64,000 nt of DNA. It comes from an uncultured Candidatus Peribacteria bacterium (GTDB taxonomy: Bacteria; Patescibacteriota; Gracilibacteria; UBA1369; 2-02-FULL-48-14). This document shows, in pieces, positions 1 to 64,000 of this stretch (positions are counted from its first letter, which is position 1; each line of letters starts with the position of its first letter). The stretch spans positions 43,513 through 107,512 of the forward strand of contig CAYHGP010000001.1 of assembly GCA_964356195.1 (NCBI GenBank). The letters are read 5' to 3'. A program made the translations under genes and the position numbers. The notes under the pieces were generated by a model. That model did no database searches. It saw nothing but the letters and a program-made list of their open reading frames with translations, and was not told the DNA's origin.

Positions 1-1
1 T

Positions 2-745
2 GCCGTGGTTACGAAGCCTTTCTCTTTCGAAGGACACCGACGACGCACGCAAGCTGAAGAGGGTCTCGAGAATCTCAAGAACAAAGTGGATACGCTCATC
101 ACGATTCCGAACGATAAGATTTTGTCTCTCATCGACAAAAAGACTCCTCTCACCGAGGCGTTCATGGTTGTGGATGATGTATTGCGACAGGGAGTTCAAG
201 GTATTTCCGATTTGATCACCGTACACGGAATGATCAACGTGGACTTTGCCGACGTGAAAGCGATTATGGAAAATGCCGGTTCCGCGCTCATGGGAATTGG
301 TTACGGAACAGGAGAAAATCGCGCTACGGAAGCGGCTCGTGCTGCGGTGGAAAGCCCGCTTTTGGAGCTCGATATTCAAGGTGCGAAGGGAATTCTCTTC
401 AACATCACCGGAGGAAGCGACCTCTCTATGTTTGAAGTGGACGAAGCCGCTCGTATTATTACCGAGGCTGCCGACCCTGAAGCGAACATTATTTTTGGAG
501 CGGTTATCAACGATTCTTACACCGGTGAAATTAAGATCACTGTGGTGGCTACCGGCTTTGACGACGTAAAGCGTGGTGTTCAAATCGCTCGACCTCTCGG
601 AGAATTCCGACCGATGAGCAGCATGAATGCCGCCCCTCGTCCTACGATGGAAGCTCGTCCAAATACTCCTTCCATGCCTATGGCGGAAGATGGAGCTAGC
701 GAATACGATATCCCGGCGTTCATAAGACAGAAGATGCAGAAGTAG
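2..745 (+). CDS. ftsZ: Cell division GTPase FtsZ, C-terminal part (5' end cut by the window edge)
   Basis: The translation shows the FtsZ core (FSFEGx[32 protein letters not shown]) and the conserved C-terminal peptide [12 protein letters not shown] stop at 743-745. Confidence 0.95.
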
Positions 746-795
746 AGCCGTTGGCTCCTCCCAAAGGGTCTTTAAAATTCCGATGAACACAATAA

Positions 796-828
796 ATAGC
801 CCCCACCGCGGGGCTATTTATTTTTTTG
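796..828. terminator. Rho-independent terminator hairpin shared by convergent genes
   Basis: Perfect 8-bp stem ATAGCCCC (796-803) / GGGGCTAT (810-817) with a 6-nt loop, followed by TTATTTTTTTG. It lies between the ftsZ stop (745) and the stop of the minus-strand gene (818-820). Confidence 0.7.
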
Positions 829-2059
829 TATTTAATTCTGTTCGTAGCTCTGCTGTGAGGCGTTTGCATTCGTCGTAAGCTCGTTGCCCAATGGCTTTTA
901 CGTCGGTGGTGGTGAGGTCTTCGGCTGCAAATTGTTTCAAGTCAACCAAATTAAATCCGCCTTGTGTTTTCACTTGCTCTGCAATGACTCCCTGGTTTTC
1001 AGATGAAAGACGATCTACCACGTAAGGTTGCATGAGCCGAACAAACAAGGCGTCTGGAGCGTCTGGAGGGATTGCATCGTCCACTCGATCGAGCAAAGTC
1101 CATTTTCCAGTGCCTTCGGAGCCGGCCAGCTCGGCGCTATAGCCACAGAGTTCTTGAACTTGGCGTGGCGTGAAACAGTTTTCGATGTGCAAAGTACCCA
1201 TTCCGTAAATTTCTGCGTCCACGCGGCGTTGCATGCAGCCCTGGTGAAAGTTCACTTCTTTGTCACGGTCAACCAACAGGAGATGTGTAGCCTCGTGATG
1301 AAGGGTGTCCCGAGTCAGACTTGCCTCGAACTCCTCAGGGTTTTGTGTGCCCGGGTATCCCTTAAAGTCCTCGGCCAACCGTTTCGCCATTTGCGTTTGA
1401 TCGTTAACATAAAACTGCACCACTTGGCCGTTGGTGTCTCCTTCTGCAGTGGTTTGGGCAGGGAGCTCGCCGGTCATGTTTTCAACGATGTAAAGAACGG
1501 GGTATTTTGCCGCGCCGAGCTTATCGTGTATAGCAATTTGATCGGTTTGATCGAAGCGGTACTCGTTGATGATCCATACTTTGTCCTGCTGCCTAAGCTG
1601 AAGGTGAGCGCCGTCCGCGTGGAGGAATTCGTTCAAAAATCGTACTAGATCCAGAAGTTCCACCTTAGCTCCCTGTGGGAAACGTGACAGGTAATAAGGA
1701 TCGATTTTTTTGCCGCTGCGCTCGCTTAAGAATCGACAGACGTCGGTTACGAGCTCGTTGATGTGTTTTTGATCACGACGCTCTTCTTCCGAAAGCTTCG
1801 CATACTTCTGTTTGTAGGTTGTGGCAAAATGCCCTGAACTGCCTTTAGCGAGTTCTTCGAATTCCTCTTGGCTCATATCGAGGCCCGCCGGTTTCTCATA
1901 AACAACGCTTTCCCCAAGAAGCTGGGATTCAGGGTAGCCGGCGTCGATAACTGCAGCTGGGGCGGATGGAGCAGAAAGTTCTGCCTTTGCAGGCTCGGGC
2001 TTTTCAGCGTCCCCATCGAGGGCCAGGAGGCCGAGTAAAGCGAAGTTTCTAAGTTTCAT
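818..2059 (-). CDS. Hypothetical secreted protein with an HExxH motif (possible zinc metalloprotease, family not recognised)
   Basis: N-terminal hydrophobic signal-like segment MKLRNFALLGLLAL and a single HEATH (HExxH) motif in the C-terminal third. I recognise no other family signature. Confidence 0.5.
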   Translation of the reverse strand: MKLRNFALLGLLALDGDAEKPEPAKAELSAPSAPAAVIDAGYPESQLLGESVVYEKPAGLDMSQEEFEELAKGSSGHFATTYKQKYAKLSEEERRDQKHINELVTDVCRFLSERSGKKIDPYYLSRFPQGAKVELLDLVRFLNEFLHADGAHLQLRQQDKVWIINEYRFDQTDQIAIHDKLGAAKYPVLYIVENMTGELPAQTTAEGDTNGQVVQFYVNDQTQMAKRLAEDFKGYPGTQNPEEFEASLTRDTLHHEATHLLLVDRDKEVNFHQGCMQRRVDAEIYGMGTLHIENCFTPRQVQELCGYSAELAGSEGTGKWTLLDRVDDAIPPDAPDALFVRLMQPYVVDRLSSENQGVIAEQVKTQGGFNLVDLKQFAAEDLTTTDVKAIGQRAYDECKRLTAELRTELNTKK

Positions 2060-2173
2060 GGTAAATTAAGATATGGGGTATTTATTTTAACCTATTTTGC
2101 CGTTTAGTCAAATGGAATGTCCTCCCTTGAGATCACGGGAGTTTTTTCGCGAAACCAATGGTATGCTGTACTT

Positions 2174-3163
2174 ATGCATATTCAGGTTCTTCATTCCGAC
2201 CAAGCGTCTCTTCTCGAGGAGTTTGTTTCCGGCCACCCGCGGGGTTCAATCGAGCAAACCTGGGCGTGGGGCGGGCTGCAGACGCAGATTCCCGGCAGAC
2301 CGGAATTCCGCGTATTTGGGCTGTTTGAAGGAGAAAAAATAGTGGGTTCGATGCTGCTTGTACGGCAAGCGATGGGTTTTGGAAAGGCGTGGCTGTGGTG
2401 TCCGCGGGGGCCGCTTTTGCCATTAGGTCAGGAGAAAGAGGCCTGGGATTTGCTCCGAGAAGCGTGTGCCAACTGGGCGGGGCTGCACGGAGCGGTGTTT
2501 TTAAGGGTGGAAAGTGGTTGTTTGAAAGCGGATGAAGTCGTTGTACGCGGAAAAGATGCCAAGGAATGCTACCTTCCCGAAGACACTTTGATGCTCGATT
2601 TAACGCTTTCGGAAGAGAAATTGCTGGCGGGTATGAACCAGAGTTGTCGGCGAAATCTCAAAAAGGCGGCGGGCGTGAAGGTGGGCAAGGGCACGGAGGA
2701 GGATTTCTTGGCGTTTTACCGACTCCTGAAAGAAACGGCCGTGCGAGACGGCTTCCATGTGCATCAAGATGGTTTTTATAAGGCTTTTTTGCGAGATTTG
2801 GGGGACAAGGCTGTTTTTTACGTGGCGAAGCTGGAGGAAGAGGTGGTTGGCGGCGCACTGATGGTGCATTTTGGAGATACGGCGACTTACTACTTTGGCG
2901 CTTCGGCAAACGCGGCTCGCGAGGCCAAGGTGGGTCATGCCATTCAGTGGCACGCCATTGCAGCGGCGAAGGCGGCGAGGTTTAAAAAGTATGACTTCCT
3001 TGGAATTGCTCCGGAAGGGAACTCACGGCACTCGTTGGCGGGCGTGACCCAGTTCAAGCTTGGGTTTGGTGGGAATCGAGTGAGCTACCAAAAAACGCAG
3101 GCCTTTGTGTATCGACGGCTGTGGTGGTGGGCGTACAGACTCGCAAAGGCCCTGCGGATTTAA
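2174..3163 (+). CDS. FemAB-family peptidoglycan aminoacyl-transferase (lipid II peptide-bridge formation) homolog
   Basis: FemAB-like blocks: SIEQTWAWG, RRNLKKA, FYRLLKETAVRDGF, YYFGASANAAREAKVGHAIQWHAI, YDFLGIAP, GVTQFKLGFGG. The start is placed at ATG 2174 (MHIQVL); the ORF track offers 2117. Confidence 0.7.
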   Translation: MHIQVLHSDQASLLEEFVSGHPRGSIEQTWAWGGLQTQIPGRPEFRVFGLFEGEKIVGSMLLVRQAMGFGKAWLWCPRGPLLPLGQEKEAWDLLREACANWAGLHGAVFLRVESGCLKADEVVVRGKDAKECYLPEDTLMLDLTLSEEKLLAGMNQSCRRNLKKAAGVKVGKGTEEDFLAFYRLLKETAVRDGFHVHQDGFYKAFLRDLGDKAVFYVAKLEEEVVGGALMVHFGDTATYYFGASANAAREAKVGHAIQWHAIAAAKAARFKKYDFLGIAPEGNSRHSLAGVTQFKLGFGGNRVSYQKTQAFVYRRLWWWAYRLAKALRI

Positions 3164-3663
3164 ATCTCCACGTCTTTGCTTTTTTTGCTGCGTTTTTTTT
3201 CTTCGATTTCAAAAGCGCGATCTATAAAAAGGACGCCGTTGAGATGGTCCACTTCGTGTTGGATGATGCGGGCGTTGAAGTGAAAGAGTTCGAGCGTGTG
3301 ATCTTGATTTTTCAGGTTTTTGTAGCGCACCAAGACTCGAGAGGCGCGACGAACTTTGCCCCAAACACCGGGAAGACTGAGGCAGCCTTCTTCCCCTTCT
3401 TCTTGTTCTTCAGAAAGTTCGAGGATTTCAGGGTTGATCATGGGAAAAACGATTTCGTTTTTTTCGCCGGGGTTGAGCTTCACAATCACCATGCGGATGT
3501 TACGGCCAACCTGAGGTGCGGCAATTCCAACGCCACTGAGTTCATCCATGGCCTTCACCATGTCTACGGCAAAACTACGCAGTTCCGCGGTAATGGTTTT
3601 TACCGGCTTGGAAACCGTGCGTAGAATGGTGTTTTCGGTGCCTTTTTCGACTTTGATGCTCAT
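3160..3663 (-). CDS. def: Peptide deformylase
   Basis: Canonical motifs GIAAPQVG, EGCLSLPG and HEVDHLNG. Confidence 0.95.
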   Translation of the reverse strand: MSIKVEKGTENTILRTVSKPVKTITAELRSFAVDMVKAMDELSGVGIAAPQVGRNIRMVIVKLNPGEKNEIVFPMINPEILELSEEQEEGEEGCLSLPGVWGKVRRASRVLVRYKNLKNQDHTLELFHFNARIIQHEVDHLNGVLFIDRAFEIEEKKRSKKSKDVEI

Positions 3664-3665
3664 GC

Positions 3666-4757
3666 TTAAGATTGCTTTAGTTTTAGCCCAGCTTCTATAA
3701 ATTCGTCAATTTCGCCGTTGAGGACTTTGTCGACCTGGCTGGTTTCGTAGTCGGTACGGTGGTCTTTTACCATCTGGTAGGGCTGGAGGACGTAGGAGCG
3801 AATTTGGTTACCCCAAGAGGTTTGGACGTGTTCGCCGCGGATCTCCTGAATGGTATCCAGATGATGTTGCTCCTGCAGGGCGAGCAGTTTAGCCTTGAGC
3901 ATATTGAGGGCATTTTCACGGTTTTGAATTTGGCTGCGCTCGGTCTGACAGTTCACAACAAGACCGGTGGGGATGTGTTTGAGGCGCACCGCGGAAGAGA
4001 CTTTATTCACATTTTGACCTCCCGCTCCACTGGAGCGAATGAATTCCCATTCGAGCTCGTCTTCTTTGATTTCGAGTTCAGTATTGTTATCGATTTCAGG
4101 AGCCACTTCCACGAGAGCGAAAGAGGTTTCACGGGTGTGTTTAGCATTGAAAGGGGAGAGGCGCACCAGGCGGTGAACGCCGTTTTCGTGCTTGAGGTAG
4201 CCGTAAGCGAAGGCGCCCTCTACTTTAAAAGAAGCGCTTTTGATGCCGGCCTCTTCGGCGGTGCTGAGGTCCAGTTGCGTGGTTTTCCAACCGCGAGTGT
4301 CGCAATAGCGGAGGTACATTCGCATGAGCATTTCGGCAAAATCTTGGGCATCCACGCCGCCGGTTCCCGCATGGAAAGAAAGGATGGCGGGGTTCGCGTC
4401 ATAAGGACCGCTGAGGTAGAGCTCAATGTTCAGACGGTTGTGCGTTTTTTCGGCCTCGGCGAGGTCTTTTTCGAGCTGGCTCACGGTTTCTTTGTCGTCG
4501 GCAGCCACCATTTCGGTGAGGTCGAGCAGGTTCTTCACGTCGTGTTCGAGCCTTTCCCATTCCTCAAGCGTGCTGCGAATAAAACCCGCTTCTTTGGAAA
4601 CTTTTTGTGCGTGTTCTTGATCGCTCCAAAAATCAGGCGCGCCCATTTCCACCTCAAGAGCAGCGAGTTTTGATTTCTTGTGGGGGAGGTCCAGATGATC
4701 GAGGGACTTTTTCACTTCGTCCTCAAGAAGATGGAGGCGGTCTTTGATTTCTTGCAT
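3666..4757 (-). CDS. prfB: Peptide chain release factor 2, one uninterrupted frame
   Basis: SPF tripeptide (RLSPFN), GGQ motif (SGAGGQNVNK), and end-to-end similarity to RF2. The likely ATG is at 4757 (MQEIKD); an alternative GTG lies at 4784. No internal stop or +1 frameshift site. Confidence 0.93.
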   Translation of the reverse strand: MQEIKDRLHLLEDEVKKSLDHLDLPHKKSKLAALEVEMGAPDFWSDQEHAQKVSKEAGFIRSTLEEWERLEHDVKNLLDLTEMVAADDKETVSQLEKDLAEAEKTHNRLNIELYLSGPYDANPAILSFHAGTGGVDAQDFAEMLMRMYLRYCDTRGWKTTQLDLSTAEEAGIKSASFKVEGAFAYGYLKHENGVHRLVRLSPFNAKHTRETSFALVEVAPEIDNNTELEIKEDELEWEFIRSSGAGGQNVNKVSSAVRLKHIPTGLVVNCQTERSQIQNRENALNMLKAKLLALQEQHHLDTIQEIRGEHVQTSWGNQIRSYVLQPYQMVKDHRTDYETSQVDKVLNGEIDEFIEAGLKLKQS

Positions 4758-4816
4758 AAAAGGCTTTAGTCGGGCCGTGCCCACTCTAAAGCCTTTTGAG
4801 CTATTTTCAAAGAGGA

Positions 4817-5887
4817 CTACTGTTCTACCACCCCTAATGCCGGTGCGAGGTCTTTTTGTACTCTCGCTATCCAGCCCTGCAGACCTTCTTTCGTTACTTC
4901 ACCGTTTGCTACGCGTCGGTAGAGACGGGCTTGAAGATCGCGGTGCTCTGTCGCTTCAGGTTTGTCGATGAAGATGAACGGTTCATATTCATAGTCTCCG
5001 CTGTTCCCTCTGGCGCGGGCTTTAGTAATGGCCTCTTTCCAAGGAGCGTCTGGTCCGTAATGAACAAAGAATTGTTGGCAGCTTGCGCGTTCATTTTCAC
5101 CAAGATCTACATAGTTGCTCTTACTATAAACATCAGTGCAGTCCGTTGCTTGAAGCGTGTGCAGGTACGCTGTTTCTTTGCTCACATCCAGAGTTGCTGC
5201 ATAGGCTGTGGCGGCGTCGAGCTCTTCTTTCAACTCTGCTCTCGTTTCCGGGCTCGCTTGCCCTACCTTATAACTCACGTAAGGAAGTGCCCAGTTATAG
5301 AGTTGTTCCTGTTGCCTGGGATCATTGAGAAAGCTTGTGCCTGGCTTGAGTCCGTAGGCACTGTCTGTTTTTAGCATGGAGGCTGACCAGCCCGTAGCAT
5401 TTTGACTAAGCTCTTTCAATACTTCTTCCCAAGGGGTTGGGTCGCTCGCAAACATAGCCTTGCCATCCATTGAAATTTTTTCGTAAGGCAGGTCTAGGCC
5501 TTCCGGGAGAGGAGATGTGTCTATTCGTTGATCACAGTTGTTGTCGTGGCCGTCAAAAACCTCTGCCGCGCCTGGGTTGGTCGCTGCATCGCTATCGTCA
5601 CAGTCTCCTGCTTGCGGGGCTAAGGTTCTAAGGTAGGTCTTCTCCTTAAGCTTTTCTTGAGTGGCACAAACCGCTTCAACTACGGATTGGTCCGAGGAAT
5701 TTACGGCCGGGAATTCACCCGGAGCACAGGTGACTTTCGGATATACCTTTGGGTCTGCGTGGAGCGAGACGGCTCCGTAGCCATCCCTGTCATGATCTGG
5801 CCAGTATTGGGCCGGTTCGCCCTTTGTCCCACAACCGGGAAGAGCCGCCACCGTAAGGACTGTTGCTAAGGTTTGAAGCCTGTTCAT
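4817..5887 (-). CDS. Hypothetical lipoprotein with MopE-type 'putative metal-binding' Asp/Cys motifs
   Basis: Lipobox in the signal peptide (TVAALPGC). Also DRDGYGA and DCDDSDAATNPGAAEVFDGHDNNCDQRID, which resemble the D-x-D-G-Y / C-D-D-x-D repeat of PF11617-type motifs. Confidence 0.55.
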   Translation of the reverse strand: MNRLQTLATVLTVAALPGCGTKGEPAQYWPDHDRDGYGAVSLHADPKVYPKVTCAPGEFPAVNSSDQSVVEAVCATQEKLKEKTYLRTLAPQAGDCDDSDAATNPGAAEVFDGHDNNCDQRIDTSPLPEGLDLPYEKISMDGKAMFASDPTPWEEVLKELSQNATGWSASMLKTDSAYGLKPGTSFLNDPRQQEQLYNWALPYVSYKVGQASPETRAELKEELDAATAYAATLDVSKETAYLHTLQATDCTDVYSKSNYVDLGENERASCQQFFVHYGPDAPWKEAITKARARGNSGDYEYEPFIFIDKPEATEHRDLQARLYRRVANGEVTKEGLQGWIARVQKDLAPALGVVEQ

Positions 5888-5994
5888 GAGAATGGGGTGA
5901 GAGAATTACAATATTTTAGCGCGTTTTGGCTTTATGTCAAGGGCCGTGTTTTTTGGGGGCGATTTTATGAACGTGCTTGGGTATACTGGGCGCA

Positions 5995-7482
5995 ATGTCT
6001 ACCGCAAAGAAAATTCTCGGGAATACCCTGGTGCAAGTGGCCGGACGCGCGGTTATGGCCGTTGCGAGCATTGCGATTTTAAAGTCGGTTTCAGGATTTT
6101 TGAGTGTGGAGGGCTATGGGCAGTACACGGCGGTTTATGAGTTTTTGGCGTTTTTTGGGATTGCGGCGGACTTCGGGCTATTCACCATTGGCGTGCGGGA
6201 AATGAGCAAGGGTGTGCGCGAACGTAACTTTGTTGCGGGGAATATTTTGGGGATGCGAATGTTGACGGCCGTGGTGGCCATGAGCGTGGCCGTGGTGGCC
6301 GCTTTTTTGATTCCAAATTACCAAGGAACTTATATTCCGATTGGAATCGCCATCGCCTCGCTGTCCGTGTTTTTGACGATTTTGCAGGGCACCATTTCCA
6401 GCGTTTTGCAGGTGGAACTCAAGATGCAGCACACCACGGTGGCCCTGGTGACGGGGAAGCTGATTTCGCTGACGTGGATGCTGGCGACTATTTTTTATTT
6501 TTACGCTGGCGAGCCTTCACAGGAATCGTTTAATCAGCTGATGATTGCGGGGCTGATTGGGAATTTGTTTTCCTTCGTTTACACGTACCGCGCTGCCGCG
6601 AAGTACGCCGCGCTGAAGCCTTTGTATGACAAGGTGTATTGGAAAGAAATCTTTTTTGGGGCGTTTCCGTATGGAATCGCCTTGGTGCTGAATATGATTT
6701 ATTTCCGCATCGACAGCATCATGATTCTATTTATTAAGGGGCCTCATGAGCTTGGGTTTTACGGGCCTTCCATGCGGATTTTGGAAATCCTGAATGTGAT
6801 CCCGGTTTATTTCATGAACAGCGTGCTGCCCGTTTTGTCGCGAAATTTGACTGAGAATCCCAAGAAGGTGGAGCGCATCATTCAGCTGGCCATGAACTTT
6901 TTGTACATGGCGGCCCTGCCCATGACAATTGGGCTTTACTTGCTGGCGTATCCCATTATTTTCCTCATCACGCAGCCGGAGTTTTTGAGTCAGATCGATA
7001 AAGGAATTTATGGGTCGGACGTGGCGCTACAAATTCTGGTCCTCGGGATGGCTATTTCATTCAACAGCAGTTTGTACAACTACTCGCTGGTGGCGCTGGG
7101 CAAGCAGGCCAAACTTTTGTGGATCAATGGAGGGGCGGCGGTGCTGAATATTGCAGTGAACCTTTACGCGATTCCGCATTGGGGATTTCGCGGGGCGGCC
7201 TGGACCACAGTGGCCACGGAGGTTTTCATTTTGGTGGCGGCCGGTTGGACGGCGCGGCGTTATTTGAAATACACGGTTGATTGGGTGAGTATGTTCAAGA
7301 CGAGCATTGCGGGGCTGGGGATGGGGCTGGCCGTGTACTTCCTCAGAGAGCCCACTTATTATTTGTGGGGGCTGCAGAATTTGAATGTGGTCTTGCTCGC
7401 GGGCGGAGGGGCTTTGCTCTACGGATTCTTGCTCTACGTCCTCGGCGCGATCCCTGCGGAGTTTAGGAAAAAGTTGGTTTAG
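5995..7482 (+). CDS. MOP-superfamily polysaccharide/lipid-linked oligosaccharide flippase (Wzx/MurJ-like)
   Basis: About 495 aa and highly hydrophobic, with many predicted TM helices. The N-terminus (KKILGNTLVQVAGRAV...) is typical of the polysaccharide biosynthesis protein family. ATG at 5995; the track start at 5977 is TTG. Confidence 0.65.
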   Translation: MSTAKKILGNTLVQVAGRAVMAVASIAILKSVSGFLSVEGYGQYTAVYEFLAFFGIAADFGLFTIGVREMSKGVRERNFVAGNILGMRMLTAVVAMSVAVVAAFLIPNYQGTYIPIGIAIASLSVFLTILQGTISSVLQVELKMQHTTVALVTGKLISLTWMLATIFYFYAGEPSQESFNQLMIAGLIGNLFSFVYTYRAAAKYAALKPLYDKVYWKEIFFGAFPYGIALVLNMIYFRIDSIMILFIKGPHELGFYGPSMRILEILNVIPVYFMNSVLPVLSRNLTENPKKVERIIQLAMNFLYMAALPMTIGLYLLAYPIIFLITQPEFLSQIDKGIYGSDVALQILVLGMAISFNSSLYNYSLVALGKQAKLLWINGGAAVLNIAVNLYAIPHWGFRGAAWTTVATEVFILVAAGWTARRYLKYTVDWVSMFKTSIAGLGMGLAVYFLREPTYYLWGLQNLNVVLLAGGGALLYGFLLYVLGAIPAEFRKKLV

Positions 7483-7572
7483 TTCTGGACTTGGCCCCCT
7501 GATTTTGTTAGAGTTCGGGCGAAGAAAAATTTGGGGGAAGAAGACTTGTTTAATTGTATCCTGAATTCAAAA

Positions 7573-9363
7573 ATGAAGCAGATTGATAAATTGTCAGAAT
7601 GGCTAAGAGATGCGGTGCAGGGCGGAAGCAAGGCCCCGCTCGCTTCTTTGAAGGACATCCAACAGCCCCAGCCGGGGAAGGGTTTTCGCGGACCGAGCAT
7701 TCATCCCAAAGTAATGCGCGCCATCCCCATTGGGGGGCTTGAAGAAGTGGGGAAGAACTGCATGATTGTTGAGTATGAAAATGACATTGTGGTCATCGAT
7801 ATGGGATTTCAGTTCCCCGACGATGAGCTTTTTGGCGTAGATTACGTGATCCCGGATATTCAGTATTTGGTGGAGCGTAAAGACCGCATTCGCGGAATCT
7901 TGATTACGCACGGGCATTTGGATCATATTGGGGCGCTTGCTTACGTGTTGCCGGATTTGGGTTTTCCCACAATCTATGGTTCCTCTCTTTCTTTGGGCCT
8001 GGTGCAAAAACAACTTGAGGAACACAAGATGATGAAGCAGGCGAAGTTCAAAGTGGTGGACAACAAGCAGACTTATAATATGGGGCAGTTGCAGGTGGAC
8101 TTTTTCCGCGTTAACCATTCTATTCCGGACGCCATGGGAATCTTTGTGAAGAGTCCGGCTGGAAGTTTGATTCATACCGGAGACTTTAAGTTCGACTTCA
8201 CTCCGTCCGATGGGGTGGATGCGGACATCAAGAAGATTAGCGAGCTTGGAAAACGTGGTGTGAACATTTTGTTTTCGGACAGCACCAACGCGCTTAAACC
8301 GGGGCACACGATTTCGGAACGCGTGGTGGCTGAAAACTTGGAGGCGGCGATTTCCGACGCGAAGGGCCGTATTGTGATTGCGTGTTTTTCTTCGATGATC
8401 GGACGAATGCAGCAGATTTTAGACTTTGCCAAAAGGCACCGTCGTAAGGTTTTCCTTTCCGGAGGAAGCTTGGTGAGTAATTTTGAAATTGCCCGAAAAC
8501 TTGGATTCTTGAAGTTCGAAAAGGGTTTTGTTAATGAAATACGCACCGTGAACCAAACTCCGGACCGCGAGGTTCTTATCCTCAGTACTGGGTCTCAAGG
8601 AGAACCTATGGCGGCCTTGTCCCGCATGGCGACCGGCGCCCATGCCAGCGTTAAAATTCACGCGGGGGACACTGTGGTGGCTTCGTCGTCGCCCATCCCC
8701 GGAAACGAGAAGGCTGTGGCATTTTTGGTGGACGCCTTGGCTCGCCGCGGGGCTTATGTGGTGCACAATCAAATGATGGACGTTCACGCCTCCGGACATG
8801 GGCAACAGGAAGATTTGAAGCTGATGATGAGCTTGGTGAGGCCGGATCATTTGGTCCCCATTCACGGTAACTTTTATATGCGGCAGGCCCACGCGAAGTT
8901 GGCCCCCGAGGTCGGAATCCCTATGGAAAACACCCATATGATGGATAATGGAAATGTGGTTGAAATTCGTGATCACAAGGTCACTCAAAAACAGGAAGAC
9001 ATCAAAGTGCGTTATATGGTGGTGGATGGAACCGGGCGTGGGGACTTGGGCTCCCAAGTTTTGAAAGAACGTGAGGCCATGGCGCAGAACGGGCTTATTT
9101 CTTTGGTGGTTAAAATGAATAAAGGTCGACTTGCCGGCAATCCTATTATTACGACTCGAGGCTTTGTGGTTTCCAAAGAGGAGCAGAAGGCCCTGAAGGA
9201 AATTGATGGCAAAATCCGCGATAGCATCTCTAAAATTCAACGAAAGAACAAGCAGCCTACGCTTGAGGATTACACGAATGGAATTCGTAGCGACGTGGCG
9301 GGCTTGGCCCTTCAACGGTTCAATAAAAGGCCCTTGGTTCTTCCCACGATTTTGTTCATTTAA
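7573..9363 (+). CDS. rnj: Ribonuclease J (metallo-beta-lactamase / beta-CASP RNase)
   Basis: IPIGGLEEVGKNCMIVEY, the HGHLDHIG zinc motif, TGDFKFD, and HASGHGQQEDL near the C-terminal part. The start is uncertain (TTG 7531, ATG 7573 or ATG 7714). Confidence 0.9.
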   Translation: MKQIDKLSEWLRDAVQGGSKAPLASLKDIQQPQPGKGFRGPSIHPKVMRAIPIGGLEEVGKNCMIVEYENDIVVIDMGFQFPDDELFGVDYVIPDIQYLVERKDRIRGILITHGHLDHIGALAYVLPDLGFPTIYGSSLSLGLVQKQLEEHKMMKQAKFKVVDNKQTYNMGQLQVDFFRVNHSIPDAMGIFVKSPAGSLIHTGDFKFDFTPSDGVDADIKKISELGKRGVNILFSDSTNALKPGHTISERVVAENLEAAISDAKGRIVIACFSSMIGRMQQILDFAKRHRRKVFLSGGSLVSNFEIARKLGFLKFEKGFVNEIRTVNQTPDREVLILSTGSQGEPMAALSRMATGAHASVKIHAGDTVVASSSPIPGNEKAVAFLVDALARRGAYVVHNQMMDVHASGHGQQEDLKLMMSLVRPDHLVPIHGNFYMRQAHAKLAPEVGIPMENTHMMDNGNVVEIRDHKVTQKQEDIKVRYMVVDGTGRGDLGSQVLKEREAMAQNGLISLVVKMNKGRLAGNPIITTRGFVVSKEEQKALKEIDGKIRDSISKIQRKNKQPTLEDYTNGIRSDVAGLALQRFNKRPLVLPTILFI

Positions 9364-9829
9364 TGTGCACAACTTGGGCGACGGTGGACTTTAGTTATGC
9401 ACGGGGTTTGGTGCATAAGTTTTGCCTACCCCGCAGAGTTTTGCTTTCCGATTGTTGTTTTTGGGGAGGGTTAAAGCACAGCTTTGAACAGCTTTTAATC
9501 TGGTTTAACCCTTTGTACACGAGTTTTGCACATAAACCGCTGTTAATAGATTAAAGTTATGCACATTTTCGATTTTTAAGCCTGAAGGTGTTTGTCGGAA
9601 ACCCGGTAAAATGACGTGGAATCGATATGTTCGGCAATAAAACGTGGTGGTATGACAACCCCTTACTACAAATAACTACTGTATTTATATATATCTCTTA
9701 GTTTAATTTACTTTTAGAAATCATGGACATGGGGAAAGAAATTTGATTTGATGAAGGCGCACCCGAAGCCGAAGCGAAGCGTAGGCTAAGCGATAAAATG
9801 GCGGAAGCCATATCAATTAATAAAAAAAT
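9364..9829. other. Candidate chromosomal replication origin (DnaA-box-like repeats plus an AT-rich tract) and dnaN promoter region
   Basis: Five 9-mers match TTATGCACA with at most one mismatch: 9364-9372 (rev), 9395-9403, 9410-9418 (rev), 9524-9532 and 9557-9565. A 60-nt tract at 9661-9720 contains only 12 G/C by my count. The region is directly upstream of dnaN. Confidence 0.45.
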
Positions 9830-10954
9830 ATGAAATTAACTTGCAAACAAGCGGACTTAACTTCAGCGCTCAATCTTGTGAATAGAGCGGTAAGTCCTAA
9901 TAACACATTACCTGTTTTAAATAATATTTTATTGAGAGCAGAAGGGAAGAAGATTTTTTTTGGAGCAACGAATCTTGAAATTGCAATTAGCGCTTCCTTT
10001 GACGCCGAGATTGAAAACGAGGGGACTTTAACAGTTCCAGCGAAAGTTTTCAGTTCTTATGTAAGTCTTTTGGAGGACAAAGAAGTGGAACTTTCGGTTT
10101 TAAACGGAAGTACTTTGCTTATAAAATCACCCGGTTCTGAAACCAAAATGAAGGGAATTTCGAGCGAAGAATTTCCCCTTCTTCCTAAACTTGAGAACCC
10201 AGGCATATTTAAGTTTCCTGTTAAACCTGTTTTAGAGGCTTTGGATCAAGTTGTGTTTGCGGCCTCAACGAATGTTTCCAGGCCAGTTCTTACAGGTTTG
10301 TTTTGGCAGGTTAAAGGGAAGACGGTAAAGTTGGCGGCCACGGACAGTTATCGACTAGGGGAGAAACAGTTTGAACTCGCTGAAAGTTTGGATAACGATA
10401 CTTCGTTTATCGTTCCATCTAAAACAGCCCAAGAGCTTCAGAAAATCCTGGAAAATACGACTGAGAAAGAATTTGAAGTGCGCGTGGCTAAAAATCAGGT
10501 CTTATTTAAAGTGGACGGAGTGGAGTTGATCTCTCGGCTCATTGAAGGAAACTTCCCTGATTACGACAAAATTCTTCCCAAAGAAATTAAAACCCAGGCA
10601 ACTTTATCGACAGAAGCCTTTTTATTGGGCTTGAAAAAAGTATCAGTGATTGTTCGTGAGAATAGCAATAATGTTAAAATCCGCCTGGAAAAAAGCGAAG
10701 CCACCGGAGGTGGAAAAATGTTGATTTTCAGCGATGAAACTCAGGTTGGACAAGGTGCAACCGAGGTTCCTCTCGAGAATATGACCGGGGAACCTCTTGA
10801 GACCGCCTTGAACGTGCAGTATCTCTTGGACGTGCTCAGCCATCTGAAAGATTCTAAGGCGAATTTCAGCTTGAATGACGGACTTTCACCTGTTATGGTA
10901 ACGCCTGTCCAATCGAGCGGCTACCTGCACATCATCATGCCGCTCAAAATTTAG
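9830..10954 (+). CDS. dnaN: DNA polymerase III beta sliding clamp
   Basis: 374 aa. N-terminus MKLTCKQADLTSALNLVNRAVSPNNTLPVLNNILL; ATDSYRL; the C-terminus MPLKI is typical of beta clamps. Confidence 0.93.
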   Translation: MKLTCKQADLTSALNLVNRAVSPNNTLPVLNNILLRAEGKKIFFGATNLEIAISASFDAEIENEGTLTVPAKVFSSYVSLLEDKEVELSVLNGSTLLIKSPGSETKMKGISSEEFPLLPKLENPGIFKFPVKPVLEALDQVVFAASTNVSRPVLTGLFWQVKGKTVKLAATDSYRLGEKQFELAESLDNDTSFIVPSKTAQELQKILENTTEKEFEVRVAKNQVLFKVDGVELISRLIEGNFPDYDKILPKEIKTQATLSTEAFLLGLKKVSVIVRENSNNVKIRLEKSEATGGGKMLIFSDETQVGQGATEVPLENMTGEPLETALNVQYLLDVLSHLKDSKANFSLNDGLSPVMVTPVQSSGYLHIIMPLKI

Positions 10955-10976
10955 ATCTCATTTTTCGAATTCGACT

Positions 10977-13900
10977 GTGAAAGAATGTAAACATTTGATC
11001 ACCCTTTTCCCGCACGGGCAAAATATCCAGGTGATCGAGCAATTTAGTCAGCAAGGTTACTCCTCCATTTCCGGAGGGGGAAATTACTCGTCCAAGGCAT
11101 TTTTGGTCGCGGATTTGATGCGTGAGGTGGCGGACTTGAAGCAGATTTTATGGATTTGCAGCGACCATCAGCATAAGGAAAATGTGGCGCGATCCTTGTC
11201 CCTGTGGGGAGACGTGCCCGTTCATAATTTTGAGTACGAAGAAAACGCGATGAGGGACCGTGGAATTGAAAGAAAAAACAAAGTTCGACTGATGGAGTTT
11301 TTCTCCAAGGTTCTTGAGAAAGAGTCCTCCCAGTTTTTCACCATCACGTATAAAGATTTGTTCCGCCCGTACCCAAGCCCCAAAGAAATCCAAAAAGGAG
11401 TTCTTCGAATGAAGGGGAAGGATGCGATTAGTCCGGTGTCTTTTTTTGAAAACCTAATTCGCATGGGTTACGAGGTTTCGATGGATGCTTATGTCGAGAA
11501 GGGGCAGTATTACCGTCAGGGAGACCTGCTCACCATTTGGCCCGTGAACAGTATGTTTCCAGTGCGCGTGGAAACGTCTTTCGATGAAATTGAGAAAATC
11601 TCCGTTTTTGACCAAGTGGAAAAAGTGGACGTGAGCGAGGTAGCCGCTTTAGTGATTTACCCCATCGCGGTTCCTGAAGACGGAGCTCCTCTCCTGAGTT
11701 TCTTTGGACGTGGCGATTTGGTTTTGGACGATGAGGTGGAATTCCCGGATGGCGAGCTGGAGCAGTTCGAGCAAGCCATGCAACAAAGAAATCCGGAAAG
11801 TCGTTACGTGGAGTTCCGGTCTTTTATGGAAGAGACCCCCTATCATCATCATCTGCATTATCTTTCCGTTCTTAAGTACTACAATCCGCTGGATTTTGTT
11901 TCTGATCTGCGTGAGAAAATGAACAACGACTGGACCGTGTTTTTGTTTACTAAGCATGCGGACGAGTACCTTGGAATTTTGGACGACAAAAATATTCCGT
12001 ACATGGAATATAAAAACGGAGGAACGCCCGGACGCAAAGGCGTGGTGATTTTTGAAATTGGAAAAGACGATGTTTTTCCGGAGGCCTTCCAGAACCCGGG
12101 GCTCAAATTTGCTGTGATTACGGACCGCAACACCAGTGGACTTGGCGAGGCGGAAAAAAGAATGCCGGAGCGTGCGAAGGTGTACACGGAGTTTTTAACC
12201 GGACTGAAGCCCAACGACTTCGTGGTGCATAGCGACCACGGAATCGGAATTTTCTTGGGCCTCGACAAGCGCACCATCGACGAAGTGACCCGCGAGTATT
12301 TGAAAATTGCTTACGCCGAAAACGACAAACTTTTTGTGCCCATTGATCAGGCGGATAAAGTTTCGAAGTTTGTTGGGTCCGGAGACCGTCCGCCAAAATT
12401 AACACGGCTCGGCAGTGCCGAGTGGACCACCATTCAAAGTCGTGTTCGGAAAGAGACTGAAAAAATTGCACAGGAGTTATTGGAACTTTATGCAGAACGC
12501 GAAAGCGCTCGTGGTTATGTTTTTGAACCGGATACTGCGCGACTTATTCAATTCGAAAAGAATTTCACTTACGAAGAAACGCCCGGCCAGCTCCGCGCTA
12601 TTTTGGATGTGAAGCGAGACATGGAAGGGAAAAAACCAATGGATCGTCTGGTGTGTGGAGACGTGGGATTTGGAAAAACCGAAGTGGCGATGCGCGCCGC
12701 ATTCAAGGCGGTTGAGGGAGGAAAGCAGGTGGCGGTTCTTACGCCCATCACGATTTTGGCGGACCAACACTACAAGACTTTTGTAAAACGCATGGAAGGT
12801 TTTGACGTGCGCATTGAAATGCTCAGCCGCTTCCGCAGCCCCGCTGAACAAAAGAAAATTTTGCGGGCGCTGGAGCGAGGGGAGATTGATATTATTATTG
12901 GAACTCACCGACTTTTGCAGGCGGATATTAAGTTCAAAGACCTCGGGCTGGTGATTATTGACGAAGAGCAACGCTTTGGAGTGAAGCAAAAAGAAAACCT
13001 AAAAACGATGCGAAAAGAAGTACATGTTTTGACCATGACGGCGACGCCTATTCCACGAACGCTGAATATTTCCTTGCATGGACTGCGCGACATTTCCACC
13101 ATCACGACGCCACCTCCCGGACGCCTTCCCATTGTTACCGAAGTGCGTCGATTTTCGCTCGGACTGATTAAGAGCGTCGTGGACAAAGAGCTCGACCGAG
13201 GAGGACAAATTTACTTTCTGCACAACCGCGTGCAAACCATCGAAGACATGGCGTCTAAGCTGCGGTCGCTACTGCCAAGGGCGCGCATTGTGGTTACGCA
13301 CGGGAAACTCCGTCCAGACGACCTGGAGGCCCGAATTTTGGCCTTCAAGAATGGGGAGTATGACGTTCTCGTGAGCTCCACGATTATTGAAAATGGAATC
13401 GATCTTCCCAATGCAAACACGCTTATTGTGAATAGCGCGGAACGCTTCGGGCTTTCGCAACTTTACCAGTTGCGCGGACGTGTTGGACGCTCACGCACGC
13501 AGGCTTACTCCTACTTTTTGTACCACATGAAACGCTTGCCGCTCGACGCCAAAAAACGTTTGAAAGCGATTGTGGAGGCCAACGAACTTGGAGCCGGATT
13601 CCAAATTGCCATGAAGGATTTGGAGATTCGTGGAGCCGGAGATATTTTGGGAGCGAACCAGTCCGGAGCCATTCAAGTGGTGGGAGTGAGCCACTTTGTG
13701 CGAATGCTGAACCAGGCCGTAGACAGCTTGAAGAAAGGAAAGAAAGTGGAGGAAGGGAACTTGATTCCGGAGGTGACGATTGAAATTCCACTCCCTGCTT
13801 ATGTGCCGGATGAATACATCGTGAGCTCCAAGGAAAAGATTTCCGTGTACCAAAAATTGGCCGCCGCCGACACTCTTGAATATTTGACCGAACTCAAAAA

Positions 13901-14243
13901 CGAACTCACGGAAGATTATGGAAAAATGCCGGAAGAAGTGGCGAATTTATTCCGCGTTCTTGAAATTAAGATGCTTGCAAAGAAGGCCGGAATTATTAAT
14001 GTGAAGGCGGAAAATGTGCACAGCACGGAGGATCGTCAAATTATTCTGCATATGTCCGGCAAGGTGCGTCCGGAAAATATTATGTCGCTGCTGGACTCCA
14101 ACTCACGATGGATTATTTCCGGCACCAAGCTGAAAATCTCCTTCAAGGATTTGGGCGTGAGCTGGGTGGAAGAGCTTAAAAAAGGCCTCGGCGCCCTCGG
14201 TAAAAAGCCTAAGAATGCCCCGGGGAGTGAGGTTGAGGTCTAG
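10977..14243 (+). CDS. mfd: Transcription-repair coupling factor
   Basis: 1088 aa. RNAP-interaction/CarD-like block (DFVVHSDHGIGIFLG), Walker A (GDVGFGKTEVAMRAA), DEEQRFGV, TATPIPRT, and a TRG-type C-terminal half. GTG start as given in the track. Confidence 0.92.
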   Translation: MKECKHLITLFPHGQNIQVIEQFSQQGYSSISGGGNYSSKAFLVADLMREVADLKQILWICSDHQHKENVARSLSLWGDVPVHNFEYEENAMRDRGIERKNKVRLMEFFSKVLEKESSQFFTITYKDLFRPYPSPKEIQKGVLRMKGKDAISPVSFFENLIRMGYEVSMDAYVEKGQYYRQGDLLTIWPVNSMFPVRVETSFDEIEKISVFDQVEKVDVSEVAALVIYPIAVPEDGAPLLSFFGRGDLVLDDEVEFPDGELEQFEQAMQQRNPESRYVEFRSFMEETPYHHHLHYLSVLKYYNPLDFVSDLREKMNNDWTVFLFTKHADEYLGILDDKNIPYMEYKNGGTPGRKGVVIFEIGKDDVFPEAFQNPGLKFAVITDRNTSGLGEAEKRMPERAKVYTEFLTGLKPNDFVVHSDHGIGIFLGLDKRTIDEVTREYLKIAYAENDKLFVPIDQADKVSKFVGSGDRPPKLTRLGSAEWTTIQSRVRKETEKIAQELLELYAERESARGYVFEPDTARLIQFEKNFTYEETPGQLRAILDVKRDMEGKKPMDRLVCGDVGFGKTEVAMRAAFKAVEGGKQVAVLTPITILADQHYKTFVKRMEGFDVRIEMLSRFRSPAEQKKILRALERGEIDIIIGTHRLLQADIKFKDLGLVIIDEEQRFGVKQKENLKTMRKEVHVLTMTATPIPRTLNISLHGLRDISTITTPPPGRLPIVTEVRRFSLGLIKSVVDKELDRGGQIYFLHNRVQTIEDMASKLRSLLPRARIVVTHGKLRPDDLEARILAFKNGEYDVLVSSTIIENGIDLPNANTLIVNSAERFGLSQLYQLRGRVGRSRTQAYSYFLYHMKRLPLDAKKRLKAIVEANELGAGFQIAMKDLEIRGAGDILGANQSGAIQVVGVSHFVRMLNQAVDSLKKGKKVEEGNLIPEVTIEIPLPAYVPDEYIVSSKEKISVYQKLAAADTLEYLTELKNELTEDYGKMPEEVANLFRVLEIKMLAKKAGIINVKAENVHSTEDRQIILHMSGKVRPENIMSLLDSNSRWIISGTKLKISFKDLGVSWVEELKKGLGALGKKPKNAPGSEVEV

Positions 14244-16021
14244 TGCCCTGAAGCTGCCGCATGAGCGCCTTCTTCGGCATGTTCTCCTCCGTGCGCTGCT
14301 TTATGTTTGACGGTGTGGTCAACGGAGTGCTCGACTGCCTCTTTCGCCACGTGGCTTGCTTCGGCCCTGGCCTTTACGGCTACGGTCTCAAGCTCCAGTC
14401 CCACGACCCTTAAAGCGGCGCTCACCTGTGTTCGGATAAGTTGGGCACTTGGGGCAACGCCCATTGCGAAGGCTTGGCCCTCTAGTCCGCGAACGAGGAG
14501 TTGCTTCAGGCCTTCGACGCCACCGGTTCTTTCTGAGATATAGGCACCCATTCTTTTGAGGAGTCCGGGGCCTTCCTTGGCCAAACCGTGCTCCACAGTG
14601 CCACCGATTGTTTTTTCAAACCCATGGACCAGCCCCGGTGTAAAGAAACACAGCATTCCTGTAAAATAAGCGGCCTCGGGGCCCCCAATTTTTTCTGCAG
14701 TGGCCACCGCTCCAGTAAATTTTCCAACTTCGATCGTAAAGTTGCCAAAGGCAAGAGCTCCTTTCTCCAGGCGGCCGGCTGTTTCAGCAGCTTTCAAGAC
14801 CTTCACGCCGGGCACGATCTTGGACAGGCGCGGGTAGGCCTCTATCAATTTTGCCACGCGAGCAGCCTGAGGGAGTTTAGCGACTGCTTGCCCAGCAACA
14901 AGCCCGGCAGCCGGAGCTGCTGCCATAACCGCCAACATGTCCAGGCGGAGAAATATGTCACCGACTTGAGTGAATTTTTGATAGGCTTTTTCGCCTGAGG
15001 TCATGGCATTCTTTTGCGCTTCGCTGGCGAACGTTGTTTCGGGGAATTCGTGAATCACCATTTGCAGGTAAGGCTCTGCTTCCTCTGCGCCAATTCGTCC
15101 ACGAAGCTCCATACCTTTTTCATAATAGTACTGAGCTTGATCCAACTCTGTGGGAGCACCACCTTGAATGACGGTACGTTCGAACAAGTGACCCTCCGGG
15201 CTTCCTCTAAACGTGGAGAAGTCCGGATTTCCACTTCTTTGCAAGCCGGCCCATGCCTCCGTCAGACTTTTTGGAGCCAGATTGTTTTTTTCACTTCCTC
15301 TCATGGCCTTAACAAGGACGAGCAAACCGCGTTCTGCCGACAGCTGAGTGGCCTGGTAGTCCGTATAAAGCTTTAGCTGCACCATCTCTTTTGTCTCCAA
15401 GCCGCCTTCCGTGAATGCTCCGCCGAGACTCGCTACGAGGTTGGAAGGTTCAATGGCATGTAAATAGCCGTCCAAGCCTTGTGACGACTCGCGCACGGTT
15501 TTAATCTTAGAATTCAGAGCGGTGTTTTCTCCTTGAATTTGCTCCAAAAAGCCGCGTACAACTTCCTGCTCAATGGCACTGGCGGTTTCCTGCTCTCTTA
15601 TAGCCGTTTGTTCCTTTAGTACCCTATCGGCGGTTGCCTCTCGCTCGAGCAAATACCCCGTGTATTCCAGGTCCGTTTTCATTGCCGTCAGATCGGCAAG
15701 AGTATCGTCGGCGAGAGCTCTTAGCATCTCCGCTTTTGAGGAGGATACGTCGGCTCGCATTTTTTCGAAACGCACTCCCATGTTGAGGAGTAGGAACTCG
15801 GGCGTGACCTTGTCTTGAGGAACCGGACCGGCCTCTTGTTTTTGAGAAAATTCTCCCGATACTTTTCCGTAAATCCCCAATGATTTGTATTTAGACACAA
15901 GTCCCCTGATTTCGGCTTCAGTGCTTGTGATTTTATCCTTGGTCTCCTTGCTCACGGTTAAGGTGCCGGCGTCTGCGGCCTCTACTAAGGCTCCAATGTT
16001 TGGACGTTCTTGGTTAGGCAT
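14240..16021 (-). CDS. Hypothetical protein (593 aa), Ala/Gly-rich hydrophobic C-terminal half with a His-rich tail
   Basis: Long ORF with an ATG at 16019-16021. No recognisable catalytic motifs. The C-terminal 29 aa contain 7 His, five of them spaced every fourth residue. Confidence 0.5.
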   Translation of the reverse strand: MPNQERPNIGALVEAADAGTLTVSKETKDKITSTEAEIRGLVSKYKSLGIYGKVSGEFSQKQEAGPVPQDKVTPEFLLLNMGVRFEKMRADVSSSKAEMLRALADDTLADLTAMKTDLEYTGYLLEREATADRVLKEQTAIREQETASAIEQEVVRGFLEQIQGENTALNSKIKTVRESSQGLDGYLHAIEPSNLVASLGGAFTEGGLETKEMVQLKLYTDYQATQLSAERGLLVLVKAMRGSEKNNLAPKSLTEAWAGLQRSGNPDFSTFRGSPEGHLFERTVIQGGAPTELDQAQYYYEKGMELRGRIGAEEAEPYLQMVIHEFPETTFASEAQKNAMTSGEKAYQKFTQVGDIFLRLDMLAVMAAAPAAGLVAGQAVAKLPQAARVAKLIEAYPRLSKIVPGVKVLKAAETAGRLEKGALAFGNFTIEVGKFTGAVATAEKIGGPEAAYFTGMLCFFTPGLVHGFEKTIGGTVEHGLAKEGPGLLKRMGAYISERTGGVEGLKQLLVRGLEGQAFAMGVAPSAQLIRTQVSAALRVVGLELETVAVKARAEASHVAKEAVEHSVDHTVKHKAAHGGEHAEEGAHAAASGH

Positions 16022-16349
16022 TTGGTATTTGGGTTAGGATGTCTTCCGGATTTTCTTTTGCATTGTCCACCGTTTCCCATTCTTTTAGGAATTGCGGCAG
16101 AACTTTGTGCTTGAAGTTTTGAAGCTCTTCCAACTGCTGTGCGTCGATTTGCGTCATACGCTCAGCACTCTCCTTCTCCATCCGTGCTCTTGAAGAGGCT
16201 TCTTGAGTAAGAACCTCTTTCAGTTTAGCCAGCTGGCCTTCGTTCAGACCTTCACTTCGATCCATCCAAAAAGTCTGCTCGGCAGGTGTCTCTTGGAGAC
16301 CGAGAGAGTTTTTGATTAAGGCCTGAACTTCTTCTAGCAGAGGGCTCAT
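16014..16349 (-). CDS. Hypothetical small charged, likely helical protein (111 aa)
   Basis: ATG at 16347-16349. Its stop overlaps the start of the 593-aa gene by 8 nt, which suggests co-translation. Glu/Lys/Gln-rich. Confidence 0.45.
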   Translation of the reverse strand: MSPLLEEVQALIKNSLGLQETPAEQTFWMDRSEGLNEGQLAKLKEVLTQEASSRARMEKESAERMTQIDAQQLEELQNFKHKVLPQFLKEWETVDNAKENPEDILTQIPNA

Positions 16350-16383
16350 GTGTTGATCGTTAATCCGGTTATTGTACCACAGA

Positions 16384-16412
16384 TTGACCTCACCTGCAAT
16401 CCATTGTATACT
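16384..16412 (+). promoter_or_regulatory. Sigma70-like promoter for ssrA
   Basis: TTGACC (16384-16389), 17-nt spacer, TATACT (16407-16412), ending 21 nt upstream of the mature tmRNA 5' end. Confidence 0.5.
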
Positions 16413-16433
16413 TGCCCGGCTCTTTGAAAACGT

Positions 16434-16872
16434 GGGGATGTACAGGCTTTGACAGAAAGTTTTAGAAGTCCGAAGCTGGCTTTCAGGTGGTTGTCTGGTC
16501 TCACCTTAATCCGTTCCAGACAAATTTAAGTGCTAATACACTTTCTAAGATTCAACAAGACGCTGCACGTCTTCGTGCAGCAGTTCCAATTGCATTCGCT
16601 CCGGCTTATGCATTTGCAGCCTAGCTGAATCTTGTATCGCCATTTAGTGCGATACCGTTCCTTAACCGACGCCTTGTGGGTTAAAAGAGCGTAATACTCG
16701 AGGCTTAGGGAAACTCCTGCTTGTGTTCCGGGAACGTACCGAAGTTTTGCACACACGGCGGCGCTGCTTTTGTCCATTTTTTATGGCGCCGGTGTAGACA
16801 AAGTGGACTATGAAAGTAGAAGGTTTCGCATTTCCTTTTTGGACGCGGGTTCGATTCCCGCCATCTCCACCA
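16434..16872 (+). ncRNA. ssrA: tmRNA (SsrA)
   Basis: The 5' GGGGATG pairs with the 3' CATCTCC-A-CCA, including the G3:U70 alanine identity pair. The 3' end has a T-arm, GCGGGTTCGATTCCCGC. An internal frame GCT AAT ... GCA TTT GCA GCC TAG (16532-16624) ends in YAFAA-stop. The resume-codon context TAA-GT-GCT mirrors the E. coli TAG-TC-GCA. Confidence 0.9.
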
Positions 16873-16907
16873 GCCTCGTCGTAGACGAGCTGTTTTCGAC
16901 GAACGTC

Positions 16908-17210
16908 TTACTTCTTCATCTCTCGTTTCACTACAAAGTAGTAAATAATGGCGCCTATAATTCCGGTGAAGACCATGAGAATGACCCACATGGCTTTGTC
17001 TTTGATGTCGTGAGTGGCGGCGTGGACAATCATCATGATCCAGAAAACCACGCTGGCAAGGGCCAAGGCCATCATCAAAAGCATAACGGGGAGAAAAGGC
17101 TGAGCGGCGTTCCAGAGTTCATCACAAGGAATTTCTTCGCCGTTTAAGGTACAGCCGGAGTCGGCGAGGGCCAGGGGAATAAAGGGATTCATGGTGCGGA
17201 GGTTAATCAA
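16908..17210 (-). CDS. Small membrane protein, PLDc_N-like (PLD nuclease N-terminal domain family)
   Basis: Two TM segments. The C-terminal block WVILMVFTGIIGAIIYYFVVKR resembles the W-x-P-x-x-G-x-x-x-Y motif of PLDc_N small proteins. Confidence 0.45.
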   Translation of the reverse strand: MINLRTMNPFIPLALADSGCTLNGEEIPCDELWNAAQPFLPVMLLMMALALASVVFWIMMIVHAATHDIKDKAMWVILMVFTGIIGAIIYYFVVKREMKK

Positions 17211-17295
17211 ACTTAGAACTGAGTAGACCCTACTCCAAAGGCACTGTTTGCTTCAAGAGCCGCTTGGCTTTAAACTGGTGACCTAAATCAATCCT

Positions 17296-18447
17296 ATGTT
17301 TCGATTTTTTACTTCCGGAGAATCTCACGGACCTCAGCTCACGGCCTTCATTGAAGGGCTGCCTGCGGGTTTGACGATTGATTTGGAGGAGATTCAGAGC
17401 GAAATGAAAAGGCGAAAGATTGGTTCCGGGAGCGGGGCGCGGCAAAGTATGGAGACGGATGAAGTGGAAATTGTTTCGGGAGTGAGGCAAGGGAAAACTT
17501 TGGGATCGCCGATTACTTTGGTGATTAAAAATAAGGACTTTGCGAATTGGACGGAAGTGATGAGCGTGACGGCGAAGGAGGTGGACCCGGAGCTTAAAAA
17601 AGTACGAAGCCCACGACCGGGACACGCGGATTTGGCCGGGGCTTTGAAGTACGGGTTTACGGATTTGAGAAACGTGCTTGAGCGAGCCTCGGCTCGGGAG
17701 ACCACGGCACGCGTTGCGGCGGGAGCGGTTTTTAAGCAATTTTTAAAGGCACTTGGGATTGAAGTGGCGAGCTACACGCTGCAAATTGGGCCTGTGAAAG
17801 GCGAGAAGGCGAGTGATTTTGAGGAGGTGAAAAAGGCGGAAGTGGAGAATCCAAGTACACGAGCTCTCGATTCGAAGTCGGGGGAAGCCATGGAAGCATT
17901 GATTGTGGAAACGCGAAAAAACCAAGACACTGTGGGTGGCGTGATTGAAGTGTGGTCCGTGGGACTTCCCGTTGGGCTCGGCAGTTACGTGCAGTGGGAT
18001 CGGAAAATGGACGGGCAACTTGCACAGGCGCTTATGAGCATCCCTTCTGTGAAAGCGGTGGAAATTGGGGAAGGGATTGAGGCGGCAGGGCTGAATGGAT
18101 CCAAGGTTCATGACCCCATTGCTTATGATGGCGGTTTTGAGAGGGGCGGTAATAATGCCGGAGGTTTGGAGGGTGGCGTTACGAATGGCGAACCCCTTGT
18201 GGTACGCGTTTACCATAAACCGATTGCAACCCTTTACAACCCTCTTCCGAGTGTGGATTTTGAAACTAAAGAAGTGGCGCCTGCGAGCATTGAGCGCTCT
18301 GACATTTGTGTGATTCCCCGCGCGGGAGTGATTGCCGAGTCTATGGTTGCTTCCGTCCTCGTGAAAAACATCCTCGAAAAGTTTGGGGGAGATTGTATGG
18401 AGGATTTGCAGCAAAATCTCGCAAGCTACAAGGCTAGGCTTTCCTGA
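17296..18447 (+). CDS. aroC: Chorismate synthase
   Basis: MFRFFTSGESHGP N-terminus, RPGHADL, ERASARETTARVAAG. TGA stop. Confidence 0.95.
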   Translation: MFRFFTSGESHGPQLTAFIEGLPAGLTIDLEEIQSEMKRRKIGSGSGARQSMETDEVEIVSGVRQGKTLGSPITLVIKNKDFANWTEVMSVTAKEVDPELKKVRSPRPGHADLAGALKYGFTDLRNVLERASARETTARVAAGAVFKQFLKALGIEVASYTLQIGPVKGEKASDFEEVKKAEVENPSTRALDSKSGEAMEALIVETRKNQDTVGGVIEVWSVGLPVGLGSYVQWDRKMDGQLAQALMSIPSVKAVEIGEGIEAAGLNGSKVHDPIAYDGGFERGGNNAGGLEGGVTNGEPLVVRVYHKPIATLYNPLPSVDFETKEVAPASIERSDICVIPRAGVIAESMVASVLVKNILEKFGGDCMEDLQQNLASYKARLS

Positions 18448-19597
18448 CATACGCACAGAGCACGTTCACGGCCTCGAGCAATTCCTCGGGTGTTTCGCCG
18501 AAGGACATTCGGACATAATCCGGGCGGCCAAAAGGGGAGCCGGGGACAATGGCAATGTGGGCTTCTGTCAAAAGTTTTTCACACCACTGCACGTCGGTGA
18601 GGCCGAATTTGTCGAAAAGGGAGAGAGGCAAAAAGGAATAAAAAGCGGAGGCCGGGCGGGGCAAAGAAACGCCCAGGCCTTTTTCGAGAGCGGCGTAAAA
18701 AATATCCCGACGGTCTTGCATGGTCTTTCGAATCATTGGAGTGATTTTTTCTGCCTGTTCAAAAGCACTGACGCCGGCCCATTGGCTGACCACGCTGGTG
18801 CCGGTAAGAATCTGCCCCTGCAATGCTTCACAGGATTCAATGAGGGCTTCGGGGCCGAACAAAAATCCAAGACGCCAGCCCGTCATCCCGAAGGTTTTGG
18901 ACGCGCTTTGGATCACGGCGACACGGTCGCGGGTACGCTTGGAAGTGGCGGAAGAAGCGTAAGGAAGTCCATCGTAAACGAGGCCGCTGTACACTTCGTC
19001 GGAGAGGATCCAAAGATCGTGGCGCTCGGCAAAATCCAAAAATCCTTCGATTTCCTCTTTGCTGTAAACGATCCCCGTCGGATTGGTCCCGCTATTGAGA
19101 ATGAGCAACCGCGTTTTGGGCGTACAAAAAGCCTCCAAGTCTTCCGGGGCGAGCTTCCACCCATTTTTCGGAGAGGCGGGGACTGGAACCGGCTTTGCCC
19201 CAACAAGGTCCAACATTTGAGGGTACGATAAATAGTGCGGGGAAGGAATCAGCACTTCGTCTCCGGCGTTCAGCAAAGAAAGAAGAACCAAGTAAATCCC
19301 AAATTTTCCGCCGCCCGTTACAAGAACATTGTTCGCACGGTAGTCTGTTTGAAACTCGCGATTCATCCACTCGCTTGAGGCTTTTCGAAGTTCCGGGATT
19401 CCTCCGGCCGGCGGGTAAAGGGTGTTGCCGGTTTCGAGAGCTTCGTTGACGGCGGCTTTAAAAAAATGAGCGGTATCGACCTTGGGTTCGCCGGCACTTA
19501 AATTGTAAATGCGTTGTCCCGCGGCACGCAAACTTTGGGCGAGTCCGTTGATGGCGATGGTTGCGGAACTTTGAAAAATTCGAGGAGTTTGTGACAT
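18434..19597 (-). CDS. Class I/II PLP-dependent aminotransferase (aspartate/aromatic or prephenate aminotransferase candidate)
   Basis: LSAGEP, NPTG, and the SASKTFGMTGWRLGF PLP-lysine motif. It is the last gene of the aro/Phe/Tyr cluster. Confidence 0.85.
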   Translation of the reverse strand: MSQTPRIFQSSATIAINGLAQSLRAAGQRIYNLSAGEPKVDTAHFFKAAVNEALETGNTLYPPAGGIPELRKASSEWMNREFQTDYRANNVLVTGGGKFGIYLVLLSLLNAGDEVLIPSPHYLSYPQMLDLVGAKPVPVPASPKNGWKLAPEDLEAFCTPKTRLLILNSGTNPTGIVYSKEEIEGFLDFAERHDLWILSDEVYSGLVYDGLPYASSATSKRTRDRVAVIQSASKTFGMTGWRLGFLFGPEALIESCEALQGQILTGTSVVSQWAGVSAFEQAEKITPMIRKTMQDRRDIFYAALEKGLGVSLPRPASAFYSFLPLSLFDKFGLTDVQWCEKLLTEAHIAIVPGSPFGRPDYVRMSFGETPEELLEAVNVLCAYVRKA

Positions 19598-19602
19598 GGG
19601 TT

Positions 19603-20571
19603 TTATTGGAGTTTACGAGAATGAGAAATAATGGATTCAAAAAGGGCGTCCACGAAAGCGGGCGAAAGGTTTTTTTGTTTCGCCAAACGTTTGTGAAAGT
19701 TTTTAAGCTTTGTTTCCCGCTTGGGGTCCACTACGGCTTTCCCGGTTTTCCTCTTCATCACCCCGATGGTTTTGCTCAAATCCATGCGCTCCGCAAGCAC
19801 TTCAAGCAGTTCCTCGTCGAGGGTTTCGATGCGTTTTCGCGCTTGCGAAAGAGTTTTAGGGTTTTCAATTTCACGGTTTAAGCCTCTTATTTTCTTGAGT
19901 AAGTTTTCACGTACTTGAAGGGTGTAGGGGTTGTAGCGCTGCATATCAAAAAACAGTTCCCACGTGTCATTGTTCACGACGCTGTCGATGCGGCGGAGCG
20001 CTTCATAGTCGGGCGTGTAAAGTTCCTGCTCGGTGAGTTTTAGTGCGGCCAGTCCGCGGCCCAGGAAATGCACCAAGGCTTGGGAGCGGGCCATTTGTTT
20101 ATCGTGGTCTTCGGGCGTGGTTTCGAAAATTTCCAGACCCATGGCGTGGAAGAGTTTTTTGAGTTCATTGAGCTGCGGCTTTTTTACGCGGAGAGGGCAG
20201 AGCACGATGCGTCTTCCCTTGAGTCCGAGCCGTGCCACGGAGTCGGGACCAAAAAGAGGGTGCGTGGCGATTAAATTTTGTTCCGGTGAAAAGACTCTTT
20301 GCATCACTCGAGCCGGGTGAACTTTCACCGAACAGGCATCCACGATCAGCGTTTTAGGCGAAACTTTTTTGGCGATGCTTTTGCACAAAGCCTCGAAGTG
20401 ACCAATGGGAACAAGTAAAAACAAAACATCCGTACGAAGAACTTCTTCCAGTGTGCCGAACTTGGAGCCGGTTTTTTTGGCTTGATCAAAAATCTTCACT
20501 TCGCCATGAGACTTGAGGCATGAGGCCCACAGTTTTCCGAAACGTCCGTAGCCGATGATTCCAAAAGTCAT
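19603..20571 (-). CDS. tyrA: Prephenate dehydrogenase fused to a C-terminal AroQ-type chorismate mutase
   Basis: The N-terminus has a Rossmann motif (IIGYGRFGK) and a TyrA-like body. The last ~85 aa (ARKRIETLDEELLEVLAERMDLSKTIGVMK...DPKRE...SRKLQ) match the AroQ chorismate mutase helical pattern. Confidence 0.8.
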   Translation of the reverse strand: MTFGIIGYGRFGKLWASCLKSHGEVKIFDQAKKTGSKFGTLEEVLRTDVLFLLVPIGHFEALCKSIAKKVSPKTLIVDACSVKVHPARVMQRVFSPEQNLIATHPLFGPDSVARLGLKGRRIVLCPLRVKKPQLNELKKLFHAMGLEIFETTPEDHDKQMARSQALVHFLGRGLAALKLTEQELYTPDYEALRRIDSVVNNDTWELFFDMQRYNPYTLQVRENLLKKIRGLNREIENPKTLSQARKRIETLDEELLEVLAERMDLSKTIGVMKRKTGKAVVDPKRETKLKNFHKRLAKQKNLSPAFVDALFESIISHSRKLQ

Positions 20572-21272
20572 AGAGAGGAGAGATTACGAAGGACGAGGAA
20601 GGTGGTCACGTTGCCTTCCGGAAGATCTTGGACTCCATGCCACAGAGTTTCGAGGCCGAAGAGTTCTTTGCACCATGTCGGGCCGAGGATCGCCGTGTGA
20701 GCCAGAGGTTTAAGCAGAGCACTTTCCGGGTCTTCGAGTTCGTAGCTTGGGGTATTGGCAAGTTTTCTTAAGTCCTGAGCGGCCTTACCGGTGTCGGAGT
20801 AGGGAATGTCTTCAAAAGTTCGACGCACAATCCTTGGAATTCCTTTTCGACATTGTTCCACGGCCATGGAATAGGCGGCAAGGCGAGTCACCTCTTCGGG
20901 CTTTACTCCGGGGAGTGCGTGAATGGAAAATTCAATGGGGAGAGGGATAGGGACTCCGATGACCTTGTCTTTGTGGAGTTGGATAAATGTAGTCACCCAA
21001 TCTTTCAAAGGAGTGCCTTCGGGTGGAAGAGGGCAGCCCACCGCCATGAATCCTTTTTTTGAGCTGGGGACGGGGCCTCCCAAAGTGGGATTGAACACAG
21101 GAATTACCATGTGTGAGAATTCACGATTCCAAAATCTTTTAATGGCTAAAGGTGGCTCTAAAGATTCAACTGCAGGAAGACCCGCGAGATCTTTGTTTTG
21201 GGCTTGAGCCAGGTCGACGGCCTTCCAGGAGAAAGAGCCATAGTTTCCGCCGTATAAAATGCCTGGCTTCAT
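20568..21272 (-). CDS. pheA: Prephenate dehydratase (PDT domain only, no ACT regulatory domain)
   Basis: ILYGGNYGSFSWKA (compare the IAYxGxxGxxS block), VIPVFNPTLGGPV (compare VP-x-EN-S-x-x-G), NVTTFLVL (compare N-x-TRF-x-VL). At 234 aa it is too short to carry an ACT domain. Confidence 0.7.
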   Translation of the reverse strand: MKPGILYGGNYGSFSWKAVDLAQAQNKDLAGLPAVESLEPPLAIKRFWNREFSHMVIPVFNPTLGGPVPSSKKGFMAVGCPLPPEGTPLKDWVTTFIQLHKDKVIGVPIPLPIEFSIHALPGVKPEEVTRLAAYSMAVEQCRKGIPRIVRRTFEDIPYSDTGKAAQDLRKLANTPSYELEDPESALLKPLAHTAILGPTWCKELFGLETLWHGVQDLPEGNVTTFLVLRNLSSL

Positions 21273-21275
21273 GAG

Positions 21276-22328
21276 TCAATAGGTTAAAGTTCGATAGGCC
21301 TTTTCAAGAGTCTCTTTTGAAACGGAGTGCGTGTAGGCAGGGCCGTTTTTCAGCACTATGCCGGGGGCTTTCAATAGTACCAGTTTTACCTCTCCGTCTC
21401 GGTTTTTTTTATCATTTTGAAGTGTGGCCCAAACGGTCTCGAAATCGTAGGTTTTGATATCCTCGGGGTGACTCCCCAGGTTTTTTAGGGAGGCCAATAG
21501 GTCTTCCCAGTCTTCATTTTTGAGGTGGCCGAGTTCCACCGAAACGCGTGTTTCTACGAGCATCCCCAGGGCTACCGCAAAGCCATGAGGCAGGCCGTAG
21601 TTGCTGAGCTTCTCGAGTGCGTGCCCGACACTGTGACCAAGATTCAAAATTGCGCGCTGTCCGATTTCGCGTTCATCCTTTTCCACCACGCCGATTTTTA
21701 GCTGAATGGCGCGTTTAAAAAGAGAAATGTCGACGGCTTTTTTTGCGATGGCATATGCCTCTGCGTCCATGGCGAGGAACATTTTGATGGCCTCAAACCA
21801 GCCATTTGTCACTTCTTTTTCGGGCAAGGTTTTTAGGGTGTCGAGGTCCGCCACAATCAGTGCCGGGGTCCAAAACGCGCCAATCATATTTTTGCCAAAA
21901 GGCGTGTTTACGCCGACCTTCCCTCCAATCGAACTGTCTACCATCGAAAGTACGGTGGTGGGGATTTGAACGTAGGGAATGCCGCGTAAATAAGTGGCGG
22001 CAACAAAGCCGGCCAAGTCTCCAACTACGCCGCCGCCCAAGGCTAAAATGACTGTGTCTCGTCCATAGTTTTTTTCCAGAAGGGCGTGATCTAAGCTTTG
22101 TTTCGTCGCCTCGGTTTTTGAAGTTTCACCGGCAGGAAAAGAAAATAATTCTGTTTGCAGCCCGGCTTTTTTCATGACTTCCAAAAGTGCGTCCCCGTAT
22201 AATTTTTTAACGTTGGAATCGGTAATGAGGGCGTAGCGGTAGGCCGGCACTTTTTCTTTTAAAAGTTCCGGAAGTTTGGCGAGCAAACCGTTCCCCACGT
22301 AGACGTTGTTGTCTGAGTCAGAATTCAT
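21276..22328 (-). CDS. aroB: 3-dehydroquinate synthase
   Basis: LALGGGVVGDLAGFVAATYLRGIPYVQIPTT, and the histidine motifs GHSVGHALE and LPHGFAV. Confidence 0.93.
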   Translation of the reverse strand: MNSDSDNNVYVGNGLLAKLPELLKEKVPAYRYALITDSNVKKLYGDALLEVMKKAGLQTELFSFPAGETSKTEATKQSLDHALLEKNYGRDTVILALGGGVVGDLAGFVAATYLRGIPYVQIPTTVLSMVDSSIGGKVGVNTPFGKNMIGAFWTPALIVADLDTLKTLPEKEVTNGWFEAIKMFLAMDAEAYAIAKKAVDISLFKRAIQLKIGVVEKDEREIGQRAILNLGHSVGHALEKLSNYGLPHGFAVALGMLVETRVSVELGHLKNEDWEDLLASLKNLGSHPEDIKTYDFETVWATLQNDKKNRDGEVKLVLLKAPGIVLKNGPAYTHSVSKETLEKAYRTLTY

Positions 22329-23368
22329 TTGGAAAGGGAGTTTTTCATCTCAAGAAGTAAAGCCTCGGTGTCTTCCCAGCTGATACAGGGATCGGTTACG
22401 GAAAGGCCGCAAAGGTTGATGGTTTCGGGAGTATGATCCTCCAGTTTTTGATTCCCCGGAAGCAAGAAACTTTCGAGCATAAAGCCTTTCACAAAATGAT
22501 TCAGCTCGGGGTAGAGCGCAAGCGTGGAAAGGACCTCGCGCACCACATGAATTTGCTGGAGTGGATTTTTCACCCCGTTGAGTTTGCAGTTGTCGTGGCT
22601 GGCATCAATTACAATGGAAGGATTTTTTACGTGAGCTTTTTCTAAAAATTCCTTGGCTTTGTATAAATCTTCAACGTGGTAATTGGGGTCTGTCATTCCT
22701 CCGCGAAGTACGAGGTGAGCGTAAGGATTTCCTTGGGTTTTCACTTGCATCCCGTCGAAAACGGCGGTGTGTCCGTGTTGCGCCGCGAGGACGCTGTTCA
22801 CGCCAATTTCAATATGTCCGCTGGTGGGATTTTTCATCCCCACGGGGCATTCCACTGCGGAGGCAAAAATGCGGTGTTCTTGATCCTCGGTACTGCGCGC
22901 GCCAATAGCGAGCCAAGAAATGAGTTCGATGAAGCCTTTGGCATTGCCCGTGAACACGGCTTCGTCCGCGATTGGGAGACCGAGTTCAATCACCTCCACC
23001 ATGAGGCGGCGCGCGTAGTAGGCACCTGCTTCGATGTCCGGAGCTTCGAAAGGATTCGGTTGATTCACCGGTCCGAGCCAGCCCTTTGTGGTGCGCGGTT
23101 TTTGGATGTAAAGGCGCATCACAATCTTGAGCTTGTCTTTCACTTTTTCGTTGAGTTCGACGAGTTTTTTTGCATAGCCCACGACTGCTTCGTGAGGCCA
23201 AGCTGAACAAGGACCCACCACCACTAACTTGCGGGAATCTTCACCCGCGAGAATGGCTTGAATTTCTTTGCGATCCTGCGCGATGCGCCCAAAGGCTTCA
23301 TCGGAAAGAGGGATGGCCTGAATGATGTCTTCCGCCCGCGGCAATTTTTTTTGGACCGAGTAACGCAT
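22325..23368 (-). CDS. aroG: 3-deoxy-7-phosphoheptulonate (DAHP) synthase, class I
   Basis: VVVGPCS, KPRTTKGWLG, SWLAIGARSTE, IDASHDN: class I DAHPS signatures. Confidence 0.9.
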   Translation of the reverse strand: MRYSVQKKLPRAEDIIQAIPLSDEAFGRIAQDRKEIQAILAGEDSRKLVVVGPCSAWPHEAVVGYAKKLVELNEKVKDKLKIVMRLYIQKPRTTKGWLGPVNQPNPFEAPDIEAGAYYARRLMVEVIELGLPIADEAVFTGNAKGFIELISWLAIGARSTEDQEHRIFASAVECPVGMKNPTSGHIEIGVNSVLAAQHGHTAVFDGMQVKTQGNPYAHLVLRGGMTDPNYHVEDLYKAKEFLEKAHVKNPSIVIDASHDNCKLNGVKNPLQQIHVVREVLSTLALYPELNHFVKGFMLESFLLPGNQKLEDHTPETINLCGLSVTDPCISWEDTEALLLEMKNSLSK

Positions 23369-23377
23369 AGGTAAAAA

Positions 23378-24148
23378 TTAAGAGTTTAAAACAAAAGTTT
23401 CCCAAAGGCGAATTTGCTCCAAAGCCTGCGCCTTGAACATGACGAGCCCCGAGCGCGTCTCCACACCGGCGGCCTTGGCTTCGCGAAGCAGGCGCGTTTC
23501 TTCTGGATTGTACACAAGGTCGAACACGGTTTGGCCAGCTCTCAAGAAAGAAGCGTCCAATGGCGTTTCATCTTCCTTGGGAGCGAGTCCCACCGGGGTG
23601 GCATTGATGATGACGTCAAATTGTTCGGTGCTTAAATCGGCTTCGTTAATAGCGCGGCCTCCGAACTTGGTCACCAATTCTTCTGCCCGGTCGCGGTTTC
23701 GATTCAAACAGAAAAGCTCGGCACCTTCGTCCCGTACAAAAGCGGCGGCCGGTTTTGCAGCGCCACCTGCGCCCAAGAGCAAAACTTTTTTGCCATTTAA
23801 AGGGATGCCCGCAAGTGCCTTTGAAATTCCGAAGTAATCAGTATTGTAGCCCAGCAATTTTCCGTTTTTTTGGAGGACGGTGTTCACACTTTGAAGGCGT
23901 TCCGCCAGCGGATCGATTTCATCCAAAAAAGGCAAAATGATTTCTTTAAAGGGAAGGGTGACTGCGGTGAGGCCAATGTTCAAAGCACGCACTCCTTGAA
24001 TTAACGCCGACAGGTCCTCGTTTTCAAAGGCGAGCATGATCGCGTCATGACCCCGTTTGACGTATTCCTCTCTATGAAAGAAAGGACTGAGGCTGTGAGC
24101 CAAAGGGAATCCAATGACTGCGTTGAGTTTTGTTCGAGCAGTGATCAT
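23378..24148 (-). CDS. aroE: Shikimate 5-dehydrogenase
   Basis: GFPLAHSLSP, NTDYFG, LLGAGGAAK. Confidence 0.92.
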   Translation of the reverse strand: MITARTKLNAVIGFPLAHSLSPFFHREEYVKRGHDAIMLAFENEDLSALIQGVRALNIGLTAVTLPFKEIILPFLDEIDPLAERLQSVNTVLQKNGKLLGYNTDYFGISKALAGIPLNGKKVLLLGAGGAAKPAAAFVRDEGAELFCLNRNRDRAEELVTKFGGRAINEADLSTEQFDVIINATPVGLAPKEDETPLDASFLRAGQTVFDLVYNPEETRLLREAKAAGVETRSGLVMFKAQALEQIRLWETFVLNS

Positions 24149-24582
24149 AAATTGGTAACTAAGAAAGTGAGAGCTTCTTCATAAGACTTCAGTTGCTTGC
24201 CGTGAAAACTTTTTAAGCAAGCCGCTTCGGTCACGGAAATAGCGCGCCAAGGTTCTCGATTTTTAATGTCGGAAAGGTGAACTTCAACGCAAGGCAGGCC
24301 GCAGTCCACAAGGCCGTCGTGGAGGGCATAGCTGCTGTGGGTGAGGGCGCCGGGATTGATTAAAATTCCAACCGCTTCCGTGGATTTTTCTTGGATCCAG
24401 TCGATGAGAGCGCCTTCGTGATTCGATTGAAAACACTCGAGTTCGTGGCCTTGGTGTTCGGCGAGTTCCCGCATATTTTCTTCGAGTTCTGGAAGCGTCA
24501 TCGTCCCATAATGTGCAGGGTCGCGCTGCCCGAGACGATTCAAATTCGGCCCGTGGATGAGAAGGATTTTAGTCATGAGCAA
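24145..24582 (-). CDS. aroQ: Type II 3-dehydroquinate dehydratase
   Basis: ILLIHGPNLNRLGQRDPAHYG, INPGALTHSSYAL, VEVHLSDI. Confidence 0.93.
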   Translation of the reverse strand: MLMTKILLIHGPNLNRLGQRDPAHYGTMTLPELEENMRELAEHQGHELECFQSNHEGALIDWIQEKSTEAVGILINPGALTHSSYALHDGLVDCGLPCVEVHLSDIKNREPWRAISVTEAACLKSFHGKQLKSYEEALTFLVTNL

Positions 24583-25105
24583 GATTTAAACGAGTAAGAA
24601 CTTCTTCGGCTAAAGAATCAATAGTGCCTTCATTGTTAACACTGATCCCGGCCAACTCTTCAAAGACCGGCATCCGCTGTTCCCAGAGCTCCTGAAACTG
24701 GTCGAAAGCATCTTTTTCTTGAGAGAAAAAAGCCGGTTTTCCATTGATCATGATGCGTTCAAAAACAATGCTTCGTGGCGCCGTTACGTGAACAATTTGT
24801 TGTCCTTTGAGTAGGGCTTGATTGCGTTTCATGAGAGGAGTGCCGCCGCCCAGGGCTAAAATCAGCGGGGTGTTTTCGGTAAGAATTTCTTTGAGAGCAT
24901 CGCTTTCCAAGGCGCGGAAAAATTCTTCGCCGTGGTGCTGTAAAATTTCACGGCACGTCTGTTCTTTGCCGCATTGCGTTGTGTGCAAACGAATAATTTC
25001 TGAGTCTAAGTCGACAAAGGGCCGATTGAGTCGCAGGGACAGCCTTTCCCCGAGTAGTGTTTTGCCAGCGTGTTTGAATCCGATAATGATTAGATGTGAA
25101 GTCAT
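24569..25105 (-). CDS. aroK: Shikimate kinase
   Basis: Degenerate P-loop GFKHAGKT, FVDLD, LGGG. Length 178 aa. Confidence 0.85.
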   Translation of the reverse strand: MTSHLIIIGFKHAGKTLLGERLSLRLNRPFVDLDSEIIRLHTTQCGKEQTCREILQHHGEEFFRALESDALKEILTENTPLILALGGGTPLMKRNQALLKGQQIVHVTAPRSIVFERIMINGKPAFFSQEKDAFDQFQELWEQRMPVFEELAGISVNNEGTIDSLAEEVLTRLNLAHD

Positions 25106-26382
25106 GGTTTAGTTGTGAGTTGAAGTAAATGGTCCTCGAACAGGCAATAACTTTTCCCGAGGGCTTCTGCAGTATCAATAGTGGTTTCGTTTTTTGCCAG
25201 GAGTCCTGCCAAGGCCAGCGCCATAACGGTTCGATGATCGTTAAAACCACGTACTTTTGCTCCATGCAGTTGTGATGGGTGAACCACGAGTCCATCCGGC
25301 AACTCTTCGATATTTGCTCCCATGGCCCGTAAGCCTTCCGTCATAGAATGCAGTCGGTCGGTTTCTTTTACGCGAGCTTGGGGAACATTCAAAATGCGTG
25401 TGATTCCCTTGGCCTGCGTTCCAAGTACCGCAAGCGTCGGTACTAAATCCGGGACGTCATTCGCGTCGATGTCGATTCCCGTGAGAGGGGACTTGTGAAC
25501 ACGAATAAATTCTTTGGAAACGTCCACTTTTGCACTCATTGCTTCCAAAATGGAGAGCAAGCGGCGGTCGCCTTGAAGATCGTTTGGATCCAAGCCTTCT
25601 AGCTTCACGTCGCCAGTGAATAGAGCCCCCGCCGCCAAAAAAGTTGAAGCGGAAGAGTAGTCTCCGGGGATTTTGTAATCGATGGGTGAGTAGTGTTGGC
25701 CCGCCGGTAAATGGAAACGATCCATGTTGCCTTCTAGCACATGGCTAAATTGGATGCCTTGCGAACGGAGCCATTCCAAAGTGAGTTCCATGTAAGGGCG
25801 TTCGTTGAGATTTTCCACTTGCAGATCCAAGTCCTGCTCGGCGTAGATGCCGGACAGTAAAAGGGCGGAAATGAATTGAGACGTAAGACCGTTGACGCGG
25901 GCTCTGCCGCCCGTGAGAGGACCTTTTATTGTGATGGGCCAAGAAGCCGATTCCACGTGGCAGCCAAGGTCGGAAAGATTATTCAGCAAGTCCTGAAGCG
26001 GGCGGGTTTTCATTTGTTCACCTGTGTTGATTTGCATGGGGCGGGCGCCTTTTGTGAGCGCCAAAATGGGAAGGACGAAGCGTGTGGTGATGCCGGAATT
26101 TGCGGTGAAGAGGCTGTCTTTTATGGGGTTCAAGGGAACGCCCCGGCTTTCGATTTGCAGACAATCTTCATGACAAGTTGCAGGTTTGATTTGCGCGCCT
26201 AAATTTCGGCATACCTCGATGGCCGTCGAAACATCTTCCGAGTCAGGAAGAAAATGCAAAGTGGAGGTGCCCTTCGCCATTGTTGCAAGAAGCAGCGCCC
26301 TGATGCTCTGGGATTTGGATCCCGGAATGCGCAGGGTGCCGTTCAGTGTGGTGTTGGGAAAAACGTGTAGGTCCATAAACAA
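25102..26382 (-). CDS. aroA: 3-phosphoshikimate 1-carboxyvinyltransferase (EPSP synthase)
   Basis: IPGSKSQSIRALLLA, NSGITTRF, DHRTVMALALAGL. Confidence 0.94.
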   Translation of the reverse strand: MFMDLHVFPNTTLNGTLRIPGSKSQSIRALLLATMAKGTSTLHFLPDSEDVSTAIEVCRNLGAQIKPATCHEDCLQIESRGVPLNPIKDSLFTANSGITTRFVLPILALTKGARPMQINTGEQMKTRPLQDLLNNLSDLGCHVESASWPITIKGPLTGGRARVNGLTSQFISALLLSGIYAEQDLDLQVENLNERPYMELTLEWLRSQGIQFSHVLEGNMDRFHLPAGQHYSPIDYKIPGDYSSASTFLAAGALFTGDVKLEGLDPNDLQGDRRLLSILEAMSAKVDVSKEFIRVHKSPLTGIDIDANDVPDLVPTLAVLGTQAKGITRILNVPQARVKETDRLHSMTEGLRAMGANIEELPDGLVVHPSQLHGAKVRGFNDHRTVMALALAGLLAKNETTIDTAEALGKSYCLFEDHLLQLTTKP

Positions 26383-26397
26383 AAAGTCCCCGCGAGT

Positions 26398-26442
26398 GCG
26401 AGGCCTAGGGGTAAAAAATTACACACTTCTTAGAGGCCTCGC
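26398..26442. promoter_or_regulatory. Inverted repeat in the divergent aroA / U32 intergenic region
   Basis: GCGAGGCCT (26398-26406) and its perfect complement AGGCCTCGC (26434-26442), separated by 27 nt and lying 16-60 nt upstream of the aroA start codon. Confidence 0.35.
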
Positions 26443-26589
26443 TGTTGGGCGAAGAAATAAAAGCCGCTAAAAAACCAAGTGTGTACCATAAAGTGAAGTA
26501 ATACTACGCCTAGTTTAAGGGGGCTGTCAATTTCTTTACATCAAGGCGGTTTTTGGCTAAAAGAGAGTCACACAGTTTACAGCACTTTT

Positions 26590-27837
26590 ATGCAAAAAAT
26601 TGAAATCATGGCTCCGGTAGGTTCGTTTGAGGCCTTTGCAGCGGCGCTGAATGCCGGATGTGACAGTGTCTACTTTGGGGTGGAGCAGCTCAATATGCGG
26701 GCGAGGGCTTCGCACAATTTTACTCTGGAAGAACTTAAGGAAGTGGCTCAAACCTGCCGTGAACACGGGGTTCGTTCTTACCTCACCATGAACACCTTGC
26801 TGTATCAGCATGACCTTATCTTGATGCGCAAGATTTTGGATGCGGCGAAGGAGGCGGACATTTCAGCGATTATTATTCAGGATATTGCAGCGATTCAGTA
26901 CGCGCGTTCCATCGGGCTGTCCATTCATGCGTCCACGCAACTTTCCATCTCCAATTACGAGGCCGTGAAGTTCTACGCGCAGTTTGCGGATACTATTGTT
27001 TTAGCCCGTGAAGTGGACATGGACATGATGCGAGAGATTTGTGAGAACATCGAAAAAGATCAGCTCAAAGGACCTGCCGGAAACTTGGTTCGCATTGAGG
27101 TTTTTGTGCATGGCGCGCTGTGCATCGCGCAAAGCGGTCGTTGCCAAATGAGTTTGATCACCAATAATACTTCGGCTCAGCGTGGGGCTTGCCTGCAGGA
27201 ATGTCGGAAAAAATATAAAGTGATTGACGAGGAAACCGGCACGGAAATGGTGATTGATAATGAGTATGTACTTAGTCCGACGGACCTCTGTTGCTTGCCC
27301 TTTTTGGATAAGCTCGCTGCCACCGGCGTGTCTGTCTTTAAGATTGAAGGTCGCGGGAAAAGCGCCGATTATGTGAGCAAAGTGGTGCAGATGTATCGCG
27401 AGGCGCGGGACGCCATTATGGAAAAAACTTTCACGCAAGAAAAGATTGATCATTGGATGGAGGAGCTGAAAAGTGTGTACAATCGGGGGTTTTCCGAGGG
27501 TTATTACTTGGGACGAAAGCTTCCGGAGTGGAGCGGGTTTTCCGGAAATAAATCAACGGATGAAAAGATTTATGTGGGTGAGGTGAGCCACTATTTCCCA
27601 AAGGCGAAAGCGGCGGAATTGAATACTTTGGCGCATGAAATCAAAAAAGGAGATCGATTTGTGATTATTGGGAAAACGACTGGAGCGGTGTATGGCAGTG
27701 TTGAGAATATGTTGAAAGAGAATGTGAGCGTTGAAACGTCCGGCAAGCAATGTCTAGTCACGATTCCATTGGCGGAAACGGTTCGCGAGCATGACAAGAT
27801 TTATCTTCTTAAATCCCGCGCTCTCGATGTCCTTTAA
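26590..27837 (+). CDS. Peptidase U32 family protein (TrhP/RlhA/YrrO-type candidate RNA hydroxylase)
   Basis: Exact match to the U32 signature E-x-F-x2-G-[SA]-[LIVM]-C-x4-G-x-C-x-[LIVM]-S (EVFVHGALCIAQSGRCQMS). The N-terminus IEIMAPVGSFEAFAAALNAGCDSVYFG is typical of the family. Confidence 0.9.
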   Translation: MQKIEIMAPVGSFEAFAAALNAGCDSVYFGVEQLNMRARASHNFTLEELKEVAQTCREHGVRSYLTMNTLLYQHDLILMRKILDAAKEADISAIIIQDIAAIQYARSIGLSIHASTQLSISNYEAVKFYAQFADTIVLAREVDMDMMREICENIEKDQLKGPAGNLVRIEVFVHGALCIAQSGRCQMSLITNNTSAQRGACLQECRKKYKVIDEETGTEMVIDNEYVLSPTDLCCLPFLDKLAATGVSVFKIEGRGKSADYVSKVVQMYREARDAIMEKTFTQEKIDHWMEELKSVYNRGFSEGYYLGRKLPEWSGFSGNKSTDEKIYVGEVSHYFPKAKAAELNTLAHEIKKGDRFVIIGKTTGAVYGSVENMLKENVSVETSGKQCLVTIPLAETVREHDKIYLLKSRALDVL

Positions 27838-28066
27838 AATTGTTCATTTCCGTAATGGCTGTATTGGGTGCAACTCCTGCGTGAATATCGCTCCGCAGTC
27901 TTGGATGATGGACGAAAAAGAAGGGAAAGCGGTGCTGGTGGGAGGTGAAAAAAAAAGAGACGTGTATGTGGCGGAAGCTTTTGACTGTGATTTGGAGGAC
28001 AATAAACGCGCGGCGGCTGCGTGTCCGATGCGCATCATTCAGATCAACGGGGGAGGTGCGGAGTGA
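27827..28066 (+). CDS. Small single-cluster ferredoxin
   Basis: CIGCNSCVNIAP ... ACPMRII (C-x2-C-x2-C ... C-P). The ATG at 27827 overlaps the U32 stop codon (27835-27837). Confidence 0.75.
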   Translation: MSFKIVHFRNGCIGCNSCVNIAPQSWMMDEKEGKAVLVGGEKKRDVYVAEAFDCDLEDNKRAAAACPMRIIQINGGGAE

Positions 28067-28114
28067 TTTGACGACACTAGTGAATCGTGGTTTACTAAAG
28101 ACTGTCTTTTTTTC

Positions 28115-29857
28115 GTGTCTACTTCTTTGAGTCCATTTCCGGAGGGGAGCGTCCATGAGGAGGAGCTTGATGATGTGGAACTTCTTCGTCACGTTAATCG
28201 AGGAGATCCGACTGGGAAAGAACGATTGGAAGCGCTCCTTCCTGAGCTGACACCGGATGAAATTGCCTTGCGGTGTGATGAGCTTGGGTTTTTACGTTAC
28301 CAAGGTGATCAAGACCCCAATTCTCTCTATGAGCGGTTTTGGTTTTTGCGTCCAGAGGATTTTCATCGTTTGGATGTCGATGCTATGGATCTCGGAGATT
28401 TTTTTGAGGAAACCTATTACAAGCCAAGTGTTGCCGCCATACGCATGGTGCGTGCTGTCGTTGCATTGGACGTCAATACCGTGTTGGAAGAAAAACCACC
28501 CCTCGTCACTCATGAGGACTATTTACGTTACTTTGAGACCTTTCATTTAGACGTGCTCAGGGAGTTGATACGTAATTTGCATGAAATAGAGGGGAGTCAG
28601 GGGTGCGATGGTCCTTGCCGCGCTATTTGTGGAGCAGGTGCTAAGAGAAGGGTGACAGGAGGGGATATGCCCTTTGAGACGATGCAGTGGCTTTCTCAAC
28701 ACTTTGGAGAAGAACTTTGTGAAGCAAATCCTGTCCTCTATTCCGCGAGTGATCTCGCGGACTACGGGTACAATAGTAAAAATGGGGCTGATGTCATTGA
28801 ATTATTTGAAAAAACTACCGATAGGTATCCTTACGTCTCAACGGCCTATCGTCTCGACAAAAAAGCGATAGACTTTCTTTTTGACTTAGTCGTTCGTCGC
28901 GGACGACGCGTTGATCGTATCTCTCGTCTTGTTACGGGGAAAAAGGGAGAAGATTTAGAGGTCTTGCTCGATAAACTGAGGCAGCGAGCAGCCGAAGAAG
29001 GGAATGTTTTAGATGACGAAGCTATTGGGAGTATTTCTCGTGCCTTTTTGCAAGGAGATAAGGGTGGAATGAATACGATGATGGGCAATGCCGTTCGGCC
29101 TAGTACACCAGAAAGTACTATGACGAAGGAGCACGTTGCGTGTTCTCACGGGGTTGTCCTGAGGGCAGGGAAGGGCTTTTTTGGTTTGGTTGTTCGTCCG
29201 GCTTCCAAGATTTTTCCCGATGGCAGGGCAATGTTTCCAATTCGTCCTGACGCAAGTGGGCAGGTTCGTTTTCCGCAGCTTCTTCATACGGATCTCACTC
29301 TTGTCCCCTTCTCTGGAGTACGAAAGGTAGTGTTGGGGCCAAAATGGACCATTATGGACAATGAATCCGGTGGAATTTCGGAAAAAGAAACAAGAAGCTC
29401 GCAAGAACAAGCCTTGATAGATGTGAGCCTCTATAAGCAACGTTATCTTACGCTCGAAAGTTTCTTTCTTACCGTTGACTCACAAACAGGAAGGGCCGTT
29501 CGTTTATCGGAAGTCCTCAGGAGGGGTTTGTCCGGACGAGAAAATATACCGCCGGAAGACCGCAGGGAAACTCTGACGAGAGTCAGAAACGGGATAGCTT
29601 TTATTAAGCGTTGCCTTCATTATAGTCGAGAGGGGGCTCAGGAGCTCTATGAGCGATACGCTGACAACAAGAACGTGACTTTGGAAGTTGCTCAATACTA
29701 TGCGGCCACTTTGAATGAAGTGTTCGACGAGCTTGAGTCCCTTTATAGCTTGTTAGGGGCTTTAAGTGGGGCTGACGGAGTGGATGAAGTGGCGAGTTTG
29801 CAAGAAGAACTCCTACAAGTATTAGGATCCTTGCAAGAAGAGAAGACAACGCTGTAA
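28115..29857 (+). CDS. Hypothetical protein (580 aa) with a Cx3Cx3C cysteine triad
   Basis: Long ORF with a GTG start 49 nt after the ferredoxin stop. CDGPCRAIC at 28604-28630. Family not recognised. Confidence 0.5.
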   Translation: MSTSLSPFPEGSVHEEELDDVELLRHVNRGDPTGKERLEALLPELTPDEIALRCDELGFLRYQGDQDPNSLYERFWFLRPEDFHRLDVDAMDLGDFFEETYYKPSVAAIRMVRAVVALDVNTVLEEKPPLVTHEDYLRYFETFHLDVLRELIRNLHEIEGSQGCDGPCRAICGAGAKRRVTGGDMPFETMQWLSQHFGEELCEANPVLYSASDLADYGYNSKNGADVIELFEKTTDRYPYVSTAYRLDKKAIDFLFDLVVRRGRRVDRISRLVTGKKGEDLEVLLDKLRQRAAEEGNVLDDEAIGSISRAFLQGDKGGMNTMMGNAVRPSTPESTMTKEHVACSHGVVLRAGKGFFGLVVRPASKIFPDGRAMFPIRPDASGQVRFPQLLHTDLTLVPFSGVRKVVLGPKWTIMDNESGGISEKETRSSQEQALIDVSLYKQRYLTLESFFLTVDSQTGRAVRLSEVLRRGLSGRENIPPEDRRETLTRVRNGIAFIKRCLHYSREGAQELYERYADNKNVTLEVAQYYAATLNEVFDELESLYSLLGALSGADGVDEVASLQEELLQVLGSLQEEKTTL

Positions 29858-29872
29858 ATTGAAAACTGCGAT

Positions 29873-31297
29873 TCATCGCAGCGTGACTTTGTTTGTGATG
29901 CCGATTTTTTTGAGGAAATGGGTGTCGTGGGAAATAATTACCATGGCGATTCCTTGTTCGAGCAGAAAGCGCTCGAGGTCTTCGCGGAGGAAGAGGTCGA
30001 GGTGGTTGGTGGGTTCATCCAGCAAGAGAAGGTCAGGCTTGTTGGTGAGCAGAATGGCGAATTCCAGGCGACGCTTTTGTCCGTAGCTGAGGGTTTTGAT
30101 TTTGGAGTCCATGAACTCGGCGGGAAAGAGGTAATTGGCAAGTGTGCTGCGTCCGGCGGTGTATTCGATGCGGGTGTTTGCGCCGAATTCATCGATTACG
30201 GTTTTGTCGGGATTGAGGCGGGAAAATTGGCCGAGGTAGCCAATCTTGATGTTTGCGCGAAGCGTGAGCTGGCCTTTAAAATCTTTGTCGGTGCCGCTGA
30301 GGATGTTGAGCAGCGTACTTTTGCCGGACCCGTTCGGGCCTTCAAGCAAAACGCGGTCGCCTTGTTCCACTTTGAGTCGAACGTCTTTTAAAATTTGTCG
30401 GTCATCGAAGGTTTTATTTTCCACGAAGACGGAGAGTACGGTGCCTTTCTGGCCTTGTTCAAGATTCTTCATGCGAACACGCGGGTCGGCCACGGGAGCG
30501 GGCGGGGCTTTCTTTTCCATGCGTTCGAGGGCTTTCTTTTTTTGGCCCACGGTTGCTGAAAATTTGTACTTTGGATGGTTGGCATTTTCGGCAAGCCACT
30601 CTTCCAGCTCGGTGACTTCGCGTTGGCTGAACTCGTGGAGTTGCAGGCGTTTTTGGTAACGCTCGTAGCGGTCGATGAGGAATTGGTCGTAGTTACAGCC
30701 GTAGACTTCGATGTTGTGTTCGGCGGAAATTTCCCAAATTTGATCGGCCACCGCGTTGATGAAGGCTCGGTCGTGAGACACGAAAGCTACGGTTCCTTTG
30801 AAGTCGCGGACAAATGTTTTGAGCCACTCGATGCTTTGGACGTCGAGATGGTTGGTGGGCTCATCGAGCAAGAGAATCGTGGGTTCTTTGAGGAGTAGTT
30901 CGGCCAGGGCGATGCGAACACGCTGACCTCCGCTTAAGGTTTTTAAAGAGAGCAGCGTGGTGTCCAGAGGCAGGTCCACTTCTTGCAAAACAATGTCGAT
31001 TTGGTAGCTCATCCATTCCTCTTCGAGTTTGCTTGCCAAATAATCGCCCACGGTTTGTTCTTCGTCCGGGAATACGATGTCTTGGGGAAGGGTGACGATG
31101 AGTTCTTGGGAACAATTTACGGAACCGTTGCTGGGCTCAAGCTCGCCGGTGAGGAGCTTTAAAAGGGTCGACTTCCCGCAACCGTTTTTCCCTACAATCG
31201 CAACGCGTTTTTTGGAGGCGCTGTCGAGAGAGACGTCGATGCCTTCGAAGAGCGGGCCGCTTGAGGTTTCGAAGGAAAGGGATTTTGTGATGAGCAT
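29873..31297 (-). CDS. ABC-F family ATPase (two ABC cassettes, no TM domain)
   Basis: Two sets of Walker A (GKNGCGKST, GPNGSGKST), signature (LSGGQRVR, LSYGQKRR) and Walker B (LLLDEPTNHLD, twice), joined by a charged linker. Confidence 0.9.
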   Translation of the reverse strand: MLITKSLSFETSSGPLFEGIDVSLDSASKKRVAIVGKNGCGKSTLLKLLTGELEPSNGSVNCSQELIVTLPQDIVFPDEEQTVGDYLASKLEEEWMSYQIDIVLQEVDLPLDTTLLSLKTLSGGQRVRIALAELLLKEPTILLLDEPTNHLDVQSIEWLKTFVRDFKGTVAFVSHDRAFINAVADQIWEISAEHNIEVYGCNYDQFLIDRYERYQKRLQLHEFSQREVTELEEWLAENANHPKYKFSATVGQKKKALERMEKKAPPAPVADPRVRMKNLEQGQKGTVLSVFVENKTFDDRQILKDVRLKVEQGDRVLLEGPNGSGKSTLLNILSGTDKDFKGQLTLRANIKIGYLGQFSRLNPDKTVIDEFGANTRIEYTAGRSTLANYLFPAEFMDSKIKTLSYGQKRRLEFAILLTNKPDLLLLDEPTNHLDLFLREDLERFLLEQGIAMVIISHDTHFLKKIGITNKVTLR

Positions 31298-31352
31298 TTT
31301 GTCTTAATATGGGCAAGATCAGCACTCTTTTAGCACAAGAGGGTGACTTGGT

Positions 31353-32246
31353 TCAAGGCTCCAGTACGAACCCCACGTTCATAATTGGGTGCCCAAGCGC
31401 TTTCCAGAAGCCAAGCCGAACGGTTTCTTTCAAATGGAGCCCGGCTTGGTCGAATTGAGTTTTCCAGTCGGCAACCGTTCGAAAAGTAAATGGCATGGCC
31501 ATGTGAGGTAAGCCCTTGACGGCTCCATTAACGAGATAATCGTAGGCAAGCAAAACGGCGCGTTGAGAAACTTGTGGAAGAGCCAAAAAAGAGCGAGTAC
31601 TTTCTAAATCCTCGACGCTTGGGCTGGGGTCGACTTCATTTAGGTCGTCTCCGTAGACGTCTTCAAGAATCAGCACACGCTCCGCCCGGTTGGCCGCTTG
31701 TTTGAGCAATCCCACGTGGGCGTCTGCGGGGGCGTGATGCAAAACCTGGATGAAACTTAGGTTCGACACTGACTCGTCACCTGGAATGGTCTCCGCGTTA
31801 GGCATGGTTGTAAAAGGTAGGTGAAGGGCTTCCGGCTTACGATAATCCAAGACATCCGTCAGCTGAACCTGGTAGCCTCTTCGAGCAAGGTCTACGCCCA
31901 AGTCTCCGGGTCCACACCCCACGTCCATAATGCTTTCTCCTACCATTCTTGCCTGACAAAAATCGGCAATTGCCGGGTTCTTTACGTCTCTTTTATGGAT
32001 CCCATAGGCTCTAGAAAATAGGCCTTGTCCGGAAGAAAAAACCGTCCGATGAACTTCCAGGGCTCTTTCATGGATCTGAACTGCCTCCTCAAACGGTCCA
32101 CGAAAAGCTTCCAGTAGTTTATTGACCAGGGGCGTTGTCTCTAGCTCCGGCGCAATTCGTCCGTAATGATTCAAGAAATGGCTTCGTAAAAATGCCATCG
32201 CTTCTTGGTCCCCTAATGCTTCTACAACTTGTTCTTCCGGGTTCAT
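31353..32246 (-). CDS. Class I SAM-dependent methyltransferase
   Basis: Motif I IMDVGCGPGDLGVDLA and an acidic post-I residue (LTDV). Substrate unknown. Confidence 0.7.
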   Translation of the reverse strand: MNPEEQVVEALGDQEAMAFLRSHFLNHYGRIAPELETTPLVNKLLEAFRGPFEEAVQIHERALEVHRTVFSSGQGLFSRAYGIHKRDVKNPAIADFCQARMVGESIMDVGCGPGDLGVDLARRGYQVQLTDVLDYRKPEALHLPFTTMPNAETIPGDESVSNLSFIQVLHHAPADAHVGLLKQAANRAERVLILEDVYGDDLNEVDPSPSVEDLESTRSFLALPQVSQRAVLLAYDYLVNGAVKGLPHMAMPFTFRTVADWKTQFDQAGLHLKETVRLGFWKALGHPIMNVGFVLEP

Positions 32247-32383
32247 ACATATGCAAAGGAAGATACTGTAATATATTAAGAGGAGTATGTCAACAACGAA
32301 GGGGTGCTCCCTGGGCTCAGGAGGTGGGGCAGTTTGACGTTATCCACATAATCTGCTATAATTATACGATTTAACCAAAAATC

Positions 32384-33838
32384 ATGTATAAAAACTTATT
32401 TGTAGCTCTGCTGGTACTTCTTGTACCTGCATCAATAGCCTTAGCGTCCATCGCTGATATCGAAGTGTCCGTGCTTGACGCAGACGCTGTTGAATCATCG
32501 GATGAAGGGGAAGACTCTGATGATTCAGGTAACGATGAAGGTGAGGATGAAGATGAAGATACTGACTCAGACAGCGAAGATGGCGACGATTCCGATGAGG
32601 ATGAAGAGGAGGATTCTGATATGGAAAATGCAGCTGATAAGATTGAAGACGCTGGGGAAGAAATTGCCGATGCAGAGGAAACCATTGTTGAGAAAGAAGC
32701 TGAAGGTAAGGATGTCTCAGATGCACTTCTTAGACTTGAAGGTGCACGTGAACTTCTAGCTGATGCACAAACTGAATTTGATGCGGGAAATTATGAAGAA
32801 GCAGAATATCTTGCTAAAGAAGCAAAACATGAAGCGATGTACGCCAAAGGTAAAGATATCCACTCAAACAGTGAAGAATCTGAACTTGGTGAAGACTTTG
32901 GAGAATGTATTGCCGAAGCAGTGCTCTCAGATGAAAGTGATGCTGAAGAGTTTGATGAATGTTTCGAAGACTTTGAAGAAGAAATAGCAGATTTTGTTGA
33001 AGAATTATTGTCTGAAGAGGACCAAGCGGCAAACACTGAACTTGACGAAGCCCTTACTTCCCTTGCAGAGACCGTTGAATCTGAACTAAGCCAGCTACTT
33101 CTTGCTCTCGCTGAATTCAATGTCAGCGGAGTAGATGAAGATAAAGTCATTGCGGATATTGAAAGTATCGTTGAATCAGACGATGATCTTGAAACTCAAG
33201 TTTCAGAACTAGAGGATAAGATGGATGAAATCAAAGATGAGTCTACTGCAAACAAGTTCGAAGATGATGTAATCCCATTTAGAGATACTGATGATGAAGA
33301 ATGGTTCTTCAACTTTGTTGATCAGATGGATTCAGAGGCTTGTATCTCAGGATTCAAGGACGAAGCAGGAAATGAACTGGGCGAATTCCGCCCTTCAAAT
33401 GAAGTGCTGTTTGGAGAAAGCATGAAGTTTGTACTGCAATGTATTCTCGATGAAGATCCTGAAGATATTGCTGACGGTGATTTCTGGGCTCGAGGATATG
33501 CGCTTAAGTTTCAAGAAGATTTCTCTGATCTACTTAGCGCAGACCTTCTAGGTCGAGTCGAAAATGCTCTCGTAGATGATGCGGAATACACTTCAGAAGT
33601 TACTCGCGGTGAACTTATTCAACTGATCGTTGATGCACTTGATTTGGATGTTTCAGAAGCAAGCGAAGCTCCTTTCAGTGATGTTGCTCTAGATCATGCA
33701 AATGTAAATGCGATCAACTATGCTCTCAGTAAGGGCGTAATCTCAGGTGATGAGGAAACAAGTACTTTCCGTCCTGATGAAGTTCCAAACCGTGCAGAAG
33801 TTGCAAAGATCATTATCCTTGCTAAACAGTTGTTCTAA
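32384..33838 (+). CDS. Secreted hyper-acidic protein with C-terminal SLH-like domains
   Basis: Signal peptide MYKNLFVALLVLLVPASIALA. D/E/S run in aa 31-79. C-terminal SLH-like blocks (FRDTDDEEWFFNFV...ISGFKD...FRP; FSDVALDHANVNAINYALSKGVISGD...FRPDEVPNRAEVAKII). Confidence 0.65.
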   Translation: MYKNLFVALLVLLVPASIALASIADIEVSVLDADAVESSDEGEDSDDSGNDEGEDEDEDTDSDSEDGDDSDEDEEEDSDMENAADKIEDAGEEIADAEETIVEKEAEGKDVSDALLRLEGARELLADAQTEFDAGNYEEAEYLAKEAKHEAMYAKGKDIHSNSEESELGEDFGECIAEAVLSDESDAEEFDECFEDFEEEIADFVEELLSEEDQAANTELDEALTSLAETVESELSQLLLALAEFNVSGVDEDKVIADIESIVESDDDLETQVSELEDKMDEIKDESTANKFEDDVIPFRDTDDEEWFFNFVDQMDSEACISGFKDEAGNELGEFRPSNEVLFGESMKFVLQCILDEDPEDIADGDFWARGYALKFQEDFSDLLSADLLGRVENALVDDAEYTSEVTRGELIQLIVDALDLDVSEASEAPFSDVALDHANVNAINYALSKGVISGDEETSTFRPDEVPNRAEVAKIIILAKQLF

Positions 33839-33854
33839 ATAGAAGACTTCAATT

Positions 33855-33895
33855 AAAGGGCTACCAATTGGAACGGTAGCCCTTTATCGATTTTG
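33855..33895 (+). terminator. Rho-independent terminator
   Basis: AAAGGGCTACC (33855-33865) / GGTAGCCCTTT (33875-33885) with a 9-nt loop, then ATCGATTTT. Confidence 0.65.
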
Positions 33896-34012
33896 CCAAC
33901 AGCATAGTGCGCCAGGTTCTTTGCAGAATTTTTTAAAAAAACATCCGGGTCTTACTTGCCAGTCTGAAGAAAATAAGGTTAAATTGGGTTAAATTTTTTT
34001 CAGCAAAAATTT

Positions 34013-36379
34013 ATGAAAATTGCATTGATTTGTGGGGGGCCATCGTTGGAGCGAGGGATTTCGCTCAACTCGGCGCGTAGTGTTTTAGACCATTTGGAAG
34101 GCGATGGGATTGAAGTGGTGCCGATTTATTTTGATCATAAAAAGCGTCCTTATCATATTTTGAGCTCGCAACTTTATTCCAATACGCCTTCCGATTTTGA
34201 TTTTAAGCTTCAAGAAACGGCTAAGGCTCTGAGTCCAACCGGACTTAAGAAGTTGCTGAAAAGTGTGGACCTGGCCTTTCCCGTGATGCACGGACCTTTT
34301 GGGGAAGACGGAGGAATTCAGCGTATTCTTGAGCGCGCCAAGGTGCCTTACATCGGCCCTGGGATGGAGGCTTGTAAACGTTGTTTCGATAAATTTACAG
34401 CCAATGAATTCATCCGAAAGAATGGATTTTTCACGCTCCCCTCCATCGTTTTGAAAATTCACCAAGGGGGGCACAAGTCAACGATTGCTGCGTTTTTCAA
34501 GAAACATAAAATCAAGAGAGCCATTGTGAAGCCTGCAACGGGGGGATCCAGCATTGGAGTTTCTTCAGTGACTACTGCCACCGAAGCCCTTGAAAAAGTA
34601 AAAAAACTTTTTGCCAAAAGGATAGATACCCGTGTGGTGGTGGAGCCCTTTTGTGAAGGGATTGAGTTTACCGTCATCCTTTTGCAAAATCGTTTTGGAA
34701 TGCCGGTGGCTATTCTCCCGACGGAAATTGAGACGGACTACACGGAGCATCAAATCTTTGATTATCGGAAAAAATATTTGGCGAGCCGAGCGGTTCGTTA
34801 CCACTGTCCTCCTCGTTTTGATAACGCCACCATTGAACGCATCCAGGTTCAAGCTGAGCAACTGTTTACGCTGTTTGGGATGCGAGATTTTACGCGGTTT
34901 GACGGCTGGCTGCTTCCCGATGGAAACATTTGGTTTTCAGATTTCAATCCCATTAGTGGCATGGAGCAGAATAGCTTCCTCTTCCAACAAACGGCGCGCA
35001 TTGGGTTCAGTCATCGCGACCTTCTTCGTTTTGTGGTGAAGAACGCGGCAGCGCGGTATGGGCTGAAAGTTCCTGAAATCACGAAAGAAATCGAGGAGAA
35101 GAAAAAGCCGGTGAACGTTTTGTTTGGAGGTAGCACTTCCGAGAGGCAGGTTTCGCTTATGAGTGGAACCAATGCTTGGCTCAAGCTTCGTCGCTCAAAA
35201 AAGTACGCTCCCAAGCCCTTTCTTTTGGACTTGAATGGGAAGGTGTGGCCGCTTCCCTATGCACTAACTTTGAATCATACGGTGGAGGAAGTTTTGGAAA
35301 ACTGCGAAGGGGCAGAAGCCGGTGAAAAGCGCTTGCAGTTTTTAGAGGAAAAAATACGATTGCGGTTGTCGGCTGGAGAGGAAGAGCTGAGCGAATCTTT
35401 TTTCATCCCGAAGCCGTTGAGCTTGGAGACTTTCATTCGTGACAGTAAGTTTGTGCTTTTGGGTTTACATGGAGGCATTGGCGAAGACGGGACTTTGCAA
35501 GCAATGCTGCAAAAACAAGGAGTGAAATTCAACGGTCCCGGGGCAGAGGCGTCTCGCATTTGTATGGATAAGTTTGAGACTGGAAAACGTGTGCAAGGTT
35601 TGGAAAAATGGGGAGTGTACACGGCACCCAAAAAGTCCGTATTGCTCACGGCATTTAAAAACTTCAAGCCCGTGGATTTTGATAATTACTTCAAGAATTT
35701 GCAGGCCGAGCTGGATTCGCGAACTTTTATTGTGAAGCCGCAGGACGAGGGCTGCTCCTCCGGAATTGTTCGCCTGTTTAACGCTCGGGATTTTGCGAAG
35801 TACATTGCTTTGGCGCTCAAGGGAGTCGCCTTCATCCCTAAAGAAACTTTTAAAAACCAGACGCAAATGGTGGATATGCCTTTGGTCCCCATGAAGCATC
35901 TTTTGATTGAGCAGTTTATTGAAACGGACGCGGTTTGCGTGAAAGGAAATCAGCTCAAGTGGCGACGAAAAAAAGGATGGGTGGAAGTGACGGTGGGTGT
36001 TTTAGAAGAAAATGGAAAGTGCCATGCGCTGAGTCCCAGTCTTACCGTTTCCGAAGGCGAAGTGCTTTCTGTGGAAGAAAAATTTCAAGGGGGAACCGGG
36101 GTGAATATGACTCCGCCGCCGGAAAAATTTGTGAAACCGACCGTGCTTGCGCGGGCCAAAAAAGCGGTTGAGAAAATTGCGGAAACGCTTGGGATTGAAG
36201 GGTATTGCCGTATGGATGCCTTCCTGAACATCGACAACGGGGATATCATTTTAATCGAAGTGAATACTTTGCCGGCGCTCACGCCGTCCACGGTTCTTTT
36301 CCATCAAGCGCTTGCTGAAAAGACGCCGATTTACCCCAAGCGGCTCTTGGAAATGCTGATCGAGAATAAAGGCTATTAA
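34013..36379 (+). CDS. ddl: Tandem fusion of two D-alanine--D-alanine ligase-like ATP-grasp modules
   Basis: Module 1 (aa 1-~350): IALICGGPSLERGISLNSA, HGPFGEDGGIQ, VKPATGGSSIG, RFDGWL...SDFNPISG. Module 2 (aa ~365-788): VNVLFGGSTSERQVSLMSG, HGGIGEDGTLQ, VKPQDEGCSSGI, CRMDAFL...LIEVNTLPALT. Confidence 0.85.
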   Translation: MKIALICGGPSLERGISLNSARSVLDHLEGDGIEVVPIYFDHKKRPYHILSSQLYSNTPSDFDFKLQETAKALSPTGLKKLLKSVDLAFPVMHGPFGEDGGIQRILERAKVPYIGPGMEACKRCFDKFTANEFIRKNGFFTLPSIVLKIHQGGHKSTIAAFFKKHKIKRAIVKPATGGSSIGVSSVTTATEALEKVKKLFAKRIDTRVVVEPFCEGIEFTVILLQNRFGMPVAILPTEIETDYTEHQIFDYRKKYLASRAVRYHCPPRFDNATIERIQVQAEQLFTLFGMRDFTRFDGWLLPDGNIWFSDFNPISGMEQNSFLFQQTARIGFSHRDLLRFVVKNAAARYGLKVPEITKEIEEKKKPVNVLFGGSTSERQVSLMSGTNAWLKLRRSKKYAPKPFLLDLNGKVWPLPYALTLNHTVEEVLENCEGAEAGEKRLQFLEEKIRLRLSAGEEELSESFFIPKPLSLETFIRDSKFVLLGLHGGIGEDGTLQAMLQKQGVKFNGPGAEASRICMDKFETGKRVQGLEKWGVYTAPKKSVLLTAFKNFKPVDFDNYFKNLQAELDSRTFIVKPQDEGCSSGIVRLFNARDFAKYIALALKGVAFIPKETFKNQTQMVDMPLVPMKHLLIEQFIETDAVCVKGNQLKWRRKKGWVEVTVGVLEENGKCHALSPSLTVSEGEVLSVEEKFQGGTGVNMTPPPEKFVKPTVLARAKKAVEKIAETLGIEGYCRMDAFLNIDNGDIILIEVNTLPALTPSTVLFHQALAEKTPIYPKRLLEMLIENKGY

Positions 36380-36391
36380 CAAGTCTGTGTT

Positions 36392-36793
36392 ATGGAATTC
36401 CCTGTCCCCATTTCAGAAAAATATTTGGAAAAGGCTCTGGCCTTACATATTTTTCCTGAGGATATTGAAGAGAACTTTGTTCGTGGAACCGGGGCGGGCG
36501 GGCAAAAAATCAATAAGACATCGAGTTGTGTGTGGCTGAAGCATTTGCCCACCGGAACGGAGGTGAAATGTCAGGAATATCGCCAGCGGGAAGTGAATCG
36601 TAGTGAGGCCTACAAGCTCTTGATTCTAAAAATTGAAGACCGTATTCTTGGCAAAAAATCGGAGCGTGCGCAAAAAGCTTTTAAGCTGAGAAAGCAGAAA
36701 ATGCGCCGTTCACGGAAGGCAAAAGAAAAAACTTTGCAGCACAAAGCGCACCGATCGGTTCTCAAAGAAAATCGGCAAAAAGTTAATTTTTAA
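36392..36793 (+). CDS. arfB: Alternative ribosome rescue factor ArfB (GGQ-domain peptidyl-tRNA hydrolase)
   Basis: 133 aa. GTGAGGQKINKTSSCVWLKHLPTG (RF-1 GGQ domain), followed by a Lys/Arg-rich C-terminal tail. Confidence 0.85.
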   Translation: MEFPVPISEKYLEKALALHIFPEDIEENFVRGTGAGGQKINKTSSCVWLKHLPTGTEVKCQEYRQREVNRSEAYKLLILKIEDRILGKKSERAQKAFKLRKQKMRRSRKAKEKTLQHKAHRSVLKENRQKVNF

Positions 36794-36794
36794 A

Positions 36795-37499
36795 ATGTAT
36801 ACAAAATCGTTTTATTTGACCGGGCAGCAGGGCAACAATGCCTTTGCCTATTCTGCGAGGGGGCCTGAGCCCAGGCTCTATGTGCCTTCCATCCGCGATG
36901 GAACTTTGGAGGACGTGAGGGTCGGGATGGAGGCGGTTTTTGAAGATTTTGATTACGAGGGTGTTTTCCAATCGTGCAAGGGGCTGGAGAATTTTATTCG
37001 TGCGGAGTGGCGGGGGATTCCTGTGATCGTGGTGGATAATCATAATCATGTGTTTTACTTTTGGTACGAGGCCTTGGCAAAAGGACAGCTCCAGCGTGGA
37101 GCGACGCTGATCCACATTGATGCCCACAAAGATGCGCGTATTCCGGAGAAGGCTTTTTCCGGTGGGCCTTTGGAGGAAGTTTTTCGTTATACCAATGAGG
37201 AGCTGAATGTTGGAAATTATATTGTGCCTGCTCAGAAAGAAGGCCTGGTGGGAGAGGTGCAGTTTGTGACCAGCGGAGAGGCGCTTGAGGATCGACGTTT
37301 CGTGGAGACTAAAAATAAAATCCTCAACATTGACCTCGATTTTTTTGCGCCCGAAATGGCTTACATCGATTTTGAAAAAACCAAGCGGTTCATTCTTGAA
37401 CAAGCAAAAACAGCGAGCCTCATTACGGTGTCCACCAGTCCGTTTTTTATAGATCAAGAGTTGGCGATCCGCAGGCTTCTTGACATATTTGGCAAATAG
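36795..37499 (+). CDS. UPF0489-like protein (arginase/deacetylase-fold candidate)
   Basis: VVDNHNHVFYFW, IHIDAHKD and NIDLDFF resemble the conserved His/Asp blocks I associate with the UPF0489 family. This assignment is from memory only. Confidence 0.4.
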   Translation: MYTKSFYLTGQQGNNAFAYSARGPEPRLYVPSIRDGTLEDVRVGMEAVFEDFDYEGVFQSCKGLENFIRAEWRGIPVIVVDNHNHVFYFWYEALAKGQLQRGATLIHIDAHKDARIPEKAFSGGPLEEVFRYTNEELNVGNYIVPAQKEGLVGEVQFVTSGEALEDRRFVETKNKILNIDLDFFAPEMAYIDFEKTKRFILEQAKTASLITVSTSPFFIDQELAIRRLLDIFGK

Positions 37500-37527
37500 G
37501 CTAAAATGTCAAAAATTAACCTGAACC

Positions 37528-38601
37528 ATGGACGACGGACCAAAACATGAACTGGTGGAGAGGCCCGATTTACTCCCCGCGCCTGTACAGATTGAAGAGC
37601 CCCCCAAATTTCGTGGTTTACATCGGAGAAATTTCTCCAGGGCTTTGTATGCGCACGCGGCCCTTGAGCAGTTTCAACTTGAAGTGAGAGGGATGCGCGG
37701 ACGTTTAGAGCTATTTTTGAGGCAATTAGAGGAAGACTCTACGTTAACGAGTCCGGCACATGTGGCGGGTCGTATTGCAAGCCTCACTAGACGGATTGCC
37801 CGTCTTAGCCAAATTGTAAAATTTGCCCGTAGCCAACTGAACGCAGAGACTATTCCCACTGCCATTCTGCCCTCTCCTCACGTCTTCATTTCGACGTACC
37901 GACGTTTGGATGGTTTAGACCTACGAGAGTTGGCGGACATTCAAAAAGAGTATGGAAGACTGGCTCACGACGTGAATAATAGGCTCGCCATTGCCATGGG
38001 AAATGCCAGTCTCATGGGCATTCTGCGTGATTTACAGCAGCTCAAGCCGCGTATCGAAATAGTGATGACTGCGTTGGTGCAAGCGGACGAGGAAATTCAT
38101 GGTGCCTTGGATAAGCGAAAGCTCAGTAACCAAAATATTGCTGGTGCTCTAACGACGCTCGAAGGTTTGAAAACGATCATGACAGGACGTATTGCCGTTC
38201 ATGTCGATTCACGGGTGGAGGGAAAAGATTATTCCGGAGGTATTGCGATGGCGCCCGATCACTTTAGCGGCCTGGTGTTCAACCTCACGGATAATGCACA
38301 AAAAGCGGGTGCAAAAAACATGACAATTTCAGTGAGGGCTGTTCAAGGAGAATTTGTCGTTTCATTTACAGATGATGGCCCCGGATTCAAAGGAAGGAAT
38401 CCATTGGATGCATCTAAAGAGAGTAAAGATATCACCGCAGCTAAGATGGACGGGACCTCTAATGGAAATGGGCTACCCATTTGCTATGACTTTTGTAGAA
38501 AAGCCGGAGGAACTTTGCATCTTGAGAAGGAGAAGGCTTCGGATGCTCCTACGGGTGCCGAATTTACCGTGCGTCTTCCTTTGTTAAAAGGCCGGCGCTA
38601 A
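37528..38601 (+). CDS. Soluble histidine kinase (no TM segments, no adjacent response regulator)
   Basis: H-box LAHDVNNRLAIAMG, N-box LTDNAQKAG, G1 TDDGPGF, G2 NGNGLPIC. Confidence 0.75.
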   Translation: MDDGPKHELVERPDLLPAPVQIEEPPKFRGLHRRNFSRALYAHAALEQFQLEVRGMRGRLELFLRQLEEDSTLTSPAHVAGRIASLTRRIARLSQIVKFARSQLNAETIPTAILPSPHVFISTYRRLDGLDLRELADIQKEYGRLAHDVNNRLAIAMGNASLMGILRDLQQLKPRIEIVMTALVQADEEIHGALDKRKLSNQNIAGALTTLEGLKTIMTGRIAVHVDSRVEGKDYSGGIAMAPDHFSGLVFNLTDNAQKAGAKNMTISVRAVQGEFVVSFTDDGPGFKGRNPLDASKESKDITAAKMDGTSNGNGLPICYDFCRKAGGTLHLEKEKASDAPTGAEFTVRLPLLKGRR

Positions 38602-39781
38602 TCCAAAAGGGGACCATAAAGAGCGGGAAAAGGAGGCTGTTGACGAAAATGGAGTGTACAAATAGGCCCGAGAGTCCTGCGAGGAAACCCAAGGCAACGC
38701 CGTTTTTCCGATGTTTCCAGGCTTGAATAGCGAGAAGGAGGTAGATGCTGAGGAAGGGAAAGAATCCGGCGAGGCCGGTGGTGGCAAGAATATTGAGAAG
38801 ACTGGAATCAGAACCGCTAGCGGAGTGAATGTTGAGGTCTTTTAAGGTGCCGAGTTCAAGCGCGGCGTATTTGTAGCGATTGTAGCCTTGGCCGAGTATC
38901 GGTTTTTCGAGGAAAAGTTGCCAAGCTTCATCCCAAGCTTCAAAGCGCAGGCGAGAGGAGGCGTCCGGCAAGGTGTAGGAGTCGGAAGTTACGGAGGCGA
39001 TGCTGTCCACCAGACTTAAAAAACGGTCTTGTACCGTGGGTAGAACGGCCACCAGCAGAAGGAGTGCGACTCCGAGCCCCGCCAAGAGTTTCACGGAACG
39101 AAAGAGGCCGAAAACGAGGACGGCCGTGATGAGCGCGAGGTAAGCGCTGCGGGAAAGAGTGAGGACCAAGGCGATGAGACCTATGCCGACGATGGGGATG
39201 AAAACTTTACGAAGGGATTTTTGGTCCAGAGCGGCACCGAGCAGAATAGGCGAGATGAAGGCTAAAAATCCTCCCACGAAATTGGGGTCAAACCAGGTGG
39301 AAAGCAGACGGTTTTGGTGAGGGTCCCAGCCCAAATCTTCGAGGCTGGTGAAATCGGGCATAATTTTGAGCTGAATAAAACCGGCGAGGCTGAGCAGCAA
39401 GGCGAAGCCGGCGAGCATCCAGAGGGTGGTGTCTTTTTCAGATTTGCTTTGGTTGAATACAATAATGGAAAGGAAATAAAAGCCGGCCCAGCGGACTCCG
39501 TAAAAGGCGGAGGCTAAAAATCCACCCGTGTCCATTGCGCTTGAGTTCAAGAGGAGAGAGGCAAGGCCAACGGTGACGAAGAGGAGAGCGGGGAGCAGGG
39601 TGGTCGGGAATTTCGGGCAGTCTTTTTGCGCCAGTTTTTTGAGTATCCATGCTCCCACAAATAGAGGTACGAAAAGGTCCACTAAAAGAATGCCGTGGAA
39701 ACGATAGAGCTCAGCCACAAGCGCGAAAAGCAAAGTGAGGCCGAGGCCGATGGTGTTGAATGAGAAGGCTTCTTTACGCAT
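38564..39781 (-). CDS. O-antigen ligase / Wzy_C family membrane protein
   Basis: Polytopic membrane protein containing LTLSRSAYLALI and a periplasmic-loop region typical of Wzy_C-domain proteins. Confidence 0.65.
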   Translation of the reverse strand: MRKEAFSFNTIGLGLTLLFALVAELYRFHGILLVDLFVPLFVGAWILKKLAQKDCPKFPTTLLPALLFVTVGLASLLLNSSAMDTGGFLASAFYGVRWAGFYFLSIIVFNQSKSEKDTTLWMLAGFALLLSLAGFIQLKIMPDFTSLEDLGWDPHQNRLLSTWFDPNFVGGFLAFISPILLGAALDQKSLRKVFIPIVGIGLIALVLTLSRSAYLALITAVLVFGLFRSVKLLAGLGVALLLLVAVLPTVQDRFLSLVDSIASVTSDSYTLPDASSRLRFEAWDEAWQLFLEKPILGQGYNRYKYAALELGTLKDLNIHSASGSDSSLLNILATTGLAGFFPFLSIYLLLAIQAWKHRKNGVALGFLAGLSGLFVHSIFVNSLLFPLFMVPFWISAGLLTKEDAR

Positions 39782-39805
39782 CGGGACTATTGTACACTAG
39801 GGGTC

Positions 39806-40396
39806 ATGAAAATCCTCATTGCCACCAAAAACCCGGGAAAGTTTGAAGAGATTCGCGAGATGCTCACCGGACTCGATGCCGAGTTCGTTTCACTTGAGGA
39901 CCTTGGGATTACGGAGGACTTTAAGGAAGGAAGTCATAGTTTTGAAGAAAATGCACTTGGGAAGGCGCGGTTTTTTCATGAGAAAACCGGCTTGGTAACG
40001 GTGGCGGATGACAGTGGGATTTTTGTAGAAACTTTGGCGGAGGAGCTCGGCATTAAAACGCGGAGATGGGGGGCCGGGGAAGAGGCGAGTGATGAGGAAT
40101 GGCTGGAGCATTTTATGAAACGCATGGAAACTGAAAGCAATCGTAAGGCAGAGTTTGTGTGTGCGGCGGCCTATGTGAGTGGAGGAGAAGAAAAAGTTTT
40201 TAAGGCCGAGACTGTGGGCGTCATTACAAAGACGGTGGAAGTGTCCGTGAAAGCAGGTATTCCGCTTTCCTCTGTTTTTAAAGCCGAGGGATGTGGGAAA
40301 GTTTTTGCAGCTCTTTCGACCGAAGAAAAAAATCAGCTCAGTCACAGGGGCAAGGCTTTTGTTCTTTTAAAAAATTATCTACAAGATCATGCTTAA
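39806..40396 (+). CDS. rdgB: Non-canonical purine NTP pyrophosphatase (dITP/XTP)
   Basis: MKILIATKNPGKFEEI, ADDSGIFV, SHRGKA. Confidence 0.9.
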   Translation: MKILIATKNPGKFEEIREMLTGLDAEFVSLEDLGITEDFKEGSHSFEENALGKARFFHEKTGLVTVADDSGIFVETLAEELGIKTRRWGAGEEASDEEWLEHFMKRMETESNRKAEFVCAAAYVSGGEEKVFKAETVGVITKTVEVSVKAGIPLSSVFKAEGCGKVFAALSTEEKNQLSHRGKAFVLLKNYLQDHA

Positions 40397-40622
40397 GTTG
40401 TATACCTTCCAATCTTGTCCTTACTGCGAAAAAGTTCGCAGAGTTTTTATGTCCGACAAGGTGTCTTATGAGGAAGTGACTGCTGAACGGGGAACCCCTG
40501 GCGCAGAAGAAGTGGAGCGACTGGGAGGCAAACTCCAAGTTCCATTTTTGGTCGATACGGAAGCCGGAATTTCCATGTATGAATCGGACGATATTATTAA
40601 CTATGTACAAAAAAATTCTTAA
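40389..40622 (+). CDS. Glutaredoxin-family small thiol protein
   Basis: 77 aa with a CPYC active site near the N-terminus and VPFLVD (cis-Pro loop region). Confidence 0.8.
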   Translation: MLKLYTFQSCPYCEKVRRVFMSDKVSYEEVTAERGTPGAEEVERLGGKLQVPFLVDTEAGISMYESDDIINYVQKNS

Positions 40623-41163
40623 AAAAATTGAAGAAGAGAACGTCGCCAAAGACGTTTGGATTGTGGGTCCTGAAACGGGCCATATGTTGCATTGGCTGGT
40701 TCGTGTTTTAGAACCGGAGACCGTGCTTGAAATTGGAACCTCCGTGGGTTACAGCGCACTTTGGATCGCTTCTGCTTTACATCACAATGGGAAGGGAAAG
40801 CTCTGGACGGTGGAGTCGCATGATGAACGTTTTGAGCGCGCAAAAGAAAATATCGCCGAGTCCGGTCTTGGGGATCGTATTGTTCAAGTGAAAGGACACG
40901 CCCCTGAAATTTTCGAGAGCAACTCAGGGATTCCGGAAATCATCGATGTTGTTTTTTTTGATGCCACCAAGCAAGAGCATCAGTCCTACTTCGACGCTAT
41001 TTTTCCACGGATGCGTTCCGGCGGCATGATTTTGGTGGACAATGTAAAGTCGCATCGCTTCGGACCGATGCAGGAATTTATTGAAAATGCTCATGCCAAC
41101 AAAGGCTTGAAGGTGGTCGAAATTCCGGTTGGAGACGGGCTGCTTATAGCACGCGTTGTTTAG
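40603..41163 (+). CDS. Class I SAM-dependent O-methyltransferase, family 3 (caffeoyl-CoA OMT / YrrM-TrmR-like)
   Basis: LEIGTSVGYSALWIA, VFFDATKQEHQSYFD, GGMILVDNV. ATG at 40603 (alternative 40579) overlaps the glutaredoxin gene end. Confidence 0.8.
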   Translation: MYKKILKKIEEENVAKDVWIVGPETGHMLHWLVRVLEPETVLEIGTSVGYSALWIASALHHNGKGKLWTVESHDERFERAKENIAESGLGDRIVQVKGHAPEIFESNSGIPEIIDVVFFDATKQEHQSYFDAIFPRMRSGGMILVDNVKSHRFGPMQEFIENAHANKGLKVVEIPVGDGLLIARVV

Positions 41164-43918
41164 GCAGAATGGCTTCGTCCGTTGGAGTGCCGTTGGAGTC
41201 TTCTGAGGGGGTGTCTTCCGGAGGGGGAGTTTCTTCGGAGTCTGTAGAGCTATCGCCAATGCGGACCTGAATAGTGCTTTCTGAAGAGTAGCCATAAATG
41301 TCGATTATTTTTGCAGTCACTTCTAAAATGGTTCCCTCGCGGGCCGTTACCGGGATGGCAATTCGGCCATCGTAAGGAGAGGAAGCAGAGTGATATTTCA
41401 CGGTTCCATTGACGAGGTATTGCACTTCTTTAATGCCGTTTCCGGTGTTCAGAATTTCCACTTCTACCTCGTGTGTGCGTTCTTCGCTGGAAATGGATGA
41501 AAGACTCGTGGGACTTGTTATTGTGAGTTCCGGAATGTGGGAGGCGGTTTCGGCGTTGTGAATATCGTCGGCAGATTCGGTGGGGGGAACGCTTACCTCT
41601 TCTCCTTGCGTAGCGACCCACGCATCAATGTCGCTTTGCCAGTTTGTCCATTCCTCTTTATAAACACGGTAGGTTCGCTCCTCTACGCTGTCTGCGGGGG
41701 AGTAGGGAGTGGCGAGACGACCTGAGATAGTTTCCACTTGTAAGACTTGGTAGGCGTCATCTTGTTCGGTGGGCACGGCGAAGTCGGCAAAAATTTCTGT
41801 GCGAATCATGTCTGAAGGAGTGTATTGATTTGGCAATTTACCGCTCGCCTTGCTAACGGCCACTTCAGTAATTCCTTCGGGACGCACCCATTCCGTGGGC
41901 TCGAGGCGATTCAAGACTTTGGTCATGTAGTTTTTCCAAATAGGAGCAATGGTGTAATAAGCCTCTCCGTTGGAAAACATGGGAGTTCCGTCGGCATTTC
42001 CAGACCAACCAATGGTGACCAGCGTGGGAGTGTAGGCCACTAGCCATCCGTCCTGAGGATATCCGTCATCGTCGGTGGAGGTTCCGGTTTTTGCAGCGTT
42101 GTCGAGGGCCTCCAAGTACATGGCACTTCCAAGGTTCACTGAAGAGTCGGAAAGAATGTCGTTGATGATGTAGGCCACTTGAGGGTCGAGGACTTGGATT
42201 TTTTCAACTTTCTTTTCGTCCCACTGTTCGAGAGGGACTCCGTCGGCGGTTTCTACTTTGAGGATGGCCGTGGGCTCGACTTTGTAACCTCCGTTGGCAA
42301 ACACTCCGTAAGCCTCAGCGAATTGCAAAGGCGTCACTTCTGCAGCTCCCAGGGCCAAAGGATATCCATAGCTGTGAGTCTCATCGAGGGTCAGACCAAA
42401 CTTATTCACATAAGGTACAATGGCCTGCTCTTCTCCCGCGAGAAAGTAGGACTTGGCGGCGGGAATGTTGAGCGAGTTCCCCAAGGCTTGACGCATGGCA
42501 AGAGGGCCGGCGAAAGTTCCCGAAAAGTTTTTTGGAGTGTCGGACCCGAAGTGAGTGAGAACGTCGTAGAAAACGGTAGCTGCCGTGTATTGATTGAGCA
42601 ACGCCAAAGAGTAGACAAAGGGCTTGAAGGAGGACCCCGGCTGACGGTAGCTCGTAATCATATTCACTTGCCCGTCGATTTCTTCGTCGAAGTAGTCGGC
42701 GGAACCCACCATCGCTAAAATTTGTCCTGTTTGTGGCTGGATGGTGATGAGGGCCGCGTTGTTTGCTCCGTAGTTTGTGGCGTTGGCTTCAATTTGTTCG
42801 GAGATGGCTTCTTCCGCCGCCTTTTGGAAATCGGGGTCGAGCGTGGTGTATACTTTCAGACCTCCTTGTTCCACGATTTCACTGCCGTATTTTTCTTCCA
42901 GTTGTTGCTTCACCCAGAGTACGAAATGGGCGGCTGAAATGGTTTCTTTATAGTCCGTGAAGGCGAGCGTTTGGATTTCGATCAGCGCGGCATCTTCTTC
43001 GCTTTGAGTGATCATCCCGAGTTCCACCATACGGTCGAGGACAAGGTCGCTGCGGCCTTTAATATAGAAGGTGCTGGCGTCTGGGAGAGTGAAAGTGGTT
43101 CCCAAAAGTCCGCGCGTGAATTCATCGACACTTAAATCTTCCTCGCCGGTGATGGCGCGGCCCTGTAAATTTTCATCGGTGAGTTCAAAAGTGAGAACGC
43201 TGTATTTGTAGTTTCCATAAGGAGAGTAGCGCGTGGGGGCGCGAGGGATGCTGGCCAGAATTGCCGATTCCGCGAGAGTGAGGTCTTTGGCGTCTACATT
43301 GAAGTAGCGATCGGCCGCGAGTTGAATTCCGTAGGAGTTGTTTCCGTAGGGGATTTCATTGAGATACATCAACAAAATATCGTCTTTGCTGAATTTGAGT
43401 TCAAGAACCAAGGAGGTCACAATTTCGCGATACTTACGGATGTAGCTTCGCTCGGGGGTCAACAAGCTATTTTTTACCAACTGTTGTGTGATGGTGGACC
43501 CTCCACGAGGGGCTCCAATTCCAAATTGTGAGAGCAAGGCCTTGGCTAAAGCGGGAATATCGATTCCCATGTGGCTGTAAAAATTATCATCCTCAATAGC
43601 GATGGTGGCATCGATGAGTGAAGGCGAAATTTGGTCGAGAGAATCCAAAGACTCACGGTTTTCTTCTCCGTGGATGGTGTAGAGGAGGTTCCCCTCTCGG
43701 TCCATGATCAGTGTCGAATCTTTAGCGGCAACATTGCCGGGATTGAAGGTGAACAAAATCCAAAGTGCGTAGAAAACAGTCAGAACAAATATCGTTCCGA
43801 GTACGGCTAAAATACCAATGAGGCCATAGCGCAGGAAACGGTTTTTCTTGCTCATTGAGGGATGAGGCTTGAGGCGGTCCCAACCTTTCCGAATGGCGGT
43901 TTTGGTCCAATTTTTCAT
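41144..43918 (-). CDS. Class A penicillin-binding protein (glycosyltransferase GT51 plus transpeptidase)
   Basis: N-terminal TM anchor. GT51 motifs EDDNFYSHMGID, GGSTITQQL and RKYRE. Transpeptidase motifs SSFKP, SLN and KTGT. There is a ~200-aa C-terminal extension ending in a Ser/Thr/Pro/Glu-rich tail. Confidence 0.92.
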   Translation of the reverse strand: MKNWTKTAIRKGWDRLKPHPSMSKKNRFLRYGLIGILAVLGTIFVLTVFYALWILFTFNPGNVAAKDSTLIMDREGNLLYTIHGEENRESLDSLDQISPSLIDATIAIEDDNFYSHMGIDIPALAKALLSQFGIGAPRGGSTITQQLVKNSLLTPERSYIRKYREIVTSLVLELKFSKDDILLMYLNEIPYGNNSYGIQLAADRYFNVDAKDLTLAESAILASIPRAPTRYSPYGNYKYSVLTFELTDENLQGRAITGEEDLSVDEFTRGLLGTTFTLPDASTFYIKGRSDLVLDRMVELGMITQSEEDAALIEIQTLAFTDYKETISAAHFVLWVKQQLEEKYGSEIVEQGGLKVYTTLDPDFQKAAEEAISEQIEANATNYGANNAALITIQPQTGQILAMVGSADYFDEEIDGQVNMITSYRQPGSSFKPFVYSLALLNQYTAATVFYDVLTHFGSDTPKNFSGTFAGPLAMRQALGNSLNIPAAKSYFLAGEEQAIVPYVNKFGLTLDETHSYGYPLALGAAEVTPLQFAEAYGVFANGGYKVEPTAILKVETADGVPLEQWDEKKVEKIQVLDPQVAYIINDILSDSSVNLGSAMYLEALDNAAKTGTSTDDDGYPQDGWLVAYTPTLVTIGWSGNADGTPMFSNGEAYYTIAPIWKNYMTKVLNRLEPTEWVRPEGITEVAVSKASGKLPNQYTPSDMIRTEIFADFAVPTEQDDAYQVLQVETISGRLATPYSPADSVEERTYRVYKEEWTNWQSDIDAWVATQGEEVSVPPTESADDIHNAETASHIPELTITSPTSLSSISSEERTHEVEVEILNTGNGIKEVQYLVNGTVKYHSASSPYDGRIAIPVTAREGTILEVTAKIIDIYGYSSESTIQVRIGDSSTDSEETPPPEDTPSEDSNGTPTDEAILPKQRVL

Positions 43919-46338
43919 AATTTCCCGCGAATTCTACCACCAAATTGTTCTAAGGCAAAGAAGGTCTGCTCCTGAACAGTTTGGAGTTCCTTGTCCGTGA
44001 GGGTACGGTCGTCGCGGCGAATCTCGATAGAAAAGGACAAGGACTTCTGACCCTCGGGAATTCCCTTTCCTTCGTAGATGTCGAAAAGAGTCACCTTTTG
44101 GTGAAGGTCTGCGTGCGCGGTTTTGAGGATGCAGTTTTCAAGGTCGCCCACAGTGGTTTTTTTATCGACGAGAATGGAGACGTCAAAACCCATGGAAGGA
44201 AATTTGGGAAGGGAGCGGAAACGTAGTGTTTGTCGTCCCGCTTTCATGAGTTCGCTGAAACTCAATTCAAAGAACGCAGTATTGAGGGGAATGTCGAAGG
44301 CTTTCAAAACGGCCGGGTGGACACTGAAAATTTGTCCAATCGCCTTGCCACGGAAAATAATATCCATGCATTTTTTTGGGTGGGCGTAAGGCGCCGGTTT
44401 CTCGCTGGGCTTGAGTTGGTAGCTGTTGAGATTGAATTGTTGCAAGAAAGATTCCAGAGCTCCTTTGACGACGTAGAAAGCCTCTCCTTCCGCGGTGGCT
44501 GCGGCGGCGAGTCGTTTTTCTTCGAGCGGCATATAGGCGTCTGAGTCTTTGTAAGTTCTTCCCAGCTCAAAAATTTTCATCGTCGGGAAATTGCGGTAGT
44601 TTAGTGCCACCGTGTTTAGCAAGTTCGGCACCAGGCTCATGCGCATATGGGTTTGGTCTTCAGAAAGGTAATTGAGAATTTTTAAATGGCCTTCTTCAGT
44701 CATCCCGCAACGTTCAAAGCGGTCTTTGCTGTAGAACGAATAGTTAATTACTTCGATGAAAGCTAGCCCGAGGGCGAAGGCGGAGCGGGTGAGGTGCTTC
44801 AAAAACCGCTCTTCATTTTCGAGGGGCAACTGCATGGGAAGGTGCGGTCGAATGGCCGGAATTTTGTCGTAACCGTAGATGCGGGCCACTTCTTCCACAA
44901 TGTCTTCTTCAATGGAAACGTCACGCGTGGCCCGGTGGGAAGGCACAGTGATTTTGAGATTTTTCCCGTTCGCGGTGACGCCGAATTCGAGAGACTTTAG
45001 AATGCGAGTGATTTCTTTGGTCGGGATTTGTACGCCGATTTTGCTACAAATACTTTCCGGACTTGCGGTGAGTGTGAGTGTTTTTGGTTTCCATGTTCCC
45101 GCGGTGGTAATGGGGCTCACCATTTTTGCGCCGGGACATAGCTGCTCAATCAAATGAATGGCTCGCTTCAATGCAATTTCCGTGAGCGTGGGGTCCAGGC
45201 TTTTTTCGAAACGCTGGGAAGCATCGGTGCGAAGACCATGACGAAGCGTGCTTTTGCGCACGATCACTGGGTCAAAGTTTGCCGCTTCCAAAATAATTTC
45301 CGTCGTTTGTTCGCTGATTCCCGACTTGAGCCCGCCTTTAATTCCGGCGAGACCCATGGGCTCATCATGCTTGTTGCAAACGAGCGGATCTTCCTCGGTT
45401 AGTTTTTGTTCGCTTTCGTCCAGTGTTACGAGTTTTTCACCTTTTCGGGCGAGTCGTACAATGAAACCGTCGTCACCCACAACCGCGCGATCATAAGCGT
45501 GCATGGGCTGGCCGAGTTCGAGCATCACGTAGTTGGTGATGTCCACAATGTTGTTGTGCGGATTCATCCCCGCGGCTTGTAGGCGAGACTTGAGCCACTG
45601 GGGGGATTCCTCAATTTTAATGCCGGTCATGATGCAGGCTGAAAACAGAGGACACAACTTTGCGTCTTTAATCGTGATGTTTAGTTTTTCTTTGCCCTTC
45701 ACGGGTGCAATTTTGAGGAGTGCATCGAGTTTTTTCAAAGGCTTCTCAAAAATGGCCGCCACTTCCCGCGCAATTCCATAGTGTCCCCAAAGGTCTGGAC
45801 GGTGAGTGAGTGACTTGTTGTCAATTTCGAGGACGATGTCGTCTTTGTTCAGGGCTTCTGCCAGCGGTGTGCCTGCTTTTACCTTCAAAGTAGTGAGGTC
45901 GTGGATGCGAACTTCTTTAGCGTCCGAAGTGTTGTCCGGAGCCAGCCCAATTTCTTCGCCCGCACAAATCATTCCGTAGCTGTTTTCCCCCCGAATTTTA
46001 GTTTCGGAAAGTTCCACAAGTTCTCCTTCTCCATGCCAGCGCACTCGAGATCCCGGTAGAGCCACGGCTACGAGCATCCCTTCGCACAAATTTTGTCCTC
46101 CGCAAACGACTTGTACTTTTTTGTCCCCGATGTCTACTTGAGTGAGGTTCAGGCGGTCTGCGCCGGGGTGTTTTGAAACAGAAAGAATTTTTCCCACCAC
46201 CATTTTTTCGTACGAGGCCGCTTCGTCTATCACGCCTTCCACTTCCGCGGTGTGACTGGTGATGCGCATCCCCAAAGCTTTGCCATCCAGAGCAGGCAGT
46301 TCTACGAAATCCCGAAGCCAGTTGAGAGAAATTTTCAT
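43915..46338 (-). CDS. pheT: Phenylalanine--tRNA ligase beta subunit
   Basis: 807 aa. MKISLNWLRDFV N-terminus, tRNA-binding domain, B3/4 and B5 regions. It follows pheS. Confidence 0.93.
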   Translation of the reverse strand: MKISLNWLRDFVELPALDGKALGMRITSHTAEVEGVIDEAASYEKMVVGKILSVSKHPGADRLNLTQVDIGDKKVQVVCGGQNLCEGMLVAVALPGSRVRWHGEGELVELSETKIRGENSYGMICAGEEIGLAPDNTSDAKEVRIHDLTTLKVKAGTPLAEALNKDDIVLEIDNKSLTHRPDLWGHYGIAREVAAIFEKPLKKLDALLKIAPVKGKEKLNITIKDAKLCPLFSACIMTGIKIEESPQWLKSRLQAAGMNPHNNIVDITNYVMLELGQPMHAYDRAVVGDDGFIVRLARKGEKLVTLDESEQKLTEEDPLVCNKHDEPMGLAGIKGGLKSGISEQTTEIILEAANFDPVIVRKSTLRHGLRTDASQRFEKSLDPTLTEIALKRAIHLIEQLCPGAKMVSPITTAGTWKPKTLTLTASPESICSKIGVQIPTKEITRILKSLEFGVTANGKNLKITVPSHRATRDVSIEEDIVEEVARIYGYDKIPAIRPHLPMQLPLENEERFLKHLTRSAFALGLAFIEVINYSFYSKDRFERCGMTEEGHLKILNYLSEDQTHMRMSLVPNLLNTVALNYRNFPTMKIFELGRTYKDSDAYMPLEEKRLAAAATAEGEAFYVVKGALESFLQQFNLNSYQLKPSEKPAPYAHPKKCMDIIFRGKAIGQIFSVHPAVLKAFDIPLNTAFFELSFSELMKAGRQTLRFRSLPKFPSMGFDVSILVDKKTTVGDLENCILKTAHADLHQKVTLFDIYEGKGIPEGQKSLSFSIEIRRDDRTLTDKELQTVQEQTFFALEQFGGRIRGKL

Positions 46339-46631
46339 GATTTTTTAGTGGCTTTGCCCCCTCCGGGGACTTTGCCGTACAAAATAATAAGAGTGAGAAT
46401 GATGATGTTGCCGAGTCCGAAGAACCCGAAGAGGATGCTGCTGTAGAGGTCTGCTTCAATCAAGGAATAAGCCAAAAAACAGCCGTCACCGAGAAACCAC
46501 AAAATCCACATGGTCATACTTACGTCCCCTGCTTTTTTTGTGCGCAGCATCTTCACAATTTGTGGAATGTACGCGGTGATGAGCAGCGTGTTTCCTACGA
46601 TCCCGAGGATGGGGAGCAGTGCTTCTTTCAT
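46335..46631 (-). CDS. SemiSWEET / PQ-loop three-helix membrane transporter
   Basis: 98 aa with three hydrophobic helices. PQ motif in helix 1 (AYIPQIVKMLRTKKAGDVS). Confidence 0.7.
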   Translation of the reverse strand: MKEALLPILGIVGNTLLITAYIPQIVKMLRTKKAGDVSMTMWILWFLGDGCFLAYSLIEADLYSSILFGFFGLGNIIILTLIILYGKVPGGGKATKKS

Positions 46632-47671
46632 TAGAACTGGGTGTTAAAACGGAGGTCTCCACTTTGAAGGTGGCGAATGTCGTCGATTCCGTAGCGCATC
46701 ATAACGAGGCGAGTGAGACCGAAGCCAAAGGCCCAACCTTGGTATTTTTTAGGATCAATGCCGCCGGCTTTCAAAACATTGGGATGCGTCATTCCGGCGC
46801 CCATGAATTCAATCCAACCGGTGTGTTTGCAAACACGGCAGCCTTTTTCATCACAAAAAACGCAGGACATATCGAGTTCAATACCGGGTTCCACAAAAGG
46901 AAAATAACCGGGACGGAAACGGACGCGCATGGTTTTTTTGAAGAGGCGCGTTAAGAAATCTTGCATCACGGCTTTAAGGTGCGCAATCGAAATATCGGTA
47001 TCAATGAGCAGGCCTTCCACTTGGTCAAAAGTGTGTTCGTGGGAAGCATCGGTGGCTTCGTTTCGGAATACGCGGCCCGGAACAATAATGCGAAGAGGGG
47101 CTCCATATTTTCTCATTGCTCGAATTTGATTCGGTGACGTTTGCGTGCGCAAAACGAGGCGTCCTTCCTCGGGGTCCGAGGCTTTGTTAATAAAGAAAGT
47201 GTCCTGCATATCGCGCGCGGGGTGATGCGCGGGAATGTTTAATCCCTCGAAGTTATAGAATTCACTTTCGATTTCCGGACCGTCCACCACCGTGAATCCC
47301 ATTTGCTGAAAAATCCGTTCCACTTCTTCTTGGGTTTGCGCGACTGGGTGAATGTGGCCCATGGGGAAGGAAGCGCCCGGGGCCGTGAGGTCGATCCATT
47401 CGTGTTCGAGGGCCTTGTTCACTTCTTCGCGTTCGAGGATGCGGCGACGATCAATGATTTCCACTTGAACGATGACTTTGACTTGAGTGATTTCGCTGCC
47501 CACCGTTTTCTTCTCTTCCAGGCTTAGGTCTTTTACGGTTTTCAAAAGCTCGGTAATGGCCCCTTCTTTCCCCAAGTATTTTCGCTCCACATCCTTGAGG
47601 GCTTCAACAGACTTTGCGGTTTTCACATCGGCCTCCGCTTCGCTCAGGATTGTTTGAAGATTTTTCTGCAT
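46631..47671 (-). CDS. pheS: Phenylalanine--tRNA ligase alpha subunit
   Basis: HPARDMQDTFF, FRPGYFPFVEPG, GAGMTHPNVL, GWAFGFGLTRLVM. Confidence 0.94.
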   Translation of the reverse strand: MQKNLQTILSEAEADVKTAKSVEALKDVERKYLGKEGAITELLKTVKDLSLEEKKTVGSEITQVKVIVQVEIIDRRRILEREEVNKALEHEWIDLTAPGASFPMGHIHPVAQTQEEVERIFQQMGFTVVDGPEIESEFYNFEGLNIPAHHPARDMQDTFFINKASDPEEGRLVLRTQTSPNQIRAMRKYGAPLRIIVPGRVFRNEATDASHEHTFDQVEGLLIDTDISIAHLKAVMQDFLTRLFKKTMRVRFRPGYFPFVEPGIELDMSCVFCDEKGCRVCKHTGWIEFMGAGMTHPNVLKAGGIDPKKYQGWAFGFGLTRLVMMRYGIDDIRHLQSGDLRFNTQF

Positions 47672-47741
47672 GCGTGGATTCTATCAGGCAAGTTCGTTCG
47701 TGACTAGATCAAGAAACCGGAGGCTTATTGTCGCAAGCCTC

Positions 47742-47921
47742 TTATTCCGTGGAGCCGTTTGGAGGCGTGCCCACGTTCTCGAACTGATCTATGATGCCGT
47801 TTTCGTTGCCATCCCCGGGAATAGGGTCTTCAACAGGATCCGTTTCTAAGGTGTCTTCAATAGATCCGCACCCTGCGCCGAGTAAACTCAAGAAAGTGAA
47901 AAGGAGGAAGAGGTTTTTCAT
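47742..47921 (-). CDS. Small acidic lipoprotein (59 aa, below the ORF-track cutoff)
   Basis: Hand translation: MKNLFLLFTFLSLLGAGCGSIEDTLETDPVEDPIPGDGNENGIIDQFENVGTPPNGSTE, then TAA. Signal peptide plus a Cys lipobox. Confidence 0.5.
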   Translation of the reverse strand: MKNLFLLFTFLSLLGAGCGSIEDTLETDPVEDPIPGDGNENGIIDQFENVGTPPNGSTE

Positions 47922-47965
47922 AGGATTTTATTGTAGCAGGAATGATTGCACTAAAACAGTGGGGA

Positions 47966-48400
47966 TCAATAGTCTTTCAGAAGCTTGATGTTCCCGAAAG
48001 ATTTGGCCTTATTGTAGTAGTTTACGTCTGCGGTCAGGAAGAGAGCGTGATTTTGGAGCGCGAGAGCATGGTAAGAGGCGTCATAAAAAGAAACACCAGG
48101 GCATTTTTTCATTATTCTAAAGGCCAAACTGCTTATTTCCAGATTTAGAAAAATCTGGGTGAACTGAAAGAGCTTAAAGTAAGAATATTTTTGTACCGCT
48201 TCGTTCTCTGAAAATTTTCTTCCCAGGTAGTTGTTGAGTTCCCACTCTAAAAGGCCGGAGCTCACAATTTGGATTCTTTCGTCGGTAAAATCTTCCTGCA
48301 TTTTTTCGATTTGTTCACGATCTTCCTCCTCTCTGACGCACCATTTAATCATCACATTGGAGTCCGGAAAAATAAGTCGGCTAGTATTTTCGGTCCGCAT
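47966..48400 (-). CDS. vapC: PIN-domain toxin (VapC-like)
   Basis: Acidic PIN residues in FPDSNV, FYDASYHALA and LTAD. It overlaps the upstream antitoxin gene by 20 nt. Confidence 0.75.
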   Translation of the reverse strand: MRTENTSRLIFPDSNVMIKWCVREEEDREQIEKMQEDFTDERIQIVSSGLLEWELNNYLGRKFSENEAVQKYSYFKLFQFTQIFLNLEISSLAFRIMKKCPGVSFYDASYHALALQNHALFLTADVNYYNKAKSFGNIKLLKDY

Positions 48401-48629
48401 GAAGTGTTTTTAAAATTTCTTTAGTCGTATGTATATGTCTCTCTTTTTTTATGGATAAGTTCATCAACTCTAAGGCCTTTCTTCTGCCCCAGCGACGAAA
48501 CTTTTCCTCAATTGCTTCATTTACAAAGTTGCTCCTATTTCCAGAGGGGATCAGCTCCTCGAGTTTCTCGAGATGTTCAATATCAATCATGAGGTTGATA
48601 CGTTTTCTCGAAGGAGTGGCTGTATTCAT
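48381..48629 (-). CDS. vapB: Ribbon-helix-helix (CopG-like) antitoxin
   Basis: RINLMIDIEHLEKLEELIPSGNRSNFVNEAIEEKF follows the RHH pattern. Immediately upstream of the PIN gene. Confidence 0.7.
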   Translation of the reverse strand: MNTATPSRKRINLMIDIEHLEKLEELIPSGNRSNFVNEAIEEKFRRWGRRKALELMNLSIKKERHIHTTKEILKTLHADRKY

Positions 48630-48736
48630 AAAAAATGAGTAAATCTATTACACACTGATTATACACAACTTCGGGAATGCTCGTCAAACAAAAAGCCCCA
48701 TCTTGCGACAGGGCTTTTAAAAAGTTCAGAAGAGGA

Positions 48737-49012
48737 CTAACGAACAGCGTCCTTGAGAGACTTTCCAGCTTTGAAAGCAGGGAGAGTCATCGCAGGGATT
48801 TTGATCTTTTGTGCTGGGTTGCGAGGGTTTACACCCATGCGAGAAGCACGTTTTGAAACGCGGAAAGTTCCGAAACCGGTGAGGGTTACAGAGTTTCCCT
48901 TGGAAAGGCTCTTTGTTACTGCGCTAAGAACAGCTTCGAGAGCCTCGGTAGCTGCCTTTTTTGTGATGCCTGCACTTTGTGCGGCAATGTTGATAAGATC
49001 ACCTTTTGTCAT
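48737..49012 (-). CDS. hup: Nucleoid-associated DNA-binding protein HU
   Basis: MTKGDLI...GFGTFRVSKRASRMGVNPRNPAQKIKIPAMTLPAFKAGKSLKDAV is a canonical HU/IHF fold sequence. Confidence 0.93.
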   Translation of the reverse strand: MTKGDLINIAAQSAGITKKAATEALEAVLSAVTKSLSKGNSVTLTGFGTFRVSKRASRMGVNPRNPAQKIKIPAMTLPAFKAGKSLKDAVR

Positions 49013-49161
49013 GGCGATGGCGTTATGGATAAATCGGGACTATTATATGCGGAAGTGGCTCTATGACAAGAAAAAAAGCTCGCACGAAGATGGAAAAGCA
49101 CTTGCCAGCACGCGCTAAATATTTGACAAGTACACCCCATGGTCCCTATTTTAGTCCCACT

Positions 49162-51393
49162 ATGGCCGCCAAAAATCTTGTTATTGTAGAGTCTCCGGGA
49201 AAAATCAAAACGATCTCCAAGTATTTGGGGGGCGATTATGTCGTAATGGCTTCTATGGGCCACGTGCGGGATTTGCCGAAGAGTAAAATGGGAATCGACA
49301 CCAAGCACAATTTTGAACCGCAGTACCTCATCCCCAAAGAGAAGGCGAAAGTCATTGCCGGGCTCAAAGCGAAGATCAAGAAAGATACCGTCGTCTATAT
49401 TGCTACCGATGAAGATCGCGAAGGGGAAGCTATTGGATGGCATTTGGTGGAAGCCTTGAATTTGCAAAATCAAAAAGGTTTGAAGCGAATTGTGTTTCAT
49501 GAAATTACGAAACCTGCCATTGAGTCCGCCTTGGCACATCCGCGTGATATCGATAAACATTTGGTGGATGCGCAGCAAGCACGACGTATTTTGGATCGTT
49601 TAGTGGGTTATGAGCTTTCGCCTCTTTTGTGGAAGAAAATTAAATACGGACTTTCTGCCGGACGCGTGCAGAGTGTGGCCGTGCGACTCGTTGTTGATCG
49701 TGAACGTGAAATTCAGGCGTTTAAACCGGAAGAGTACTGGAGCATTACCGCACAGATGACTCCTGAGAAAGGCAAAGAAGTCTTTGAGGCGAAATTGCAA
49801 AAATTCAAAGGTGAGAATTTTAAAATTGTGAATCAAGAGGGAAGTGACATGGCTATGAAAGCGCTGGAAGGAGCCACTTATACGGTGACTTCTGTTGAGA
49901 AAAAAGAGGCTCGTCGAAACCCGGCGGCGCCATTCACCACTTCGACTTTGCAACAAGAGGCCGCGCGCAAACTTGGATTTTCCGTGAAGAAAACCATGAT
50001 GGTGGCTCAGCATCTTTACGAGGGTGTGGAGCTCGACACCGGGCATGAAGGTCTCATCACTTATATGCGTACCGATTCCGTGACCCTTTCCGAAACTGCT
50101 CTAAAGCAAGCGCAGGAAGTGATAATGAAACTTTTTGGAAAAGAATTTGGACTGAATGAACCGCGTGTCTTCAAAGGAAAGAAGGGTGCGCAAGAAGCGC
50201 ATGAGGCCGTTCGTCCTTCGGACCTCTCTCGTGAGCCGGAAAAAATTGCGAAGTATCTTGAAAAAGATGAACTCAAACTCTACGAACTCATTTGGAAACG
50301 AACCTTGGCCTGCCAAATGGCGCCCGCTATTTTGGACCAAGTGGGCGTGGATATTGAAGCGAAAGGCTATGGTTTCCGTGCCACGGGGCAAACCATCCGT
50401 TTTGCCGGATTCATGCAAGTGTATAGGGAAGGGAAAGATGAAATGGAAGAAGATGATGATGGAGAAAACATTCTCCCCGTGCTCACCGAAGGCGAAAAAC
50501 CTCAGCTCAAGGAATTACTCCCCGAACAGCATTTTACGAAACCACCGGCTCGTTATACGGAAGCCAGTTTGGTAAAAAAACTCGAATCGGAAGGTATTGG
50601 GCGTCCCTCCACTTACGCGCCCACCATCTCCACCATTTTGACCCGCGGTTATATTGAAAAAGATGCGAAGCAACTTGTGCCCACGGAAATTGGAACGGTG
50701 GTGAATGACTTTTTGGTTGAACATTTCCCTCAAGTTTTGGATTATCAGTTCACCGTCCACATGGAAGAAATGCTCGATGGAGTGGAAGAAGGGGAGGAAA
50801 CGTGGCAGCAAGAAATCCGCGATTTCTATGAGCCCTTTCATAAATTGGTGGAGGAGAAAAGTGAGAACATCAAAAAAGAAGATATCGTAATCGGAACGAC
50901 CGATGAAATTTGTGATTTGTGCGGAAGTCCCATGATGGTGAAACTCGGACGTTATGGAAAGTTTCTTTCCTGTACGAATTTCCCAACGTGTAAAAACGCA
51001 AAGCCTCTTGATGAGAAAACAGGAAAAGTGGACGAAGTGAAAGAGAAAGAAACCGAGGAGTTGGAGAAAAAATTTAGCGGCAAAAAATGTCCCAAGTGCG
51101 GCAAAGCCATGGAAGTGAAGACCGGTCGTTTCGGTCAATACTTGGCGTGTACCGATTATCCTAAGTGTAAATCTACGGAAACTATTTTAAAGGTCATTGG
51201 GGTGAAATGTCCGGAGTGCAAAAAAGGTGAGCTTGTGGAACGTCACACTAAAAAAGGAGGCAAGGCGTTTTATGGATGTAATCAGTATCCTAAGTGCAAG
51301 TTTGCTGTGTGGGAAAAGCCTACGTCGAGTGAACACGCGGAAGAGCTTCATGAGAAACAAGTAGAAAAGAAAGAAAAAAAGGAAAAAGAGTAG
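49162..51393 (+). CDS. topA: DNA topoisomerase I
   Basis: TOPRIM start LVIVESPGKIKTI; active-site region ITYMRTDS; three C-terminal C4 zinc ribbons (CDLCGS...CTNFPTC, CPKCGK...CTDYPKC, CPECKK...CNQYPKC). ATG at 49162 is preferred over 49063. Confidence 0.93.
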   Translation: MAAKNLVIVESPGKIKTISKYLGGDYVVMASMGHVRDLPKSKMGIDTKHNFEPQYLIPKEKAKVIAGLKAKIKKDTVVYIATDEDREGEAIGWHLVEALNLQNQKGLKRIVFHEITKPAIESALAHPRDIDKHLVDAQQARRILDRLVGYELSPLLWKKIKYGLSAGRVQSVAVRLVVDREREIQAFKPEEYWSITAQMTPEKGKEVFEAKLQKFKGENFKIVNQEGSDMAMKALEGATYTVTSVEKKEARRNPAAPFTTSTLQQEAARKLGFSVKKTMMVAQHLYEGVELDTGHEGLITYMRTDSVTLSETALKQAQEVIMKLFGKEFGLNEPRVFKGKKGAQEAHEAVRPSDLSREPEKIAKYLEKDELKLYELIWKRTLACQMAPAILDQVGVDIEAKGYGFRATGQTIRFAGFMQVYREGKDEMEEDDDGENILPVLTEGEKPQLKELLPEQHFTKPPARYTEASLVKKLESEGIGRPSTYAPTISTILTRGYIEKDAKQLVPTEIGTVVNDFLVEHFPQVLDYQFTVHMEEMLDGVEEGEETWQQEIRDFYEPFHKLVEEKSENIKKEDIVIGTTDEICDLCGSPMMVKLGRYGKFLSCTNFPTCKNAKPLDEKTGKVDEVKEKETEELEKKFSGKKCPKCGKAMEVKTGRFGQYLACTDYPKCKSTETILKVIGVKCPECKKGELVERHTKKGGKAFYGCNQYPKCKFAVWEKPTSSEHAEELHEKQVEKKEKKEKE

Positions 51394-51440
51394 AAAGCAC
51401 GCGGCGCTTTTGCTAAACTGGTGGCACTTCACCCACGTCC

Positions 51441-54188
51441 ATGAAAAAACTCATGTTTCTTGTTCTCGTTTTACCTCTTTTGCTAGCGCCTTTTTCGGGT
51501 GCCGCCTCGGCCTTTACGATGACTGGAGATACGCCCTACGTTGAAGGAGGAGATGGATTTATGTCCGGAGATGATTGTGGGTTTGTGATGGGAACGGCAA
51601 GTTCTTATTCCAGTCTTCGGGGTTCCACTACAGTGGCTTTTACGTCCGTGGAACCTGATCGAGATCAAGGGTGTATTGATGCAAGTGGTTACGCTTACTC
51701 GTCTTCGTCCCGCGAATCCTACGCTAATTTTACGGCGGGAACGCCCATTTCCACTACGGTCACCATGGACATGGATTGGAGTACTACCGCTGCTAATAAT
51801 GTTGTGGTGGACCAAAGCACGGGGTACTGGGGTGGCTACGCTAGAATTTTGGATTCAAGCATTACTCCCGCCTCCTCCCGTCTCGTGTCGTTTGATTGGA
51901 CCTGTGCCCCGAGCAGCTCTTGCTATGGGCTCGATACCGGGAAATACCATGTGACTACCAATCTCAGTACCGGTGCCGTTACGGGTTACGCTTGGAGCGA
52001 TTACTATGGCTTCATTTCTTTCAACAGTTTGACGGAGGAATTGGCGCCTCGACAAATTGAGACGGTCATTACTATTTTGGACTCGGATGGTAACGAGCCC
52101 GATACGGTGGACTACACCAATGCACCTTTAGCCGACGGCTATGATTACTGGCGTGTCCGTGTTCAATTTTTCAATCGTGTGACCGGCCTGCCTTTGCCGG
52201 AAAGTGACATCACCAGTTTGTACCTCGATGTAGCTCAGACCGCCGACACCAATGTTTTCTTGAACCAAGTGGAGAAGGATGGGGATGCTATTGATGAGAC
52301 TCCGGAAAATGTCTACCTTGGGTGTACGGGTGTAACCGATTATTGTTTGCAAACGGAGGACGATGGATCGGACAGTTTCAATACTTATATTTTCTCGGGC
52401 TCACCCACGTCGAATGTGTTGGCGGACTATTCGGATACTCCAGGCGTGTTTTATTCCGACCGTGACGGATGCCGATGGATTTATGAAGATCAGTGGAGTG
52501 AAGTGGATGGAAGGGGGGCTCAACCTAAGTGTGAGCTTGGGACTGGCTCTTATATGGTCAAGGCCGACTATTTCTACGCACGTCAAGATGCCTTCAATAA
52601 GTATGAAATCGACTACATCACGCTTCGTGTGAGCTTCGCCGACACCTCTACCTCCGGACCTCAAGATTTGGAAATGTATACCTGGGATGACAGTGCGACC
52701 GGAGGGTCTGCATTTTCCGCCGGTAGTTCAGCCTCCGGTACTTACTATGGGTATTGGCCCGCTTCCGGCTTTACCGACTTGAGTTTCCGTCCTCGCTACC
52801 AAATCACCAAGTTTGTGGGCTACTACGATGAGGGAGAACACACAGATATCACGGAGGACCCTGTTAAGGTGATGAGCTTACGAACGGAGGCGACTCTTTA
52901 CGATACTTCGGAAGAATACCAAGGAACTTATGGTGGGAACGATCGACCCGGGTTTACGGTGACCTACCAGTTGGATGCTGAAACGACCGGTGATGCCGGA
53001 GCCACCACGAATACTTACTTGCTCATAGATACTGATACTCCTCCCAATGATCCTAGTTCCCAGGACGTTGAGGAGACTCACCGTGAAAACTCCATAGCCA
53101 CGGATTACACCAACACCACTTACTCCAGAGACTATGCCATGGGGTACGGGCAAAAAGCTTCTTACCTGGCTACGTGTGGAGGTTTAGTGTCCTGTGTCAC
53201 TCCGACCAACGTTTTGAGTTCTCCCACCGCGGAGCAGTGGGTGTGTGATGCTGCCGGCGATAAACGCAACAACGATGATTCCTGTTACTACACCGACTAC
53301 CTTCCTCGTGTTGATCGCCATGTAGAGCCTCAAGACATGCTTGTGATTGGAGCCATCAACTCCGTGATTGACGCTACCGATCTTTTGGACGAAAACTACG
53401 TCTCTGCCTTGGGTACTGGAAGCCTCAACTCACGCAATTTAATGTATGCACAGTTGGCGCGCTATACTTTGGGTCAAACGGCGGGGTCGGGCACTTTGGA
53501 TTCCGATATGGAGCCCACGGGAGATATTATTTCTCTTATGAACGGCCGACTTTTGTTTGCGGAGGGAGATGTGACGATTGATGGATCTTCTGCGTTCAGC
53601 AACAAAACTTTGGCGGTGAAGGGGGGTGATGTGTTTATTGATGGTGATATCACCGGTGGACAGCTGGGAATCTTTGTGGTGAAGAGCGGAGGCGTCGGAG
53701 GAGATGTTCACCTCGCGCCTTCGGTAAACAACGTTCATGCCAATATCTTTATTGACGGCAGTTTGTTCAGCTACGACGGAGTTTCTGCTCCTACCGGAGA
53801 CTATCCCACTTGGTATAATGCCGGAGTGCGCCTGGAAACGCTCTTGAATCAGTTCTACTTGAATGGATCTTTTGTCGGACGCAATGGTGTGAATACCGCA
53901 GATGATGACACTCTAAGCTCTTGGGACAAAGGGGACGGAACAACAACCACGGTTTATGAAGAAGCACAGGAACATGACCTCAACTTCTTGCGTCAGTACC
54001 GTCGTTGCTATGAACTGGAGACGGATGGAACTTTAAGTACCACCGAGATGGACTGTGGTGAAGGAGAAGTGCTGTCGGAGTATCGCGATGAAACCACGGG
54101 GCTTCCGGTCTATAATTCCTTCATTCTTGAATTCAGCCCGACAAGTGACTTACCGCTCTTCAATATGGAGTCCGGACTGTTCCGCTAG
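51441..54188 (+). CDS. Large secreted hypothetical protein (915 aa)
   Basis: Sec signal MKKLMFLVLVLPLLLAPFSGAASA. Thr/Ser/Asp/Gly/Tyr-rich composition with no hydrophobic anchor. Two related aromatic motifs (GYWGGYARILDSS, GYAWSDYYGFISFNS). Confidence 0.55.
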   Translation: MKKLMFLVLVLPLLLAPFSGAASAFTMTGDTPYVEGGDGFMSGDDCGFVMGTASSYSSLRGSTTVAFTSVEPDRDQGCIDASGYAYSSSSRESYANFTAGTPISTTVTMDMDWSTTAANNVVVDQSTGYWGGYARILDSSITPASSRLVSFDWTCAPSSSCYGLDTGKYHVTTNLSTGAVTGYAWSDYYGFISFNSLTEELAPRQIETVITILDSDGNEPDTVDYTNAPLADGYDYWRVRVQFFNRVTGLPLPESDITSLYLDVAQTADTNVFLNQVEKDGDAIDETPENVYLGCTGVTDYCLQTEDDGSDSFNTYIFSGSPTSNVLADYSDTPGVFYSDRDGCRWIYEDQWSEVDGRGAQPKCELGTGSYMVKADYFYARQDAFNKYEIDYITLRVSFADTSTSGPQDLEMYTWDDSATGGSAFSAGSSASGTYYGYWPASGFTDLSFRPRYQITKFVGYYDEGEHTDITEDPVKVMSLRTEATLYDTSEEYQGTYGGNDRPGFTVTYQLDAETTGDAGATTNTYLLIDTDTPPNDPSSQDVEETHRENSIATDYTNTTYSRDYAMGYGQKASYLATCGGLVSCVTPTNVLSSPTAEQWVCDAAGDKRNNDDSCYYTDYLPRVDRHVEPQDMLVIGAINSVIDATDLLDENYVSALGTGSLNSRNLMYAQLARYTLGQTAGSGTLDSDMEPTGDIISLMNGRLLFAEGDVTIDGSSAFSNKTLAVKGGDVFIDGDITGGQLGIFVVKSGGVGGDVHLAPSVNNVHANIFIDGSLFSYDGVSAPTGDYPTWYNAGVRLETLLNQFYLNGSFVGRNGVNTADDDTLSSWDKGDGTTTTVYEEAQEHDLNFLRQYRRCYELETDGTLSTTEMDCGEGEVLSEYRDETTGLPVYNSFILEFSPTSDLPLFNMESGLFR

Positions 54189-54385
54189 TTGAAAAGAATG
54201 AGCCCGTAGGCTACATAGCACAATACGAAAAGAAAGGTGCTCATGCCGACGAAGAAAACTGTTAAATACACGGTTCGTTTGCTGAGGTAGCGGAAACGCG
54301 CGGCGTGGCGAACCGTGATGCTGGCGTAAAATAAATACACGAGGGTGAATACGCCGAGAATGATTCCAATGATGAGAGGGAGCAT
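54185..54385 (-). CDS. Small two-TM membrane protein
   Basis: ATG at 54383-54385 (MLPLIIGIILGVF...), 4 nt after the PMM/PGM stop. Two hydrophobic helices. Confidence 0.4.
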   Translation of the reverse strand: MLPLIIGIILGVFTLVYLFYASITVRHAARFRYLSKRTVYLTVFFVGMSTFLFVLCYVAYGLILFN

Positions 54386-54389
54386 GGCT

Positions 54390-55805
54390 CTATTTAAACT
54401 CAGTTGCCCACCAAACGTCAATTTCCGGGTACTTTTCAAGCTCCTCAAGCATGAGTTTTACAATTTCTTTGAGCCGTGTTTCGTTGAGGGCTTCAAAGCG
54501 CAGAGTGAGGTTGGGGGAGGTGTTGCTGCAGCGCACGGCGCCCCAAGAATTGGCGTCGAAATTCACGCGCACGCCGTCGAGAGTGATGCAGTCGTATTTT
54601 TTTGACATATCCTCGGTGATTTGTTTAACAATGGCGAATTTTTTGTCGTCGGGGCAGGGGGATTTGAATTCGGGGGTGGCCACGGTGACAGGAAGTCCTT
54701 TGAAGAGCTGTGAAAAGCCTTCGGTGCTTTCGGAGAGAATTTGGAGAAGTTTTGCGGCCCCGAGGAAGGCGTCGTCGAAGCCGTAATAATTTTCGCCAAA
54801 AAAGAGGTGTCCGCTTATTTCTCCGCCGAGGGGTGAGCCGAGATCCTGCATTTGTTTTTCAATGAAGGAGTGGCCGGTTTTGGTCATCACGGGTTCTCCG
54901 CCGTGCGCTTTGATGTCGTCGATGAGGACCTGTGAAACTTTGACGTCGAAGACAATTTTGGAGCCCGGCATTCGTTTGAGAAGGTCGCGGGCGACAAGCA
55001 GTAGGAGCAGGTCTGCGGCGTAGTGTTTGCCGTTTTCGTCGACAACGCCCACGCGGTCCCCATCGCCGTCAAAACCAATTCCGAGGTCCGCTTTTTCTTC
55101 TTTTACTTTTGCAATGAGGCTCAACATATTTTCCAGTTCTTCGGGGTTCGCTTCATGATTCGGAAAGTTTCCATCGGGTTCCGTGAACAGCGGCGTCACT
55201 GTGCAACCCAGGGCTTCCAAAAAAGGTTTAACAAAAGGTCCGGTGGCTCCGTTTCCACTGTCCACCACCACTTTGAGTGGGCGCTTCAATCGGACAATTG
55301 AGGTGAGTTTTTCGAGGTAGGCCGGAAAGGCATCGAGCTTTTCGAGTTTACCCATGGGTTTTTCTTCAATGCCGCCGGCCTCAATAATCTTTAAAACTTC
55401 TTGGAGTTCATCTCCGCAAATAGAGTGCGCCGCTTTGCCCACGAGCTTTACGCCATTGTATTCCTTGGGGTTGTGGCTTGCGGTAATGGACGCGCCGCCG
55501 TCGAAACCGAACTTGCAGACGGCAAAGTAGAGCAGGGGTGTAAAAACCATGCCAATGACGGTGACGTCGCAACCGGTGCTGCGGAGGCCGTCAATAAAGG
55601 CATCGGAGAGCTCCGGGTTGCTGATGCGGCAGTCGTAGGCCACTACAATGTTTTTCCCGAAATGTTTTTGAAAATACACGCCCGAGCCCTGACCGATTTG
55701 GCGGATGGTTTCAGGAGTGAGATCCGGCGTGGTGCTCACGGGCTTGTGTGCAATTCCACGAATATCGTAGGCGCGGAAGATGTTTGCAGGGGGGAGGTTT
55801 GCCAT
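54390..55805 (-). CDS. Phosphomannomutase/phosphoglucomutase (alpha-D-phosphohexomutase)
   Basis: Active-site TASHNPKEYNGVK, metal loop GFDGDGDR, and GGEISGH. Confidence 0.9.
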   Translation of the reverse strand: MANLPPANIFRAYDIRGIAHKPVSTTPDLTPETIRQIGQGSGVYFQKHFGKNIVVAYDCRISNPELSDAFIDGLRSTGCDVTVIGMVFTPLLYFAVCKFGFDGGASITASHNPKEYNGVKLVGKAAHSICGDELQEVLKIIEAGGIEEKPMGKLEKLDAFPAYLEKLTSIVRLKRPLKVVVDSGNGATGPFVKPFLEALGCTVTPLFTEPDGNFPNHEANPEELENMLSLIAKVKEEKADLGIGFDGDGDRVGVVDENGKHYAADLLLLLVARDLLKRMPGSKIVFDVKVSQVLIDDIKAHGGEPVMTKTGHSFIEKQMQDLGSPLGGEISGHLFFGENYYGFDDAFLGAAKLLQILSESTEGFSQLFKGLPVTVATPEFKSPCPDDKKFAIVKQITEDMSKKYDCITLDGVRVNFDANSWGAVRCSNTSPNLTLRFEALNETRLKEIVKLMLEELEKYPEIDVWWATEFK

Positions 55806-55880
55806 AGCTGCCGCGATTCTACCAGAACCTCCTGGAAAAATCTTTCAAAAAATGGTATAATCATGAGATTAAAATAGCTT

Positions 55881-57230
55881 ATGGGCGCAAAAATGAGTCC
55901 CGGGTTCCTCACTGAAGACGATGTTGCTGCTCCAACAGCTGTGCCTGTGGAGGCTGCTAAACCTGTGGAAGTGGATGCAGAAGCGTCTGCCGCAGCGCTG
56001 GCTGCTGCTCACAAAGCTGCAGAAACGAAAGAAACGAAAGTGGGTACGGTTGAAGCGACGTCTGAGTTACAACGCGATCTTGTTAGTGCAGATGTAGAGG
56101 CCGGATTAGGGGTAGAAGCTCCGCCGACAGAGGAAGATGCTCAAAAATCTCCTTATCAAGCCGGTATGGAAGCCCTTGTGTTTGAATTTAAGATTGAAGA
56201 TACCGGGGATCCCGCAGAAAACTTTGTAAAAGCCCTAGAGGCCTTGGCTAAAAAACTAGAACCTGAGTTGAAGATTCCGGTTCCTGTAATGGTGGCTATG
56301 GCAGGCATGGAGTCCTCTTATAGCGACGAAACGGGTCCGGTTAATCCTGAAGCATTCTTGAGAAATTTTGCGATTGTTATTGCAAAGCCTGAATATGCAG
56401 AGGCGCTTAAGCATAAGGATGATCCGAGAGCCTTTTTGACGGCTCTGGTGGAGGCTGGGTATGCAGGGCTAATGGATACTCCTGAAAAAGTGAAGGCTTA
56501 TGTGGATGCTGCCGAGGCAAGTATTAAACCGTATGGACTCGACTTTGGGAACCTTACCGTTCCTGAAGCACCAAAATCGTGGTGGGCAAGTATCATCGCC
56601 GGACTTGGTTCCACAAAGGATGGAGTTTTCGCTTTTCTCAAAACGATAAAAGATACTGTTTTTGGATGGTTTGGATGGGGAAAGAAAAAAACAGAAGATG
56701 CGGCTCAAGCGGTGGGTGAAGTGGCTGGAGCAGCGGTGGCGAAGGCGAAAGAAAAAATCTATGAACTTTTGGATATGATTGACCCGGATGCTCCTCTTTT
56801 TACCTTCCCTAAAGGGGTTACCCCTCAGGTCACTTCGGACCGAGGCATGCGCACTTTGGATGGCGTCACTCGTCCTCATGAAGGTGTGGACATTGGAGGT
56901 CTGCCTGAGGGGACGCCTATTATTGCCACGAAAGGTCTTGTGGGGGCAACTATCGATCATAAGGGTTTTGATGCCGATGGAGCCGGAAACTTGGTGGACA
57001 TTCGTTTGAAGAATGGAGATATGGGAAAGTGGTTCCATTTGCAAGTGGCCAGCACTCTTGAAGAACCGATCCAAGAAGGAAGTGTTATTGGTTACGTGGG
57101 ACATACGGGGCATTCTAAAGGGGACCATCTTCACTTTGAACTTTGGAAAAATGGCGAGAATACGAATCCCGATTCGCAGCTTTCACAAAATTTCCGCGGT
57201 CATGGAGGACCTGAAGGTCAGATTGCCTAG
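55881..57230 (+). CDS. M23/LytM-family peptidoglycan metalloendopeptidase with a long N-terminal region
   Basis: The C-terminus carries HEGVDIGG and GHTGHSKGDHLHFELW (the HxxxD and HxH zinc motifs of M23). Confidence 0.8.
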   Translation: MGAKMSPGFLTEDDVAAPTAVPVEAAKPVEVDAEASAAALAAAHKAAETKETKVGTVEATSELQRDLVSADVEAGLGVEAPPTEEDAQKSPYQAGMEALVFEFKIEDTGDPAENFVKALEALAKKLEPELKIPVPVMVAMAGMESSYSDETGPVNPEAFLRNFAIVIAKPEYAEALKHKDDPRAFLTALVEAGYAGLMDTPEKVKAYVDAAEASIKPYGLDFGNLTVPEAPKSWWASIIAGLGSTKDGVFAFLKTIKDTVFGWFGWGKKKTEDAAQAVGEVAGAAVAKAKEKIYELLDMIDPDAPLFTFPKGVTPQVTSDRGMRTLDGVTRPHEGVDIGGLPEGTPIIATKGLVGATIDHKGFDADGAGNLVDIRLKNGDMGKWFHLQVASTLEEPIQEGSVIGYVGHTGHSKGDHLHFELWKNGENTNPDSQLSQNFRGHGGPEGQIA

Positions 57231-58024
57231 CTTAAACTCTCCGCTTCCGCTTTCTGGGCTTTTTTAATAGATTCGGTGACACGGCCTACGTGAACCACGG
57301 GAATTTTTGTGGAGCTTTCATGAACGAGGCGCACGAGCTTGTGAATAAGAAGAGCGTCCATTCCTTTCTCAATCATGGTGTCGGGGTCCACTTTGTCTTC
57401 CAATTGACGAAGGATGTCGTCGATTTTAGTCCAAGGGGCGCCTAGGTCTTCCTCGTCAGTTTGTTTGAACTTGAGATTGCGGGAGAAAGGAGCGTCCAGA
57501 AGTTCTGCGGGAAGGCCGATGGTGCGGGCGAGTTCCACGACGTCGGTTTTGTAAAGATCACCGAGGACGTGGAGGCTGCCGATGAAGGCACCGTTGATCT
57601 GGCCCAGGCCGAGTTGTAAATCACTCTTGTTCGCAGTGCCCAGAATGATACTGTTGGTGGCTTCGGAGCAGTGTTCCAGCACAAGGGCGCGCATTTTTGC
57701 TTTCAAATTTTCGTTGGCGGCTTCGGTTTGAGTCCAGGGGACGAAATGAAAATCCACTAAGAAATTATTGATGGGCTGGTACTGTACTTCACAGTCAAAA
57801 TATTCGGCGAGCATTTTGGCGCGTTCGATGTCTTCATAAGGAGTCAGGCCCATCTCTGGCATCACGACGGCGGTCACATTCTTGGCTCCGAAAGCACGAA
57901 CGGCAATGCACAGCACCACGGCGCTATCGAGGCCGCCGGAAAGTCCTACAACGGCACGGTCCGCTTGGCGGGCTTTTGCAAAACTGTGAAGTTCCTGAAT
58001 GAGCGTTGAATAAATGATATGCAT
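57227..58024 (-). CDS. nadE: NH3-dependent NAD+ synthetase
   Basis: PP-loop GLSGGLDSAVV. 266 aa counting from ATG 58024. The longer track ORF, which reaches 58183, overlaps smpB. Confidence 0.85.
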   Translation of the reverse strand: MHIIYSTLIQELHSFAKARQADRAVVGLSGGLDSAVVLCIAVRAFGAKNVTAVVMPEMGLTPYEDIERAKMLAEYFDCEVQYQPINNFLVDFHFVPWTQTEAANENLKAKMRALVLEHCSEATNSIILGTANKSDLQLGLGQINGAFIGSLHVLGDLYKTDVVELARTIGLPAELLDAPFSRNLKFKQTDEEDLGAPWTKIDDILRQLEDKVDPDTMIEKGMDALLIHKLVRLVHESSTKIPVVHVGRVTESIKKAQKAEAESLS

Positions 58025-58046
58025 GGTGTGAAGGGAAAAGGGGAAA

Positions 58047-58493
58047 TCAGTAGTCCTTGAGTGCGCTTTGGATTCGGCGGGCGGAGTCCTTTTTGCGAAG
58101 GTCTTCGCGTTTGTCGTACAGCTTCTTTCCTCGGGCGAGGGCAAACTCGATTTTGATTCTGCCGTTTTCCTGGCCGCATTCAAGCGGAATCACAGTAACA
58201 CCCGCGGTATTTAGCGCACTAGTGATTTTTAGAATTTCCGCTTTGCGCACAAGGAGTTTTCGTGGTCTTTCGGGCTCATAGTGGTCTACCGTGGCTTTTC
58301 TATAAAGAGGGATATGGAAATGATCCAAATAGAGTTCTCCGCCACGCGAAGCGATAAAAGCGCCTGTGAAATGGCCGCCTTCGAATTTTAGGGCTTTTAC
58401 TTCATGCCCCAAAAGGACAATACCGGCCGTAAAGCGCTCCAGGATCTCATAATCGTGAAAGGCCTTTTTGTTTTTAACGAGTGTTTTTTGCAT
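58047..58493 (-). CDS. smpB: SsrA-binding protein
   Basis: KKAFHDYEILERFTAGIVLLGHEVKALK, and the C-terminal tail KKLYDKREDLRKKD. ATG at 58493. Confidence 0.93.
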   Translation of the reverse strand: MQKTLVKNKKAFHDYEILERFTAGIVLLGHEVKALKFEGGHFTGAFIASRGGELYLDHFHIPLYRKATVDHYEPERPRKLLVRKAEILKITSALNTAGVTVIPLECGQENGRIKIEFALARGKKLYDKREDLRKKDSARRIQSALKDY

Positions 58494-58619
58494 GGTTACA
58501 GCATAGAAGACTATTATAAAAGCCGTCAATTTTAAGTTTTTAGCAATGCCAATCTGTTTACAGGTTTATGAAACCCGACTAGGCTGATTGCAGCTTTTTA
58601 TTCTTTAATTATTTTGCTT

Positions 58620-58802
58620 ATGAAAAGCTTCATGAAAATGTCTCTCGCAAGTTTTGGTATCCTCGCTCTCATGCTCGCAGGATGCAGCACCGCTACTGAT
58701 ACTGATGTAGATGGTGATGTAGACGTAGATGCTGTTCCAACCGTTGATACGACGGACACAGCACCAACCGTTGATACAACGACCGACACCCCTTCTGAGT
58801 AA
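58620..58802 (+). CDS. Small acidic lipoprotein
   Basis: MKSFMKMSLASFGILALMLAGCS lipobox, then a D/T/V-rich tail with a repeated PTVDTT unit. Confidence 0.5.
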   Translation: MKSFMKMSLASFGILALMLAGCSTATDTDVDGDVDVDAVPTVDTTDTAPTVDTTTDTPSE

Positions 58803-58835
58803 TCTTCCCTCAAATCTTTAAGTTCGCTTAGAGTC

Positions 58836-58862
58836 TAAAAAGCCGCCGCAAGGCGGTTTTTT
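58836..58862. terminator. Bidirectional rho-independent terminator
   Basis: AAAAAG-CCGCC-GCAA-GGCGG-TTTTTT between convergent genes. Confidence 0.65.
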
Positions 58863-59262
58863 AGTGCTTCTTGACGAGGATCGAGCCTGCCGTCACGATT
58901 CCTTTATCGAAGGTCGCAAGAGTTAGACCGCGGTCTTTTGCAAGGACGAGTAAGCTTGCATCGACGAAAGAGATTTTTTCCTTTTGCTCTGAAAAAAGAG
59001 CAATGGTTTGAGCCAGTTCGTCAACTGTAAGTTTTAGGATTTCAATCTCTTTGTTGAAAACCATGGAGTGGAGAGCTTTAGTGGCTTCCAGGTGGCCCTC
59101 TTTTATTTGCAAGACGGTGCTTGCCTCAAGGAGGACATAGTCCGTTATCGCCAAGTTTTTTTGAGATTCAATCCACTTGAGAGCTTGTTCATGGAAACGA
59201 TCTTCTTTGCGGAAATAGGCCACAAACACGCTTGAATCAATCAAGAATTTTTTAGAGTCCAT
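58861..59262 (-). CDS. vapC: PIN-domain toxin (VapC-like)
   Basis: FLIDSSVFVAYF (first Asp), LLEAS, FVDASLLVLA, and TFD near the C-terminus. Confidence 0.75.
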   Translation of the reverse strand: MDSKKFLIDSSVFVAYFRKEDRFHEQALKWIESQKNLAITDYVLLEASTVLQIKEGHLEATKALHSMVFNKEIEILKLTVDELAQTIALFSEQKEKISFVDASLLVLAKDRGLTLATFDKGIVTAGSILVKKH

Positions 59263-59509
59263 ACACTATTTCATCAATTTTTCCGGCCAGGTTTTTTTCT
59301 TCGGGACACTTGCTCTTTTTAATGATGGCTTTTCGTAAGTCTTTTATGGAATAAGCCTTCTTTCCAAAGCTCTCCTTCGCGCCGATGGGTCGTAAAATTA
59401 AAACGTCTCCCTCTCCACGCTCACAAGTGAAATGCTTAGTTTTCAGATGTTTGCGGATTTTTTTCGGAATTGTAATTTGTCCGCTCGTGGTGATCTGGAA
59501 AATTTCCAT
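59252..59509 (-). CDS. vapB: AbrB/SpoVT-family antitoxin
   Basis: TTSGQITIPKKIRKHL is a swapped-hairpin AbrB-type motif. It overlaps the PIN gene by 11 nt. Confidence 0.65.
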   Translation of the reverse strand: MEIFQITTSGQITIPKKIRKHLKTKHFTCERGEGDVLILRPIGAKESFGKKAYSIKDLRKAIIKKSKCPEEKNLAGKIDEIVYGL

Positions 59510-59608
59510 AAATATTAAATTAATAACTTATTAAAAGTTTACGCTTGTGACGAGGACCCGTCAACAATTGGTCTTGTTGGTCATCGTGTCGACGTTTAAT
59601 ATGTCCTT

Positions 59609-59920
59609 ATGCGAAAACTCATCATTAGCTCCGTCCTTTTACTTCAGGCGTGTAGTGCCACCGGTTTTCAAACTCGTTGTTACGAAGTTGTGGGAGATCC
59701 GGATGGGACACGCTTGATTCTTGAAGAAAATCCTTCACAGCCGAAGCTCACCGTTACGGATCCTGTTGGGGGAGAGGATGTTGAAGGATTTGGCACCTTG
59801 GAAGATGGGGTTTTTGTGTTTCCGGATGGGACACGGCTCAACTACAATGATGAAAAAGCGTGGTACACCAATAGCGACTTTGTGGCCGGAATAGAGGCCA
59901 CGGCGGTTACTTGCGAGTAA
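59609..59920 (+). CDS. Hypothetical small lipoprotein
   Basis: MRKLIISSVLLLQAC lipobox. 103 aa. Confidence 0.45.
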   Translation: MRKLIISSVLLLQACSATGFQTRCYEVVGDPDGTRLILEENPSQPKLTVTDPVGGEDVEGFGTLEDGVFVFPDGTRLNYNDEKAWYTNSDFVAGIEATAVTCE

Positions 59921-59922
59921 GA

Positions 59923-60012
59923 TGGCGGAGGGGGGGGGATTCGAACTCCCGAAACCCTTTCGAGTTTGCACCCTTTCCAAGGGTGTGCACTAGGCCACTA
60001 TGCGACCCCTCC
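59923..60012 (-). tRNA. tRNA-Ser (anticodon GGA), CCA encoded
   Basis: The reverse complement is GGAGGGG-T-CGCATAGTGGCCTAGTGCA-C-ACCC-TTGGAAA-GGGT..., with a long variable arm, T-loop TTCGAAT, CCCCTCC-G-CCA, and a 7-bp acceptor stem. Confidence 0.9.
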
Positions 60013-60092
60013 GTTTGTTTGTAGCCTGGATGTTTTAGCGGAAATGAGCTTGAGACGCAACTCTTTCAACCTTACTGCCGGAATCCGGGCCC

Positions 60093-60125
60093 AAAAAAAG
60101 CCCCGTTTTGTGAGGAGCTTTTTTT
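60093..60125. terminator. Terminator-like hairpin downstream of rpmB
   Basis: An A-run, then AAAGCCCC (60097-60104) / GGAGCTTT (60114-60121) with one mismatch, then a T-run. Confidence 0.4.
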
Positions 60126-60158
60126 GGTTGCTTATTCTGAACGCACCGACACTATATT

Positions 60159-60410
60159 TTATTTTGATTTTTTTCTCAAGTCTTTTTTTGCGTAGGTATT
60201 AATCTGTTTGTCGAATTTTTTAGGATTTTTTGCGAGTGTGCGAAGTGCACGAGCAGTGACATAAAGAGTTATCTTTCGTCCCGTTTTTTCATCCACAAAA
60301 CTCTTTTTCACTAAATTGGGGATAAAGCGTCGTCGGCTTTTACGATTCGAGTGGGAAACCTTGTTTCCACTTGAGGGGCGAGCACCGGTAAGTTGGCAAA
60401 CATTTGACAT
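60159..60410 (-). CDS. rpmB: 50S ribosomal protein L28
   Basis: MSNVCQLTGARPSSGNKVSHSNRKSRRRFIPNL is a canonical L28 N-terminus. Confidence 0.92.
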   Translation of the reverse strand: MSNVCQLTGARPSSGNKVSHSNRKSRRRFIPNLVKKSFVDEKTGRKITLYVTARALRTLAKNPKKFDKQINTYAKKDLRKKSK

Positions 60411-60475
60411 AGCTGGGGCATTTTAAGTGACAAAAACCGATTTGGCAAGCGCTTTTTTCCTGTTAGACTACACTC

Positions 60476-61099
60476 ATGTTTCTTTCGATCACTTATCTCC
60501 TCGCTCTCGTCCTTATTCTGACCGTGCATGAGTGCAGTCACGCATGGGTGGCGAACCGTTTAGGCGATCCCACAGCGCATAGAGCCGGACGCCTTACTTT
60601 AAATCCGCTCGCACATTTGGATCTTTTAGGGACTTTGATGCTTTTTTTTGTGGGCATCGGGTGGGGAAAGCCGGTTCCGGTGAATCCAAGAAACTTTGAA
60701 CATCCTGTTCGTGACGAGGCTTTAACGGCTTTTGCAGGGCCCTTGGCAAATCTGCTCTTGGCGATTGTGGCTGCGGTTCCTTATACGTATCTTCCGGCGG
60801 AAGGCTTTTCCTGGCTCGTGAACTTCAGCGGAGCGGTGCTGGATTTGAGCCTGGTGCTTTTTCTTTTTAATATGTTGCCCTTTCCACCTTTAGACGGATC
60901 CAAGTTCATTCGTCTTCTGGTTCCACACCGCCTTCAGCCCTCCTATGAAAACTTTATGCGTAAGGGAATGCCCTATTTCATCGTCTTATTGGTTATGGAT
61001 CTTTACCTTTTTGAAAAATATCTTGGATTCTCGTTCGTGTGGACAGCCGTTTCCACTGCGACATTTTGGCTCAAGGCGGCTATACTTTTAATAATTTAA
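60476..61099 (+). CDS. Site-2 protease family (M50) membrane metalloprotease, short form
   Basis: HECSHAWVA (HExxH inside TM1), NPLAHLD, and FNMLPFPPLDGSK (the NxxPxxxLDG motif). Confidence 0.85.
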   Translation: MFLSITYLLALVLILTVHECSHAWVANRLGDPTAHRAGRLTLNPLAHLDLLGTLMLFFVGIGWGKPVPVNPRNFEHPVRDEALTAFAGPLANLLLAIVAAVPYTYLPAEGFSWLVNFSGAVLDLSLVLFLFNMLPFPPLDGSKFIRLLVPHRLQPSYENFMRKGMPYFIVLLVMDLYLFEKYLGFSFVWTAVSTATFWLKAAILLII

Positions 61100-61111
61100 T
61101 CCTTTTCAGTT

Positions 61112-63244
61112 ATGAAAAAACAGATTTCTTTACTCAGTTTAGCCGGTTTGCTTTTCAGCTTGGTACCGACTTTGGCATTTGCGTATTCCGGTGTCACTCT
61201 TGCCAATACGGAGGCCGACGGCGTCTCCTATTGTAACTACAGTGGGGGTTTTTATATTTGTGCGGGTGAAACGACGGATGCGAGTGATGCTGGTGTGGAC
61301 GACGTTTACCTTCCTACGGATGAGAATGACAACCTTGTCGTTGGGTTTTCGGAAATGTTTGATGGTGTGGCTTTGGACGTCACTACGGATGCGGACGGCT
61401 ATGATTCAACTTTCTTTGATACGGCTGGGGGCCGGTATGACTTTGAGTATTGGAATGGAACGGATTGGATAGACCTGGAATATAGCTTGGGGTCCATGCT
61501 CACGACGACTTATGATTTCGACAATGGAAGCGAAGGCGTTTTGTACAAAACCTGGATTCGGCCTGACGACTGGGCCACGAAGGTGATCACTACCGCCAGC
61601 TCCAGTTCTCTTTACTATGTACGTTTGATTGCAACGGCGGATTACTCCACCACTGGTCTCGCCGGGGGAGTGGGCATTATTGATTACAACTTAAAAGTTG
61701 AAGTGCTTGATGAGTTGGGCTACGCCATTGAAGGTCTTGAGGAAAGCGACTTTGTTTTGGCAGCCACCGGAAGCGCCGACGACACTATTTATGCTTTTGA
61801 AGATTTGGGCGATGGGCTCTATGGGTTTGCCGTGGATGCGCCCACCGCTACGGGCTCCGAATACGAATTGTCTGTTTTCCCTTCCGGCTTTGTGGAACAG
61901 GATCCGGCACGTACAGCGGTGGACTTGGATTTTGGCGAAACGCTTTATGATGATTTCGACATTCCTTACAGTCATCTTTTTATGGCGGAAAATGAAGCGG
62001 GAATAGAGGTGGGTATTGAGGAAGCAACAGCGGGAGTTACTCCTGTGGATTGTCTTATTGATGGAGTGGAGGCTTATTGTCCCGTGGATATTGGCAATGA
62101 TGGCAGCGGAGCCGAGGCGTATGTGTATACGGATGGTTATGTGGCACTCACGGGGACGATTACCAATCGGAACTCCAGTAACATGACTCAGGCCCAAGAG
62201 TCCTACGTCTTGGACTATGGCTACGTTGCAACGGTCAAAGATGCCGCCGGAAATCCTTTGACGTCCGCTACGGTGAAGGCTGGAGATGATCTTAGTCTTA
62301 CCTGTGATTACATCGGCAGCGGCCATTATGGATGTCCTATTTCTCTCTCGGATGCTGAGCCTTTGGTGCGTATTTCCGCTACAGGTTATGAAACTTTGGA
62401 CAGCGTATTCGGTAGTGAACGAAGTGCACCTGCTTCTGCACAAGTGGCCACCACCTTTAGACTTACGGAAGATACTGGAGAGCCGGATCCGGATCCTACG
62501 CCTGACCCTACGGATGACGGAACGGACACGGACAGCGATGGACTTACCGACGTGGAAGAAGGTGAGCTTGGCACCGATGAAAATGATTCGGACAGCGACA
62601 ATGATGGCATTCGCGACGGGGCTGAAGTGGACGGAGCTACGGATCCTTTGGACAGTTCGGACTACCTTGCGAATGGAGAAGATTTTTACATCGACTGCAG
62701 TGACCCTTTTGTAGACACTGCCGGAAACTTCGCGGAGCAATCCATTTGTATTTTGCATGATGAGGGAGTGGTGCAAGGCCGCAGTTCTACCGAATATGAG
62801 CCCAGCGCTTCCATCACTCGTGCGGAGTTCCTGAAGATTGCCTTGCTCAATGCGGGTCTTACCGTGACTGAGGACAGCAGCGTTGAATATGACGATGTGG
62901 ACGCCAGTGCTTGGTACTACTCCTACGTCACTTACGCTACGGCGGAAGGTTATGTTGAAGGTTACGACGATGGCACTTTTCATCCCGATGAAGAGATCAA
63001 CCGAGCGGAAGCCATGATCATGATGCTGCGCATTGCGGGTGTTGCCGAAACAACGGTGAGTGAATCCGACATCACCTTTGACGATGTTTCTTCAAGTGAT
63101 TGGTTTGCTTGGGCCGTTGTGGAAGCTTCCGATAATAAAATCTCCGAAGGATACGAAGATGACACGTTTAAACCTGGAAACAGCATCACGCGCGCCGAAG
63201 TGGCGGTGATTGCTCGCCGTGTTTGGTATGTCTATTACGAGTAG
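61112..63244 (+). CDS. Secreted surface protein with TSP3-type acidic calcium-binding repeats and three C-terminal SLH domains
   Basis: Signal peptide MKKQISLLSLAGLLFSLVPTLAFA. DTDSDGLTDVEEGELGTDENDSDSDNDGIRDGAE. Three SLH blocks (FVDTAGNFAEQSI...ITRAEF; YDDVDASAWYYSYV...INRAEA; FDDVSSSDWFAWAV...ITRAEV). Confidence 0.8.
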   Translation: MKKQISLLSLAGLLFSLVPTLAFAYSGVTLANTEADGVSYCNYSGGFYICAGETTDASDAGVDDVYLPTDENDNLVVGFSEMFDGVALDVTTDADGYDSTFFDTAGGRYDFEYWNGTDWIDLEYSLGSMLTTTYDFDNGSEGVLYKTWIRPDDWATKVITTASSSSLYYVRLIATADYSTTGLAGGVGIIDYNLKVEVLDELGYAIEGLEESDFVLAATGSADDTIYAFEDLGDGLYGFAVDAPTATGSEYELSVFPSGFVEQDPARTAVDLDFGETLYDDFDIPYSHLFMAENEAGIEVGIEEATAGVTPVDCLIDGVEAYCPVDIGNDGSGAEAYVYTDGYVALTGTITNRNSSNMTQAQESYVLDYGYVATVKDAAGNPLTSATVKAGDDLSLTCDYIGSGHYGCPISLSDAEPLVRISATGYETLDSVFGSERSAPASAQVATTFRLTEDTGEPDPDPTPDPTDDGTDTDSDGLTDVEEGELGTDENDSDSDNDGIRDGAEVDGATDPLDSSDYLANGEDFYIDCSDPFVDTAGNFAEQSICILHDEGVVQGRSSTEYEPSASITRAEFLKIALLNAGLTVTEDSSVEYDDVDASAWYYSYVTYATAEGYVEGYDDGTFHPDEEINRAEAMIMMLRIAGVAETTVSESDITFDDVSSSDWFAWAVVEASDNKISEGYEDDTFKPGNSITRAEVAVIARRVWYVYYE

Positions 63245-63503
63245 GAGAGTAGACACGAAGCTTGACTTTTATGCAGCCTTAGGGCAAAGTATCTCACGAC
63301 AAAAGAACGACAGTGTTCGTGAAATCCATTCAGGCGGACTTTGGGCGCTTTACGGCGCACGGTGTGTCCCACCGTTCCAATTACGCCCGGGTTCACGGCA
63401 CAACGTCGTTCTTTGTTATAGAGGAGAATAAAGATGCCGCTCACACAAAAGCCTTTCTTTTCGTTTTTGAATCTGCTTATATAACCCAGTTCGTACCAAG
63501 CGT

Positions 63504-63578
63504 GCCATCGTAGCTCAGTGGTAGAGCACCACCATGGTAAGGTGGGGGTCGACGGTTCAATCCCGTTCGATGGCTCCA
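63504..63578 (+). tRNA. tRNA-Thr (anticodon GGT), CCA encoded
   Basis: GCCATCG-TA-GCTC-AGTGGTA-GAGC-A-CCACC-ATGGTAA-GGTGG-GGGTC-GACGG-TTCAATC-CCGTT-CGATGGC-T-CCA. Confidence 0.92.
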
Positions 63579-63582
63579 GTTT

Positions 63583-63963
63583 TTAGAACAAGGTAAACCT
63601 CACGTTCCAGCCGCTCTTCAAAATGGTGTTGAGGACGGGGTTTTTGATTTCCATGGGGTCGAAGCGGTAGTCGTAGATTTTGCCGAGTGATAAGTTTTCT
63701 TTGATGCCCCAGGCTTTGCCGATGGAGACGCCCATGAGGATGCCTCGGAAGAAAGTCCAACGGTAGCTTACGCCGGCTGGGCCGGCACCCCAGTTGACGG
63801 AGCTGGTGACATCGGTGAGGTGGACTTCGTGTTTTTCGGGGACAAATTTGACGTGGAGACGGTAAATGGAAGTGAGGCCGGCTTTGCGGAAAATTTCCCA
63901 CCATTTGGCGTCTACATATTTCCACGTTATGAGGAGGTGTTTGGGATCTTTTTCTGTGACCAT
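63583..63963 (-). CDS. Hypothetical protein (126 aa from the first Met; may extend beyond the window)
   Basis: Open frame with Trp/Lys-rich sequence and no recognised motif. The start is near the window edge, so the N-terminus is uncertain. Confidence 0.35.
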   Translation of the reverse strand: MVTEKDPKHLLITWKYVDAKWWEIFRKAGLTSIYRLHVKFVPEKHEVHLTDVTSSVNWGAGPAGVSYRWTFFRGILMGVSIGKAWGIKENLSLGKIYDYRFDPMEIKNPVLNTILKSGWNVRFTLF

Positions 63964-64000
63964 GACTGGGGCGTCGTAGGTGTTGATGCTTAAGATATCT

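Follow-up and report, generated by a model that had tools for sequence, protein, structure and literature searches.

Introduction

The U32 hydroxylases TrhP, RlhA and UbiU/UbiV insert oxygen into their substrates without O2. TrhP (YegQ) of Escherichia coli, which binds a [4Fe-4S] cluster, hydroxylates U34 of tRNA and is dependent on prephenate (PMC6599085), and a CX6CX15CX3C motif of U32 proteins is reported to be essential (PMC11574389). E. coli RlhA (YdcP) acts on 23S rRNA to give ho5C2501, and UbiU/UbiV, together with UbiT, carry out the O2-independent hydroxylation of ubiquinone; only for this last system has prephenate been demonstrated as the oxygen donor (PMC10990095). In Bacillus subtilis the yrrMNO operon encodes TrhP1 and TrhP2 (YrrO and YrrN), and YrrO combines the U32 motif with a C-terminal motif (PMC6599085). 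The field lacks an in-vitro assay, proof that the enzymes use prephenate directly, and an identified electron acceptor (PMC10990095, PMC11574389).

We describe here a U32 gene from a 64,000-nucleotide stretch of a Candidatus Peribacteria genome (the window, meaning the whole of the DNA analyzed). The original prediction held that this gene, an overlapping ferredoxin gene and an adjoining chorismate/prephenate cluster make up a three-component RNA-hydroxylation module.

The U32 protein and its ferredoxin

The two genes at the center of the analysis, and their junction, are as follows.

26590..27837, plus strand: predicted U32-family Fe-S protein of 415 aa, with a TIM-barrel U32 domain and a C-terminal beta-barrel (approximately residues 324-409)
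27827..27837, plus strand: 11-nt overlap of the ferredoxin start with the U32 stop, ATGTCCTTTAA, read from the sequence
27827..28066, plus strand: predicted single-cluster [4Fe-4S] ferredoxin of 79 aa (C12-x2-C15-x2-C18 ... C67-P)

Membership of the 415-aa protein in the U32 family is clear. It scores 230 bits against PF01136 (Peptidase_U32; gathering cut-off 22.4), its only Pfam match above cut-off, and residues 170-188, EVFVHGALCIAQSGRCQMS, fit the PROSITE U32 pattern, so the predicted signature is indeed present. Regular-expression matching places the essential motif at C178-X6-C185-X15-C201-X3-C205 with exact spacing, and these four cysteines are invariant across 18 U32 orthologs. The same spacing is found in E. 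coli TrhP and RlhA, while UbiU and UbiV differ. The AF2 model (pLDDT 78 overall, above 90 in the C-terminal barrel) presents the alternating beta and alpha elements of a TIM barrel followed by a C-terminal beta-barrel, and a Foldseek search with it retrieved the U32 structure 5D88 (E 5.7e-6, TM of 0.58 by target) amid many generic TIM barrels. Alignment with E. coli TrhP by hhalign runs over the full length, the C-terminal domain included, at a probability of 99.9. The window protein has no match to PF16325 (Peptidase_U32_C) at any E value up to 10; among close orthologs, P0109 reaches 31.3 bits (cut-off 28.2) and P0096 23 bits. Sequence searches of the PDB returned nothing useful for naming the subfamily, with 4HE5 a weak match (E 0.53), and isoelectric points were uninformative as a hint of RNA binding. 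By analogy with its characterized relatives, the protein is predicted to carry a [4Fe-4S] cluster and to use prephenate.

The junction of the two genes is as had been predicted: the ferredoxin ATG (27827-27829) lies inside the 3' end of the U32 gene, whose TAA stop occupies 27835-27837. A second in-frame ATG is found upstream, at 27791, but alignment with 48 orthologs favors 27827 as the start. We propose that the two genes form a translationally coupled, two-gene operon. The ferredoxin matches Fer4_15 (36.1 bits) and Fer4_13 (35.8 bits), both above cut-off; its four motif cysteines are conserved in at least 90% of 49 orthologs, and C54 is variable. E. coli YfhL has two clusters (2x[4Fe-4S]) and matches dicluster families (Fer4_7), whereas the window ferredoxin is a one-cluster Fer4_15 protein that gives no BLASTP alignment with YfhL. 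Judged by sequence, it is an analog of YfhL and not an ortholog. The gene arrangements differ as well: the two genes overlap in the window, but E. coli has trhP and yfhL at distant positions. YfhL, the ferredoxin partner of TrhP, was reportedly found by Lauhon, in 2019, through the gene context of yegQ homologs.

The adjoining aromatic cluster

Upstream of the U32 gene, beyond a short divergent spacer, lies a cluster of aromatic biosynthesis genes.

26383..26589, no strand: aroA/U32 divergent spacer of 207 bp, from gene coordinates
25102..26382, minus strand: aroA, EPSP synthase (TIGR01356, 367.6 bits; cut-off 287)
24569..25105, minus strand: aroK, shikimate kinase (PF01202, 104 bits)
24145..24582, minus strand: aroQ, type II dehydroquinase (PF01220, 169 bits)
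23378..24148, minus strand: aroE, shikimate dehydrogenase (PF08501, PF01488)
22325..23368, minus strand: DAHP synthase, type I (PF00793, 172 bits)
21276..22328, minus strand: aroB, dehydroquinate synthase (PF01761, PF24621)
20568..21272, minus strand: prephenate dehydratase (PF00800, 43.2 bits; cut-off 25.2)
19603..20571, minus strand: prephenate dehydrogenase fused to a C-terminal chorismate mutase (CM_2, residues 245-322; PF01817, 73.1 bits; PF02153, 62.5 bits)
18434..19597, minus strand: class-I aminotransferase, a candidate aromatic/aspartate aminotransferase (PF00155, 229.9 bits)
17296..18447, plus strand: aroC, chorismate synthase (PF01264, 392 bits)

The spacer and the completeness of the supply cluster both agree with the original prediction: all seven shikimate steps are encoded in the divergent cluster, along with chorismate mutase, prephenate dehydrogenase, prephenate dehydratase and an aminotransferase. 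The fusion of prephenate dehydrogenase (TyrA) with chorismate mutase is the prephenate source within the window. The prephenate dehydratase (PheA) consists of the catalytic domain only, with no Pfam match to an ACT domain. A promoter and terminator scan of the 207-bp spacer did no better than on shuffled sequence, its one sigma-70-like match (26530-26501, minus strand) being no more than shuffled sequence gives, and tRNA and Rfam searches turned up nothing relevant to the U32 question. The module had also been offered as a reason for keeping the shikimate pathway. That suggestion finds no support, because TyrA, PheA and the aminotransferase are encoded in the same cluster and plain synthesis of Phe and Tyr already explains the kept pathway.

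Placement among U32 families

The window protein stays below every NCBIfam cut-off: its bit scores are 183 for the TrhP equivalog NF011996 (cut-off 534), 157 for UbiU (440) and 53 for UbiV (275). It is about equally distant from the E. coli paralogs, with identities of 29% to RlhA, 28% to UbiU and 26% to TrhP, RlhA having marginally the top BLASTP score (138 bits). In a neighbor-joining (NJ) tree of the U32 domain (299 columns, 100 bootstraps) the protein falls in a large clade of 400-430-aa proteins, outside the clades of E. coli TrhP, RlhA, UbiU and UbiV, and RlhA is nearer to it than TrhP. The expectation that it would sit within the RNA-hydroxylase clades was not borne out for either E. 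coli representative. The 20 nearest representatives of 50%-identity clusters bear names that are all uncultured (Riflebacteria, Methanobrevibacter, Aenigmarchaeota), and gene-context look-ups revealed no yrrMNO-type operon around U32 representatives.

TrhP and the window protein share the U32 barrel, the Cys spacing and, by hhalign and the AF2 model, a C-terminal beta-barrel, and both have prephenate and a small ferredoxin as partners, be it by dependence or by linkage. TrhP has roughly 40 additional residues inserted behind its Cys motif, and the two proteins belong to separate clades, at an identity of only 26-29%. YrrO of B. subtilis is near the window protein in size. UbiU and UbiV are likewise U32 Fe-S proteins, but their Cys spacing is different, and neither a heterodimer partner nor UbiT is found near the window gene.

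RlhA, which shares the U32 domain and the exact CX6CX15CX3C spacing, raises the question whether the same chemistry could be directed at another target, either rRNA, as in RlhA, or a different base of RNA or DNA. The marginally closest BLASTP score, the nearer position in the tree and the lack of a linked TrmR or CmoAB all speak for such a target. But RlhA is a protein of 653 aa with a DUF3656 domain that is absent from the 415-aa window protein, and the C-terminal domain of the latter aligns with that of TrhP. We regard this alternative as unlikely.

Conservation of the pair

We compared the window with 53 related species-level loci, several of the counts being made on 51. Wherever a Peregrinibacteria locus includes DNA downstream of U32 (48 loci), a ferredoxin gene follows directly on the 3' side; in 44 of the 48 the two reading frames share 1-26 nt, most often 14 nt. 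With such numbers the pairing is not a matter of chance, and the predicted conservation of the overlap is confirmed. The ferredoxin is the sole conserved neighbor of U32 across the loci, and the pair extends to a lineage whose U32 is 46% identical. Beyond the clade, the nearest relatives (Riflebacteria, Victivallaceae, Pseudobdellovibrionaceae and two further lineages) have neither a ferredoxin nor a chorismate mutase beside U32. Each locus carries one U32 gene, a second copy next to the first being found in 0 of 51, and in none of the 51 does a gene for a UbiV-like subunit, UbiT or SCP2 stand beside it; TrmR, CmoA and CmoB are linked to the pair in no locus. A homolog labeled 'Helicobacteraceae' (P0049) was considered as evidence for PepU32#2 and dropped: it shows the same U32-ferredoxin pair among CPR-like neighbors, and it was probably mis-binned.

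Links to prephenate enzymes

The aro arrangement of the window recurs only in L001 and L053, its closest relatives (U32 88-89% identical), so the aro adjacency is not generally conserved. Prephenate enzymes are nevertheless linked to the pair elsewhere, in other forms. In four loci (L002, L005, L007 and L036) the order is U32, ferredoxin, chorismate mutase with all genes overlapping, the chorismate mutase gene overlapping the stop codon of the ferredoxin. In two others (L009 and L010) the ferredoxin and chorismate mutase are fused into one protein. A convergent chorismate mutase is found in L027; TyrA and PheA are divergent neighbors in L020; a TyrA-PheA fusion lies 11 nt upstream of U32 in L044; and in L003 a convergent aro cluster occupies the opposite flank of the pair, with chorismate mutase 1.3 kb away. 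The linked chorismate mutases score 53-76 bits against Pfam CM_2. Public gene calls omit part of the fusion, and between L009 and L010 this part shows 6 synonymous codon changes and 1 non-synonymous; a search for further ferredoxin-chorismate mutase fusions returned two protein clusters only, both with truncated gene calls. In all, 13 of 51 loci show a linked or fused chorismate mutase, TyrA or PheA, and these arrangements are spread over at least eight separate branches of the U32 tree. In the other 38 no prephenate enzyme is present in the available DNA, many of the contigs being short. A literature search on shikimate genes in Peregrinibacteria found nothing.

The three-component module thus survives in part. 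The link between prephenate, U32 and ferredoxin stands, because differently arranged prephenate links recur in other Peregrinibacteria; the particular layout seen in the window is limited to L001 and L053.

Apart from the ferredoxin, U32 has only enzymes of prephenate formation or consumption as recurrent partners. This observation, the lack of any linked RNA-related gene and the activity of UbiU/UbiV on small lipophilic aromatics would also fit an enzyme acting on prephenate or an aromatic metabolite (for example by ferredoxin-dependent oxidative decarboxylation or by hydroxylation), in which case chorismate mutase, TyrA and PheA would stand nearby through ordinary pathway clustering. Against it, loci such as L044 and the window itself carry ordinary genes for both prephenate dehydrogenase and dehydratase, and there is therefore no pathway gap to fill. 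A UbiV-like subunit and UbiT are absent nearby, Peribacteria reportedly lack most components of the respiratory chain, and the domain layout is that of TrhP. We hold a small-molecule substrate to be improbable, to the same degree as the alternative RNA or DNA target.

Less probable still is a coincidental aro adjacency in the window, with U32 and ferredoxin self-contained. Only L001 and L053 share this form of adjacency with the window, and in most loci the pair sits amid unrelated genes. However, 9 more loci place chorismate mutase, TyrA or PheA next to the pair or in fusion with it, and L003 has chorismate mutase a short distance away; the linked arrangements are mutually independent, one kind being a protein fusion; and by our estimate the chance of a given gene adjoining another is about 1 in 1000 per genome.

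The name of the family raises one more matter. A Victivallaceae protein that is 44% identical forms an outgroup of the window clade. For PepU32#4 we know of no function beyond a disputed collagenase activity. In the 12-subfamily scheme of Kimura and Sakai this subfamily contains the collagenase PrtC (Kimura 2017), and the table of Sakai 2019 assigns four Peregrinibacteria U32 entries to TrhP (2) and PepU32#4 (2), and Lentisphaera to PepU32#4. A homolog search with the low-GC ortholog L029 did not return these GW2011 Peregrinibacteria proteins. A true secreted or cellular peptidase, as suggested by the database names 'collagenase' and 'U32 family peptidase', the PrtC and HP0169 reports and these subfamily labels, is highly improbable given the invariant four-Cys motif, the ferredoxin partner and the chorismate mutase links, none of which a protease needs, and an N-terminus, MQKIEIMAPVGSFEAF, in which no signal peptide was seen by eye.

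Proposed function and mechanism

We consider it probable that the window encodes a prephenate-linked, ferredoxin-coupled U32 hydroxylase. As a whole, the locus is best explained by a prephenate-linked, oxygen-independent U32 hydroxylase with its ferredoxin and with tRNA U34 as the likely substrate, an explanation that on balance we favor. Among candidate substrates RNA would be the most likely, and specifically U34 of tRNA; the one basis for an RNA substrate is the TrhP-like domain layout, and U34, argued by analogy, is a plausible but tentative choice, in line with the absence of the DUF3656 domain of RlhA and of a UbiV or UbiT partner, and with a host group reported to be short of respiratory-chain components.

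The sequences show directly how the genes are built, that the pair is conserved, which Cys motif and domain layout the protein has, and that chorismate mutase, TyrA and PheA are linked to it. From these, and from published work on UbiU/UbiV, TrhP and RlhA (PMC10990095, PMC6599085, PMC5727448), we infer Fe-S binding, prephenate use, the direction of electron flow and the substrate. The pair would consist of a U32-family Fe-S enzyme that hydroxylates without oxygen and a one-cluster ferredoxin dedicated to it. The U32 protein would bind a [4Fe-4S] cluster through C178, C185, C201 and C205 and would oxidize an aromatic ring carbon of the substrate by two electrons. The intermediate would then be quenched by the hydroxyl of prephenate, which decarboxylates to phenylpyruvate. 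The two electrons would pass from the U32 cluster to the ferredoxin, making it the acceptor that PMC10990095 calls unidentified. Prephenate would be supplied by the TyrA-chorismate mutase fusion in the window and, in relatives, by the chorismate mutase whose gene overlaps or is fused to that of the ferredoxin. The phenylpyruvate by-product could go to phenylalanine by transamination. One point is odd, and counts against this mechanism: a low-potential [4Fe-4S] ferredoxin, if this one is typical, is a poor fit as the oxidant of an aromatic ring.

In the clade of the window the gene arrangements supply independent evidence for the two partners still missing from U32 hydroxylation, a dedicated ferredoxin and a chorismate mutase, and two or three small proteins make a defined set for reconstitution. 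That a biosynthesis-poor CPR lineage keeps the module suggests that hydroxylation matters under anoxic, host-dependent conditions. More speculatively, and here we are doubtful, U32, ferredoxin and chorismate mutase may be one physical unit in Peregrinibacteria, with prephenate made at the enzyme as the oxygen donor and the ferredoxin removing electrons; in some reduced genomes chorismate mutase might then be kept mainly as a feeder. On this speculative reading, the fusion and the triply overlapping U32-ferredoxin-chorismate mutase operons would be a natural minimal system that could allow the first prephenate-dependent hydroxylation in vitro.

A separate observation concerns a methyltransferase gene in the same window.

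40579..41163, plus strand: family-3 O-methyltransferase, TrmR/YrrM-like, possibly related (PF01596, 73 bits)

Compared by gene context, the B. subtilis type has tandem U32 genes (yrrO and yrrN), usually with trmR in one operon, while the window has a single U32 gene and its methyltransferase 12.5 kb downstream. No related locus has an O-methyltransferase within 10 kb of U32. TrmR/YrrM of B. subtilis methylates ho5U to mo5U, and the PDB matches of the window protein include YrrM (5ZW3, 65.7 bits) and a tRNA 5-hydroxyuridine methyltransferase (8K1F, 56.9 bits).

The U32-ferredoxin pair and its conservation

The window carries two overlapping genes on the plus strand.

26590-27837, +, U32-family ORF, 415 aa; Pfam Peptidase_U32, 230 bits; contains EVFVHGALCIAQSGRCQMS
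27827-28066, +, ferredoxin ORF, 79 aa; Pfam single-cluster families Fer4_15 and Fer4_13

The original prediction recognized the first gene by its U32 signature and placed the start of the second within its end, and both readings hold. EVFVHGALCIAQSGRCQMS fits the U32 PROSITE pattern. The ferredoxin ATG (27827), read directly from the sequence, lies 11 nt inside the 3' end of the U32 gene, the stop codon of which occupies 27835-27837. An alternative in-frame ATG upstream, at 27791, is disfavoured by an alignment of 48 orthologues. The opposite-strand gene aroA reaches 26382, leaving the predicted 207-bp divergent spacer.

The nearest proteins (55-90% identity) come from Candidatus Peregrinibacteria/Peribacteria, some filed at NCBI under Gracilibacteria. 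One genome per GTDB species was scanned, giving a sample of 53 loci (loci only, many on short contigs). The ferredoxin was found immediately downstream of the U32 gene by tblastn in 46 loci, and L043 and L046 have a more diverged 79-aa ferredoxin at the equivalent position; it is therefore present in 48 of the 48 Peregrinibacteria loci having downstream DNA, a count that leaves out three further loci ending at a contig boundary. The predicted overlap is conserved as well: it spans 1-26 nt (most commonly 14 nt) in 44 of these loci, and the remaining four have a gap of 1-49 nt. Within 8 kb around the pair, no gene besides the ferredoxin occurs in more than eight loci. The four cluster ligands, CxxCxxC ... 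CP, are kept in at least 90% of the aligned ferredoxins, and the fifth cysteine of the window ferredoxin is not conserved among its orthologues. The pairing may reach beyond the sampled Peregrinibacteria loci, because a lineage with a U32 protein 46% identical to that of the window (P0127; L063, 5001-6519) also has an overlapping Fer4_15 ferredoxin. The U32 gene neighbourhoods of the other nearest relatives (Pseudobdellovibrionaceae, Victivallaceae, Riflebacteria and two unnamed lineages) lack the pair.

A Peregrinibacteria-type pair (P0049, 66% identical; L057, 8001-9480), surrounded by SLH-domain and hypothetical genes, is filed as 'Helicobacteraceae bacterium CG1_02_36_14', a label that is probably a binning error. 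Ferritin genes lie a few kb from the pair in about five loci (among them L057, 5396-5818, and L040, 4620-5135), as do heavy-metal P-type ATPases in seven; iron or metal homeostasis may lie behind this proximity, as may chance.

Linkage to prephenate enzymes

The aromatic biosynthesis genes of the window are as follows.

Minus-strand cluster and plus-strand aroC: DAHP synthase, aroB, aroQ, aroE, aroK, aroA, aroC
Same cluster, further genes: prephenate dehydrogenase-chorismate mutase fusion; prephenate dehydratase; class-I aminotransferase

Every gene of the proposed chorismate/prephenate supply cluster is present, but the set amounts to the whole Phe/Tyr pathway and not to prephenate supply alone. 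Because the cluster suffices for Phe and Tyr synthesis, we do not credit retention of the shikimate pathway to an RNA-hydroxylation module, as had been suggested. The adjacency itself is poorly conserved: a divergent aro cluster stands beside the pair in just two other loci, L001 and L053, with U32 proteins 88-89% identical to that of the window. Taken alone, this would count against the original prediction, which named conservation of the aro adjacency in relatives as a criterion. A targeted search of every locus ORF for chorismate mutase (CM), prephenate dehydrogenase and prephenate dehydratase gave the following arrangements.

L002, L005, L007, L036: 74-90-aa CM gene starting 8-14 nt ahead of the ferredoxin stop (Pfam CM_2 60-76 bits, cut-off 27), a triple overlap U32>ferredoxin>CM
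L009 11238-11771, L010 8812-9351: ferredoxin and CM in a single ORF, 177/179 aa
L027: CM gene convergent with the ferredoxin gene, 3' ends overlapping
L003: CM and aro cluster at 1.3 kb, on the opposite side of the pair
L020: prephenate dehydrogenase and dehydratase as divergent neighbours
L044: 597-aa dehydrogenase-dehydratase fusion, same strand, ending 11 nt upstream of the U32 gene

The public gene calls for the ferredoxin-CM fusion (P0313 and P0314; 150 and 152 aa) take an internal Met as their start and lose the CxxCxxC motif, which makes the fusion invisible in protein databases. Between L009 and L010 the 30 omitted N-terminal codons show six synonymous differences and a single conservative one, so these codons are translated.

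With the window included, the pair is linked to a prephenate-making or -using enzyme in 13 of 51 loci, a lower bound since many contigs are short, in at least seven layouts; on the U32 tree (neighbour-joining, weakly supported at depth) these loci occupy at least eight branches. Chance adjacency of one specific gene to another would occur, by our estimate, about once in 1000 per genome. Recurrent adjacency and protein fusion, set against this figure, are strong genomic evidence that the pair is functionally linked to prephenate enzymes. The predicted association thus draws its support from varied layouts, not from conservation of the particular layout of this window.

Relationship to known U32 proteins and to YfhL

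The window U32 protein has the arrangement C178-X6-C185-X15-C201-X3-C205, its four cysteines being invariant in 18 orthologues. The CX6CX15CX3C motif is typical of, and essential for, Fe-S hydroxylases (PMC11574389). The spacing is identical in E. coli TrhP and RlhA, whereas that of UbiU and UbiV differs. TrhP aligns end to end with the clade profile (29% identity, probability 99.9), an alignment that takes in the C-terminal domain; the Pfam Peptidase_U32_C model is reached by close orthologues and not by the window protein. In the AlphaFold model (pLDDT 78) a beta/alpha barrel precedes a beta-barrel at residues 324-409 that is predicted with confidence; the Cys loop is poorly predicted. Its Foldseek matches are generic TIM barrels, the U32 structure 5D88 and translation-factor domain-II-like barrels.

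Several results argue against orthology with the four E. coli paralogues. NCBIfam scores fall below cut-off (TrhP 183 vs 534, UbiU 157 vs 440, UbiV 53 vs 275), BLASTP identities are 29% (RlhA), 28% (UbiU) and 26% (TrhP), and the DUF3656 domain of RlhA is absent. A neighbour-joining tree, in which deep support is weak, separates the clade from all four and places it inside a large group of 400-430-aa proteins from uncultured organisms. The expected placement within the known RNA-hydroxylase clades of TrhP and RlhA was therefore not borne out. No second U32 gene stands beside the pair in the loci examined. The subfamily table of Sakai et al. splits four Peregrinibacteria entries, which may not be orthologues of the window protein, between 'TrhP' and 'PepU32#4'.

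The families matched by E. coli YfhL are two-cluster (dicluster) ferredoxins, in contrast to the single-cluster window ferredoxin, and BLASTP detects no similarity between the two. The U32-ferredoxin partnership is an analogue of TrhP-YfhL and does not descend from it. YfhL was itself reportedly discovered, by Lauhon in 2019, via the gene context of yegQ homologues. It is already known that U32 proteins are O2-independent hydroxylation factors, genetically prephenate-dependent, and that TrhP requires a ferredoxin. The literature that we searched contained no report of the clade-wide, translationally coupled pairing with a ferredoxin type other than that of YfhL, or of a CM overlapping or fused to the U32-partner ferredoxin.

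Proposed mechanism and substrate

For UbiU/V, prephenate is the oxygen donor, and the reaction requires a two-electron oxidation of the substrate with an unknown electron acceptor (PMC10990095). In the scheme that we infer, chorismate mutase would supply prephenate; the U32 Fe-S enzyme would oxidize the substrate in a coupled reaction in which prephenate is decarboxylated, passes on its hydroxyl and leaves as phenylpyruvate; and the ferredoxin would take the electrons away. Each role fits the gene evidence.

The most likely candidate substrate is tRNA U34, given the TrhP-like layout, the few respiratory components in Peribacteria (most of the chain is missing) and a methyltransferase gene in the window.

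40579-41163, +, family-3 O-methyltransferase, 194 aa, PF01596, TrmR/YrrM-like

The PDB matches of this protein include B. subtilis YrrM/TrmR and, as a further hit, a tRNA 5-hydroxyuridine methyltransferase; the Asp/Asp/Asn metal ligands align. It is a candidate ho5U to mo5U methylase. In none of the related loci does a methyltransferase of this type lie close to the U32 gene. Among the rival readings is a target in rRNA or another nucleic acid, as the cysteine spacing is common to TrhP and RlhA; the TrhP-like layout speaks for U34. A reaction on a small molecule, prephenate or some other aromatic, would also suit the linked enzymes. Coincidental position would fit the narrow recurrence of the window layout, but not the recurrent linkage and fusion. 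A true peptidase would match the Pfam family name but sits poorly with the invariant hydroxylase-type cysteines.

Other features of the window

Housekeeping genes elsewhere in the window are ftsZ, def, an RF gene, RNase J, dnaN, mfd, tmRNA, pheST, topA and a class A PBP.

14240-16021, -, 593-aa ORF, Pfam-negative
818-2059, -, 413-aa ORF, Pfam-negative
51441-54188, +, 915-aa ORF, Pfam-negative
28115-29857, +, 580-aa ORF, Pfam-negative, directly 3' of the ferredoxin; no counterpart detected in the closest relative, L001
16434-16872, +, tmRNA gene (Rfam 113 bits), between the 593-aa ORF and aroC
59923-60012, tRNA-Ser(GGA)
63504-63578, tRNA-Thr(GGU)
32384-33838 and 61112-63244, both +, S-layer homology domain proteins
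34013-36379, +, 788-aa protein

The N-terminal half of the 32384-33838 protein is very acidic and Asp/Glu/Ser-rich, and an ORF antisense to it was rejected as an artefact of this composition. In the 788-aa protein the D-Ala-D-Ala ligase N- and C-terminal domains are each matched in two stretches, which looks like a tandem duplication within one polypeptide.

Follow-up and report, generated by a model that had tools for sequence, protein, structure and literature searches.

Does the single open reading frame at positions 34013–36379 of this 64-kb stretch of DNA (called the window below) encode two D-Ala-D-Ala ligases (Ddl) in one chain, and if so, are the two active sites equivalent? Known single-module Ddl enzymes have 300–385 residues and work as homodimers. 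The frame begins with ATG, lies on the forward strand and codes for 788 residues, in which the Pfam domains Dala_Dala_lig_N and Dala_Dala_lig_C are each found twice. Taken singly, half 1 (aa 1–361) scores 90 and 95 bits for the N and C domains and half 2 (aa 362–788) 63.7 and 54.9 bits; the gathering cut-offs are 34.6 (N) and 24 bits (C), so that every score passes. The 788-residue chain thus consists of two complete Ddl modules, each above the Pfam thresholds on its own, and the open reading frame list and the Pfam result together bear out what the first-pass annotation had read from the letters. The NCBIfam model TIGR01205 gives 323.4 bits (E 1e-96) for the whole protein, which is the sum of the two modules; singly, the halves reach 210.7 (half 1) and 118.3 bits (half 2), both below the trusted cut-off of 245.65. 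This E-value, together with the Ddl fold of both halves in the structural model, rules out a chance match. The features of the gene are as follows.

34013–36379, forward strand: whole tandem Ddl gene, 788 aa plus stop (open reading frame list; Pfam Ddl N and C domains each twice; 120 full-length homologs)
34013–35059, forward strand: module 1, aa 1–349, Tyr-type Ddl, the better conserved half (Pfam 90/95; DdlB alignment; 120 homologs)
34772–34777, forward strand: module 1 omega-loop Lys254-Tyr255, equivalent to DdlB K215-Y216 (DdlB alignment)
34940–34948, forward strand: module 1 metal site Asp310-Phe-Asn312, with Asp for DdlB E270 (homolog alignment)
35060–35107, forward strand: inter-module linker, aa 350–365, GLKVPEITKEIEEKKK, variable and Lys/Glu-rich (per-column counts in 120 homologs; model)
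35108–36376, forward strand: module 2, aa 366–788, divergent Cys/Phe-type Ddl with insertions (Pfam 63.7/54.9; alignments)
35216–35419, forward strand: module 2 insertion 1, aa 402–469, N-terminal domain, mostly helical (gap in DdlB and module 1)
35753–35755, forward strand: module 2 Cys581, equivalent to DdlB Ser150 of the E15-S150-Y216 triad (homolog alignment)
35813–35980, forward strand: module 2 insertions 2 and 3, aa 601–656, central ATP-grasp domain, beta-rich (DdlB alignment)
36080–36085, forward strand: module 2 omega-loop Lys690-Phe691, equivalent to DdlB K215-Y216, in EEKFQGGTG (DdlB alignment)
36290–36295, forward strand: module 2 Thr760-Val761, equivalent to DdlB S281-L282 of the second-substrate carboxylate site (homolog alignment)

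The two modules are joined by a linker of about 16 residues, close to the junction previously estimated at 35080–35120. According to the per-column counts in the 120 homologs, conservation is absent at aa 355–363, and aa 349–364 lack regular secondary structure in the model. The extra segments that had been noticed in module 2 are real when compared to DdlB. Insertion 1 contains helices at 424–432 and 434–452 in the model, and insertions 2 and 3 contain strands at 629–634, 640–644 and 647–651.

The earlier claim that both halves carry the full set of Ddl motifs holds only in part. HGPFGEDGGIQ and HGGIGEDGTLQ are present, as are RFD and RMD, and the readings IEVNTLP in module 2 and SDFNPISG in module 1, with Asp for DdlB Glu270, were correct. 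In module 2, however, the first motif reads GGSTSE, with Thr where the pattern asks for Ser, and the GSS-x-G motif is not literally present, since KPQDEGCSSG has a Cys where DdlB has S150. This substitution had been missed, and it turns out to be a conserved property of the module (see below).

We now turn to the possibility of an artefact, in which two neighboring ordinary ddl genes were merged because a stop codon was missed or a frameshift introduced. In rare relatives the modules do occur as separate adjacent frames, with an in-frame TAA between them in L040 and a frameshift in L025. Yet 66 of the 80 related loci sampled, which come from different studies and assemblers, carry one complete, uninterrupted fused frame of 775–844 aa, and there are at least 120 full-length homologs of 757–830 aa with 60–78% identity. 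The N-terminus, the linker and the C-terminus of the window protein all align with these homologs, and the same fusion is found in plant genes supported by cDNA (PMC9954125). The conservation of the fused form refutes the artefact, to which we assign next to no probability: the fusion is genuine, as the first-pass annotation had assumed, and is seen in more than 100 independent assemblies.

The rarity that the same annotation implied does not hold up. A relative of module 2 is found in 468 GTDB species genomes, and nearly all of the 288 cluster representatives at E ≤ 1e-30 have 750–920 aa, with module 2 in the C-terminal half. Hundreds of tiny uncultured CPR bacteria thus have the double Ddl, which is widespread in Peribacteria/Peregrinibacteria, the lineage of the window, and in much of CPR; it is therefore not peculiar to this genome. 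For annotation, this means that the tandem is the ordinary form of Ddl in many CPR lineages and should be neither split nor flagged as an error. Most of the proteins of 400–500 aa that match module 2 start either within module 1 or at a Met in the interior of module 2, which indicates that they are truncated gene calls; P0158 alone could be a genuine stand-alone module 2. Our literature searches on tandem Ddl in bacteria or CPR returned nothing on bacteria, and the paper describing the Peribacteria genome is silent on it.

Some of the bins that carry the gene are labelled Bdellovibrionota, Thiotrichales or Parachlamydiales. Among these, the locus L055 was scanned and was found to contain an Fe/Mn superoxide dismutase and an Mrp/NUBPL ATPase, neither of which is decisive as to phylum.

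The residues of both modules were mapped onto an E. coli DdlB reference that had been checked against PDB 2dln. Two sets were used for the counts, namely the 120 homologs and a wider set of representatives of 50%-identity clusters (116 for module 1 and 133, reaching down to about 30% identity, for module 2). In module 1, the DdlB-equivalent residues E13, H93, E98, K127, K173, S179, S180, E211, E218, K254, Y255, R295, D297, D310, N312, G316, S321 and F322 are invariant in the 120 homologs, and in module 2 this is the case for E377, H486, E491, K520, K575, C581, S582, E633, E658, K690, F691, R733, D735, E749, N751, T760 and V761. The residues for ATP binding and phosphoryl transfer (K97, K144, E180, E187, K215 and R255 in DdlB) are present in both modules in 120/120 homologs and are nearly invariant in the representatives. 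The first-D-Ala residue E15 and the transition-state residue R255 are likewise retained by both. The Mg ligands D257, E270 and N272 correspond to D297, D310 and N312 in module 1 and to D735, E749 and N751 in module 2. The change from Glu to Asp in module 1 keeps the carboxylate and is invariant, Asp310 being found in all 120 homologs, in 110 of the 112 representatives that are not gapped there, and also in the Coffea DDL. Taken together, the ATP, Mg and catalytic residues are essentially invariant across both modules, and neither half is degenerate.

These counts bear directly on a second alternative, which we regard as improbable: one of the modules (module 2, or else module 1) would be a pseudo-enzyme without catalysis, ATP-binding or purely structural, standing in for the second subunit of the homodimer and perhaps exerting control over the active module. 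Module 2 is indeed more divergent, with a mean pairwise identity of 59% compared to 72% for module 1; it has the lower Pfam and NCBIfam scores, carries about 120 inserted residues in total relative to DdlB, and is missing the Ser and Tyr of the triad. In addition, the oxyanion Gly276 is replaced by Ala in module 2 of the window protein and of 83/120 close homologs. Pseudo-enzymes normally lose their catalytic residues, however, and E15, H63, E68, K97, K144, S151, K215, R255, D257 and N272 are nearly invariant in module 2 of the 133 representatives and of the plants, while E270 is kept in 132/133 and Gly276 in 85/133. It has also been suggested, without proof, that transcripts of the C-terminal module only may sustain function in Arabidopsis ddl T-DNA lines (PMC9954125).

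The substrate pockets of the two modules, on the other hand, are unlike, and this unlikeness is fixed over the family. Module 1 has the complete E15-S150-Y216 triad (E13, S179 and Y255), and its pocket reads S150/Y216/S281/F282 with D270 in DdlB numbering. The omega-loop Tyr is found in 120/120 homologs and 116/116 representatives. This module is not fully canonical either: where DdlB has the Mg ligand Glu270 it carries Asp, and at Leu282 it carries Phe. Module 2 is without the triad, having E377, C581 and F691 at these positions. The Cys at S150 is found in 120/120 homologs, 129/133 representatives and every plant sequence checked, and the Phe at Y216 in 120/120 and 130/133, respectively; a PDB profile alignment also places the Lys-Phe of module 2 opposite the Lys-Tyr of DdlA (8evx). 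Thr760 and Val761 are both present in all 120 homologs, and in 131/133 and 117/133 representatives. The halves are thus not equivalent, each having a conserved pocket signature of its own. The conservation of these signatures from ultra-small groundwater bacteria to coffee and rice suggests that two different active sites are maintained by selection.

A third alternative is that the protein combines two specialized ligases, module 1 making D-Ala-D-Ala and module 2 another product, most plausibly a depsipeptide (D-Ala-D-lactate) or D-Ala-D-X, such that the cell or plastid would have two precursor termini. We consider this possible but unlikely. In its favor is the contrast between the pockets just described. 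Furthermore, the modules are only 23% identical to each other and no nearer to one another than either is to DdlB (28% for module 1 and 26% for module 2), which points to long independent evolution under separate constraints. In lactic acid bacteria, whether a Ddl has depsipeptide or dipeptide activity depends on Phe or Tyr, respectively, at the Y216 position (PMC5996685), and the Y216F mutant of DdlB has been made and crystallized (PDB 1iow). Module 2 has the state of the lactic acid bacteria at this position (Phe691) and module 1 has Tyr. In VanA-type ligases, the corresponding residue is His. Several observations speak against two products. The DdlB Y216F variant is said, in work attributed to Park, Lin and Walsh in 1996, to still make D-Ala-D-Ala. 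The scores with the NCBIfam D_ala_D_lac, D_ala_D_ser and Van* models are all far below the cut-offs, module 2 reaching 58 bits for D_ala_D_lac (cut-off 550) and 66 for D_ala_D_ser (cut-off 520). When VanG, a D-Ala:D-Ser ligase (4fu0), is aligned to module 1, its Arg falls at DdlB L282, where module 1 has Phe322 and module 2 Val761; with Val where VanG has Arg, module 2 is not of the known D-Ser type. A Pfam scan of 39 window proteins showed neither a D-lactate dehydrogenase nor a VanX-like dipeptidase, and the precursor pentapeptide of moss, with DDL among its makers, is reported to be identical to the one made by typical Gram-negative bacteria (PMC9434261).

We lean towards the reading that the gene encodes a peptidoglycan-pathway D-Ala-D-Ala ligase of Peribacteria/Peregrinibacteria, one chain of two non-identical modules that belongs to the plant DDL family. 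The residues suggest that ATP would be turned over at both sites. The tandem enzyme would supply D-Ala-D-Ala to MurF. The Tyr-type module 1 would be the canonical site, and module 2, with Cys150/Phe216/Thr281/Val282, would be a further site that treats the second substrate differently, the simplest case being the same product with other kinetics or regulation. Consistent with a D-Ala-D-Ala ligase, a DDL knockout in moss cannot dimerize D-Ala (PMC9954125). It is important to point out that the same product at both sites is the weakest step of this proposal, because module 2 lacks the triad, having Cys and Phe, and because Phe marks the depsipeptide ligases of lactic acid bacteria (PMC5996685).

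The AlphaFold2 model of the full chain has a pLDDT of 88.1 and a pTM of 0.88. Both halves adopt the three-domain Ddl fold, and the top Foldseek matches listed are all Ddl or Van ligases, with target-normalized TM values of 0.84–0.89 (among them 7u9k, 6u1f and 2dln). Disorder is confined to the two omega-loops, with pLDDT below 50 at residues 248–252 in module 1 and 682–695 in module 2. The model fits a fixed two-module body. On the basis of the short variable linker and the pTM of the whole chain, we infer that the modules may pack together as an intramolecular counterpart of the usual Ddl homodimer. Both readings offered originally, a covalently linked pseudo-dimer or two specialized ligases, are still live, and for the second one the fixed Tyr-type and Cys/Phe-type pockets provide concrete grounds.

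It had also been supposed that Ddl is known to be fused to Mur ligases only. [quoted passage not shown] Like the window protein, the plastid DDL of plants and green algae carries both Ddl units on a single polypeptide, module 1 ahead of module 2, and the insertions of module 2 are common to both. In the Coffea eugenioides protein XP_027176337.1, profiles built from the CPR sequences match in this order, with 382 bits for module 1 and 445 bits for module 2, and the module 2 profile covers insertion 1 in the plant proteins. Of 19 signature residues per module, Coffea agrees with the window protein at all of them in module 1 and at 18/19 in module 2, the exception being Gly for Ala at 276; the shared signatures are EHEKKSSEEKYRDDNSGSF for module 1 and EHEKKCSEEKFRDENP(G/A)TV for module 2. 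Module 2 of the window protein is about 40% identical to that of rice, olive and Brassica (E about 1e-110). Unit 1 fits the module 1 profile and unit 2 the module 2 profile in 116 two-module representatives, with Coffea, Tetraselmis and Myrmecia among them. The module order and the module-specific pocket residues are thus conserved from CPR bacteria to angiosperms, and the window protein is a bacterial member of the green-plant tandem DDL family, whose architecture is already known.

The differences lie outside this common core. The N-terminus of plant DDL is longer by about 80 aa, which presumably serve as a transit peptide (module 1 of Coffea begins at residue 81), whereas the window protein has no such segment and begins with MKIALICGG at the first beta-strand. 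The DDL of plants and green algae also has extra loops, up to a total length of 1,876 aa in Myrmecia, and its gene is nuclear, while the window gene is located in a CPR bacterial chromosome. The plastid extension and the nuclear location are a mark of the eukaryotic branch and not of the enzyme family. A bacterial ortholog that has neither a transit peptide nor long loops would lend itself well as a model enzyme to the debate in the plant field on whether the C-terminal half alone explains the absent phenotype of Arabidopsis ddl lines; in the literature searched, no role for either half was found, in plants or bacteria.

The plant gene is thought to have been acquired horizontally from "Chlamydiae/CFB bacteria" (PMC3493653). 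In a neighbor-joining tree of module 2 rooted with DdlB, the plant clade is nested among metagenomic tandem representatives, most of which are unlabelled. This clustering suggests that the fusion is older than the arrival of the gene in the green lineage, and the donor candidates form a wider set than in the 2012 assignment. It is conceivable, although we think it rather doubtful, that module 2 has been a Phe/Cys-type ligase of distinct specificity (D-Ala-D-lactate or D-Ala-D-X) beside the canonical Tyr-type site since before that entry. In that case, CPR bacteria and plant plastids would make two peptidoglycan precursor termini from one protein, with implications for intrinsic glycopeptide insensitivity and for the retention of DDL in angiosperms without MurF.

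Compared to the single-module enzymes DdlB (2dln), S. mutans Ddl (3k3p) and DdlA (8evx), both window modules have the same three-domain ATP-grasp fold, Pfam domains, and ATP, Mg and catalytic residues, the difference being that the window protein has two diverged copies covalently joined. LmDdl2 of Leuconostoc (1ehi), a Phe-type D-Ala-D-lactate ligase from the lactic acid bacteria with intrinsic vancomycin resistance, shares with module 2 the Phe at the omega-loop position (Foldseek TM 0.84); unlike LmDdl2, module 2 is joined to a Tyr-type module, and its similarity to LmDdl2 is no higher than to ordinary Ddl, the module 2 profile giving 43.8 bits for 1ehi and 87.7 for DdlA. The Chlamydia MurC-Ddl (NF011171) resembles the window protein in that Ddl is chained to another ATP-dependent ligase of the pathway, but the partner there has the Mur-ligase fold and here is a second Ddl. 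The window protein contains no Mur_ligase Pfam domain and scores 161 bits with NF011171 (cut-off 1015).

Finally, we consider the genomic context. The association with a FemAB-like gene put forward in the first-pass annotation was rejected, this gene (2117–3163) being 31 kb away and FemAB homologs being found within 6 kb in 0/80 related loci. There is no second Ddl-like open reading frame in the 64-kb window and no single-module ddl within 6 kb of the tandem gene in the 80 loci. In 21/80 loci an alanine racemase is located no more than 6 kb from the tandem ddl, often directly downstream, and among distant relatives P0161 is a fusion of Ddl-Ddl with a Mur ligase and P0192 of Ddl-Ddl with a Mur ligase and an alanine racemase. 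This linkage and these fusions support a role in D-Ala supply.

[quoted passage not shown]

34013-36379, + strand, tandem ddl, ATG start, 788 aa

Pfam finds PF01820 (Ddl N-terminal) and PF07478 (Ddl C-terminal/ATP-grasp) twice each in this protein; in separate scans of the two halves, both domains exceed their gathering thresholds in aa 1-361 (90 and 95 bits) and in aa 362-788 (63.7 and 54.9 bits). The coordinates and the doubled domains thus bear out the first-pass annotation, which had described one ORF with two complete modules. With the NCBIfam Ddl model TIGR01205 (cut-off 245.65), the whole protein scores 323 bits, while the first and second halves score 210.7 and 118.3 bits, so that neither would be named Ddl by this model alone. 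The Ddl motifs said to be present in both halves were indeed found, but the earlier description had overlooked the P-loop of module 2, KPQDEGCSSG, which has Cys at the position of Ser150 in E. coli DdlB, and the first motif of the same module, GGSTSE.

Among the matches listed from a 5.8-billion-protein collection there are at least 120 homologs, all of full length (757-830 aa) and with 60-78% identity, whose names, where given, are Peregrinibacteria, Gracilibacteria, Patescibacteria or 'D-alanine--D-alanine ligase'. A scan of GTDB with module-2-specific peptide patterns, using one genome per species, shows that 468 genomes encode a relative of module 2. The best 80 of these 468 belong mostly to Peribacteria, Peregrinibacteria, Gracilibacteria, Paceibacterota and other CPR groups. 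When the frame is read through, 66 of the 80 loci have one unbroken ORF of 775-844 aa, with ca 360-420 aa preceding module 2; contig ends cut another 11, and three are interrupted:

L040, 1355-1357, in-frame TAA between the modules, where the sequence is A-rich
L025, 2957-3024, frameshift at the module junction
L058, 5104-5185, frameshift within module 1, in a closed genome (CP064978.1)

Such interruptions could stem from errors in sequencing, or the genes could be naturally split or pseudogenes. Other closed genomes that carry the tandem ddl are OZ246396.1 and OZ252287.1; the contig of the window is 141 kb long. Module 2 was also searched exhaustively with HMMER through 1.84 billion cluster representatives, of which 288 reached E <= 1e-30. 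The top 150 are nearly all 750-920 aa long, with the module-2 match in the C-terminal half and a weaker match in the first half, and short matches are mostly truncated gene calls. The tandem ddl is neither an artefact nor rare. The suspicion of an assembly or frameshift error is dispelled by the 66 intact loci and the at least 120 full-length homologs, and the arrangement that had been considered unusual is rather the common form within the lineage of the window.

Some of the best 80 loci lie in bins labelled Bdellovibrionota, Thiotrichales or Parachlamydiales. In 11 loci (L038, L041, L055, L067, L068, L079, L080, L043, L021, L054 and L060), from bins labelled Bdellovibrionota/Bdellovibrionales, Thiotrichales, Parachlamydiales, Bacteroidia, Desulfohalobiaceae and Nitrospiria, the tandem ddl has a module 2 that is 51-57% identical to that of the window; L055 is on a 182-kb contig, has a GC content of 41% over its 13-kb locus and adjoins a Fe/Mn superoxide dismutase gene. 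The labels could reflect mis-binning, loose naming or true spread outside the CPR, and they bear on the origin of plant DDL, which was assigned to Chlamydiae/CFB in 2012.

To number the residues, we used E. coli DdlB, whose sequence was checked as identical to PDB 2dln/1iov, and aligned to it both halves of the 120 listed homologs. The protein is divided as follows:

aa 1-349, module 1
aa 350-365, linker, variable and rich in Lys and Glu
aa 366-788, module 2
aa 402-469, helical insertion of module 2 relative to DdlB, N-domain
within aa 601-656, two beta-rich insertions of module 2 relative to DdlB, central domain

The two modules share only 23% identity with each other, and 28% (module 1) and 26% (module 2) with DdlB. 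Module 1 is the better conserved half, with a mean pairwise identity within the family of 72% versus 59%; despite this lower conservation, module 2 has 72 invariant columns. Positions at which the modules differ include, in DdlB numbering:

150, Ser in module 1, Cys in module 2 (C581)
216, Tyr in module 1, Phe in module 2 (F691)
270, Asp in module 1 (invariant), Glu in module 2
275, Ser in module 1, Pro in module 2
276, Gly in module 1, Ala or Gly in module 2
281, Ser in module 1, Thr in module 2 (T760)
282, Phe in module 1, Val in module 2 (V761)

The alignment confirms the earlier reading of SDFNPISG in module 1, with Asp replacing Glu270, and of IEVNTLP and inserted segments in module 2. 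In a wider sample of representatives, taken from 50%-identity clusters and with identities to the window protein as low as ca 30%, module 1 has S150 in 111/111, Y216 in 116/116, D270 in 110/112 and F282 in 96/112 of the representatives with a residue at the column; module 2 has C150 in 129, F216 in 130, T281 in 131 and V282 in 117 of 133.

The tandem Ddl-Ddl architecture is already described in plants, and green-algal proteins occur among the distant representatives (Myrmecia bisecta 'D-alanine--D-alanine ligase', 1,876 aa; Tetraselmis, 1,580 aa). With module profiles built from the 120 CPR homologs, the first unit fits module 1 and the second fits module 2 in every two-module representative, including Tetraselmis, Myrmecia and Coffea eugenioides. 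In the Coffea protein (XP_027176337.1, 956 aa), the module 1 profile scores 382 bits at aa 81-461 and the module 2 profile 445 bits at aa 495-949; all 19 signature positions of its module 1 are as in the window protein, as are 18 of 19 in module 2, the exception being Gly instead of Ala at 276. The module 2 signature is also found in rice, olive, Brassica, Drosera, Mesotaenium and, partially, in a Chara fragment. Identity to module 2 of the window is ca 40% for the seed-plant sequences (E ~1e-110), 39% for Mesotaenium and 36% for the Chara fragment, and in a neighbour-joining tree rooted on DdlB the plant and algal modules 2 form one clade inside the metagenomic tandem representatives, most of which are unlabelled. 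Because of the module order, the signatures, the module 2 identity and this tree, the window protein belongs, as a bacterial representative, to the plant-type family of tandem DDLs. The common order and signatures suggest that the modules were fused once, in an event older than the copy of the plant lineage.

A distant subclass of 870-920 aa (P0244, P0250, P0252-P0255, P0259, P0262, P0265 and P0270) has ca 30-33% identity to module 2 of the window and an enlarged first module of ca 450 aa that fits the module 1 profile weakly; two of three members checked have Leu instead of Phe at position 282 of this module. The sequences begin directly with the module and are therefore not plant proteins bearing a transit peptide.

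We now consider the gene context. An alanine racemase gene (alr) is found no more than 6 kb away from the tandem ddl in 21 of the 80 loci, and often starts 14-40 bases past the ddl stop codon. It is directly downstream in the first three loci listed here:

L045, 1807-2901, alanine racemase
L071, 7292-8383, alanine racemase
L039, 7307-8401, alanine racemase
18 further loci, alanine racemase

The arrangement resembles an operon of ddl and alr, in CPR lineages that do not include that of the window. Further fusions occur among the cluster representatives:

P0192, 1,638 aa, Ddl-Ddl with Mur ligase (M and C domains) and alanine racemase
P0161, 1,262 aa, Ddl-Ddl with Mur ligase
P0264, 1,244 aa, Ddl-Ddl with PASTA domain
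P0172, 987 aa, GNAT with Ddl-Ddl

In the 64-kb window, we found no second Ddl-like ORF, alr or murF; other wall functions there are PBP1A at 41144-43918, an M23 peptidase, a GlmM-like mutase, a flippase-like protein, FemAB and SLH proteins. The conserved neighbours in the closest relatives (ArfB-like RF-1 domain protein, UPF0489, Wzy_C protein, Ham1, O-methyltransferase and PBP1A) form no obvious operon with ddl. The first two are adjacent in the window:

36392-37499, + strand, ArfB-like RF-1-domain protein (GGQ motif, 133 aa), with the UPF0489 gene one base later

Among the closest related loci, several have this pair directly 3' of the tandem ddl, and in 14-17 it lies within 6 kb of the gene.

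In moss, knockout of the DDL ortholog abolishes D-Ala dimerisation and gives giant chloroplasts (PMC9954125), and the precursor pentapeptide is the typical Gram-negative one, with DDL among its synthesis enzymes (PMC9434261). Together with the proximity of alr and the larger fusions, these observations are evidence for a probable D-Ala-D-Ala role of the tandem protein in peptidoglycan synthesis.

As to why there are two modules, E15, H63, E68, K97, K144, S151, E180, E187, K215, R255, D257 and N272 are shared with DdlB and invariant in modules 1 and 2 alike across the 120 homologs. The sequences thus exclude a degenerate duplication, which the first-pass annotation had raised against its own reading, and show that selection keeps the two sites different. 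Because of the same invariance, a regulatory pseudo-enzyme module is the least likely explanation, and it has been proposed for Arabidopsis, though not proven, that the C-terminal module may work on its own (PMC9954125).

As the main alternative, the modules would divide the labour, with module 2 as a depsipeptide-type (D-Ala-D-Lac) site. Its Phe at 216, in place of Tyr, is the mark of such ligases in lactic acid bacteria (PMC5996685), and together with Cys150 it abolishes the Ser/Tyr triad. However, module 2 falls outside all curated families of Van or D-Lac ligases and carries Val at the position of the VanG Arg, and the precursor in moss is reported as the standard Gram-negative pentapeptide; nor was a D-lactate dehydrogenase or VanX-like gene found among the window proteins scanned. 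The simplest reading is that the protein is a covalently joined Ddl dimer, of which both sites would work and module 1 would be the canonical one.

An AlphaFold2 model of all 788 residues, with 61 homologs in the alignment, reaches a mean pLDDT of 88.1 and a pTM of 0.88. For a chain of two modules, such a pTM suggests a confident prediction of how they sit relative to each other. The pLDDT falls below 50 solely at residues 248-252 and 682-695, the two omega-loops bearing K-Y and K-F; these loops are mobile in Ddl crystal structures. Among the PDB matches listed by Foldseek, the top 50 consist solely of chains of Ddl, VanA, VanG or LmDdl2; each spans a single module, and the TM-scores are 0.77-0.89 normalised to the target. 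The model fits a fixed intramolecular pair, and we infer that the interface between the modules corresponds to that of the canonical Ddl homodimer.

Bacterial tandem proteins are already in public databases, annotated as Ddl or hypothetical proteins. In the literature consulted, we found no account of the breadth of the tandem form in CPR and some other bacteria, of its module-by-module orthology with plant DDL, or of the fixed Tyr-type and Cys/Phe-type pocket signatures. These three points make the purpose of the second site directly testable in a compact bacterial protein.

Other features of the window are the following:

9830-10954, dnaN
17296-26382, compact aromatic amino-acid block
32384-33838, + strand, SLH-domain protein directly upstream of the tandem ddl
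61112-63244, + strand, second SLH-domain protein
818-2059 (-), 14240-16021 (-), 28115-29857 (+), 31353-32246 (-) and 51441-54188 (+), long ORFs of 413, 593, 580, 297 and 915 aa, no Pfam match at E <= 0.001

No homolog of the 580-aa or the 297-aa protein was found in the neighbourhood of the tandem ddl at the 80 related loci. The two SLH-domain proteins suggest an S-layer that would be anchored to a Gram-positive-type wall. In the upstream one, the N-terminal half is extremely acidic and rich in Asp, Glu and Ser, and one SLH domain lies at the C-terminus; long Ser-rich ORFs opposite its gene were dismissed as a composition artefact. The aromatic block comprises genes for chorismate synthase, an aminotransferase, chorismate mutase/prephenate dehydrogenase, prephenate dehydratase, DHQ synthase, DAHP synthase, shikimate dehydrogenase, shikimate kinase and EPSP synthase, and is of note because few amino-acid biosynthesis genes are reported in published Peribacteria genomes (PMC4736985). 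Finally, almost all 2-kb bins of positions 1-64000 have a positive GC skew and the cumulative skew climbs steadily, and the segment therefore lies on one replichore, dnaN notwithstanding.
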